A stretch of DNA of 64,000 bases, taken from the NCBI GenBank assembly GCA_051362555.1, contig CM120646.1:5952001-6016000 (forward strand), written 5' to 3'. The notes below the pieces were generated by a model. That model was not told the DNA's origin. It ran no database searches and worked only from the letters and a program-made list of their open reading frames with translations. The DNA comes from Lingula anatina. Its lineage: Eukaryota > Animalia > Brachiopoda. Positions 1 to 64,000 of the stretch are shown here, piece after piece; the stretch's first letter is position 1; every line of letters starts with the position of its first letter. The position numbers were made by a program, and so were the translations under genes.

Positions 1-2717
1 CCTCGGACGGTTGTCCATTACGTAGATGGCTCGATCTGGTTCCTTGGAGCGGCTCAACTCCGCTCAGCGGCTCATCATAGACGACTTTCAGAATATACAC
101 TGCATGTTTGTCTTAACTTACCCTGCTTTAGTAAATTTTATTACAATTTATGAAAATGACGGAGGCAAGTACCAGTACAGAGTTACCCTCACACACAGCT
201 TTGTGGTTTTCGTTTTCCATTAGACTTTACCAGCTGGATTCACTTGCTGAACAATAGAATATGAAATTAGAAAGCAGTTGATTATTTCCCTCAGCATTTT
301 TCCAGAGCAACTCTTATCTACAAATTTGGTCTGTTTCTGTGGTTAGGTTCTTCACCTTGACATCTTAACTTTTGTGTGTAACTTTCTGTGTGTGTGTGAA
401 TTATTTATAATGCACTAATAACACGATTTTCTTAATTAACTTGAACTGTGAGTGAAAGAAAAGGAGAGGGGTTGGAAGTTATTGATAAGCATTATTTTCC
501 ATTGTGACATTCACTTTAGGAAACGTAACGGAGGTTACTGAGCAACAGTGGTTTAATTACGCGATGCCGTAACTATACGGTCAAATATGATAAAAAAACA
601 TAAAAACCATCAGTATGACTGTGAATAAATTGAGGAAAAACAATACTGAAAGACGAAGACATATTAGTTTTTTACCTTTTTTTGTAAGATATAAACAAGG
701 GAAAGGGAAAGATATGTAACCCCTGGAAACAGCATTGAGACGGGCCTCAGTATAATTCCACATACTTGTAGCTTCATACCTCCGCCGAACAATATTGGGT
801 CGCTCGAGGATTTGTCCAGGCTATTCGACCGTTCTTTATCAAGTATTTACAATATTTGCCACACACTTAAATCATCGATTCCATTAGCACTCAGCCGTTC
901 CGCTATTGTAATCTATATCACAGGCAATAAATCCACACAGTATTAGAACTGTAATTTCAGCCAATATTTCTTACCTACGAACGTATAAACGTGGAAAATG
1001 ATTAACGGTTGTATTCTGTATGTTTTTTTTTGTATGAGAATGAAATCACTTATTGGCATGGCACATTCTGTCGATCTGCATGGTCAATGGTCACAATTCC
1101 CGCTCTTAAGGCGAAATTGTTTTGCAAGTTATATGCAGTGAAAAAATACAATATGCACAATTGATAACCCTCGAAAGCCCATGGTTCCCGACAAGCTAAC
1201 CGAAGTTCATCAGATTCAAAAAACACTCAGATATAATGACAACGGCTGTTTTTTCTCGACAGAAATTCCATTTAACAGTTCCAATTTGCCTTTTCTATCC
1301 CTTTCCTTTTATTCAAGGTGCCACTTTCATATACTCTTAATTATAAAAATTAATTTCAAATTTGAGACTTGGTCTTACTAAATTTTTTAAAATAAGTTTA
1401 ATTTTATTGGCGCTAATTAGATTTTAATCAAATGTAAACGCAGATTAAAGATTATTCTTCAAAATGTTGTGCAACCATTAATCATCAGACACAACTTTAC
1501 GGTGGTAGTCTCATCAATTTCCCGCCAAACCTTTAAGATAATGATGTATTAATATTGCCTAAATAGCTTTCAAGTGTAGAATACATAAAACAATATACAA
1601 TTACAGGTACAACTCAAACATTCCTGTTCAGATAATTGCCTCGAAAAACCTTGAACTCCGGAATAAGGCAACAGTATTGATTTCAAAAAACGATTTTCAC
1701 TGGAAGGGAAATTTTCTCATTGAGTGAAATTAACAGCATGTAAACATAAGGCGGCAAGCAAATTGATGTTTACACTCATAGGTTTTAGACTTTTTAAAGC
1801 ACTTTTCATTAAAATAATACTTATCCTTATTCAAAGCCTTAAGTCCATTTAGAATGTTTAGATGACTTTGCAAAATAATGATTTAAAATGTGCATAGAAT
1901 TCAGATAGGAAGGAACAAAATGAGCAGCTCAATATTAGATTGATAAAATATTGTAAAGGTCAGTTTAAATCCAGATCATTCAGCTATACATTAGTGTTTT
2001 AAAATGTCCTTTATTTGGAAGCGCGCGAGCGTGTGTGAACGATTTGGTCTTTTTGTAAAAAAAAGCACAACCGAAGAGTATAAATGGAAAGTGACACTTA
2101 GGAAGATTATTTCCCGTGCCTTTTTAATGTGTTGATATCATAAACATACACTTACCTGACTGTTTCTGTCTTTTGGTGTTGCCGACTAACCGATTGGCAG
2201 TCTCTATCCACGAGATCTTTTTCTGCATCTTGTTAACTAGTTCACACTGTTGTGTTTTCTACATGTCTTTGGGCACACTCTCTAGGTCTCAATAATCACC
2301 GGAACCATCTAAGCTTATAGCCAAATATCGTAACCTAAAGGGCGTTGGTCGCGAAGTCAACTTATATAGGTATTACTCAGAAAGTGCGTCAGGTGCAGAA
2401 TACTGAAAACGTAGATACACGGTTTCATTTATCCAAATTTGATAAATTTGTATCTATCTTTCAATCTGAGCCTGAGCACGAGAGCCCTTCATTGGCGTCG
2501 TGCAGCTGGACAGCATCTCAGGAATCCTGCAGGTGCTTGCTGTCCTTTTAGAATACCTCACGCGATATTACCAAGAGCCCTATTTCACACATTACAACAC
2601 ACACAATCACACCCACGTTGGGCTACAGTTGCCCAACAGCAGGGGGGCGTTATCTCGTGGACCTTCTGTATTTTGAATTCGATCATAGCATCAGCTTTAC
2701 AGTGTCAAATTACTTAG

Positions 2718-2858
2718 CACTGAGCATAGTAGAGAGGCTGTGACATAAAAACGGCGAGTATCTATAGCCTCATTAGCACTGCAGTTTGAAAGTACGTAAC
2801 ACTGAGCGTAGAGCGGCTGCGACATAAAACGGCGAGTATCTATAGCCTCATTAACACA
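2718..2858. repeat. Two-copy direct repeat, period about 82 bp
   Basis: CACTGAGC...GGCTG(T/C)GACATAAAA(A)CGGCGAGTATCTATAGCCTCATTA occurs at about 2718 and again at about 2800. Confidence 0.75.
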
Positions 2859-3275
2859 TCAATCAAAAGCACAGCGTTACGTTGGAGATGGATAGTGATG
2901 ATGCAAGTTGAATGAGGCATTAATTTAGAGAAGTGGTAGCAATTTAGTGAATCAAGGTAATTAGCGTGTTACACAAAAGCCATCACTTGCCGATTGGTTA
3001 AAAGAGAGAGCACACTAGCATATACATGTAGAATGACCCCCCCCCGCTAAAAAATAAATAAATTTGAAATTTTGCATGCAAGTGGTCGGTTTTGCAAGGT
3101 GTAAAATGAACTATGCAGTGTTCTGTAAATTTGTTAATCTGTGGCAGAATGGAGCAAAAAATTCAGACACATTACCAGACAGATAACTGCGCCAAACGAA
3201 ACGGCTCGCACAGTTTTATAGAGTAATGCCCAGACTGATGTACCTACACAGGGGCCACACCCAATGTATTGAAAT

Positions 3276-3625
3276 ATGTGGGGGTATCTCCAGGATAGTG
3301 TGTTCCAGAACAACACTCAAACGATTGATGAACTGAAGGCAGCGATTACAGAAAAAATCAAGGAAATCCCCAAAGAAGAACTTGTTCGAGTAATTGACAA
3401 TTTTGTGCGACGTATGCAAGTGTGCCTCCCACGCCGCCAAGGCCATTTGGAGCATGTTTTGGAAAGAACATAACATAAATGCAAAGTGGCCGAGATAATT
3501 GAAACTTCGGGAAAGACCGTTTACCGACTGAAGTTTAAGGCCAGAAAATTTCTTGAAATTTGCTGACCTTTTGAGGGATTTAATAATATTTTTATGGGTT
3601 TTTTATGGAGCACAATGTTCCCGGT
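3276..3625 (+). mobile_element. 3' fragment of a Tc1/mariner-like transposase (relic)
   Basis: ORF 3276-3473 reads WGYLQDSVFQNNTQTIDELKAAITEKIKEIP...NFVRRMQVC...GHLEHVL, resembling the C-terminal WGYLK..VY...T..ELK..I...GGHFEH region of mariner-like transposases. The upstream part is absent and the right boundary is approximate. Confidence 0.75.
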
Positions 3626-5478
3626 ATCTTGTTCGTATTAGTCCATTCAAGCTGTAACAGGTCGTGTTTTAATTACGAACACCAAGAGAACAATGCCTGA
3701 CACATTCACGAATGCTTGAGCAAGGCAACAAAAGGAAACTCGATATAATACTTTCATATGTACTTGTGTATTCACTCGCTGGTAAAACTGTTGGGAACAA
3801 ACGTGCTTATAACCATCTGCTTGCGCCACATCGAGGCTGCATGAGGAGAGGGAACTTGTCGGTCGTTAAACTACATGTGATGTATGAGAGATGGTGTACA
3901 TAACCGGCGACTCGTGGCCGTGATTGATCTAGAACATCGTTTTTTGCAGCACATTTGGAGCGTTCAGGAAAGAAATTACCTCAAAAGGGATATGATTGTG
4001 TTAATTATCAACCTGAACATTCGAATCCTTCCTTCATTCTAGACCTCAGCCAGTGTTACATAAATTGAGTATATGTTATGGAATATTTTGTTTATTAATG
4101 TGACAAGGATAAAATATTTCATGCCGCGAAGACCTATATGTCAACATAGTTGCTGATTATCTTTTTACAAAAGCCTGTGCCAAATATTTAGCCAATCTCC
4201 TAGTATTCATAGTCAATTTTAGTTTGTCGTTCATATTGTTGATCTAGTCCAGTTTGTGATTAAAATACGACTTCTAATGTCATCTTAAAGGTAACCCACC
4301 TGCATTTAGGCCAAAAATGGATTTTCCTGGGGTAAACGATAATTTTCCATACCTTGTTAATAAATCCATTTCTGCATCCAAAGTAAGTCCACGTTTTTTT
4401 TTCTGAAAAGTTTGTTTCGTAATAATATCTTAAATCAGTAAAATGTGTTGGCGGGGGAAAAGCCTAATTGTCATACAACGCAAACAGATTTACATATGGC
4501 TGGGCAAATGGTGAGAAACAAACCGGTTGTGCTAAGCTGTGTGTTCTGTTTGCATGACATACATGCAGAAGGAGCGGATGGCATTGAGGACAATCGCAAG
4601 CGCAGCTAACACATTTGTAAACCTTGTTAACGAGTTTTTCCAATGTTAAGGTAAAACCCCCTTTCATGTGGAATGGTGCACTGACTTAATGCAGCCTGTG
4701 CTCGATGGCTTGAGATATTGCGCCTGGTTATACGTGAGAGAGCGCGTATTGATTGATAAAACAGCAAGAACAGCGAGTGGAGAATTGGGAGTAACAGCCT
4801 CTAAAGCACGATCATACAATTAACTGGCACTGTTCCCACGTCATTCCGCGGACGCTGAAAATTCGAAAAGATAATTTTTTGTGCTGTGTATTTTGAACTG
4901 TGAAAGTGAAGCAGTGTGGAGATGCCTTCCCTGAGATGTACTGTCCTAACTGGACCTTGATTCCCAATTATATTTACACCCAACTAGAATTTATATTCCG
5001 TACGGATATAATTTCCTTTAACAGACTGTCCGGTGCTCGTCCAGTCCAAGTCGCATGTGTTTTAAACTAAACTTATAAAAGCCGGATCCAGGGACGGGGC
5101 AGAGGGGGGGGGGGGGGCACAGTGGGGTTTTACCTATCCCTTATATTATGATTAACCCTCCTCCTCCCCCTCTCCTCCCGAACGTATTGTGGCAAATCTA
5201 ATCCATTTTCCCATCCTCGTGCGATACATATACTTATATACATGTATGTATGTATAGTAAAATTACCTCGTCTTCAATTTGTGTGACCCCGCCACCCCCC
5301 CCCCCTCAGCAAAATCCTGCATTCGTCAATTAGATCGGAAGTGAATTACTGATAAAAAATGGATCCGTTTGGTTACGCGAGATAATCCAATTTTCGATTA
5401 AAATCAACCCCTAATAAGATGACTCCGGTACGTTTATCGCCAGACGCGCTGCTGCACCCGAATCAGGTACACAGGGAC

Positions 5479-8059
5479 ATGGCCCACGTGTTTGGAACTG
5501 TGATTTTGGTATGGCTGTGTGCATACGTGCCTGGGCTCTTAGGTACGTGCTTTAATACGGAACGAGATATAAGCTCTTGCTTGTGTTCTTAATTGCAACT
5601 AGGGGGTAATTTTAATTCAAATTATCGTTTAGCAGCCTTAGTAGGCGTGCCAGACAAGCCGCTTAAGCTGAAGGCAATTTAGTGAGAAACCCTTGGAGAT
5701 GGACCGATCCTGTTAGGTCGATCTAGATATAGTCTAAGTCAAATAACACCGCGCTTGAACAATAGATAGATAGATATACGGCACATCCGATCTTTAACTT
5801 TGCAGTTCCTGAAAAGTTCTTTTTAATAATACTCATCTTATCTATTTCTTCAAGTATTTTACAAATACCGGTTAACAAAAAGCAGAAAATCCTTTCTCTC
5901 TCTCTCTCTCTTTTTTTGCTACTGCCTATACTATCTGACATCATAAATCGATGTTATCACCGTTTAGCTACATCCATTCCTGGGTCTCCTTTATCATATC
6001 ATCTCATCAACCCCTCGATTGCTATATATTTCTAACAGCATCGAAACAATAACAGAGCCACATTCGCTCAGTCATCAGAAGGTTTAAAATTTCTTGCTTA
6101 ACTCCGATGTCAGGCTCAGAGAAACGCCGCGAATTATGCACGAAGGAAGGTAAGTGATGATTTCTACACAAAAGATCCATTTTGAAAGGTACAAACGATT
6201 TTTGTGTATATCATAATAGGTTATGTTCAACAACAGATGAAGAGATCACTTCTTTTTTCGTGAACTAAATGTATTTAACAGTAGTAGAATCAACAGGATT
6301 GCTGTAATGAACGTAAACAAATAATAGTATTGAAGAACGTTAAGTGCAAGACCGCTGCAGGTAAATACACAAGTTGATTACTATATAATAAAAATTCTTC
6401 TTTTTTACATGATACAAAAATCTTTTTAAGCAGCAAAATTGCTTACGTAAATGTCATCGGAATCATTAAACAACCACTTGAGAAGACTGCAGGAGTCGAC
6501 CTCTTCGTGAGAAGGGAATTTCATGAAGTTAATCGCCGGTCAAGATTGTCTTTTTATATGTCACAGTCAACTGAACGCGCATTATGTGCATAAAACTAAA
6601 ATATTCAAAAACATGTGGCTTTAATGCCCACATAACCATACATCAAAAGGCAAATTATTGATATTTTTAAAACTGCCTTGGCAGTTTTTTTCATGTCTCG
6701 TCGTGAAGCCGGTATTTAATAATTGGCATGTAATTGAAAGGGAAATGAAAGGAGTTCTGTAAATACCAGTATTTCAATTAAATAGGCATTTACAGCAAAG
6801 GAAATAAGCTTTCTACTACATTCATTATGTTACGCTTCCTCAATTTCCGCTTTCTGCATACTGGTATGATTTCACAGGATTCTAATCAAAATACTCTCTT
6901 ATTTTCTCAAAAATAGAAAAAAAGTAAAATTGAAATATAAAGAAAATAAAAATCCAGTGCTTGTATATTAAATTGCTTTATTTCCTCTCCCATTTTCCTC
7001 CTTTTTTCTGCTTTGCATTTATGAAGAATAAGCGTATGTTCTTACGACATGCAAGTCCTAATAACATTTTCATCGTTATTTTCACTTAAAATAACGCAGT
7101 TTATGGGTTCCTTCTTAATATGACTGTTTTTCTTTCTCAGATCCTATATTAACATGCACTGTCTTCTGAAAAAAAATAGGAAGATTGTGTCGATTGGAAT
7201 GACATGATTTTACATGAGTATCAATATATCTTCACACAGGTGAGTGCAGATGGGGCTGGGAGTGTGATGATGGTGCATGTATTGACTCCAGCAACAACCG
7301 GTGCGATAGCGTTCAGGATTGTCCGGATAACTCCGACGAGGTCGGCTGTGGTTCGGAGGGATGCAATGGGTTTACACGATACTGCAACTCGTCCGAGAGC
7401 TGCGTACGGATGGAGACACAGTGCTCTGATGGTAAATGTGCGGATGAATGGTGAGTACATATATTCATACATACATATGCATTCCTACGGATGTTCAACG
7501 GTGTGTGGCATTGGTGAAAAACGCTTTAGTCGGTTTAAAGGGTATTTTTGTGAAATGCAAGTACTTTCTCTTGAAAAGTACCTAAAAACGCACTTCATCC
7601 TGAGGCTCGAGGTGTGTATCGCTCAGGTGACAGTGTATTACAATGTAGGCTATCACACACATATTCAAAGCACGCCTAGATTTGATAAATATTCAGAATT
7701 TAACTACATTTTAAAGGAATGTATTGAGTCGGCATAACCTTTAATGACTTAAAATTTACCAGCCAAGGAAAAACAAGCGTGATTCTTCAGTAAAAGCCTA
7801 TTTCTAAACGTCTTGCACTGTTTCATTGAAAAGTTTCATTCCTGAAACAAATAGAATTAAAAACAACATTGGTATGCCGCGTGTGCATTTTAACATTCAT
7901 GTAAAAGATCTAGCAAGTATAAAAGCCGTTTATATAGTATATATACATGTGAGATACAATCGGCTAAAAAGTGATCATGCACATATGAAGCAGCGTGAAT
8001 TGATTTTATTATTATTATTATTATTGTTGTTGTTGTATTTGTTGTTGTTATTGTAAGTG

Positions 8060-8104
<45 letters not shown>

Positions 8105-11100
8105 TGTAATCAGGTTACCCTGTAAGAACAGCGCCAAGTGCATTCCGAAGTGGAGGCGATGTAACGGTGTGAAGGACTGCGAAGACAATTCAGACGAGAC
8201 GGAATGTGATGTTTCTGAATGTGACGGGTCGCGCTTGTCAAGACTAGGATATTGTAACGAGACAAGAGAATGCCGATTCCTAGTCAGGAGGTGCTCCGAT
8301 GGTTCCTGCCCCGGGGGTCGCCTTTCATGCACCAACGGGAAGATTTGTTACGATCCGAAATCTCGCTGCGATGGGTGGCCTGATTGCTTCGACTTGGCCG
8401 ACGAAAAAGGGTGTGACCCCAGCGAATGTGACTTGGGAGAAAGACAGTACTGCCATGCCACCAAGAAATGTCTTCCACCAATGAGAGTGTGTGATGGAGA
8501 CAAAGACTGCCCCACTGGGACCGACGAAATAGGCTGCGGACCGAATGACTGCCGCGGATTTGCCCGGTACTGTAACTCAACTGAAACATGCAGCGATGGA
8601 CGAAGAAAATGCTCGGATGGTACATGCGCAGATGTTAGTAGGTTCCCATGTAAAACGGAGGATTACTGCCTACCTTCCTACAAAAGATGCAACGGCCATA
8701 GTAATTGTGCTGACGGGTCGGATGAGCTGGATTGCGCTCCGGAGGACTGCCAGGTCCCGGACTTAAGGCACTGCCCGTCTTCAAACACCTGCCGGATGAA
8801 GGACCGGAAGTGCGACGACGGAACGTGTGAGGACGACAAATGGCCATGCGCAGGAGAAGACAAGTGCATTCTCAGGAGCCGGCGTTGTGACGGCTGGAGA
8901 GACTGCGACAACGGCTCTGATGAGTTGAACTGTACGGCAGCAGACTGTGGGGACGATAGATACTTCTGTGCTCCTACGGGAAAATGCTCCTCTAGTAAGT
9001 AGGCCTATCTGTGCACGTTACCTTGTCGTATATACGTATATTTAGCGAATAGATAAATAAATAAATAAATAAATAAATAAAAGTAAAGAAAAAAATTAAG
9101 TTCATTTCAGTAAGATCAGTAGTTTGTAAATTGGTTTATTTTTCAGGTTGGAAATTATGAAAAGTAACCTTTATTCTAGGTAAATTCGCGTACATACTCA
9201 AATACAATACCAGGTAATTGAACTTACGATCTCAGACACAGATAAATATCATATTATAGGAATTTGTTGTCATAGGCTCTGCTTTTCATAGGTGCATATC
9301 TGTACATGTATGTAACAGCGTAATAGTCTGTTTACAGTCAGCTGCATGCGTAGGCCTACGCTTTCTTATAGTAACTGTATACGCAACAGGGAATACTGTA
9401 CATATATAGGGAATACCCCAGTGGGCACTCAACGTTGATTCAACATTGAGGATAGGTTGAGATGATGTTGATCCATCAATATTGATAGATCAACAAGATC
9501 TCCACATTGAATCAACCTTTTCTTGTCAACCAATTGTCAATGTTGATAGATCAACAGGGTCTCAACATTGATTTAATCTTTCTTTGTCAATCAATTTTCA
9601 ATGTTGATAGATCAACAGGATTTCAACATTGAATCAACCTGTGTTTGTAAACCCTTTGTCAATGTTGACATATCAACTGGATCTCAACATTGGGTCAACC
9701 TTAACTTTATAACCTTAATCATAACCTTGATAATAGTTTTAAATGATTATCTCACTAGAGAGGTATGCATAGGGGTAATTACCCCTCATAAAATGCTTGT
9801 TTTATCCCTTTTTCATTAAAATTAATTTTGTGAAAAAAGCGGTCGTCAATTTTTTAAAACTTTCCAGATTTGATGTTCAGGTTATCTTTAAGAAAAAGAA
9901 AAAAACATAGGGTCACCAGCCTTACTTTATGGCAAATTGACAAAATTTTACTCAAGGTTGAAGAATAAGCTTGAAAAAGCAAAAAATGCGTGTTTTTCTG
10001 GAAATTTAAGTTAGCTGTGAGAAAAAATTAGACTGGTCACCCTTTGTTTTTGTATTCTTAAAATTATCTTAACTACCTGATGTGACGTAATAATTATTTT
10101 AGTAAAGCTAATTTGTTGTTTCATTTTTATGAGTAATTACCGTATGTGCCTGCATACTTGTATAATGTAAATGAAGTGCGGGACTGTTATTAAGTGCGAG
10201 ACTCTGGATAACATGAACTGATGCAACACGTGAGTGTGGACAGTGTGTAACACTTTTACAGTACAAAAACTGTACTTTATTAACAGTACTTTGTGAGGCC
10301 ACACTATCAGGAGGATTGTTCAACAGATAAGGACATGGAAAACAGTGACATTGCGTCTTCAAAACCCCACACTATCAGGAGGATCGTTCAACAGATAAGG
10401 ATATAGAAAACGGTGACATTGCGTTTTCAAAAACCCACACTATCAGGAGGAACGTTCAACAGAAAAGGACTCGTAAAACTGTGACATTGCGTCTACAAAA
10501 CTTAACTGTCTACGAATCTGTTAGAATTTAACTGTATTTGACAAATGTTAAAGTTTATGCAACATGATAGTATTACATGTAGTTAGTGTATGTATTGTAT
10601 GTTCATTGTTTGTAATATATTATATTCATAGTTAAATTAGTTGTTGTTTATGTTTTTTTATGTTTAAGCTGTTTTGGTCCGTAACACTGAGCATCAAACT
10701 GGAAAGTTTAAAAAGAATCTGACGACCCATAGGTGGATACAGGGGCCGGTCCTGGGGTCTGGACCCACTTTTCTTCCAAAATTACCTTTTTTTGTAGGTA
10801 ATTTTCCTAATTTCCCCCCTTTTCAGATCTGAGTCTTTTTATTTTAAGAAATGCTTGATATCTTGGAGAACACCTTCATCCATCAGGCAAATTTCAATCA
10901 AATATCCTGATAGCCTAATTGATATATCAACATTAATTCAATTTTCAAATTCAACTTAATTTCAACATTGATTCAACATTGAAGTATCAATGTTAATTCA
11001 ACATTGATACCTCAAGGTTGATTTAACCTTGATGGTTCAACATTGATTCAACTTTCATAGTCAACGTCATATCAACAAAGTTTCAACGTTGACTGTCAAC

Positions 11101-12911
11101 ATTGATTCAACATTGATACCTCAAGGTTGATTCAACCTTGATGGTTCAACGTTGAGTCAACTTTCATAGTCAACGTCATATCAACATAGTTTCAACGTTG
11201 ACCGTCAACGTTGATTCAACATTGATACCTCAAGGTTGATTCAACCTTGATGGTTCAACGTTGAGTCAACTTTCATAGTCAACGTCATATCAAAATAGTT
11301 TCAACGTTGACCATCAACGTTGATTCAACATTGATTCAACGTCATATCAAAATAGTTTCAACGTTGACCATCAACGTTGATTCAACATTGATTCAACGTC
11401 ATATCAAAATAGTTTCAACGTTGACCATCAACGTTGATTCAACATTGATTCAATGTTGATTTGCCCGCTGGGACTGTACATATATAGATACCGGTACATA
11501 ACAGTGTTGCAGTTTCACGTTATTTTATCTGTTTTTATACAGAGAGTTCTTACTGGTGCAATGGACGAATTGACTGTCAAGATAAGTCGGACGAGACGAA
11601 CTGTGGACCGCGGGACTGCAATATACACACCCGGTACTGCGCAAGCCAGAAAAGTCGAAAGTGCGTGAGCAACGTCAGGCAGTGCGCAGACAAGACGTGC
11701 GCAGCTTCCTGGTTTGCTTGTCCCCGTGGAAAGAAATGCATCCCCAATTATAAACGGTGCGATGGGAAGCCGGACTGTGGACGGTCAAGAAGGTATATAC
11801 ACGTATATATAAAGCCGAAATTATTCTCATTTAATAAATTCAAAATGAAGGGCAGTGCGATTACTTTATACAGTTTCCTTTCAAACTTTTTAATTTCATA
11901 ACAGATTCGGAGTTTAATTTGTCAAAACTATCCATTTAAAATCATCTAAAGGTCACTCCATGTACTTCATGTGAGTAATTGGATCTCATTTTCTTTAATG
12001 AGTCATTTAAAAAAAATTCATAACTTTCAGACAGGAGGTAGTGATATATCTTTCTCTCCCCAGTTTCCTCGTATTTCCCAATGTATGTTCGCACGTTACT
12101 TTTAGTGTGTATTTTTTACTTTCACAGGTTACACCAATAACTTAGAGTGCATTTAGACAATACGCACTTCACACTTTCTTAACCTAATGTAGTTATATTA
12201 ACTTGTGTTGTTTACAAAGTACAGTACAACAATTGTCGTATTTGAAACAGTTTTTAATCATGTCACTTACTGCCCTCACACATGCAGGAGGACATTCAGA
12301 ATCACTTAACATAGGACGAGTTCGTGCAAGTAGAATTTCTGAATTCTTCACATCTCAAAAGCAATATGCTACAAGAACTATCATACCCGGGACTGCCAAG
12401 GCTTTGCACATCCGACTGTACATTATACACATGCATGTTCGAATACATAAAAGTTATAATCAGTGCGCTTTTCTTTCTTAGGCATGGCAATGCAGACGAA
12501 AAGGGGTGTTCACCGGAAGACTGTCAAGTTGGCACCCGCTTCTGTAACTCCACACTGACCTGCGAGGACAAAGAGACCAAGTGTTCCGACGGCACGTGCG
12601 CTGAAGACTACTTCGCATGTAAAATATCCAGCAAATGTATTAACACGGCTTTCCGGTGTAACGGCAACCCTGACTGCAGGGCCGGGGACGACGAGGAAGG
12701 CTGCAGGCCCGAGGACTGTCGGAGCCTCGTCTGGGAGATGCGGTTCTGTAACGACACCGAGACTTGCATCCGGAAGGACCAGAAATGTGCGGATGGAAGC
12801 TGTTTGGCCGGGAGGGTGCCTTGCGCGAGGCAAGACAAATGTATTCCGCTGCGTGACGTCTGTGATGGTATCAGACATTGTTGGGACGGTGCTGACGAGA
12901 AAAACTGTTAA
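5479..12911 (+). CDS. Secreted cysteine-rich protein with 10 LDL-receptor class A repeats and no transmembrane segment, about 623 aa
   Basis: Exons 5479-5542 (MAHVFGTVILVWLCAYVPGLL, signal-like), 6114-6149 (least certain), 7240-7450, 8114-8994, 11543-11792 and 12482-12911. All introns are GT-AG and phase-compatible. Repeated C-x-G-x-x-D-C-x-D-x-S/A-D-E-x-x-C motifs; the stop follows the last module (DGADEKNC*). Confidence 0.85.
8006..8103. repeat. (TTA)n/(TTG)n microsatellite in an intron
   Basis: Visible trinucleotide run just upstream of the acceptor at 8113. Confidence 0.95.
9417..11472. mobile_element. Non-autonomous EnSpm/CACTA-like DNA transposon with subterminal repeat arrays, in intron 4 of the LDLa gene
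   Basis: Termini CCCAGTGGGCA... and ...TGCCCGCTGGG are inverted repeats, flanked by a 2-bp AC duplication (9415-9416, 11473-11474). Dense TCAAC(A/G)TTGA arrays at 9431-9700 and 10925-11460. Confidence 0.75.
10299..10501. repeat. Three-copy 68-bp tandem repeat inside the EnSpm-like element
   Basis: Units CCACACTATCAGGAGGA...GTGACATTGCGT...CAAAA start at 10299, 10367 and 10435. Confidence 0.9.
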
Positions 12912-14461
12912 ACACATGTAAAAAGATGTTAATTTGAAAGACAAACCACGGGTTTGACCTAAAGAGGCTTACTTATATGATTATCACGCATAATGAATTG
13001 TGAATTTTAATAATATTTATATAAAACTATTCAAAATAATGGGTGAAAAGGAGTGAAATAGGATCACCCAGATGATGCCCCGAGTTGCGGTTTTGTCAGT
13101 GTACAAAAATCAATTAAATATCTACAGCTTTTGCTCGTACACTGTACATACAAATCAAATTTATTTCCATTAGTCTTCTGTACTATACTGTCTTTAGTAA
13201 CGAAGATATTAAATGTTCAGGGGTTGGGCAATCTCCACGTTTCTTTCTTAGCTTGAAAAACAACTTGGTCCTTTTTATTTTGCAGCGACATCTATTGTCA
13301 TCTTTGTTGTTGACGATACAGCTCCCTCTGTTGGTCACGCTTATTTGAACTGAATTCAATGTCTCAATCTGCCTTACGCTTTGTTATACTTATACTTCCA
13401 CCAGATAAGAAACAATTTAACCCATTTGCATACTAATTACTATACTTATCGACCTGATTAAAAGCAAGCGTTGTTAATCAAAATTGGCATCTGAAAGTTA
13501 ATTTGCTTGAACGACAAAGATTATGACCAGACGTCTGCAGTAGTACGAAGTTGCATTCGGCTTCACAAATTTCTATATAAATATTTTATCAGGCTTTCAA
13601 ATTACATGCCTCTGTGTTTTCCTTCTGTAGTTAGTGGATATATCATCAGTATGATAAGACATTGTCACTGGATGTACCCGTATGTGAAAGTGACAACCAA
13701 GATGTAATGCGATAGTTTATAGATCATTTCACTTTGGACGTTTTCGAGATTTTCTGCATTGCGTTCTATAATAAAATAAAATAATAAGTAAACTGCTTTA
13801 TTGCTTGGAAGCTCACTAACATTCGGCTCTGTGAAATCTCAGTGTGATTATTCCTGTGAAACAAAATTAAACACTGAATACAGACAAGTTTGTAAAAACG
13901 AGTGGATTTAATACAACAGTGACTTAGCAGCATGTTTTAGCGGTACCATTACATATGTATACATAGCAATAAAATAAAAAAAGATATTCCACATCAATTA
14001 TTAAATAAGAAAACGGTAAAGCTAGAACATTGAATGTTTTATATTTCGCATCATGACAACTAGAACTGCAGATTGAGGGGGGTGGGTGAGTATGACAGAA
14101 TCGTGAATATTATGCATTTTAGATATCGCGATTACAAGCGGCTAAATTAACACTTTTCACAAACTTTCTGAACACCACAAATTTCACCTTTGAATCAACT
14201 GATCTGCAACTGATAGTGGTTTATCAAGTTCTATCTTTATCTCTTCAACTCTTCTTGAGTAGTATAGCCAAAATATAAACGTGCGTGTCTGTTAAGGAAG
14301 GAGGCGGGTGTCTATGATAACGTTGATTATGCTTTAATTTACATAAAGTCTAGTAAAGATGAGCGGATAAAATAGTCTACGGTAGCGAACATAACAAAGA
14401 CTTATTCTGAAACATAGGTGAACTGGCTAAGTCCACTGTCGGCGAAGTAAGAGACTCTAAG

Positions 14462-17400
14462 ATGTGGCTACTAATTCATATGAAGCACCTTGCCGTCCTT
14501 TCGTATTTCGTGATGACGTTGGCTGTTTCCGCCGTCCTTTCTAAAGGTAAGGGTGGTGTAGTTTTTATATATAACTTGATGCCAGTCTTAATTGGCTCTA
14601 GTCTTACAAGTTAAGCAAATCAGCAATTAAACCAAAGTCTAAATCAATCTCTTAAATATGTGCATTGCGTTTGCGGTTGTACAAGAAGTATGAAGCCGCA
14701 TTTTGCAACAGTAACGCTTTGCTGCACAAAGACTCAACCATGTAAGTTGTTAAACTCCATTTATCGACTTTAAATCATAGCCATCTACGGATATCTGCAT
14801 TGCATAGTCTCCATATTAAATACCTACAGCTCAGACTGTATATTCTGTTTTTTTGCATCCTTCTTAAATGATGGAGTACAAAATACTAAATTTCCGTAAC
14901 AGTTAATGAACACTGTTCTAAATGATAAAAATGACCGTGCAAGTAAAACTACCCAGTTACTGGGGGGTGGGGGGGTGGGGGGTGGGGGGGGGGGGGGTAC
15001 ATGAACATATATATATCATACAAAATAACACACTGGTGGACATCAGTACACGTCGGTGCACGTGTTTTGTGTAATATTTAGCAAAACATAGCTGTTTTGC
15101 AAAACTTTAAAAAACAAAATTTAATTAGATTTAATTATATAAAATATTAAAATAACTATTGATTTCTTCCACATAATTGGTGTGTATTACAGTATGTAAA
15201 ACAGAAAAAAACGATGGAGCATATGTCAGAATCCGATGTATGAGCGACAATGTCGTGATTCAGTGTTACCTTTGTGGAATATCTGTAGTATATTATCTAT
15301 GTATAGGGCTGGGCCATGCGGGTTATTGAAGTAGACGTACACAGTGGGGTAAACTTTGCATCTGCTCAATTTGTACGGTTACATACCTGATAACTTAAGT
15401 ATCTTTTAAGAGTAAAAGTATTATGTGTCGATACGCATGTTTGTTAACACCAATTAGGGAAGCGATGAGTAGATGCAAACTTGTATTGTATGCTGAACCT
15501 TTGACAGAAAACTTGTTCAGTATACATGTACTTGTATCGTTGCATTTTTTCATTTTCTAGGGAAGATAGACCAGAAGAAACCAAGAATATATGAATATTG
15601 TTCCTTTGACGGAAAACCAAACGTATCAGAAGCATTAAGCTCCTACACCATGCACCCCCTTCTGACGCCCAGTCTGTTCCCCAAAGTTCCACCCACGATC
15701 AACTTCGTGGCCATAGGACAGCAAGGTGGGCGATATTCTAATATGCCTGATGTTGTCAGGACATTCGATCATAGAAGGGATGTGTGTGTATTTTTTTCAG
15801 ATGTATAAACAGTGTTTTTTTTACCTTCTTTTTTCAATAGAAAGCCTTTATGTGTAAATTAATGTACCAGTAGTATTGTGTATCAAGATCCATGATGCAT
15901 AAACCGAGGAACCATAAGGATTTCAGGGATTTGTTCGTTATAGAACCTTTAAATGTGTACAGTTTCATTTCAGACGAAATTATGCATAGAAAAATTAGTC
16001 TGTTGTAGTACTACATCTGTACATCTTAAATTTGGCCTTGTTGAGTAGAAGAAAATATACTGATGATTATATTTCAATATATATTGCCACAAATCTTTTT
16101 TTCAGTGGAGCCACCGCATGAGAAAATTGCGAAGTATCTGAAATGGTATTCGCTAGACACAGGCGGCACAAACATGCTTGTGAAGGAATGCTTGGAACGG
16201 TCGTGGTTTGAAAATACTTACGGTGAATTCTCTCTCTGACTAGTTAAAACACAGCGTCAATATTTCGAATATCAGAAAAAAAAAAGTACATTTCAGGAGA
16301 ACTGATCTACGTGCATATAATTCGCTAAATCATAGCCTATGTAGAATTTTTTTGCCATGCTTCTTAAGTAGTAAACACTGATGGGTAGAGGGACACGTTT
16401 CACTACTCATTTTACTGCTCAGTTAATATCATAAAAATTATAGAGACAAATGGGTAAAACATTTAGTCATCATCCAGATGTTTTAATATAGAAAAGAACT
16501 TTTCACATCAGAAAACAAAACTTTACTTTCAGATTAAGGGAATTTTATTTGAATAATTTTATACATATATTTATTTTGCTTTTTATTACTTTATCTCTCT
16601 CTATACTTTAGACTAGTAAACAAGAATAAACAATATGAATTAACTCTATCTTTTTTAAAGTACGCTCATTGAAAATTTTGTAGATTTTTGGCATAATTCA
16701 TAATTCAAATTAAATATCATTGTAACTTTTTATTAGATTCAAATGAATGGCTGGGGCACCACGCACAAATGTTCCTCTTAACGGAGACAATCAGCATAAT
16801 GAAGAATCTAAGGCCACACCAAAAGGTTATAGTGACTTTCCTCTTTTAGACTAAGCATTATTTCTATGCAGTGTCCGAATATTCTGGGTATTATAGATAA
16901 GAGTTAAATATAATATTATTTGATAACCTCTGAAAGATACAGTCTTTCTGAAAGTTAAGATATGTACAAGAAAACAAAAAGTAATCACTAGTATAATGGT
17001 GCAAAACAACATTTTTTTGAACGCTTAATTTAAAGTTATTCATTTCGGCTTTGTAGTGCGGCGTCATACCAAATAGAGGACAATATTATAGAAAAGACTT
17101 TTTAGCTTTGAACATTAGGCGTCTGAGGGAAACACACGGCGACAAAGAATTCAATATCACACCCGAGACGTTTATTTTGCCCTTTGAGAAGGCGCAATTG
17201 AAAGCCGCTTGGAACAAGAGCAGTGAAGAACCAAAGTGGATTGTCAAACCGGTGAAGTATAAGAACGCACTGACATACAATGTACATACATGTCAGGTTC
17301 GTAGCCAGGGGGGGTTCGAGGTTCGAAAGTACACACATTTTGCTGGGGAAAGTTCCCCTCTGGGCAAAATGTTATCTAGGTACCAGTGCACGGAGGTTTC

Positions 17401-20400
17401 ATGGTAAAATGCCCTCTTTTTCACAAAAAGAGTCCATCCTTTTGAAATTGCTGGCTACTGGCCTGCATGTAAATATAACCCTCTACCACGACGACATTTT
17501 TACATATATTTCTCTGGCTTGCTCTGGACACAATCTGTACACCGAGCACCGAGCATATAATTATTAGCACAGAAGTGACGCCCACCTCAGCTGGAGAATA
17601 AATAAGCATACTCACAAACAATGTCATTGCGCTAATGTATGTTGGACTTACATTCAACATGTAACAACTGCGCTTTGCAGATGATCTGCAAATTTTAAAG
17701 TGGCCCAGAGCAAATTTTATGTACTGATATACCTGTATATGTTTATTGTTTCATACACGTTTTTTTATTGAAATACATTCATAACAATATTTACGGTGTT
17801 TTTGTTTAAATGTAGGCATTCTCTTGTTGTGGAAGAAATGTTGAAGTGGTTCATCAGTGGGAGCAATTGGACGTATCCCCGAGTCCACCAACGGTTGTCC
17901 AAAGGTATGTGTAGCAAGGAATAAACCTACCGTACTGCACATGTTTATTACATATATGTATAACGCATGAGTAGAAAATATAAATACAAAACAAACAATG
18001 GGTCGTGAAACATACTGAACAAAATGATGGATTTTTGCAGATTTTTATCTTTCACTGCTTACTGTTCTGTTCCAGATACATCGATAGACCTTATCTACTG
18101 GATGGCAAGAAAAACGACCTGAGGCTTTTCGTGTTCATAGCTTGTTTAGACCCTCTTCGATTTTACATATTGAACAAAGGTTTAGTCAAATTGGCCACTG
18201 TCAGGTATGTAATATGACCGATGTCACACACACACACATGCTTAGTCATTTCCATGTACTTCGAAGTTTAAACTGTATATAAATGATGTTGAACGTGACG
18301 TAATACTTGTTATGCACAGGACATGGCGTCCATACTTATTAATATGTTAGGGTAAACCCCCCTTTACACTGGATGGCGTCCTCTCTGCGTCCGTAGTGCG
18401 ACTATGAAACTGGCATCACTGTGGTCGTAGAAAGGAGGCACAAGCATCGCTTTGGTTGCAGAATAAATGCTCAATGATCGGCCAGTTTTCGGCACGTAAA
18501 GTATTAATTTTTTTTACTCTCAAACCGGTCCGTACTACGGGTCGCACAAAGGGTACCTTCCAGTGTAAAGGGGGCTTAACTAAACGATACAAACAGGATT
18601 TAGGCCCATTTACCTGATAGTGGGCGTCTACTAACAAACAAGTGGGAACTTGAGTATGAGAGTTCACCTCCTTGCAAATTGATAACATGGTAATGAGAAT
18701 CTTTATTCCACAGGAATGGGTACCATTACAAACATTTCCTGTAGGAAGTCCTATAGGACTTTATGTGACCCGATAGGCCTATAGAAAACATATCTAACTA
18801 AACTAAGGCATAGGTCCTATATGATTATGGACCAATTTCCTATAGGACACCCTATAGGACCCTAGAGGGAAATTCCATTAGGATAACGACCCGTTTCTTT
18901 ACTAAGCTGTTGAATACTTAAATTACACAGTATTTTAAAGGATATTGTTAAAACGAGCCGGAGGGTCTGGAGGGCTTGGAATTAACAGTTAAAAGCCCAC
19001 CCACCCAGAACCAAAACTGATAAAAAGCGTTGTTTTTTTTTCTGACAAAGACACCCTTGCTGGTTACATTCCTGTGTAATAACATAATTAGCACCCCTTA
19101 ATCATAAATCTGATTGTGTTCCAGATACTCGAACGACATGGACAGTTTGAACAACAAATTCGTGCACTTGACCAATCGAGCGATAAATAAGCACCACGAT
19201 TCTTTTATCACATACAAAACTTTACGTGGAGGATTTTTATGGTATGTGACCTGTGTGCAATCTTATGCCGCATTCACAACAGATGATGCTTGAACTAACT
19301 TGTCCACGAATCAAATATGGCCTACCCCACTTGAAAACAATGTTGCACAATCCCCTAATAGTCTCCCGCCTACCGCACGCGCCATCCTAAACGGCTCCAA
19401 GATTTTATTGCTAGGGATGGCGCGTGTGATGTAGGCAGGGAGACAGTTAGGGGGTTTGAAGAATTGCTTTCAAGTGGGGTCGGCCATATTTGATCCAGGA
19501 ACTAGTTAGTCCCCGGATCATCTGTTGTGGATGCCGACTTCTTACATGTATGTCATAATCTGGTCAAAACACATTTATGACAGGTACAGATGCAGATCAA
19601 GAAGGTACTTTTCTTTCCTCTCTTAGATATTTGCAGAAAGAATTATATCTTCGGTTAAATAATCCTAAATTTTCTTCAGTTCTATAGATTTAGGCCTGTT
19701 TTGATCTTTCAGTGTTCTTGTAATTATTAAATGAAATAAATGAGTTTTGAGAATTGATGAATTGCATTTAATGTAGAATCATGGCATTGTTAATGAGAAG
19801 TGGAAATAAGACGCACGCTTTTTATTTGTTTATATCATAAGGTCATTAGAGCCTCTTTGGGAGCATATACAGGAAAAGGGTGGAAACCCGCGAGAGGTGT
19901 GGGAGAACATGAAGGATGTCGTGCGAAAGACCATAATAAGGTATGGGAATGTTAGTGATTGTAGAACATGAGCATTGTACATCGTTAAATGCAAAATGCC
20001 TATGTAAGTAACATTTATGTGATATGGTCATAAAGGTTTATACTTTTGTATGTTATTGTATTGGTATATGTATGCATGAGCACACGAAAGCGCCTACGAA
20101 AGCGATTTTGTTGAATATCTAGGCTTCGGAATTGGGAAAATTTAACGATGCATCATGCACCATGGTCTAAATGTTGTTTATATATGTAAATTGAAACATA
20201 AAAGGTGAACGATTAAGTATTGGAAAACAGTTATCCGTTGGAATCGTTATGAGATACAAGATAACTCATTAATATTTAAATTGAAAGACAAAACGTTATA
20301 AAAAGTACATACGAGCTATCCAAATATTAGGCAAAATTTGGTTTTTTTCTTTGTCCAATCAACACCGCAAAAAATATTATTCCGTTAACCCCCCCCCCCT

Positions 20401-22509
20401 AAAAAAAAATGGGAAAAAAAAAGAAAGATGAAAATAAATAACGGTTCCCAACGTTTCCCAACGAATGCGCGAGGGTCAGATTTCATGAGCACTCTATCAC
20501 AATTTTTTTATACATCGTAATTTTAATTACACAAAATTTTCTTCCAGCGGCGAGAAAACCACGAATAAGATACTGAAATCTTCTGTAAAGTCTAGGACAG
20601 CGGTGCATGAGGTTTACGGATTTGACATTATGTTGGATGATGATTTGAGGCCTTGGGTTTTGGAGGTCAACAACCAGATAGGCCTCTAGTAAGTTTTGGA
20701 ATGGTTGTTATGCATGTCGATGCATGCCAAAGGTGTGTGCACGTGTGTCAAGTGAAGCAAGACCCAAATGCTTGTGTAGCTGTAAGAAAGTGTCATCATA
20801 ACTGAACATAGTATGCATGTCAGTGAATACCATAATATAGCCAGACATACAGTTTTTAGATATGTGCTTTTTCATTATCTCGTGCACCAGCGGCTTGGTT
20901 TAAACCCAGAGCTCTACAGCTTATACCTTCTCGTCATATTGGGTCTTGCGTAAACGTACAATTAAATCGCACATTAAGTCATGCGTAGGATATTGGGATA
21001 TGTGCGACTGTCGTTACGTGTCAGTGGTTTATCAAACTCATTTAAGTTTTGCTGCTTTGTATTAAAATATATTTCGTACGATGCGTATTTTATTGAGGTA
21101 ATGCGTATTCGAATTACAGCCGACATTCGGAAAATGTTGATGGGATAGTTGTGAAAGACATGCTTAATATAGCGGGATTCCAGATACCAGGAGATGCAGA
21201 CATCGGGACCAATGGTGAATTGAACCAAGGAAGAAGGTACACAGTGTTGGCCTATTAATATTGATCTTGCGGTACTAGAAAGGGATAGTTTTAATCACAT
21301 CCTCTTTTATGTTTGTTTATAGTTTATTCATATTCACGTACACTTTTACTTTCTATAAAGAACAATTATAAATGAAATGAACAAAAAGGAATAATTCAAG
21401 ATGTATATTCATTTAAGAACTAAAGTACCTGCTCAAATATATTTTCAAGCTGTACATGTTGTCTGAATCGTATTTAAAATCCAGGAACTTTGAATTTGAT
21501 GACGTGAAAATGGACATGCGGCTTCACACATATGTTTTGTCCCCAGACGAGAACGAGAAACATGCATTCTACTGCAAGTACGCAAATAATTTGGTAAGTA
21601 AATCAAATACCAACTGGCTGAAAATAGGCGTAGATTAGTAGGCAAAGGTGTGATTAATTAAAATTCAACTTGTTGTTGTCTCACATATACGGCAAAGACA
21701 AATATGAAACCCAATAACGTATGCACATTTAATTTATAATTACAGACAATCCAGAGCACCATATTGGATGTTCTTACCCCAGATGACGTCAGAGTTCTCG
21801 TAGAAACAATAGACGAGCAGAATAGGAGAGGAGATTATGAAATACTGTTCCCTTCTGAGTCTGATAAATACATTCAGTTCTTAGAGATACCAAGGTAAAG
21901 CAGGCGCACCGCATTACATTAGTCGGTCATAACGTAGACATTTTAAACATTAATTGAGGTTATTTAAATCAATGTTTTTCTAACGACAGAAATGCCTACT
22001 CGAAATAGGAAAAATGTAGATTTGTTCTTCTTCACACGCACTGCATTACATCTATATATAGATTATGACATAGGCATTTTTAAACATAGATTAATGTAAT
22101 TCAAAATAATCTGTGCTCATCTCGTGATTAAGAAACAGTCGAAAACGAAAAAAAAAACGTTGATTTGTTCTTCTTCTTTCCAGATACTACAATCTCTTAT
22201 TACACCAGTGGACCAAGCGTTTTAAAAACAGAGAATGGCAAGGAGTTCAGTTATTACAGGCACTTTGTCAGAAATCTATTCATCTGCAAAACCCAACAAG
22301 CGATCCAAAACACAAGGTATTTCGATCATTTATATACATTTTAGGATGGAAACTCGAATTTAAGTCCTGTTTATTTGCACTTCAGTATGACCGTTTGAAT
22401 GTAACACAAGCATTCGCTTTACATACGAAAATCAACATTTTTCTGATTCAAATAAGTCATTTATCCTTACTACATTTGCATTTTTCAGTGGACAAATCCA
22501 GAACGCTGA
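14462..22509 (+). CDS. TTLL4: TTLL4-like ATP-grasp ligase (tubulin-tyrosine-ligase family), divergent, with N-terminal signal-peptide-like exon, about 584 aa
   Basis: 15 phase-consistent GT-AG exons: 14462-14546, 15561-15725, 16106-16222, 16737-16825, 17057-17251, 17816-17904, 18076-18204, 19125-19241, 19842-19940, 20548-20688, 21120-21236, 21485-21593, 21746-21894, 22184-22316, 22489-22509. TTLL4-type motifs: PSLFPKVPPTINF, PETFILP, KWIVKP, VVQRYIDRPYLL, DLRLFV, DPLRFY, HLTN, HEVYGFDIMLDDDLRPWVLEVN, ILDVLTPDDVRVLVE, PRYYNLLLHQW. More likely a paralogue than the canonical orthologue. Confidence 0.85.
17294..17466. mobile_element. MITE with CAGG(C/T)TCGTAGCCAG-type terminal inverted repeats
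   Basis: CAGGTTCGTAGCCAG... at the left end and ...CTGGCTACTGGCCTG at the right. A related copy ends CTGGCTACGAGCCTG at about 29875. Confidence 0.65.
18356..18576. mobile_element. PIF/Harbinger-like MITE
   Basis: Terminal repeats ACCCCCCTTTACACTGGA / TCCAGTGTAAAGGGGGCT with TAA on both flanks. Confidence 0.75.
19268..19536. mobile_element. Foldback MITE, near-palindromic over about 270 bp, in a TTLL intron
   Basis: Left arm GCATTCACAACAGATGAT...AAATATGGCCTACCCCACTTGAAA...CGCGCCATCC mirrors right arm GGATGGCGCG...TTTCAAGTGGGGTCGGCCATATTT...ATCATCTGTTGTGGATGC. Confidence 0.75.
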
Positions 22510-22934
22510 CGCGAACGAGTTGAACAGAAGATTTTGGCAAAAAACGATCAACATGTATCAATTTGAAGGTTATTGCTAGCTAACTGGAGATAAAACCCGA
22601 CGTGTGTTCGTGTCATAGGGGTTGACTGTGTTTCATTTATATTAAAAAGTGTAATGTTTAATTAAGTTTAGAAGTATGTCTGACCATTCAAAACATCTTT
22701 GCAGTAGTTTAACTTTTTGAAAATTAAATCTGTCGTGTTATATTAATGGCCAATATCGTGATGCATCCGTTTTTTGTGAATATTTTCTTGAAATAATATA
22801 TCTATATCTATCTATCTATCTATATAAACAAAAGCTGCAATAACATGGCATAAGCAGTTAATAAATCAATAAACCAGTTGGCAGTCTTCTCGGTCAGTAC
22901 GTAGAAAGCTAAACTAGAGGTTGTATCCCAACCA

Positions 22935-25900
22935 TCACGACAGGCGCGAGTCCCACAGAATGAGCAGACGATCAGGTGCCCTCAGCACGCGCGGTGTCTT
23001 GTACTGTAATCGACTTGTACGAGGGTTGCTTTCCACTATGGCGTCCTTCAAGGCATTGAACGCCCCGGTCTTCACTTGGATAACTTTCATGGGGAGAATA
23101 CTTCCATTATCTCTCAACATCCTGTAAACTTCGTGTTCTTGGTACAAAACGTCTTCAAACTAAAACATATAAAGATAAATCTATATTGGTATCGACTTTA
23201 AATGCAATGGCGGGCATTACTGCCACCACAGTAAGCATACACCTGTTCGAATGGTTTTCCACTTTAAATACATTTTTTCTTCTGAAAGCAACGGTTACAT
23301 CAGCTTATAAAACCACAACTATTATTAGGAATTGTACAGTTCCATTCTTATATCAAACATCTCACATCTAAAAACTTGTTTTAGTTCCTAATAACACATT
23401 TGACAATTGAAAAAAGTATGCAAACAAAGAAATAATACAAAAGCACTTCCCATCTGCTTCTGTTGTGAAGTCATTCTCGCTTGTTTCTTGTTCGAGTTTT
23501 CTGACAACTCCATAAACAATACGTAGTGTCGTCCATTTTGTAGAGCGTCTGAAAAAAAAGTTTTATGTTGTTATGTGCAGTGGGTTGTTACATGAGACTT
23601 TATCTTTAATGTATATCCATAATTAAAGCAGACCAAACGATGTAAGACCTGCCGTGGATTAACTTACCAGCGATAGCATCAAAGTTGACGTTCTCCGTTG
23701 CAGTATATTCAACAATGTCAACATCGATGCGCTTGGCTGCTCCTCGGAGTGCGTGGACAAAGGCCCCCTCGGTCATCTTTTCCCAGTAAAGATTCAACAT
23801 CTGCCCCAGTCTGAAATAAAACATAATAGCGACATTTAAACGGATTTAACTTAAATATTTCCTCACTTAATTTCCACTGGTTGATGGTTCTATCCCGACA
23901 TTCAAAGTTTTTGTCATGTTAGTAACAACTAAGTTTTGTATCTAATAAAAGGCGGCCGTGATATCAATGACTAACAAATATGAATTATTTATTTCAATAG
24001 TTTGGTGAATTAAAAGGTTAAACACAACTGATAACGGTTACATCAGTTTATAAAACCACAACTATTATTCGGAATTGTATAGTTCCATAAAATAATAATT
24101 GCTTTTTTCTTGATGTAAAGCTGATCAGTGATCAGTAGGAGTTACCTATATTGGAACTCATATACTGGAACCTGGTTGTGAAAATCTACTATCTTCACCA
24201 CGTCACCTTGTCTGTAACGCACGGCAACCGCGGTTGTTATAACCAGTTCATAACACTGTCCTATTTGTACCTGATTGGGGGATAAAAAACATATTACACA
24301 ATGCATACAAATAAGACAACTAAAACGGATAAAGAATCAAACGTGTATTATAAAGAAAGTATCAGTTATATAAATATTAACTTTCAAGTAAATATGAGAT
24401 TTTGACAAAATTTGGGAACCCAGTAAAATTAATTGTGACGGGAACATCCCATGGAGTTGCCCAAACATTCATGCATGCAACAACAGAGCAAATTTGTCAG
24501 TGAAAACCCCGGGGAGGGGCATATACTACTTTAAAAGACCACTTCATGTTAAAAGAATTGTAATAGGAAACTCTCTCCACCCGTTTGAAAATCCCCCATG
24601 GCCATATGCATGTCTGTCTTGTGAAGCTTTCCAAATTCAAACTCCAGACAATAAAACCTTATTATAAAAAAATGTATGTGAAGCCTGTCTGGGGTCCTTA
24701 TTATCTCTCCAAGTGCAAAGATGGGTCAAACAGTTAGTGCTCTATTTGTGAATAACAGCAAATTGTTCTTTATCACAGTAAAATTCATTTTGGAGGGAAA
24801 ATCCCATGGAGTTGCCCTTAAACCTTAGTTTTTCCAGTGAAAAGAATAAAGAAAACATTAAGCTGAGACTAGAGCACAACTGCCTCATTAGAGCTACAGT
24901 TAATTGTGCTTACCTCCTCAATGGGCACCACACGGGGAGATGGTTTATCTGTTTCCTCCACAGGGATGAAGTCAAAGTGATTTAAGGAAGTCGTCATAAT
25001 GAACCGCGTTTGGCTGTTGTCGTCAGGGTCACTAAATCCGAAAAAACCCTCTGTGGCGGCATGGAGGGGATTACAAAACTTAACGTCTTTCAGATAATGC
25101 TTCTTCAATCCTTCGGCCTCAGGCAAAAGAGAACCCGAGCTCAACAATATAGCAGCGTTGCATTCCGGCCATAAACGGCGCACAATTCCGTCAAAGCCCT
25201 GTCTTATGATCTGTCTAATTTCAACAGCTCTTTGGGGATCCGCCCTCATATCAGTCTGCAACTTTTCCCTAATGTCCTCGGGTATGTCCAAATCGGTGTT
25301 CAGAGTACCGTGTTCTATATCGTCACATAGCTGTGGCCACTGGTGTTCCAAAGTTTGACAAAACCGGGTAGCAACAGACGGGAAAGAAAAGTTGAAAGCC
25401 CCAATATCAGGATCTTTAAGGGCAAAGAGAACATGTAAATAATGGGCCTCGTTTTCGGTAGTGACGTCATACACGACACGTGGTGAAATCAAATAACTTG
25501 GAAAGAACTCATACATCCCAGCTATAGGTCCAGTTCTTATGCCACTGTCAGTAAATTTTGTCTTGACTCCTATTCTGACCTCGTGATAGCGTTTCAGGTC
25601 ATCCCATAGCCCAGCTCTCTTAAAGCTTAAAGTACTAAAGAGAAGGTTTTTAAACAACTTTGATGGTTTGGCAAACATCTCCTTTGTATATACGAACGCT
25701 TTGTTTTTACCGGTGGTCCCTGAAGTAAAGGCGATGTAAAACGGGTCAAATGGAGTGATTTGGTTTTTTTCGCCCGCTACAGTTTTGTCAATGTAAGGTT
25801 TAAGGTCGGCGTAAGACAGAACTGGGTGCAGTTTCAAAAAATCTTCCCTCGTCCGCATCTGATAATAATTGTGTTTCTTGCCAAATTCCGTATTTTCCAG

Positions 25901-27445
25901 CGAGCGAATGTAAAACATTAATGCATCTTCTTGCATCTTGCTGATGTTCTTGCTTGCTGTCTCAAAATTCCTGAGAGAAAAATACCCAAACACTCGGAAC
26001 ATTTGTGTAAGAGTGTACTGTAGTAACACCGTCCTCAACGTGTGGCTTTTAGCGGGTCGTTTCCTGTATATGTCATAGGTGACAAGGCCTCCGGCACCCG
26101 TGAAGAATACCACTAGCCCTAACAAAGAATAAAAAGGAAAATTAAAATGTAGATTAATTCATATAGTGATAATAGTGAGATTTAAAGATCAAATTAAAAA
26201 GATCAGAATGTGTTTAGGTAACATGGACGGTGACCAGTATATTATATCATACGGATTCCTTTTTGCCAAAAATATATAAGGCGTGTCTTATCAGCCATCA
26301 TGCCTAGGAAGTTATACGCCTATATGGGCTAAATGTAATTTTCTCTTCACCCTATTACCTGAATATCTATTGTATTTCTGTCCGACTCGATAACAAGATA
26401 ACAAAAACTCAGTACTAGGAATATTTTGTAATTAAGTTGCCTTAAGCATGAATATATATTCTCCGGGTACCCGCACGAAAACGCAGTAGATACTCCAGCG
26501 CAGTAGACTACTGCAATCAGTAGTCTGTAGTCTGTCAAATTTAAAAGGGTGTATATTTATCATATACGTTTATTACTCTGAAGATGCTTTTTCCTTGATT
26601 CAGTTTTGTATGTAAGAGTGAAGATAAATTTTACAACACATATTGAAGATAAATTGCATGAAACTACCGTGTTATAGCAATATGAAATTGAAATATGCCT
26701 TTGGAGATTATAGTAAGCCGACGACCATTGGGTATAAAATAAACATTGTTTTAGGATTACCGCAAGCAGTTTCCTTAACATCTTCTTTTTAAGTGCAACG
26801 TTTACGGGACACATACATGTATACCACTGCTACACTTAAACTTAACCAAGGCACATGTGCTCTGCAAACGGTACGCCCTCTTTGCATAGCGCCATGAATG
26901 TACAGTGCAGTGTTGGTTTGATATGGACCCTGTTCATTGAATAACGTAAGACGCGACTTAAGGGTTCAGTAAGCGGGACATCGATTGGCCTTGCATACTG
27001 GTTTGTATTTCTCCACCTAACCTTCTCCTCTATCTGTTTGAGTGAATTGAAAACTACACCCCAATCTGACACGTCAAGTAAAGCTACTATCTTTAAAGGT
27101 CAGGTGAATGCATGATGAGATGTTATTTCTAAGCCGAAGGATAAATGATTCTCTGTACAGCGTTAATAATTAAAGCGTAAAATAAAATATTTAAATGGCC
27201 AGAGGAATATCTGTTAATACTCGGTAAAAAACAATCTGTGTTTTTGGAAGAGGGTAACGTAAAGTAATGTAAATACGTGTATATAATTAGTACACATACA
27301 AGGTACTTGAAGCTGACCTACCCCTGAATGCAGCTTGCCAGCCACTCGTGTCCTTCCAGTTATGGAACAAGTTGATGACTTGGTACAATGTCACCACTGT
27401 AAAAACCTGGCTCACAACCAAGAACTTGGTGCCAATAGAGAGCAT
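22935..27445 (-). CDS. GHDC: GH3-domain protein (GHDC-like acyl-acid amido synthetase), copy 1, about 639 aa; intron 5 donor is non-canonical (GG)
   Basis: Exons 27445-27322, 26118-24914, 24270-24146, 23810-23668, 23548-23451 and 23159-22935. GH3 motifs: FTSGTTGKNK, HAATEG, FDFIP, YELVITT...YRQGDVV, HYVLFMEL, QYKTPRVL. Confidence 0.85.
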
Positions 27446-27744
27446 TCTGGTAGTTTGGAACGCCTGTCTTGTTGATAAACCGCCTCAGTTCTTCGCCGAA
27501 AGATAATAGTTTGAAGAATATTTAAGTCAACTTGAGGCCCAGTTAGATGTGTCGCCTGCAAGACAGGTTGAGCATAATAAGTACATGCACATGTAGACAA
27601 AGTTTGCTAAATGGCGTTGCTTTATTTGTACATCAGTCTTAAGCTGGTGGGTGTATTTGTACCCGTGTGTACGTATCTAGGTCATGCTGATAGAACGCCA
27701 CGGGCAGTGAGGTACAGCAGCTACGATTAAATCAGTAAACGAAG

Positions 27745-28200
27745 TGACGCCAGGTATAAACTAGAGGATAAGATCGGGATAAACCTCCAAAGTAGGTCAG
27801 AGGTCAAAATCAAGGTCACATTAAGATACCGAATAAAGTTCAGCAGTGACCATAACAGTAAAATTGCGAGTATTGGAGCTATAAGGACAAGAACATTGGC
27901 AAACTGCATTTCAGGGTGAAAGTACTTGCATGTGAAACTAAAAGGTCAAACTCAAGGTTACCTTAAGGAGTCGCAATATACGATTTCGAATTTATGTTCA
28001 ATGGTACCTATTGGCTTATCTCTGCTAGTTCTGAAAAAGGTACGGCTGAAACATTTGCAAAGTCCAGTTCAAGGGTGAAAGTAGGACTGCCAATATTTGA
28101 CTTCCTATTCATATTTATTAGTAATAAGGGTGTATCGCAGCCATTTCTGGGGTATTTAAGATTTTATTTTAAAATTTTATTTTCGCCATTTGAAATAGCG
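27745..28200. repeat. Degenerate interspersed-repeat remnant upstream of GH3 exon 1, co-duplicated with each unit
   Basis: An AGGTCA(A)AGGTCA / GACTTCCT...AATAGTAA-rich segment recurs at about 36710-37200, 44620-45200 and, inverted and partial, at 59830-60040. Family not assigned. Confidence 0.5.
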
Positions 28201-28832
28201 TGACTCCAAAACCGTATGGAAACGCCGTCACAACTGTCAACGTTGCGCTTGACAAGGTCTATATAATGCAAAAACAAGAGGCGTTTAACTTTACGGTTTC
28301 ATATACCACCGCTATATGAATTTACATTCAAAACTAATGTAAAAATTTTCATACGATTGTAGAACAGTGTTAGTATTATATGAAGGTAATTGTCACCCTG
28401 TTTGTTTATGACGTCAGACGCGTGATTAAGCATATTTAGGGTATAGGGAAAAGGGACATCGAATGACCCTGCATATGGTTTTTTGTTTTCCTTCGTATAT
28501 TCTCCTCCTCTATCTGTTTGTGTGAGAACTACACCCCAATCGGACACACGTTACGTAAACTAATTTACATGAGAGTCCAGGTAAATGTATTACACTAAAA
28601 GAAAATTTAATTGCTGCTAATTTGCAGCCAAATTGCAGCAATTTTCAAGAAGGAATTCAGTTTGCAGCAACGATGCAGCAACGTTGCAGCAAATTTCAGC
28701 AAACCTGATTTTTTGCTAAGGGTATCTGTAAGCAGCCAATGCAAATCAACGTGTAGGCTTGGCAGAGGGAAGTGTAAAGCAATGTGCCCACGTTATACTG
28801 TTACATGTACAGGGTTCTAGTAGTTGACCTAC

Positions 28833-28956
28833 CCCTAAAAGCAGCCTGCTAGGCACTCGTGTCCTTCCAGTTTTGGTACAAGTTGATGACTTGGTACAAT
28901 GTTGCCGCTGTACAAACTTGGCTAATCACTAAGAACTGGGTGCCTGTAGAGAGCAT
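28833..28956 (-). pseudogene. Dead duplicate of GH3 coding exon 1
   Basis: Reads MLSTGTQFLVISQVCTAATLYQVINLYQNWKDTSA*QAAFR. TGG has become TAG; the donor GTAGG is retained. Confidence 0.85.
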
Positions 28957-30805
28957 TCTCGTTTGGAACGCTTGTCTAGTTGTTAATCCTCAGTTCATCC
29001 CTGAAAGATAAAAAGGTATAGTATCTAGAAATATTAAATCACAGTTAGCAAGTACAGCAAAAGACTCAGCCGTGTATTTGACATACTAGTGCAGCACGTC
29101 TTTAGTTTATAAGGTGTATTTCGCTATCTTTTCAAACCTTTTCCATTTTCGCGAGTGTAATTTCTGTTTAATGATTTTGATAACAAGATTATAAATAAAA
29201 TGAATATTCAAGGTCGTTAATCACACTACATGTGCCACATTTTCGTACATGTAAGTCGTCAGTAAAAAGCCATCTTTCTGTCCTTTCTGAACAATTATAC
29301 CTTCTAACCAATAGGAATGCCTATATTGCCGGTAATAAGGCTAATATGACCTCGCCGTTTTTGTCGGGGGCTTGATGCCTGAGTTGTACTCACTCACGCT
29401 CCCAGCTTTCCTATGAAAGTAACTGTCAAGGTCACAAGAGAGCAGGCGTCAATTTGACTGCTCCCATTTGCTGGCCGACTCACAAAATGGACAGGAAAAA
29501 GGTTCCAGTCTAATTCTTCAAATCATGGGATATTGGCAAGGAATTTGGAGTTAACGGACCCGAAAGCAATTGTTCTTTCGCATTTGGTGTTCATAACACT
29601 CACAATAAAATGGAATAGCATGTTCATTTCTCGACGTATTTTCGGCCTCATGGACTACATGTACTGGTAGGAATGCCTCCCACGCCTATCTGAACCCTTA
29701 GTAGTAGCTTACCTAGCAAGCAATTTCTAAAGGGGGGTTCTTTTTCTGAAAAAGTGGACCTTTTTCCATAAAAATTTCATGTACCTAGATTAAATTTTAC
29801 CCAGAGTTGACCTTTTTCCCAGCAAAAGGGGCGGTTCTTTCGAACCCCCCGAACCCACCCTGGCTACGAGCCTGAGCTACTACTCCTTAAAAATTTTCAC
29901 CTCCCCGCATGCAAAATTCACAGATTCCTTTATATATATATGTGTGTGTGTCTTCAATCAACTTGCTAAGATATAAAATAAATAACATCAACAATATGAA
30001 ATTGAATCGTTCATTAATAATTACACACCATCCAAAGATGCATGGAGGTGGTTTTTGCTTTCAAGCAATAATGATATACATCTGCAAAAAAGGCTACAAT
30101 GACTATAAAAATATATGGCACCGTTTTCTCAATATTCATTCATCAAAAGAAGCTCGGACAGGAGCAGACCTACATGTAGATAAAAAAGGAACACGAGCTG
30201 GTTTTCTAAGTTTTCGGTGGTAAGGGAAATTTAATTTTCCCGAATTGAAGGAAAAGCAGAGAGCAGTCCTTGGCCGCATTTAAACAATAAAAATATAATA
30301 GGGATTCTCTCGACGTCAAGTCATTGCTGTACGTTCTACCACCATTCATTCAAGCACGGTTTATTAAAAGAGTGGAAAATTATTATATTAACTCCTTTTG
30401 TCATTCTGACATAACAGTTGCTGAGGATGCAGCATATCAATTTCTCACATACATGTAGATATAAAAGTAGTAATTAAGGTTATTTGTATGCTGTTTCAAT
30501 ATGTAATCATCTATTCATTATATTTGTTTTAATTCAAAATCAGTATGTCAATTATTGTGTTCAATGTGATATTATTGTATAAAATTAATTGATAACTAAT
30601 AAGTGATGATAATGATGGTAATTATGATAATATCTCAAATGACAGCCCAACTACAGCAACAACAACAACGACAAGTATACCCCTGTATAGCTATATAAAC
30701 GAAAGCTGCAATAACATGGAATAAGCACTTGATAAATCAATAAACCAGTTAGTAGTGTTCTCGATCAATACTCAGAAAATTAAACTAGAGGCTGCATCCC
30801 AGCCA

Positions 30806-33800
30806 TCACGATAGGCGAGAGTCCCACAGAACGCGCAGACAATCAGGTGCCCTCAGCACGCGCGGTGTCTTGTACTGTAATCGACTTGTACGAGGATTGC
30901 TTTCCACTATGGCGTCCTTTAAGGCATTAAACGCCCCGGTCTTCACTTGGATAACTTTCATGGGGAGAATACTTCCCTTATTTCTCAACATCCTGTAAGC
31001 TTCGTGTTCTTGGTACAAAATATCTTCAAACTAAAACATATAAAGATAAATCTATAGTGGTATCGACTGTATTGACTCCATATGCAGTGGGTTTCAACAA
31101 TGACAGCACAGTAAAGCATACCCCTGTAAGTGTTTTTTTTTTTCACTTTAGATATATTTTTCAGAAACTGTTTACAAAGTAAGTTGCATATTTTTCACTT
31201 TATCCGAATACCAAACATCGCACATCTGAAAACTTGTTAAATTTTTTACTAGTACTTGCCTCTTGAAAAAAAATGGCAAGTACTAGTACTTATTCATATA
31301 GTGATAAACAAAGAAATAATACAAAAGCACTTGCCATCTGTTTCTGTTGTGAAGTCATTCTCGCTTGGTCTTTGTTCGAGTGTTCCGACAACTCCATAAA
31401 CAATACATAGTGTCGTCCATTTTGTAGAGCGTCTGAAAAAAAAAGTTTTATGTTGTTATGTGCAGTGGGTTGTGACATGAGACTATATCTTTAATCTATA
31501 TCCATGATTAAAGCAAACCAAAGATGCAAGATCTGCTATGGATTAACTTACCAGCGATAGCTTCAAAGTTGACGTTCTCCGTTGCAGTATATTCAACTAT
31601 GTCAACATCGACGCGCTTGGCTGCTCCTCGGAGTGCGTGGACAAAGGCCCCCTCGGTCATCTTTTCCCAGTAAAGATTCAACATTTGCCCCAGTCTGAAA
31701 TAAAACATAATAGCGACAATAAAACTGAATTAATTTAAATATGTCCTCACTTAATTTCCACCTGTTGATGGTTCTATCCCGACATTCAAAGTTTTTGTCA
31801 GTTTATAGTTACAGCTTAAATTGGTATCTAATAAAAGGCGGTCGTGATATCAATGACTAACATATATGAAATTATTAATTTCAATAGCTTGGTGAATTAA
31901 AAGGTTCAACACAACTGATAACGGTTACATCAGTTTATAAAACCACAACTATTGTTTGAAATTGTACAGGTGACAAAATGTTATGTTCTACAGTTCCATG
32001 AAATACACATAGCTTTTTTGTCTGGATGTAAAGCTGATCAGTAGGATTTACCTATATTGGAACTCATACACTGGAACCTGGTTGTGAAAATCCACTATCT
32101 TCACCACGTCACCTTGTCTATAACGCACGGCAACCGCAGTTGTTATAACCAGTTCATAACACTGTCCTATTTGTACCTGATTGGGGGTTTAAAAAACATA
32201 TTACACAATGCATACAAATTAAAACGATTAAAGAATGAAGCGTGTGTTATAAAGGAAATATCTATTATATAAGTATTAACATTCCAGTAAATATGATATT
32301 TTGAAAAGATTTGGGAACCCGTTATTAAAAACATTCTGGCAGCTTTTGGAACAACAGAGCAACTTTCTGTCCCCCCCCCCCCCCCCCCCCCCCATTTGGG
32401 AATAACAGCAAATTGTTCTTTACTTTTCCAGTGAAAAGAATAACGAAAATTTTAAGCCAAGACGAGTGCACAACTGCCTTGTCAGAGCTACATTTACTTG
32501 TGTTTACCTCCTCAATGGGTACCACGCGGGGAGATGGTTTATCTGTTTCCTCCACGGGGATGAAGTCAAAGTGATTTAAGGAAGTCGTCATAATGAACCG
32601 CGTTTGGCTGTTGTCGTCAGGGTCACAAAACCCGAAAAACCCCTCCGTAGCGCCATGGAGGTGATTATAAAACGTAACATCTTTCATATAATGCTTTTTC
32701 AATCCTTCGGCCTCAAGGAGAAAAGAACCCGAACTCAAAATTAGAGCTGCGTCACATTCCGGCCATAGACGGCGCACAATTCCGTCAAAGCCCTGCTTTA
32801 TGATCCGTCGAATTTCAACAGCTCTTTGTTGATCCGCCCTCATATCGGCCTGCAACTTTTCCCTGATGTCATTGGGTATGTCCAAGTCAGTGTTCAGGGT
32901 ACCATGTTCTATATCGTCACATAGCTGTGGCCACTGGTGTTCCAAAGTTTGACAAAACCGGGAAGCAACAAAAGGGAAAGTGAAGTTGAAAGCCCCAATA
33001 TCAGGATCTTTTAGGGCGAAGAGAACATGTAAATAATGGGCCTCGTTTTCGGTAGTGACGTCATACACGACACGTGGTGAAACCAAATAACTTGGAAAGA
33101 ATCCATACAGCCCAGCTATTGATCCAGTTCTTATGCCACTGTTAGTAAAGTTTTTCTTGGCTCCTATTCTGACTTCGTGATAGCGTTTAAGGTGATCCCA
33201 TATCCCAGCTTTTTTAAAACTTAAAGTAGTAAAAAGAAGATTTTTAAACATCCTTGATGGTTTGACAATCATCTCATTCGTATATACGAACGCTTTGTTT
33301 TTACCGGTGGTCCCTGAAGTAAAGGCGACGTAAAACGGGTCAAATGGAGTGATTTGGTTTTTTTCGCCAGCTACAGTTTTGTCAATGTACGGTTTAAGGT
33401 CGGCGTAGGACAAAACTGGGTGCAGTTTCAAAAAATCTTCCCTCGTCCGCATCTGAGAATAATTGTGCTTCTTGCCAAACTCCGTATTTTCCAGCGTGCG
33501 AATGTAAAACATTAATGCATCTTCTTGCATTTTGCTGATGTTTTTGCTTGCTGTCTCAAAATTCGTGAGAGAAAAATTCACAATAATTCGGAATATTTGT
33601 GTAAGAGTGTACTGCAGTAACACCGTCCTCCACGTGTGGCTTTTAGCGGGTCGTTTCCTGTATATGTCATAGGTGACAAGGCCTCCGGCACCCGTGAAGA
33701 ATGCCACTAGCCCTTACAAAGAATAAAAAAGGAAAATTAAAAAGAAGGTTTATTCATATAGTGATAAAAGTGAGAATTAATGACTAAATCTAAAATATCA

Positions 33801-36415
33801 GAATGTTTTGGGTAATATGGACTGTGAACAGTATATTACCCCCTGTAGATCATACGGATTCCTGCTTGCAAAAAATCTATTAGGCGTGTCTTAATTATCA
33901 GCCATCATGCCATGCCCAAGTAGGAAGGTTACAGTGTACACATTGTAACGCTTAATTTGACCTTGGACTGTCTTGAACCAGACTACCCATGGTGTATGTG
34001 TTTGGTGGGAGGAAGCAGAAGAGACAAATGATAATAATAAAACTAAACTACCAGTATTTTCACTGTTTAAGAGTCATCAATAGGTCTCCCCTTTCTGTCA
34101 AATTTAAAAGTGTGTATATTTATCATAAATATTATTTATATTTAGCCGAAAAAGGGTGATTTGTCAGACTGCAACAATTGGCGTGGAATCACCTTATTAT
34201 CCATCCCAGGTAAAGTCCTGACTAGGATCCTCCTACAGAGGTTGAGAAATACAGTCGACGTGAGACTCCAAGAGGAACAGGCAGGATTCAGAGTAGGAAG
34301 ATCGTGTATCGAACAGATTTTCACTCTACGTAACATCTTGGAAGAATGCATAGAACATCAATACCCTCTAGCTGTCAACTTTGTTGACTTTAAAAAGGCA
34401 TTTGACAGCGTTCACAGACAGTCATTGTGGCAGGTAGCAGAGTTATACGGTGTCCCAGAAAATTTTATCAACATCTTCAAAAGCATCTACCAGAATTCAA
34501 GATGCTGTGTGAGAACAGAGACGGGAACAACAGAGTTCTTCAACATCATGACGGGTGTCAGACAGGGGTGCATTTCACGCCTTTTTTATTCCTTATGGTA
34601 GTAGATTTTGTAATGAGGAAGGCTACAGTAGAAGATGGAACCGGTGTGAAATGGGTAAACGGTAGTGAACTGAATGATCTAGACTTTGCAGACGACATCG
34701 CCTTGCTAGCAAAGGATGAAAATGGTCTACAACAACTAACGTCCAATCTGGAAATAGCAGCTTGCAGATTTGGATTGAGAATTAGCACTGAAAATACCAA
34801 AGTGATGTACGTGGGAGCTAGAAACATTACACCAATAAATGTTGGGACTGAACCAATTGAGGAAGTAACGCGATTCACATACCTAGGAAGCCTGATAACC
34901 AAGAATGGTGATGCTGAAATGGATGTCAAAAGCAGAGTCGGTAAAGGAGCTTCAGTGTTTAGAAAAATGAACAATATCTGGAAATCGGCAACAATAAGCA
35001 CACAGCTGAAAATACGCCTTTATAACGCCGTAGTACTACCAACTGTACTTTATGCTAGCGAAGCATGGAAAAGCACTGTGAAAGTGGACAAAAGATTGGA
35101 TGTTTTTCATCAGAGGTGCCTACGCCGAATAATGAAGATCTCATACAGAGACCATATCATCAATGAAGAAGTGATTAGGAAGGCAAAGTCAAGACCATTA
35201 CATGAAACAGTCACCATTCGTCGGATAAAATTGGCAGGACACATCATTCGACTACCAGCTGAGAGGCATGCAAAAACCGCTATGACTTGGGTACCACCGG
35301 TAGGCAAGCGCAAACGAGGTAGACCGAGGATAACCTGGAGGAGAACCTTCCAGAATGATCTGCAAAGAAGCAACATCAGGTGGGAGGAGAAAGAGAAGGC
35401 CGCTGCCGACCGGACAAGTTGGAAAAAGTTTGCCGCCCAATGTCCTACGTTGGACAGGAGGAACTAAAACTAAAACTAAATATTTATCATCTGTGTATTA
35501 CTGTGAAAAGACTTTTTTATTGATTTAGATTTGATTTGAAGGTAAATTGTACAACACCGACTGAAGATAAATTGCATAACACTACAGTGTTATAGAAATA
35601 TGAAATTCAAATATGCCTTTGTAGATTATAGTAAGCCGATGTCAATTGGGCATGAAATAAACATTGTTTTAGGATTACTGCAAGCAGTTTCCTTAACATC
35701 TTCTTTTTTAATTATTACAGTCCATGATATGCACCGTTTACGGGACACATACCTGTACACCACTACCATTTAAACTTAAGTTCAAAACCAAGGTAGATGT
35801 GCTCTGCAAACGATACGACATCTTTGTATATTGTATCTACTGCGTTTTCGTGCGGGTACCGCCATGAATGTGCAGTACAGTGTTGGTTTGATATGGAACC
35901 CCCTCACTGAACAACGTCAGACACTTGATAAAGCGACTTCAGGGTTTAGTAACCGGGACACCAATTGAACCTGCATAAGAATTTGCATTTCTCCATCTAA
36001 CCTTCTCCTCTACTTGCTTGAGTGAGTTTAAAATCCCAATCAGACAAACGTAACGTAGAGCTACTCTCTATAAGAGGCCAGGTGAATGCATGATGAGATG
36101 TTATTTCTAAGCCAAAGGAGAAACAATTCTCTGTACAGCGTAAATAATTAAAGCGTAAAATAAAATATTAAATTGGCCAGAGGAATATATTAAATACTCG
36201 GTATAAATAAGCATGTGGCCTTGGAAGAGAATAACGTAAAGCAATGTGGACACGTTTTACTAGCACATGTACACGCTACTAGAAGGCCTACCCCTGAAAA
36301 CAGCCTGCCAAGCACTCGTGTCCTTCCAGTTTTGGTACAAGTTGATGACTTGGTACAATGTCACCACTGCAAAAACCTGGCTCACCACCAAGAACTTGGT
36401 GCCAATAAAGAGCAT
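30806..36415 (-). CDS. GHDC: GH3-domain protein (GHDC-like), copy 2, about 639 aa
   Basis: Exons 36415-36292, 33712-32508, 32176-32052, 31694-31552, 31432-31335 and 31030-30806. Intron 5 is GC-AG, the intron 1 acceptor is AAG, and a LINE sits in intron 1. Confidence 0.88.
34127..35479 (+). mobile_element. 5'-truncated RTE-like non-LTR retrotransposon with one frameshift, antisense in intron 1 of GH3 copy 2
   Basis: Reverse-transcriptase motifs PKKGDLSDCNNWRGITLLS, EEQAGFR, FVDFKKAFDSV, GVRQGC, DLDFADD, FTYLGS and GKRKRGRPRITW. Frameshift near 34575, (AAAACT)n 3' tail, ATATTTATCAT target duplication at 34116-34126 and 35480-35490. Confidence 0.92.
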
Positions 36416-38718
36416 TCTGGTAGTTTGGAACGTCTAGTTAATAATCCGTCTCAGTTCGTCAACGAAAGATAATAGTTTTAAGAATATTCAAGTCAACTTG
36501 AGTCCCAGTTAGATGTGTCGCCTGCAAAGACAGGTTGAGCATAATAAGTACATTTACATATAGACGAAGTTTGCTGAATGGCGTTGCTGAATTGGTACAT
36601 CACTCTTAATCTGGTAGGTGTATTTGTACCAGTATGTACATATCCAGGTCATGCTGATAGAACACCACGTGCAGTAAAGTGTCGCAGCTACGATTAAAGC
36701 AATAAGGGTAGTGACGCCAGGTATAAACTAGAGGATCAGAGCGGGATAAACCTCCAAAGTTGGTCAAAGGTCAATCTCAATGTCACATTAAGATTCCGAA
36801 AACACGGCTTCCTAATCAAGTTCAGAAGTGACTATAAGAGTACATCTGCGAGTTTTGGAGATAAAAGAACAATAAAATTGGCAAACTGCATTTCAGGTTG
36901 AAAGTACAGTACATGCATGTGAAACTGAAAGGTCAAATTCAAGGTTACATTAAGGAATGCAATATATGATTTCCTATTTATTTATATTCAATGGTAAATA
37001 TGGGTTTATCTCTGCTAGTTCTGAAGAAGGCACGGTTGAAATATTTGCAAAGTCCAGTTTAAGTGTGAAAGTAGATCAAATGCCAAGTTCAAGGTCACAT
37101 TTGTCATATTTATGTTTAATAGTAATATGAGTTTACCTCAGCCATTTTGGAGTATTTAAGATGTCATTTAAAAATTTTCTTTTCACCATTTTTAATAGTG
37201 CAACTCTTAAACCATATGAAAAAAAGCGACACAACTGTCAGCGTTGAGCTTGACAAGGTCTACATAATGCTACAAACAAGAGGCGTCTTACTTGAACGTT
37301 TTCATATACCACCGCTATAAGAATTTACATTTAAAACCAAGGTAATGTTCATACGATTGTAGAACAGTGTTGGTATTTTATGAACGCAATGGTCACCCTG
37401 TTCGTTTACGGCGTCAGACGCGTGGTTAAGCAACTTTAGGGTACAGAAACCGTGACATCGATTGGCCCTGCATATGGTTTTTGTCTTTCTCCGTATAAAA
37501 TCCTCCTGTGTGAGAACTGCACCCCAATCGGACACACGTACCGTAAACTACTTTACATTAGAGTCCAGGTGAATGTATTACACTAAAAGTTTGCAAGAAT
37601 ATTTTGTTGCTGCTAATGTGCAGCTATACTGCAGCAAATTTTAGCAGTCCTGATATTTTGCTAATGGTATCTGTTATGGGCTTGGCAGAGGAAGTGTAAA
37701 GCAATGTGCTTATGTTATACTATTACATGTGTAAAGTTTGATCTCCTAGTATGTTGTGTTTGTAGTAATTGTGTTCGGTGGATGTTCGTTTGCCTCCGTG
37801 GATGTCACGGGTTTGAAGACTGCTTGCACCTGAAAGTCAGGCGGATGCTGCAGGCTGGAATAGTTGAAATAATTATTCTACTACTATTGCAGATGAGTGT
37901 AATTACACACGGTAGATCAAAGCAAGGATCAATCTACGGTTTAAATTTCATATTTCTAAATTTATATATTTACTCATTTATAGTGTTCTTGGCATTCTTA
38001 TATTTTTCTTTTTCTTTCTTCTGTCTTCTTTGTCTTTCGGCTTACTTTTTAAAATTTTTGTTCATGTCATATGTAAAAACATATTAAAATGTACGGCACC
38101 GTTTGCTGAATATTCATTCATCAAAAGAAGCTTAAACAGAAGTAGACCTATATGTAGATCAAAGGAAGAAACGTGAGCTGGTTTTCTTAGTTTTCGGCGG
38201 TAAGGGAAATTTCCCGAGTTGAAGGAAAAGCAGAGAGCAGTCCTTGGCCGCATTTTAACCCAAAAAACATCATAGGCAATCTCTCAACGGGGTACATGTA
38301 CAGCAAGTCATTGATCTATGTCCTACCGCCATTCATTTGAAATGAGGTATTATAATGCCACGTTTCATTAAAAGAGTGGAAAAAGTAGTTATTATTTGTA
38401 TACTGTTTCAAAATGTAATCATCTATTCACTGTGTTTCATTTCAAATTCAAAATGAGTATGTTCAATTATTGTGTTCAATGTGATATTATTGTATAAAAT
38501 TAATAAATAATTAATTAGCATAGGTAGTGATAATGATGATGATAATGATAATATGTAAAATGACAGCCCAACTACGACAACAACAACAACAAAAAGTATC
38601 TATCTATATAAACGAAAGCTGCAGTTACATTGCATAAGCACTTGACAAATCAATTAACCAGTGGGCAGTGTTCTCGGTCAATACTCAGAAAATTAAACCA
38701 GTGGCTGCATCCCACCCA

Positions 38719-41700
38719 TCACGACAGGCGAGAGTTCCACAGAACCCGCAGACGATCAGGTGCCCTCAGCACGCGCGGTGTCTTGTACTGTAATCGACTT
38801 GTACGAGGGTTGCTTTCCACTATGGCGTCCTTCAAGGCATTAAACGCCCCGATCTTCACTTGGATAACTTTCATGGGGAGAATACTTCCATTATCTCTCA
38901 GCATCTTGTAAACTTCGTGTTCTTGGTACAAAACGTCTTCAAACTAAAACATATAAAGATAAATATAAAGTGGTATCGACTGTATTGAATCTAAATGGAG
39001 TGACTGTCAACACTGCCACCACAGTAAGGCGCACCCCTGTTCGAATGGTTTTTCAGTTTAAAGACATTTTTCAGAAACTGATTAGAAAGCAAGAGGGCAT
39101 CTTTTTCATTTGATCCTTATATCAAACATCGCACATCTGAAAACTTGGTATAGTTCCAACTAGCTTTTGCCACTTATAAAAAGTATGCAAAACAAAGAAA
39201 TAATACAAAAGCACCTACCATCTGCTTCTGTTGTGTAGTCATTCTCGCTTGGTCTTTGTTCGAGTTTTCTGACAACTCCATAAACAGTACATAGTGTCGT
39301 CCATTTTGTAGAGGCTCTGAAAAATTGTATAATGTTACTATGCACAACGAAAAGTAACACAAAACTTTATCTTCAATCTACATCCATAATGAAAGTAAAC
39401 CAGAAGATGCAAGATCTGCCATGAATAAACTTACCAGCGATAGCTTCAAAGTTGACGTTCTCCGTCGCAGTATATTCAACTATGTCAACATCGATGTGCT
39501 TGGCTGCTCCTCGGAGTGCGTGGACAAATGCCCCCTCGGTCATCTTTTCCCAGAAAAGATTCAACATTTGTCCCAGCCTGAAACAGAACATAATAGCGAC
39601 ATTAAAACGGATTAAACTAAATTGTTTCCTCACTTAATTTTCACTGGTTGATGTTTCAATCCCGTTTTTGTCGTAATTCCTAAGTTACAACTTAAATTGG
39701 TATCTAATACAAGGTGGCCGTGATATCAATGACTAACAAATATGAAATTATCTACTTCAACTGTTTGGTGAATTGAAAGATTTAACACAACTGATATCGG
39801 CCACATTAATTTATAAAACCACAACTATTATTTGGAATTGTACAGGTGACAAATTATTATGTTTTACAGTTCCATGAAATACAAATTGCTTTTCTCTGGA
39901 TGTAAAGCTGATCAGTGATCAGTAGGAGTTACCTATATTGGAACTCGTATACTGGAACCTGGTTGTGAAAGTCCACTATCTTCACCACGTCACCTTGTCT
40001 GTAACGCATGGCAACCGCAGTTGTTATAACCAGTTCATAACACTGTCCTATCTGTACCTGATTGGGGGATAAAAACAGATTACACAATGCATATAAATAA
40101 GACAATTAAAACGGATAAAGAATCAAGCGTGTATTATAAAGTAATTGTCAATTACATAAACATTCCAGTAAATATGAGATTTTGGCAAGACCTGGGAATC
40201 CGTTATCAAACACATCCATGTAGCTTTCGGGATATCAGAGCAAACGTCTGTCAGTGAAACCCCTCCCCCTTTTTTTTTTTTTTGGGGGGGGGGGCATACT
40301 ATGGTCCCTTTTCTTGGGGAGGCATACTACCTTAAAGGACCACTTCATATTGTAAGAGGTAACTCTTTCCACGCGTTTGAAAATCCCCCACGGTCATATG
40401 TATGTATTATTTGTGAATAACAGCAAATTGCTCTTTACCGCAGTAAAATTCATTTTTTTAGGGGGGGGGATCTAATGGAGTTTAAACCCTTAGCTTTTCC
40501 AGTTCAAAGAATAATAAAAACAATTAGGTCGAGACTAGTGCGCATCTGCCTCATTAGAGCTACAGTTAATTGTGCTTACCTCCTCAATGGGTACCACACG
40601 GGGAGATGGTTTATCTGTTTCCTCCACAGGGATGAAGTCAAAGTGATTTAAGGAAGTCGTCATAATGAACCGCGTTTGGCTGTTGTCAGCAGGGTCACAA
40701 AACCCGAAAAAACCCTCCGTAGCGCCATGGAGGTGGTTATAAAACGGAACATCTTTCATATAATACTTCTTCAATCCTTCGGCCTCAGGGAGAAGAGAAC
40801 CTGAACTCAACATCAGAGCTGCGTTACATTCCGGCCATAGACGGCGCACAATTCCGTCAAAGCCCTGCCTTATGATCCGTCGAACTTCAACAGCTCTTTT
40901 GGGATCCGCCTTCATAATGGTCTGCAACTTTTCCCTGATGTCCGTGGGTATGTCCAAATCAGTGTTCAGGGTACCGTGTTCTATATCGTCACATAGCTGT
41001 GGCCACTGGTGTTCCAAAGTTTGACAAAACCGGGTAGCAACAGACGGGAAAGAGAAGTTGAAAGCCCCAATATCAGGATCTTTTAGTGCGAAGAGAACAT
41101 GTAAATAATGGACCTCGTTTTCGGTAGTGACGTCATACACGACACGTGGTGAAACCAAATAACTAGGAAAGAAATCATACATTCCGGATAATGGTCCAGT
41201 TCTTATGCCACTGTCAGTAAAGTTTTTCTTGACTCCTATTCTGACTTCGTGATAGCGTTTAAGGTGATCCCATATCCCAGCTTTTTTAAAGCTTAAAGTA
41301 GTAAAAAGAAGATTTTTAAACATCTTTGATGGTTTGGCAATCATCTCATTTGTATATACGAACGCTTTGTTTTTACCGGTGGTCCCTGAAGTAAAGGCGA
41401 CGTAAAACGGGTCATATGGGGTGATTTGGTTTTTTTCGCCAGCTACAGTTTTGTCAATGTAAGGTTTAAGGTCGGCGTAGGACAAAACTGGGTGCAGTTT
41501 CAAAAAATCTTCCCTTGTCCGCATCTGAGAATAATTGTGTTTCTTGCCAAACTCCGTATTTTCCAGCGTGCGAATGTAAAACATTAACGCATCTTCTTGC
41601 ATCTTGCTGATGTTTTTGCTCGCTGTCTCAAAATTCCTGAGAGAAACATACATAATAATTCGGAATATTTGTGTAAGAGTGTACTGTAGTAACACCGTCC

Positions 41701-43237
41701 TCCACGTGTGGCTTTTAGCGGGTCGTTTCCTGTATATGTCATAGGTGACAAGGCCTCCGGCACCCGTGAAGAATACCACTAGCCCTAACAAAGAACAAAA
41801 AGGAAAATTAAAAAGTATATTTATTCATATAGTTATAAAAGTAAAAATTAAATATCAAATTTTAAAGATCAGAATTTGTTTAGGTTATATGGACGATGAT
41901 CAGTATATTAGATCATACGGATTCCTGCTTGCCAAAAATCTATCAGGCGTGTCTTATCAGCCATCAGGCTTAGGTAATTACACCTATATGGACTGAATGT
42001 TATTTTTTCTTTACGCTATTACCTGAATATCTATTGTATTTCTGTCCGACTTGAAAACAAGATAACAAAAACTCAGAAATAGGAACATGTTTGTAATTAA
42101 GTTGCCTTAAGCATAAATATATATTCTCCAGGTAGGAAGGTTACAGTGTACATAACGCTCTGACCTGGGACTGTCTTGAACCAGACTGCCTCTGGTGTAT
42201 GTTTGGTGGGAGGAAGCAAAAGAGACAAATGACAATAATAAAACCAAAGTAACAATATTTTCACTGTTTAAGAGTCATCAATAGGTCTCCCCTTTCTGTC
42301 AAATTTAAAAGAATGTGTATTTATCATCTATGTTTATTACTCTGAAGAGACTTTTTCATTGATTTAGATTTGATTTGAAGGTAAATTGTACAACACAGAC
42401 TGAAGATAAATTGCATAACACTACAATGTTAAAGAAATATGAAATTCAAATATGACTTTGAAAATTACAGTAAGCCGACGACCATTGGGCATGAAATAAA
42501 CATTGTTTTGGGATAACCGATAGTTTCCCTACATCTTTTTAAATCATTACAGTACGTGATATGCACCGTTTGCAGGACACATACATGTACACCACTACCA
42601 TTTAAACTTAAGCTCAAAACCAAGGTACATGTGCTCTGCAAACGATACGCCCTCTTTTCATAGCGACAGTACAGTAGAGTGTTGGTTTGATATGGACCCT
42701 GTTCACTGAATAAGGTCAGACGCTTGATAATGGAAGTTTAGGGTGCAGTAACCGGGACATCGGTTGACCCTGCATACGGGTTTGTATTTCCCCATCTAAC
42801 CTTCTCCTTTAACTGGTTTGTGCGAGTTAAAAAAAAAAAAAAAAAAAAAACACCCCAATCTGAAACATTTATACTCCCTATAAGAGGCCAGGTGAATGCA
42901 TGAAGAGATGTTATTTCTAAGTCAATTAATGGATAAATAATTCTCTGTACAGCGTAAATAATTAAAGCGTAAAATAAAATATTTAGTTGGCCAAACGAAA
43001 ATCTGTACATACTTGGTAAAAATCAACCTGTGGTCTTGGAATTTGGAAGAGGGTAACGCAAAGCAATGAAGATACCTGTTATATATTAGTACTTATACTT
43101 ATAGCTGGCCTACCCATGAAAACAGCCTGCCAGGCACTCGTGTCCGTCCAGTTTAGGTACAAGTTGATGACTTGGTACAAAGTTACCGCTGTAAAAACCT
43201 GGCTCACCACCAAGAACTGGGTGCCTATAGAGAGCAT
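38719..43237 (-). CDS. GHDC: GH3-domain protein (GHDC-like), copy 3, about 639 aa
   Basis: Exons 43237-43114, 41784-40580, 40057-39933, 39577-39435, 39316-39219 and 38943-38719. All introns GT-AG. Confidence 0.9.
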
Positions 43238-43424
43238 TCTGGTAGTTTGGAACGCCTGTCTAGATGATAAACCGCCTCAGTTCTTCGCCGAAAGATAAGA
43301 ATATTCAAGTCAACTTGATTCTCTGTTCGATGTCTTGCCTGCAACACAGGTGGAGCATAATAAGTACATGCACATGCAGACGAAGTTTGCTGAATGACGT
43401 TGCTTTATTTGTAAATCAGTCTTA

Positions 43425-43639
43425 GACTGCATTCCCACAGATTTAAGATCGATCTATCCCCGTGGGGAGTGTCACTAGATTACTGTCAGCTTAGCCTGCC
43501 TAAATGTCTGTTCCGCCTACTTAAAGCTGTAAGGGGCTAGTTTACTTCCGTGCGTGCTCGGCTGACAGCAATTTAGCGTGAACCCCCAGGGAGCTGGGTC
43601 GATCCAGATGGATCGATCTAAATCTGTGGGAATGCAGTC
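43425..43639. mobile_element. PIF/Harbinger-like MITE inserted upstream of GH3 copy 3 exon 1
   Basis: Terminal repeats GACTGCATTCCCACAGATTTA / TAAATCTGTGGGAATGCAGTC with a TTA duplication. The empty site CAGTCTTAAGCTGG is seen in copy 1 at about 27634. Related fragments at about 5600-5725 and 63742-63915. Confidence 0.88.
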
Positions 43640-43704
43640 TTAAGCTGGTGGGTGTATTTGTACCCGTGTGTACGTATCTAGGTCATGCTGATAGAACGCC
43701 ACTT

Positions 43705-44600
43705 GCGGCTAGCGAGTAGAACAATTCGACATACAAGCACGTCATGTACGAGTGCGTTCTACAGTCTGTTGCACTCCCTAGCTAATAAGAGGCCAGTATC
43801 TGTATAATGGGTCCTAGCGGCCCCACGGATCAGACAACAATGAAAACAAGTCGATTCTCAAACTTTTAATATCATGAAAAAGCATTTACCCAAAAACTGA
43901 AAATTCGCGTTCTCAAGTTACTCACAATACAGGATGTGAAAACGAGAGTTTTCCAAAGTAAATTTCCTGTCTTCTTTGACAATGACAATTTTTCTAATTA
44001 GTGAAAGCACAGGGGCGGATCCAGGATTATTTGAAGGGGGGTCCGGAACGACAAGCCTCGGATGCGAAGCCGACCGTCGCCCGCTTGGCGTGGGGCTCAG
44101 GACCTGATCAAGGGCCCCGAAAATTTTTTGGTGTTTTGGAGGGCAAACGGTGCCTTTTGGTACGGTTTAGAACTATGATTCAGATAGTCAAAATTTCAAT
44201 TTCAAGAGGGGAACATTGGAGAAATATATATCAGAAACCGAAGGGGGGGGGGGCAGGACCCCCTGAAGAAGAAGAAGATGTATTTTTTGTTTGGGGCGGG
44301 GGGGGGGGCTTCTCAGTATCTAAACTGCTGCTGCTGGTGAAGGTGGTGGTGGTGCTACTGCTGCACGAAGCGGCTGGAGCTGACTTTGGTCGAGGGGGCT
44401 GTAAAGGCGTGTTCAGCCTTGTCCTCCATCCTCCAACACAGGACTAAGTGACCACAAGGGCCACCTGACATGTATGAGTAAAATATCGCAAGGGCAGTGT
44501 AGTAGCCAATAAGAGGCAGTGGTTTAAGCCAGATACAACACTCAGTTGCGGCTCGACAATGCACTCGTAATATTTCATGTACAGCTCGGCGACTCGTATT
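43705..44600. mobile_element. About 0.9-kb composite insertion unique to the upstream region of GH3 copy 3, including a GGCGGATCCAGG-type MITE end
   Basis: Homology with the other units breaks after GATAGAACGCCAC (about 43702) and resumes near TAAACGTAGTGA (about 44613). AGGGGCGGATCCAGGATT at about 44031. Confidence 0.5.
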
Positions 44601-45845
44601 GTATCTATCACATAAACGTAGTGAAGTCAGGTGTAAACTACAGGATCAGAGCGGGATTAACCTCCAAAGTAGGTCAAAGGTTAAATTCAAGGTCATATTA
44701 GGATTCCGAACACATACAAATTTTAGGCTTTATACTCATGAGCAAAAAATAGCCAACATGGGGAAAATTACGAGGGATCAAGGGCTTCCTAATCAAGTTC
44801 AGCAGTGACTATAAGAGTAAATCTGCGAGTTTTGGAGATATATGGACTAGAAAATTGGCAAACTGCATTTAAGGATGAAAGTACTTGCATGTCAAACTGA
44901 AAGGTCAAACCTCAAGGTTACATTAAGGAGTGCAATATATGATTTCCTGTTTATTTATGTCCAGTAGTAACTATGGGTTTATCTCTGCTAGTTCTGAAGA
45001 AGTCACGACTGAAACATGTCCAAAGTCCAGTTCAAGAGTGAAAGTAGGTCGAAAGCCAAGTTGAAGATCACATTTGGATTGCCAATATATGACTTCCTTT
45101 TCGTGTTTAATAGTAATATGGGTGTATCTCAACAATTTCTGGAGTATTTCAGATTTTAATTAAAATTTTTCTTTTCACCATTTGAAATAACGCAACTCCT
45201 AAACCGTACGAAAAACCGTATGAAAAAAAAAAAAAAAACAAAAAACGACACAACTGTCAGAGATGCTCTTGACAGGGTCTACATAATGCAACAAAAAAGA
45301 GGCGTCTAACTTTTGCGGTTTCATATACCACCTCTATATGGATTTACATTCAAAACCAAGGAACTTGTCATACGATTGTAGAACAGTGCTGGTATGATAA
45401 GAACGCGATGGTCACCCTGTTCGTTTACGGCGTTAGACGTGTGATTAAGCAACTCTAGGTTACATGCACAGGAACATCGATTGGCCTTGCATATGGTTTT
45501 TGTCTTTTTCCGTATCACCTCCTATATCTGTTTGTGTGAGAACTGCACCCCAATCGGACACACATAACGTAAACTACTTTACATTAGAGGCCAGGTAAAT
45601 GTATTACACTAAAAGTTTGCAAGAACATTTTATTGCTGCTAATTTGCAGCCAGATTGCAGCAAATTTTCAAGAAGGAATTCAGTTTGCAGCAACATTGCA
45701 GCAAATTTCAGCAGACCTGATATTTTGTTAGGGGTATCTGTAAGTATATCCAGTACAAATCAACCTGTTGGCTCGGCAGAGGGAAGCGTAAAGCATGTGC
45801 CCATCTTATACTATTACATGTACAGGGTTCAAGTAGTTGGCCTAC

Positions 45846-45995
45846 CCCTGAATGCAGTTTGCCAGGCACTCGTGTCCTTCTAGTTTTGGTACAAGTTAAT
45901 GGTTTGGTACATGTATAATGTCGCCGCTGTAAAAAAAAAAAAAAAAAAAAAAAAACTTCTCTAATCACTAAGAACTGGGTGACTATAGAGAGCAT
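45846..45995 (-). pseudogene. Dead duplicate of GH3 coding exon 1
   Basis: Starts MLSIVTQFLVI, then carries a poly(T) expansion (45931-45955), a CATGTA insertion and TGG>TAG. Confidence 0.85.
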
Positions 45996-46784
45996 TCTGG
46001 TTTGGAACGCTTGTCAAGTTGTTAATCCTCAGTTCGTCCCTGAAAGATAAAAAGGTATAGTATCTAGAAATATTAAACAACAGTTAGCGACGGAGGACTC
46101 AGCCGTGTATTTGACATACTAGTGCAGCACGTCTTTAGTCTGTAAGGTGCCCCTAGCTATCTTTTCAAACCATTGCCATTTCCAATTTCTGTTTAATGAT
46201 TTTGATAACAAGAGTCAGATTATAAATTAAATAAATATTCAAGGTGGTTAATCGCACTGTATGTGCCAAATTTTCGTACATATTAGTCGCCAGTAGTAAG
46301 CAATCTTTTCGTCTTTTCTGAACAATTATACCTTCTTACCAATAGGAATCTATATCTCCGGTAATAAGGCTTATTTGATCTTGTTTTTGTCGGTTTTGGC
46401 TTGATTTCTGAGTTGTACTCCTGACTTGTCTGATTTCCTGTTAAAATAACTGTCTAGGTCCAAGAAAGCGGGCGTCAATTTGACTGCTCCCATTTGCTGG
46501 CCGACTCACAAAATGGACGGGAAAAAGGTTCCAGTCTAATTCTTCAAATCATGGGATATTGGCAAGGAATTTTTAGTTAACGGACCCAAAAGTAATTGTT
46601 CTGTGGCATTTGGTGTTCATAACACTCACTATAAAATGGAATAGCATGTTCATTTATCGATGTATTTTTGGACGGACCTCATGGACTACTTGTAGAAATG
46701 CGTCCCACGCCTAGCTGCACCCAAGGGAGGAGATAGTACTCCTTGAATTTTTTACCTCCCCACATTCACAATTAAGAGATTCCG

Positions 46785-46787
<3 letters not shown>

Positions 46788-46822
<35 letters not shown>
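46788..46822. repeat. (GT)n microsatellite
   Basis: Visible run; the homologous position at about 29941 has a shorter one. Confidence 0.95.
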
Positions 46823-46823
<1 letters not shown>

Positions 46824-47740
46824 CTTCAATCAATATACTAAGATATAAAATAAATAACCTCAACTTCAACCTCATGCAACTATAAAATCGAATCGTTTAT
46901 TTATTATTACACACCATCCAAAGATGCATGGAGGTGGTTTTTGCTTTCAGGCTATAATGATATACGTCTGCAAAAGAGGCTATAAAAGACGTATGGCACC
47001 GTTTGCTCAATATTCATTCATCAAAAGAAGCTTGGACAGGAGCGGATCTACATATAGATCAAGAAAGAAGCATGAGCTGGTTTTGTAAATTTTCGGCGGT
47101 AAGGGAAATTCCATTCTCCCAAATTAAAGGAAAAGCAGAGAGCAGTGCTTGGCCGCATTTTAACATTAAAATGCTATAGGGATTATCTCAACGGGGTACA
47201 TGTACCAGTACACCAAGTCATTGCTGTACGTTCTACCACCATTCATTCAAGATGAGGTATGTAATGCGACGTACGTTTTATTAAAAGAGTGGTAAAATTA
47301 TTAACTCCTTTTTGTCATTCTGACATAACAGTTGCGGAGGATACAGTATATTAATTCCTCACATAAATGCAGATATAAAAGTAGTATTTAAGGTTATTTG
47401 TATACTGTTTCAAAATGTAATCATCTATTCATTAAAATTTTTCATTCAAAATTAGTATGTTCAATTATTGTGTTCAGTGTGATATTATTGTATAAAATTA
47501 ATTAATAATTAATTAATATAGGTGGTGATTATGCTGGTAATAATGATAATATCTCAAATGACAGCCCAACTACAGCAACAACCGCAACAACAACAACAAG
47601 TATCTATCTATCTATCTATCTGCAAATAACATGGGATAAGCTGCAATAACATGGAATAAGCACTTGATAAATCAATAAACCAGTTGGCAGTGTTATTGGT
47701 CAAAACCAAGAAAACTAAACTAAAGGCTGTATCCCACCCA

Positions 47741-50700
47741 TCACGACAAGCGAGAGTTCCATAGAACGCGCAGACGATCAGTTGCCCTCAGCACGCGCGG
47801 TGTCTTGTACTGTAATCGACTTGTAAGAGGGTTGCTTTCCACTACGGCGTTCTTCAAGGCATTAAACGCCCCGGTCTTCACTTGGATAACTTTCATGGGG
47901 AGAATACTTCCATTATCTCTCAACATCCTGTAAACTTCGTGTTCTTCGTACAAAACGTCTTCAAACTAAAACATATTAAGATTAAACTATAGTGGAATCG
48001 ACTGTATTGACTCTAAATGCAGTGACTTTTAACATTGCCAGCACAGTAAGGCCTACCCTTGTACGAATGGTTTTTCACTTTAAAGACATTTTTCAGAAAC
48101 TGCTTTGAAAGAAAGAAGGCATATTTTTCATTTTATCCTAATATCAAACATCACGCATCTCAAAACTTGTAATAGTTCCCACTAGCATTTATACGTGTAT
48201 AAAGTGCACAAAAAGAAGAAATAATACAAAAGCGCTTGCCATCTGTTTCTGCTGTGAAGTCATTCTCGCTTGTTCCTTGTCTGAGTTTTCTGACAACTCC
48301 ATAAACAATACGTAGTGCCGTCCATTTTGTAGAGGCTCTGAAAAATTGTATAATGTTACTATGCACAACGAAAAGTAACACAAAACTTTATCTTCAATCT
48401 ACATCCATAATGAAAGTAAACCAAAAGATGCAAGATCTGCCATGGATAAACTTACCAGCGATAGCTTCAAAGTTGACGTTCTCCGTCGCAGTATATTCAA
48501 CTACGTCAACATCATTGCGCTTGGCTGCTCCTCTGAGTGCGTGAACAAAGGCCCCCTCGGTCATCTTTTCCCAGAAAAGATTCAACATTTGTCCCAGCCT
48601 GAAATAAAACATAATAGCCACATGAAAACGGATTTAACTAAAATGTTTCCAAACATAATTGTCATTGGTTGATAATTCCCTTCCGACGATCAAAGTTTGA
48701 CGATTGGGTGTTGTTAAGTAGTTTTTGTAATAAAATCTGAAGGGGACTCCAGTCAGTTTAGTTTAGTCATATAATAAAAGTGACCGTGCTATGTCTTACG
48801 AATATGAAAGTATTTTAATACTTTAATAAAACTTCAAGAATTAGGTGAATTAAAAAGGTTCAACACAACTGATAGTGGCCACATCAGTTTATAAAAACAC
48901 AACAATTATTTGGAATTGTACAGGTTAAAAATTACGTTCTATAGTTTCATGGAATACTAATTGCTTTTTTGTGGATGTAAGCTGATCAGTTGGAATTACC
49001 TATATTGGAACTCGTATACTGGAACCTGGTTGTAAAAGCCCACTATCTTCACCACGTCACCTTGTCTGTAACGCACGGCAACCGCGGTTGTTATAACCAG
49101 TTCATAACACTGTCCAATTTGTACCTGATTGAGGGTTAAAAACTTATTACACAATACATATAAATAAAACAATTAAAACGAATAAAGAACCAAGCATGCA
49201 TTATAAAGAATGTGTCAATTATATAAACATTCCAGTTTTTGGCAAGATTTGGGAAACATTCATGTAGCTTTTGGGACATCAGAGCAAACATCTGTGAGTG
49301 AACCCCCCTCCCCCCTTTTTTTTTGGGGGGGGGGGGGGGCTACCTTAAGAGACAATTCATGGGAGTTCCCTGCCAAAAAGAATTGTCAGAGGCAACCCCC
49401 ACCACGCGTTTGAAAATTCCCCACAGTCAAATGCATGTATGTCTTGTAAGACCTTCTAAATGTAAACACCAGACAATAACATCTTATAATAAAAGTGTAT
49501 CTGAAATCTGTCTGGTGTCCTCATTATCTCTCCAAGTGCAAAGATTGGTCAAACAATTATTTGTGAATAACAGCAAATTGCTCTTTACCCCAGTAAAATT
49601 CAGTTTGGCGGGAAAATCCCATGGAATTGCCCTTAAACCTTAGTTTCCTTAGTGCGCAACTGCCTCATTAGAGCTACAGTTAATTGTGCTTACCTCCTCA
49701 ATGGGCACCACACGGGGAGATGGTTTATCTGTTTCCTCCAGGGGGATAAAGTCGAAGTGATTTAAGGAAGTCGTCATAATGAACCGCGTTTGGCTGTTGT
49801 CGTCAGGGTCACAAAACCCGAAAACCCCCTCAGTAGCAGCATGGACGGGATTACAAAACGGAACATCTTTCAGATAATGCTTCTTCAATCCCTCGGCCTC
49901 AGGAAGAAGAGAGCCTGAACTCAACATAAGAGCTGCGTTACATTCTGGCCATAAACGGCGCACAATTCCGTCAAAGCCCTGCCTTATGATCCGACGAACT
50001 TCAACAGCTCTTTGGGGATCCGCCCTCATATCGGTCTGCAACTTTTCCCTGATGTCTTCGGGTATGTCCAAATCGGTGTTCAGGGTACCATGTTCCATAT
50101 CGTCACATAGCTGCGGCCACTGGTGTTCCAAAGTTTGACAAAACCGGGTAGCAACAGACGGGAAAGAAAAGTTGAAAGTCCCAATACCAGGATCTTTTAG
50201 TGCGAAGAGTACATGTAAATAATGGGCCTCGTTTTCGGTAGTGACGTCATACACCACACGTGGTGAAACCAAATAACTTGGAAAGAATGTATACATTCCG
50301 GCTATTGGTCCAGTTCTTATGCCACTGTCAGTAAAATTGGTCTTGACTCCTATTCTGACCTCGTGATAGCGTTTCAGGTCATCCCATAATCCAGCTCTCT
50401 TAAATCTTAAAGTCCTAAAGAGAAGAGCTTTAAACAACTTTGAAGGTTTGGCAAACATCTCCTTTGCATATACGAACGCTTTGTTTTTACCGGTGGTCCC
50501 TGAAGTAAAAGCGATGTAAAACGGGTCAAATGGACTGATTTGGTTTTTTTCGCCCGCTACAGTTTTGTCAATGTAAGGTTTAAGGTCGGCGTAAGACAAA
50601 ACTGGGTGCAGTTTCAAAAAATCTTCCCTCGTCCGCATCTGGGAATAATTGTGTTTCTTGCCAAACTCCGTATTTTCCAGCGTGCGAATGTAAAACATTA

Positions 50701-52337
50701 ATGCATCTTCTTGCATTTTGCTGATGTTTTTGCTTGCTGTCTCAAAATTCCTGAGAGAAAAGTACACAATAACTCGGAACATTTGTGTAAGAGTGTACTG
50801 TAGTAACACCGTCCTCCACGTGTGGCTTTTAGCGGGTCGTTTCCTGTATATGTCATAGGTGACAAGGCCTCCGGCACCCGTGAAGAATACCACTAGCCCT
50901 AACAAAGAATAAAAAGGCAAAATAAAAAAGTAGATTAATTCTAATAGTGATAATTGTGAAATTTAAAAATCAAATTTAAAAGATTAGAATTTGGTTTTAT
51001 GGACGGTGATCAGTATATTAGATCATACCTGCTTGCCAAATCTATCAGGTGTGTCTTATAAGCCATCATGCCTGGGAAATTATACGCGTATATGGGCTAA
51101 ATAATATTTTCTCTATAGCCGAATATGTATTGTATTTCTCTCCGAAGGAATACGCTTGTATTTAAGTTGCCTTAAGCATGAATATACATATATTAGATAT
51201 TACGGATTCTTGCTTGTCAAATCTATCAGGCGTGTCTTGTCAGCTGTCATGCCTAGGTAATTATACCTATATGGGCTATTACCTGAATATCTATTGTATT
51301 TCTGTCCAACTCGAAAACAAGATATCAAAATCTCAGTACTAGGAATAAGTTTGTAATTTAGTTGCCTTAAGCATGAATATATATTCTCCGGGTAGGAAGG
51401 TATAATTACAGTGTACATAACGCTCAGACCTGGGGCTGTCTTAATCCAGACTGTCTCTGGTGTCTGTGTTTGGCGGGAGGAAGCAAAAGAGACAAATGGC
51501 AATAACAAAACCAAACTACTAGTATTTTCACTATTTAAGAGTCATTAATAGGTCTACCCTTTCTGTGAAATTTAAAAGGGTGTATATTTGTCATCTACGT
51601 TTATTACTTTGAAGAAACTTTTTCCTTGATTCAGATTTGAATCTAAGAGTGGAGATTAACTGTACAACACAGACTGAAGATAAATTGCATAACACTACCG
51701 TTTTATAGAAATATGAAATTCAAATATGCCTTTGAAGATTATATTCAGCCGACAACCATTGGGCATGGAATAAACATTGTTTTAGGATTACCGCAAACAG
51801 TTTCCTTAACATCTAGAGTTCTTTTTTAATTATTACAGTGCGTGATATGCAACATTTACGGGACACATGCATGTATACCACCACCATGCAAACTTAGTTC
51901 AAAACCAAGGTATATGTGTTCTGCAAAAGATACGTATAGCGTCATGAATGTGCAGTACAGTGTTGGTTTGATATGGACCCTGTTCACTAGGTAAGGTCAG
52001 ACGCTTGATAAAGCAACGATGGAGTTCAGTAACAGGGACATCGATTGACCCTGCATACGAATTTTATTAAAATAAAATAAAATATTTAGTTGGCCAAACG
52101 AATATCTGTAAATACTCGGTAAAAATCAACCTGTGGTCTTGGAATTTGGAAGAGGGTAATATAAAGCAATGTGGATACGTGTTATATAAGTACATGTATT
52201 ATAACTGGCCTACCCCTGAAAGCAGCCTGCCAACCACTCGTGTCCCTCCAGTTTTGGTACATGTTGATGACTTGGTACAAAGTTACCGCTGTAAAAACCT
52301 GGCTCACCACCAGAAACTTGGTGCCTATAGTGAGCAT
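47741..52337 (-). CDS. GHDC: GH3-domain protein (GHDC-like), copy 4, about 639 aa
   Basis: Exons 52337-52214, 50898-49694, 49124-49000, 48598-48456, 48337-48240 and 47965-47741. Intron 5 is GC-AG. Confidence 0.88.
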
Positions 52338-55300
52338 TCTGGTTTGGAACGCCTTACTAGTTGATAAACAGCCTCAGTTCTTCGCCGAAAGAAAATAGTT
52401 TTAAGAATATTCAAGTCACTTGAGTCCCTGTTCGATGTCTTGCCTGCAGCACAGCAAAATAAGTACATTCACGTGTAGACGAAGTTTGCTGAATGGCTTA
52501 ATTGGTGCATCAGTCTTAATCTGGGGGGTGTATTTGTACCCGTGTGTACGTGCATATCCAGGTCATGCTGATAGAACGCCACGTGCAGGAAAGTGCCGCA
52601 GCTACATGTCTTATCCACCATCATACAGATAACATAAGAACCGTGTCATATTTTGCTTTAAAACTTGTAGGGCGGATTCAAAGGACTAATACACGGTTCA
52701 GTTTTGATGTAGGTGTACCTTTTTTGTATATGAGTGGTTTTTCCTCAGATTCGATTCTTAGACATGTTATTCTTTCGAAATTTTCTGCATCTTAACAATA
52801 TTGTTAGTTGATTATATAAAAATGATGGTAAACATGTTGTCATGCTATGTGTAATAAAGTGTCAAACATGAAAATAAACTCATATCATTTCAGTGTGTCA
52901 TTCACTATGTTCAAAACTCAGAGGAGAAGCTCAGGAGCAAATTGGACATGTAAAATTGTTCTGTTGAATTTTCCCAATCTCTCTCTAGATGTGTTTTGGT
53001 TGTTGTATAAAAATGACAGTAAATTTGTCATTTTGTTTTATGTTAAAAAATATTGAAAATGGAAATAAACTCATTTCAGTACAGCTATCTCTTGTTTATA
53101 CTTTGGCGTTTTCGAGGTGTGGTGTTACTTTGAAGTTCCATGGGTCTGAAGACCTTTGCTTTTGTGTGAAAATTAATTTTTTACATATTGGCATTTTCAA
53201 GGTGTAGCTTTGAACCTCCATGGGCGTGAAGACCTTTGCTAGTCACATTTTCTGAATATTCAAATAGTGTTTTATAATGAATAATTGATGGTCATTATGC
53301 TGTTAGACATTTTGTAATATTGCATCGAAATCGTAGAAAATCCTATTTTGGACAGTGTTTCCAAATTGTCGATTGAGGGAAAACCAGTAATAAAACTAAT
53401 AATAATTCTCACACTTAAAAAGAAAAGAAACATCGGACTGTAATACAGCCTGAGTTGAAAAAAACAGACGTTTTTATATTGAAGCAAAGTTTTTGTGAAA
53501 TTTTCATTTTGACTTTTTGACTTAGAACTCCCGCGTGCATGAAGCCGAGTGGTAATCACATTTTCTTAATGTCCATGTTTTTTATAGTAGATAATTAAAA
53601 ATTGGTGGTAATTATGTAGCAAATGTAATATATTGATTCTTAGGGCTGACATACAGCAACTAAAAAAAAAAGCAGCTCTGTTGGATTATCATTTTTTATT
53701 GAATTTATGCAATTGTGGGTGAAAGTTTCATTTTTCTCATTGTGGCATTTTCAAAGTGTGAACTTGTAATCTCATTGGCCTGAACCCTTATGTTGGTACA
53801 AATTTTACTTACATCGGTTTTACCTGTTGTGATTAAATAAAATAAGATGTTGACTTTGCAGTTAAGCATAATGTATTATTGCATCAGAATTGACAGCAGC
53901 CTATTTTGTGTATTATTATTTTCTGCCTTTTTTGTACATTTGACAACTTTACTGCCTTGTGTCTTTTTAGTATGAATTTAAAAAAATACATTTTGAATAT
54001 CTAAATGAAAATATCCAATCTAGCTGAAAAACTGTTGTTAAAACATGTTTTATATGATTTTACTGGATGATGTTATTTTAGATATACATCGTTGATTCCT
54101 TTTCATAACCGTTATGGACCAGATATCAAGAACTATTTTTATAAGGATGAAATAGATCTCAACCCCATTACAAACATGCATCAATCTGGAGACAAAATTA
54201 CGCTTTCCTCTACAAGAGTCATGTGGAAAGTTGTAACTGAATAAAGTGAATTAATATGAAGACGTTGTTGTTTCTACCTCGCAACTAAAGCAAAAGACAA
54301 TATCATGCATTGTCACACAAACATGCATTAGTCCGGATAACACAACAACGCTTTCCACTGCGGGTCCCTCGTTCCTTTGTACAATGACAGGCAGATATAG
54401 GCGTGAAGAAATTCTCGACAACCTACTCATTTTTATATCCTTAATTTCACAAATGTGACAGATTGGGTGTGCAACCATGTGAACAGTCCAAAAACTGGTG
54501 CGGGGCGCTTGTGAATTTTTAATTGAACTGACTGTGGGAGAGCACACAGAATTTTACCAAATGTGCGTCTAGTATATTAAGGGGTTAAACGGAAATGTAC
54601 TAGAGAAAAACGGTCGTTTCCCGGACCCCCTTACAATAATCCTAGATCCACCCCAGCCCTACTTCTAATGGACAAGAAGTGTACAACAGTGTGTACAACC
54701 TTACTTCTCCTATAATACATATTTGGCAGATAACAAGAGTGTTTCCTTGTGCTTTTTAAAAAATCCGCGATGGCCGCCTTTTCCATATACATGTATACCG
54801 TAGTTCAATGCACTGAATATACAATTATATTGGCAATAAAAAAAAATAATAATAAAAAATAAAATAAAATAAAATAAAAAGAAGCCTTTACTGTCAATTC
54901 TTATCCATTTTAGTGGTTTTGATATGCCTAGTCAATAAGGACATATACAGCAGTAACATTGCACTGCAGCAATCTTTCAAATTCCTTGACATTTTAATTA
55001 AAATGTCTGTATAAATATCCCAGACGGTTAGATTAGGATTAGTCTGTCTATACAGCATCGCTTTACAATTTTGTAACAAAGGCACTCTTTCTTTATGGTT
55101 CAGTAAATCAACCTCCACATAACAATTGTGCTGCAAAACACTGCCTACCTGTAGGCAAGGTCTGCATTTGTATAGGCCTGCTTACAGACAAGCCGAATAT
55201 ATATAAAAGATAAAAATATTAAATTCACAGTTGCTTGGTCCCTTTGTCCTCATAGTGTATACCCCCATTCATTTTCACACATTTCTCCAGGCTATATGAA

Positions 55301-56691
55301 ATGCCAAATAGTGTTTGGAGTAATTTTAACACAAGCGCTCGTTAATTTGTTGCACAAGGTTACCTCGATCATATCACTACCTATAACTCTGGGCGTCTTT
55401 TCATGTGGAAATAGTGCTTAAATTATGGTAAATCAATGCGCATAGTGTCTTTTCTGTAAGAGAGTCTGACGCAAAACTACAAAGGATATTATATATTATT
55501 TTATTTTGCTATATTCAAAGACAGAAATAGTGCGATTTAGTTTTTGTAGCCGTTTATATGTCAAATGAATGCAAATATCCGTCGATTTATGAATGTACTA
55601 TACTAAGCGGAGAGTAGTATCTGATAGCTGGTTGTAAAGTATCATGTTGGGAGGAATGGTTCTAAACTTGTGTCTTGTTTTGTTGGAGAAAGAAGGTAAA
55701 TATAATGGATTATTAAATTTTCACTCAGTATTAGTTTACTGAACTAACGGCGTCATATTTATGATAAAGGAACTTACATGTAGTTAAATGCCATATCTGG
55801 TATTTGGACAAGGTCGAGTTAGATTCATCAGTACATGAACAGTCTATTGTCTTAAGGTGTGGCTTTGTAGTATGACCTCGATAATTTGGTATTTCTGCAG
55901 TATGCTTCACATTGTACGGGTTTAAACATTTGATTTACCTTTTATTTTAACTTGGGTAATTTGGTGACTTTGAACAATGTTTTATTTTTATTTATTTTTC
56001 ATTTTATTTATTTATTTATTATTTTTTTGCTATTCTTCTGACGCACACCTTGAAAACGGGTAGTGGGGTCCGATCTACCGGTGAATTCGGATGATTCGGT
56101 GCCGAGTCTGGTAGTTGAGTAGACCTGGTACAAGGAATAGTCAGAAACCGCCTCCACAGCTTGAAGACTTCAATCGTCAAAAGCATATCGTATAATTTCT
56201 AACGATGCCCTTTTTTTATGTACAGACACAGATCTATTTAGTGCCAGCCGTCTCCGTGAACTTTAGTTGATAACACAATAAGTGGAAAACCGTTTTACTT
56301 TTTGTCTTCAAACTTACGGAACTGATGAATATTCATAAAATACAGGTCGAGTTCGAAAACTAGCATTATTATTTTTTTTTTATTTTTTCAAAGTTAATGA
56401 TGTTTTATGACTATTTCGGCAAACATGCAATACTGCTTACACATTTCAAGTATCTTGACCTCGCATAAGAAGTACAGGTTGAGTGCGAAAATCATCTGGT
56501 TCGGACCATTTTTCCCAAATATATGGTGTTTTTTGCTTTTTTAGCATATTCATCCTATTTTGTCTCAAATGAACTATGTTCCTGTTATTCAAAATGCGCT
56601 GCTGATTTGCATAACGTCCTCTGTGGTCAGAGGAACATCAAGGTAAATAAATTACTGTTTTTTATTTTTATTTTTCAGGATCAGAAGTCAG

Positions 56692-57801
56692 ATGATGATG
56701 AAGAAATGCATGCACGTATCCTTGTTTGCGATTGTCTCTGTGATACTCCTGTGGGTGTCATATATGAAACGCTTTGGTTTCCCAGACTCTGAGATTGACA
56801 GGTTTGTGATATCAGGTGGCATAGGTGAAAATGATTCTCCAGTAAGGACAGAACAGCCGCAGTTTGTCTATCTCGTCCAAGGCGCATCAAGACACCCTAT
56901 TCCCGGTCTCAACGCCACGCCGAATAGAGAAATAATATGGCTGACGTACAGAGACAAAACAGGCGACATCTACTTTCCGAACAGCACTCTCACAGAAGGT
57001 CGTAACCGGCTGCTCTTGGAAGCAATTGACCGTGCATCTAAGAGGAATGACGGTGGCTACTTGTACTACCTCTTTCTGGACGATGATTTGTTGCTGAGAA
57101 ATGAGAATGATAGGAAACGCTGGTGGAGAGAAGATTTACCAAACAACCCTTTTGATCGATTTGAGCTATTTTTACTCGATTTCCAACCAGCAGTTGGATT
57201 TGCAAGATATCAACATAATATCCATGATGCTCCAGCCCCAGTGGGGGTGAAATATAATTTCGATGCTATTTTCAACGGGTTCCACCGCCACACAATTTCC
57301 TTCATGTTGCCATACATAAGCGATTTAGATCACACATCATGGTGGTTTTCGCAGTGGTTTGTCATTCACATATCTGCTATGTTTTATAATTCAAATCGTG
57401 TCCTTTGCAACGCAGTTTATGCAATAAATCCTAGATATCATGGGAACAATAAGTTGAAGGGAGCCTACACCGATTCTGGCGATTTTCGTATACCGCGTGA
57501 TTATTTTCGGACATGGATAGACAAGAACAACAAAGTTAAGACCGCCAACGGGGAAAATATTAACTTGCTTCGGACCTTTAAGAGACAGGCTCTGTATTTG
57601 GACATTCCAGGAAAAGCCGACAGAAAACACAGTATGGAATACAGAGTTTCTACAAAGTTTATAACCACTGCATTCAATAAGTCCCATCCGGGCATTCAAA
57701 AGATTCTGCGCTGGAGAAATTTACCAAAAGTAAGGATTATCCTGTATGGAAGTGAGAAGGATGAACCTGACTTCTTTCCAGATGTTTTCCCCTTGCACTA
57801 A
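56692..57801 (+). CDS. Uncharacterised type II membrane protein with DxD motif, putative GT-A fold glycosyltransferase-like, 369 aa
   Basis: Short basic N-tail, one transmembrane segment (VSLFAIVSVILLWVSYM), a stem, then IYFPNSTLTEGRNRLL and YLYYLFLDDD (beta-strand followed by DxD). Single coding exon after a polypyrimidine-AG acceptor at 56678. Confidence 0.75.
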   Translation: MMMKKCMHVSLFAIVSVILLWVSYMKRFGFPDSEIDRFVISGGIGENDSPVRTEQPQFVYLVQGASRHPIPGLNATPNREIIWLTYRDKTGDIYFPNSTLTEGRNRLLLEAIDRASKRNDGGYLYYLFLDDDLLLRNENDRKRWWREDLPNNPFDRFELFLLDFQPAVGFARYQHNIHDAPAPVGVKYNFDAIFNGFHRHTISFMLPYISDLDHTSWWFSQWFVIHISAMFYNSNRVLCNAVYAINPRYHGNNKLKGAYTDSGDFRIPRDYFRTWIDKNNKVKTANGENINLLRTFKRQALYLDIPGKADRKHSMEYRVSTKFITTAFNKSHPGIQKILRWRNLPKVRIILYGSEKDEPDFFPDVFPLH

Positions 57802-58762
57802 CTACATTTTACCGCGTGTTCTTTGTATTCTACAAGGAAAACAGTTAGTTGTCACATTTACTGTTGGACCCAGGGTTTTCTTCTAAAGGGGGGGGGTGTT
57901 ACATGAATGAAAAATTCCCTTGCTTCGGAAATATGAAATGGGAGACGGGGGCAACTTTTCAATAATGACAATGAAAACCAGGAACGGAAATGGTGATCGG
58001 TACAATCTAGTAAAGAAGGCTGGTGATTTTTTTTATTTGAGGAGAAATTATAAAGTAAAAGACATGTTTATACTTTGTTCTCAACGGTCTTTGGACAGGA
58101 TATAACTTGGCGCTATGGGGGGAAGCGCTAAGTATCCAGGGTGCATTTATCTGTTTATTCATTTATTGATTTATTTTAAAACCTACTTATTTCTTCCACT
58201 TTTATTTTATTTAAATATATATTTATTCTGTTTATATTTATTTGGAATTATAAACCTCTTCTGAAAACTTTCAGTTTCATGATAATTATATTGGTGGAAT
58301 AATTTTACTGCCTGAAATTCTTTCTAAAAGTAAATAACGTCCAGTCCGTAGCAATCTATAATATCCAGCTCCCGAGATGTGCAACAACCCTTGCTCTTCA
58401 AGTCTATGGACCAAATGAATGGGAAAATATCCCGATTTACCTTAAAAAGATGGAGTCTGATGACAATTTAAAAAAAGAATTAAAAACTTATATCTTCAAA
58501 AGGTTTTATAGTTGTATATATTGTATATAATTGTATATATATAATTACATTGTACTATTTATTTTAATATCTTAATATCTTAACTGTACATCAATTCCTT
58601 TACATTTTATTTCACATCTTAATATCTTAATATTTTAACTACCTTTTAATTTATTAACTTTATTAACTTTGTTCATCTTGTTCTGTTCATTTTTCCCATG
58701 TAAAGTCTACTGAACATTTTATATGGAATTAAGACTATAAATAATTTTTATTGTCATTATTT

Positions 58763-58793
<31 letters not shown>

Positions 58794-60348
58794 GAATGGG
58801 CACAGACGGTGAATTCTTTTTTTTTCTTTTTTTGTTGATAACGGGCGAAATTCATGTCATTCATAACATTTGGGTGTGGGTGTGGTCTAAATGATTGGCA
58901 AATATACACTGGAAAGAATTTTACTGAAATGCTATTTATGTTTCCAATAACCATGGTTTAGATTCAAAATATATACAATTTAAAGTATTAGTTAAGCAAA
59001 AAAAATATAATAAATAAAAAAAGACAATTCGTAGAAAAAATGTGTTTTTCTTTAATTGGTAGACCTAATAAAGACAATTATTATAAAATTTAAAAAATAT
59101 AAATTCATGCCTGTCTTTACGCAAAGGTTATCAGAATTCGGCAGAAGTAAAAATGCAGGGCCAAATGCTTTTCAAACATCCATTAATTGGCGGTAGGCTA
59201 CATGGATCTAACACCATTTTTCGCCAATTGTCGCTCTTTTAAGTTTACTTTGGAAACGGGCCTCCCTCTCCACAAGAGTTCGACAACATGGGTGCTGTTG
59301 TACAGTGCATATAGGCCTAGTTAGCAGGAATAAAAAGACCAAGACTATTGTCCTAGTGCCTGAAAAGACATGAAAACACTTTGAATTGGATTTACCCACT
59401 ACAGGCTGCCGCGGAGGACCCACAGAGATTGTCAGTACGTGGATTTTCAGAGGTATTACGTATGCCTCAAGATTGACGTACCGGTACTTAACAAAGGCCT
59501 ACTGTTTTGAGACTTTACCAGCGATAATAAGGGTGTCGTGAGCTTGTAAGGCCCAAAACTGAGGCGAAGCGTTATGTGGCCTTACCAAGGGTAAGGTAAC
59601 CGTCAGCATGTAGGCCCCTATATAAGGCCAAAATCTGTGAGGCTCCCCTCCATCTTCGTTGAAGCTTGTCTAAATGGCCAGGCTTCAGTGATCAGCATAT
59701 CGCCGGGGTCACATATATTCCTAGGTATAGGCCTACAGGGTAAAACAACGACATGTAGCAATTGTAACTATAATTTAGTCTACTTAGATCTATCCAACTC
59801 CGGGGGACTCTCGCTTAATGCAACCAGTTTTACCCTGAAATGCAGTTTAGCAATTTACTAGTCCTTATTTTAGGCCTATCTCCAAAACTTGCAGATGTAG
59901 GCTACTCTCATAAAGTCACTGCTGGACTTGATAAGGAAGCCATGTATTCGGAATCCTTATGTGACATTGAATATGACCTTGGACCTACTTTTGAGCTTAT
60001 AATCCCGCTGTCATCCACTAGTTTATACCTGGCGTCACTACCTGTGTGTAGGCTATATTGATTTTATATCGTAGCTCCGGTGACTTAACTGTGTTTACAA
60101 ATCCAGGTCATACTGATAGAACGTCACGTGCAGTTAAAAATACACCCACTAGATTGACTGACGTAAGCCTACAAATAAAGCAACGCCATTTAGCAAACTT
60201 CGTGTACATGTGAATTTACTCACTATACTCAACCTGTGTTGCAGGCAAGACATCGAACAGGGGCTCAAGTTGACTTGAATATTCTTATTATCTTTCGGCG
60301 AAGAACTGAGGCGGTTTATCAACTAGACAGGCGTTACAAACAGCAAGG

Positions 60349-63300
60349 ATGCTCTCTATAGGCACCAAGTTCCTGGTGGTGAGCCAGGTTTTTACAGCGG
60401 TAACTTTGTACCAAGTCATCAACTTGTACCAAAACTGGAGGGACACAAGCGCCTGGCAGGCTGTTTTCAGGGGTAGGTCAACTACAAGAATCTTGTACAT
60501 GTCCTAGTATATAACGTGCCCTCACTGCTTTACGTTACCCTCTTCCAAGCCCACACGTTGAGTGTTACCGAGTATTTACATATATTCCTCTTGTCAATTA
60601 AATATTTTTATTTAAAGCTTTCATTATTTAAACTGTGCAGAAAATTATTTAGGCCTATACATTTGCAGAGAAATAAAATCTGCATTTACCTGGCCTTTGA
60701 TAGAGAGTAGCTTTACGACACGTATGTCGGATATAGGTTTTAAACTCACTCAAGCATGTAAAAGAGGTGGTTAGGTGGGGAAATACAAAAACGTATGCAG
60801 GGTCAAACGATGTCCCGTTTCCTGACCCTTAAGTTGCTTAATCAAGCGTCTGACGACATTTTATTAATGAACAGGGTCAATATCAAACCAACACTGTAGG
60901 CCTAAGTACTGCACACCCATGGCGCTATGCAAAGAGGGTGCATGTATCGTTTGCAGAGCACATGTGCCTTGGTTTTGAACTTATATTTGAATAGTTGTAC
61001 TATATACATGATGTATATGTCCCGTAAACGTTGCATATCAGAGTGATAATACGCCGACTCTTTCTATCCTAATCAATAATAGAGTGAGCATCTAGCCCTA
61101 TTTTAAAAAGTATCCGGTAAGTCGTTAATGTCATTACGAAATTGTCATTTTTGTAGTGGGAGGGGGGGGGGGGGGCTAGGCCCTAGTTCCTATAGACTTA
61201 TTAAAGTATTAGTAACACTAAAAAAGTAGGCCGAGTAGGCCTACATAATTAATAGGTGAAGAAAAAAACAAGTATCCTACTAGCCCTAGCGTACATGTAC
61301 CTGCTATTGCTAGCTAAGTAAGTGGCATCCTTCCTGCTTTTTTTCTTTACCTTTTTCAATTTAGGCCTACTCAAATAAAATTGAGCTCAGTTTGTAAATC
61401 TGTAGGCCTAAATGTGTTTATTGTTTTATTGAAACTTTATGATTACCTTTTCGTCTCTGAATTTGGCCTTCAGGCGTCCCAAACTAGCTTCCTCCAGGAT
61501 TTGATCCATATCTACCGTCTTGTTGCCAGGCACGAACAACAATTTTTGTAGACGGTGAACAGGGAACCAGACCTGGATGCGTTAGTTCCTTTTCCCACCG
61601 TTTGTTGTGAGACGACCCCTGGTTTTGCCTCATCTCTCTCAAAGCATGTCGGTATCTGAAAACGATAAACTTGACATCGCAAAATGATAAAACGTCTTTG
61701 TAGAAAATAATTTTCTCTCAAAATGATAGAACTGACTATGTCAAAATAATGAAAACGACTTACATAATACAAATTTTCTCTCAAAATGATGAAAGTGACG
61801 AGCTCAAAATGGTGTTAGCATCTCAAAAAAAAAAAAAAAAAAAAAAACTTGTCAAAATGATACTTTCATCCTTTCTGTACAAACGGCGATCCATATGTAT
61901 GCGCCCGAGCCATGTCTATACATGACTTTTTTCATTCCACTGAACACCGACACATCCATCAGAGGGCGCCACTCTTTCCAAGACGAGACATCACAAAGGA
62001 AACAGATCAAGACAAAAAATGCCGACGCCTGTCTCTATCATAAGTGTGTATTTCGATCTAATCACCTGATGCTGTAGGTGAAAGTTCAGATTTCTTACCT
62101 GTATTTAAACTGATCACTGTCCATATTACTTAAAGGGATAATAACTCTTCGTCTTGGCCAAAAAATGAATTTTCCTGGAGTAAACAACAATTTTCCCATA
62201 CTTACCAATGGTTAATGAGTCCATTTTCCCTGTTTTTTTTCTAAAAAGTTTTTTTTTTGTTATAATCTCTTAAGAGATCTTTAAATTTCACTCTTTAAAT
62301 TTCACTGTTATCACTATATGAATTAATCTACTTTTTAATTTTCCTTTTTGTTCTTTGTTAGGGCTAGTGGCATTCCTGACGGGTGCCGGAGGCCTTGTCA
62401 CCTATGACATATACAGGAAACGACCCGCTAAAAGCCACACGTGGAGGACGGTGTTACTTCAGTACACTCTTACACAAATATCCCGAGTTTTTGCGTATTT
62501 TTCTCTTAGGAATTTTGAGACAGCAAGCAAGAACATAAGCAAGATGCAAGAAGATGCGTTAATGTTTTACATTCGCACGCTGGAAAATACGGAGTTTGGC
62601 AAGAATCACAATTATTCTCGGATGCGGACGAGGGAAGATTTTTTGAAACTGCACCCAGTTTTGTCCTATGCCGACCTTAAACCTTACATCGACAAAACTG
62701 TAGCGGGAGAAAAAAACCAAATCACTCCATTTGACCCGTTTTACATCGCCTTTACTTCAGGGACCACCGGTAAAAACAAAGCGTTCGTATATTCAAAAGA
62801 GATGTTTGCCAAACCATCAAAGATGTTTAAAAGTCTTCTTTTTTCTACCGTTAGCTTCAAAAGAGCTGGGCTATGGGATCACCTGAAACGTTTTCACGAG
62901 GTCAGAATAGGAGTCAAGACAGATTTAACGGACAGTGGCGTAAAAACTGGACCAATAGCTGGGCTGTATGGATTCTTTCCAAGTTATTTGGTTTCACCAC
63001 GTGTCGTGTATGACGTCACTACCGAAAACGAGTCCCATTATTTACATGTACTCTTCGCACTAAAAGATCCTGGTATTGGGGCTTTTAACTTCTCTTTCCC
63101 GTCTGTTGCTACCCGGTTTTGTCAAACTTTGGAACACCAATGGCCACAGCTATGTGACGATATAGAACACGGTACCCTAAATACTGACTTGGACATACCC
63201 GAGGACATCAGGGAAAAGTTGCAGACCGATATGAGGGCGGATCCCCATAGAGCTGTTGAAGTTCGTCGGATCATAAGGCAGGGCTTTGACGGAATTGTGC

Positions 63301-63566
63301 GCCGTTTATGGCCGGAATGTAACGCAGCTCTCATGTTGAGTTCGGGCTCTCTTCTCCTTGAGGCCGAAGGATTGAAGAAGCATTATATGAAAGACGTTCC
63401 GTTTTGCAATCCCGCTCATGCAGCTACGGAGGGGTTATTCGGGTTTTGTGATCCCGCCGACAACGGCCAAACGCGTTTCATTATGACGGCTTCCTTAAAT
63501 CACTTCGACTTTATCCCCCTGGAGGAAACAGATAAACCATCTCCCCGTGTGGTACCCATTGAGGAG
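60349..63566 (+). CDS. GHDC: GH3-domain protein (GHDC-like), copy 5, inverted; only exons 1-2 lie in the window
   Basis: Exon 1 at 60349-60472 (MLSIGTKFLVVSQVFTAVTLYQVINLYQNWRDTSAWQAVFR, donor GTAGG). Exon 2 at 62362-63566 is 1205 nt as in the other copies, donor GTGAG. Confidence 0.88.
61040..61895 (-). mobile_element. End fragment of a DNA transposon (possibly IS3EU-like) in intron 1 of GH3 copy 5
   Basis: Absent from the paralogous introns. Terminus reads TATGGATCGCCGTTTGTACA on the minus strand, with subterminal TCAAAAT(G/A)AT repeats at 61680-61865 and a short exon-like MDQILEEASLGRLKAKFRDEK|GT at 61509-61447. Left boundary approximate. Confidence 0.4.
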
Positions 63567-63741
63567 GTGAGCACTAGTCTGGCTTTGAGTTTTTCTTTAT
63601 TCTTTTCACTGGTTTATGGGCAACTCCATGGGATTTTCCCGCCAAAATGAATTTTTTCCTACTCATAAATACCGGCCGGTATGCTTGACCCATCCTTGCA
63701 CTTGGATGATGTTTGATTCCATTTTAAACATGATCATTTAG

Positions 63742-63915
63742 GGACCATTCCCACAGATATTTGGATCGATTTATCTCACTGGGGAGTCTCACTAAATTGC
63801 TGTCAACTTGGCTGGCTTAAATGTCTGTCACGCCTAGCAAAGCTGTTAGGGGGTAATTATCTTTACCCCCTAGCTGATTTGGTAGGCGTGACAGACATTT
63901 AAGCCGGCCAAGTTG
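63742..63915. mobile_element. MITE fragment of the same family as 43425-43639, with an internal hairpin
   Basis: Begins CATTCCCACAGAT...GATCGAT; internal inverted repeat TCAACTTGGCTGGCTTAAATGTCTGTCACGCCTA / TAGGCGTGACAGACATTTAAGCCGGCCAAGTTGA. Confidence 0.7.
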
Positions 63916-64000
63916 AAAAGATGAAAAAGAGACAAGGCAGGCTACAGATAAACTTCTATTTAGAGGTTTTCATTGTCTTTTGGAGTCTGAAATGGGAACG

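Follow-up and report, generated by a model that had tools for sequence, protein, structure and literature searches.

To our knowledge, the substrates of all biochemically studied TTLLs are tubulin tails or other acidic proteins, which these enzymes modify in the cytosol or nucleus. A gene of the brachiopod Lingula anatina, located in a 64,000-nucleotide stretch of contig CM120646.1 (assembly GCA_051362555.1, positions 5,952,001 to 6,016,000 of the forward strand; here termed the window, and numbered from its first letter), raises the question of whether a member of this family has left that setting. A first-pass annotation, made from the sequence alone, had read the gene as a TTLL4-type ligase that enters the secretory pathway, and had deduced from this an undescribed ligation on secreted substrates. 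The question has two parts, namely whether the product is exported and whether it can still be a glutamylase. Our reading is that the gene is a diverged TTLL4 duplicate with an ATP-grasp core, likely lumenal or extracellular, and joining an amine other than glutamate to carboxyls of secreted molecules, and we consider the chances that this is correct to be evenly balanced.

Gene structure and the first exon

Exon chaining over positions 13000–30000, performed independently of the first-pass annotation, yielded the same 584 amino acid product from 15 exons on the forward strand, extending from an ATG at 14462 to a TGA at 22507–22509, without internal stops and with GT-AG boundaries at all 14 introns. 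Exon 1 (14462–14546) encodes a hydrophobic peptide of 28 residues, a predicted signal peptide, and we infer that it is joined in phase 1 to the AG at 15559–15560. The frame that is entered carries the TTLL4 N-terminal motif PSLFPKVPPTINF in exon 2 (15561–15725), which also encodes a linker. The exon 1 donor, AAG|GTAAGG, matches the consensus at 8 of 9 positions and is joint best among the 14 donors of the gene; an A occurs at -3 of the ATG, and there is no second candidate exon of the same kind. Upstream lie an in-frame TGA (14408–14410) and an AG (14416–14417), in a region (14408–14461) that is probably 5' untranslated, as judged from the codon comparison given below. The exon, its donor, the phase 1 frame, the TGA and the AG had all been described in the first-pass annotation and each was found again in the sequence. 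Likewise, the long N-terminal extension of TTLL4 is missing as described, with the signal-like exon in its place.

Exons 3 (16106–16222), 4 (16737–16825) and 9 (19842–19940) also belong to the chain, and exons 12 to 15 (21485–21593, 21746–21894, 22184–22316 and 22489–22509) encode the TTLL4-type C-terminal helical region and the stop; the remaining exons are considered together with the active site residues that they carry. Exon 1 and the whole 15-exon frame are intact and open in two Lingula assemblies. Identity to L. anatina XP_013413055.1 (LOC106175538) amounts to about 97%, with 15 of 584 residues differing.

The upstream LDLa gene and the RefSeq fusion model

An LDLa-repeat gene (5478–12911, forward strand), with its own signal-like exon and a stop at 12909–12911, precedes the TTLL gene. 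In RefSeq the two are fused into XP_013413055.1, a model of 1167 amino acids in which a weak GT at 12802 is joined through the AG at 14416–14417, and which also employs the donor of TTLL exon 1. Taken literally, the model describes one receptor-like protein that has LDLa repeats outside the cell, crosses the membrane with the hydrophobic stretch of TTLL exon 1 and exposes its TTL domain to the cytosol. The 1167-residue model exists in RefSeq and UniRef, the two genes are neighbours on one strand with compatible frames, and the basic residues that follow the helix are as in a type I membrane protein. However, the fusion donor, GCT|GTTTGG at 12801/12802, lies in the last LDLa exon and agrees with the consensus at 3 of 9 positions, where the 14 TTLL donors reach 6 to 8; its use would truncate a complete LDLa repeat before the natural stop. 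In the runs X7, X8 and X9 reads extend beyond this GT, and those of X9 cross the stop, where TAA appears as TGA, into the 3' untranslated region, while no joint of the LDLa gene to 14418 is listed among the reads. The reads that pass the GT are 4 to 10 deep and about 94% alike, so that they possibly derive from another allele or copy.

Divergence just ahead of the ATG also speaks against the fusion. Between the window and the RefSeq allele, three of the 14 codons from the AG to the ATG are changed, compared with the 15 of 584 residues in the protein (Fisher p=0.007), a faster divergence that is as expected for untranslated sequence. The first-pass annotation had named a 5' extension through this AG as the structure which would speak against its own reading, and RefSeq does annotate it; the weak donor, the read-through and the codon divergence suggest an artefact of prediction. 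We consider a genuine receptor-like fusion very unlikely, and a gene-prediction merge in RefSeq probable. Were the fusion true, it would be a striking receptor-ligase in its own right.

The LDLa gene has some features of its own. It carries two alternative phase 1 ATG exons, at 5478–5542 (signal-like) and 6107–6149 (non-signal, and the RefSeq choice), and a transmembrane segment was not seen in the exons that were read. One of its introns contains short-unit tandem arrays at 9420–9720 and 10900–11470, bounded near 9417 and 11462 by inverted ends that are related, which together probably constitute a non-autonomous element.

Signal peptide or membrane anchor

Signal-likeness was scored with our own rules, a stricter one based on 11 residues and one based on 8 residues with a score above 2, and not with SignalP. 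Among the 27 phase 1 mini-exons running from an ATG to a GT on both strands of the window, two were signal-like: TTLL exon 1 and the first exon of the LDLa gene. A signal-like exon arose by chance in 23 of 500 Markov resamples of the region 12912–15560. Candidate cleavage sites, located with our own heuristics, lie after A21, S23 or A24. In the AlphaFold model, residues 2–25 form a separate low-confidence helix followed by a flexible linker, with pLDDT below 50 at residues 18–45.

The same peptide could instead remain uncleaved, with its N-terminus out and its C-terminus in, and act as an anchor by which a cytosolic ligase is held at the ER or some other membrane. In the window allele the hydrophobic stretch comprises 18 uncharged residues, with a mean hydropathy of 1.8 over 19 residues, and it is followed by five Lys or Arg within ten residues, a pattern consistent with an anchor whose enzyme domain lies in the cytosol. 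The positive-inside rule, by which such basic stretches remain on the cytosolic side, is established knowledge on membrane topology. A cytosolic location would also solve the problem of ATP supply. Against this, the RefSeq allele carries an Asp at position 24 which cuts the uncharged run to 14 residues, so that a cleaved signal fits better than an anchor, and the hydrophobic core of the Lingula paralogue XP_013397583.1, at about 8–12 residues, is too short to anchor. We regard a membrane-tethered cytosolic enzyme as distinctly unlikely, and a cleaved signal peptide remains our preferred reading of exon 1.

Two further properties carry no weight here. The model contains sequons at N49 (NVS), N185, N205 (NKS) and N483, among them the NVS and NKS which had been cited in support of secretion, but canonical cytosolic TTLL4 cores hold 3.4 +/- 1.6 sequons (n=163), compared with two in the core of this protein, and the argument was dropped. 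The cysteine count was likewise uninformative.

Neighbouring genes and RNA reads

Downstream lies an array (22935–63650) of at least five near-identical copies of GH3-domain genes, belonging to the acyl-acid amino-acid ligase family, and the first of these is convergent with the TTLL gene. Their large exons occur at 24869–26158, 32325–33713, 40535–41824 and 49649–50962 on the reverse strand and at 62322–63650 on the forward strand, and the genes encode a hydrophobic N-terminal stretch; the two copies scanned matched Pfam GH3 with E-values of 4e-55 and 2e-53. The proximity of this second family of ATP-dependent amino-acid ligases may be a coincidence. An open frame of 384 amino acids (56647–57801, forward strand) has an N-terminal type II-like hydrophobic anchor, resembles Golgi enzymes by architecture only and yielded no Pfam matches. 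Two overlapping frames (34146–35467, forward strand) hold part of a LINE-type reverse transcriptase, identified by eye.

Eight of nine raw-read RNA runs from the same species (all but X6) were mapped to the window, reading 6–30% of each run. Within that sample there were no reads on exons 1–4 of the TTLL gene and none that crossed a TTLL splice junction, while junction reads for the neighbouring GH3 gene occurred in all four runs of one set. Depth in X1 over 19753–22848 is confined to one mate direction and most likely represents the 3' end of the GH3 gene on the opposite strand, so it was not counted as TTLL expression. Most of the RNA reads on the TTLL gene are attracted by short interspersed repeats in its introns (17290–17470, 18350–18580 and 19300–19500). 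In the RNA sampled, transcripts of the TTLL gene would at best be scarce or limited to certain tissues.

The empty exons 1–4 also fit a gene that is barely expressed, or a transcript that starts elsewhere, in an unseen 5' exon or at a downstream Met such as M59, and that yields a diverged but cytosolic TTLL. A second candidate phase 1 ATG exon, ending at 14741, has a donor with 8 of 9 consensus positions and is non-hydrophobic, and a chance rate of about 5% for a signal-like exon is not negligible for a genome-wide scan. On the other side, exon 1 is open in both assemblies, its donor is shared with the RefSeq model, and a paralogue independently begins with a signal-like peptide. We judge a different start to be rather unlikely, and exon 1 is retained as the putative beginning of the protein.

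Relatives and descent

Homology searches covered 5.8 billion proteins and 1.84 billion representatives, and the best matches in all of them were ordinary TTLL4s of molluscs and annelids, at about 42% identity. By comparison, the lophotrochozoan TTLL4 pairs tested are 64–68% identical, with the Haliotis TTLL4 showing 68% and 64% to two other rows of the lophotrochozoan clade and 60% to chicken. XP_013413055.1 was the sole match when exons 2 and 5 were searched singly, and searches of the ESM Atlas returned only generic TTL clusters. A canonical Lingula TTLL4 did not occur among the 20 named proteins of the 145 from the representative search.

Lingula does encode further diverged TTLL4-like proteins, XP_013397583.1, XP_013398235.1 (partial) and XP_013413702.1 (N-terminus missing). 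Together with the window protein they cluster within the lophotrochozoan TTLL4s, with SH-aLRT values of 85 (60 rows) and 86 (26 rows), a grouping that depends on quick trees with long branches; that of the window protein amounts to 1.5 changes per site. Judged from these comparisons, the window gene descends from TTLL4 but differs from ordinary TTLL4.

XP_013397583.1 is the only one of the four, besides the window gene, with a complete N-terminus, and its start is also signal-like. Under the 8-residue rule, which was set after the sequences had been seen, the highest scores among 229 Met-starting matches were those of XP_013397583.1 (3.61) and the JGI record P0189 (2.74), compared with 2.31 for the window model and 1.51 for the next match. 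XP_013397583.1 fails the stricter 11-residue rule because of a single Lys. A search for signal-bearing relatives, which the first-pass annotation had advised, yields these two of 229.

P0189 forms a long branch beside arthropod TTLL4-like proteins and is unrelated to the Lingula grouping. P0265, a longer member of the same cluster, has a fuller hydrophobic stretch ending in A-x-A, and its frame is open upstream. The JGI records P0189, P0265 and P0266 stand for a diverged TTLL4-like protein of an arthropod-like lineage whose N-terminus is signal-like, which has lost both donor lysines (see below) and which carries Phe at the position of TTLL6 R241; it possibly represents a convergent secreted TTLL or a pseudoenzyme.

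The question of export can now be taken as a whole. Entry into the secretory pathway, as originally claimed, is favoured by an exon that is intact in two assemblies, by a second Lingula paralogue with a signal-like start and by the loss of basic charge described in the next section; on the negative side, RefSeq extends the frame 5', and an anchor with a cytosolic domain remains a candidate.

Active site, charge and fold

For the RefSeq allele the match to Pfam TTL (PF03133) scores 218 bits against a cut-off of 20.1, four single exons match separately, and in the TTLL part of the protein Pfam matches are to TTL/ATP-grasp only. The AlphaFold model shows a predicted TTLL fold (mean pLDDT 87.8) for which the top Foldseek match is TTLL6 (E 1.3e-32, TM 0.86 by target, 22–23% identity in the structural alignment). 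Residues are compared below in TTLL6 numbering, taken from the available part of bioRxiv 10.1101/2020.06.07.139295 and transferred by alignment.

The TTLL6 residues K125, K174, R219, N264, D346, E359 and N361 are all retained. Among the ATP and Mg residues kept, K165 and K216 (TTLL6 K125 and K174) are encoded in exon 5 (17057–17251), R263 (TTLL6 R219) in exon 7 (18076–18204) and the Mg/catalytic residues D388, E401 and N403 in exon 10 (20548–20688). Exon 7 also carries K285 in place of R241, the invariant Arg that serves phosphate and the donor alpha-carboxylate. The change is conservative; canonical rows have Arg here in 193 of 194 cases, and mutation of this residue abolishes TTLL6 activity according to the available part of the same study.

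The substrate side is very different. The active-site loop in exon 6 (17816–17904) reads SCCG where TTLL4 has SARG, so that the initiase Arg at position 180 is replaced by C222. The initiase Ile at position 362 has become N404. In exon 8 (19125–19241) HLTN is kept, Y265/S266 are changed to R308/A309, and the first donor-Glu lysine, K283, to L328. ISPS has become NQIG in exon 10, and the second donor lysine, K377, has become D416 in exon 11 (21120–21236), an equivalence placed via the TTLL4 alignment across a three-residue deletion. Both lysines, by which glutamylases hold the side chain of the donor glutamate, are described in the available part of bioRxiv 10.1101/2020.06.07.139295 as invariant in all glutamylases, with mutation of either abolishing activity, and as absent from TTL and the glycylases. 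Lys occurs at both positions in 237 of the 247 rows covered and at neither in five, which are the window gene in its two alleles, two Lingula paralogues and P0189. XP_013397583.1 has Lys at both aligned donor columns, together with changes in the 180 loop and at Y265/S266. Overall, 22 of 72 near-invariant TTLL4 positions are altered in the window protein, and these are concentrated at substrate-contacting positions.

The net charge of the core is 0 (-2 in the paralogue) compared with +26.7 +/- 8.2 in 161 canonical TTLL4s, two of which lie at or below +3, and a low core charge is shared by some other diverged rows. This loss argues against glutamylation of tubulin or of acidic proteins in the cytosol. 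With the donor pocket rebuilt, the protein is probably no longer a glutamylase and, since both the glutamylase and the initiase residues have changed, classification as a TTLL4 glutamylase would be inappropriate. The first-pass annotation had not recognised this probable loss of glutamylase activity.

A protein so altered might be secreted or lumenal and yet catalytically dead, or nearly so, and serve as a TTLL4-derived binding protein. The Lys at R241, the 22 altered positions of 72 and the long branch are all compatible with this, and inactivated ATP-grasp domains have been noted for some CPED1 orthologues in the available part of PMC2824669. On the other hand, all seven ATP, Mg and phosphate residues besides R241 are retained, the changes cluster where substrate is contacted, and R241 is present in the two Lingula paralogues in which it is covered. 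We hold loss of activity to be rather unlikely, and favour an enzyme with altered substrates.

Proposed activity

The ATP core is retained, the substrate pocket is rebuilt and export is predicted, which suggests that a non-glutamate amino acid is likely to be joined to secreted molecules instead of tubulin. Under this proposal, TTLL4 would have duplicated in Lingula and the long N-terminus been exchanged for a signal exon, such that the product enters the secretory pathway and works extracellularly or in the lumen of the ER or Golgi; the basic charge, which suits tubulin tails, would have been lost and the donor pocket re-tooled. By analogy with TTL and TTLL chemistry, lumenal ATP would phosphorylate the acceptor carboxylate, and the acyl-phosphate would then be attacked by the donor amine, with ligation of an amine other than glutamate. 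A supply of lumenal ATP exists for the secretory kinases. The presence of Asp and Leu where glutamylases have two Lys leads us to guess at a neutral or basic donor.

A broader proposal is that TTLL4 has been re-routed into the secretory pathway, and its donor pocket re-tooled, more than once in animals, in the Lingula family and in an independent arthropod-like lineage (P0189/P0265), giving an undescribed modification. We put this forward tentatively and regard it as less likely to be right than wrong. The modification could place an amine, or an amino acid of neutral or basic character, on Glu/Asp or uronic carboxylates, and the substrates could be components of the secreted matrix, possibly of shell or mucus. 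A role of the window protein in shell or matrix is speculation. TTLL terms are absent from the one file inspected from each of two Lingula/lophotrochozoan shell-proteome supplements, PMC4595640 and PMC13425148, which may contain gene-model identifiers only, and acidic shell proteins that are secreted do not feature in the available part of the Lingula genome paper, which reports none.

Comparison with known ligases

Domain order, the N-terminal PSLF motif and the ATP and Mg residues are shared with TTLL4, the monoglutamylase or initiase (PF03133). The window protein differs from it in being only about 42% identical, whereas lophotrochozoan orthologue pairs lie at the values given above, in having a signal-like exon instead of the long N-terminal extension, and in lacking the initiase Arg, Y265/S266, ISPS, K283 and K377, with a charge of 0 instead of about +27. 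TTLL6 (PDB 6VZT series), the structural reference for TTLL catalysis, is the top fold match, with a phmmer E-value of 3e-42, but Q180, H362, R241, K283 and K377 are changed. The two donor lysines are missing from TTL and the glycylases TTLL3/8/10 as well, their donors being Tyr or Gly (bioRxiv 10.1101/2020.06.07.139295, available part), although these enzymes are cytosolic and phylogenetically separate. The substitutes differ as well: Glu and Tyr in TTL, hydrophobic or polar residues in the glycylases, and Leu and Asp here.

The idea of a secreted TTL-like ligase was known before, having been predicted in 2010 for CPED1/C7orf58 (PMC2824669, available part). To that extent the ligation originally proposed had a precedent, which the first-pass annotation did not mention, and its reading as a whole receives partial support from the present results. 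In CPED1 the ATP-grasp domain is distant and is fused to cadherin-like and PC-esterase domains, while the window protein stands alone as a recent TTLL4 offshoot, which implies a separate origin. Among the publications listed in our literature searches, outside subscription journals, none describes a signal-bearing TTLL4. What appears to be new, on present sequence comparisons, is a stand-alone animal TTLL4 offshoot in which targeting and pocket have both changed, and in more than one gene.

Implications

For annotation, the results flag the RefSeq model XP_013413055.1 as probably a wrong fusion. For the family, secreted TTL-like ligases have so far been predictions only, as for CPED1 in the available part of PMC2824669, and the window protein offers a small single-domain enzyme with which ATP-dependent amino-acid ligation in the secretory pathway could be tested directly. 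It would also illustrate how the donor specificity of a TTLL can be re-tooled.
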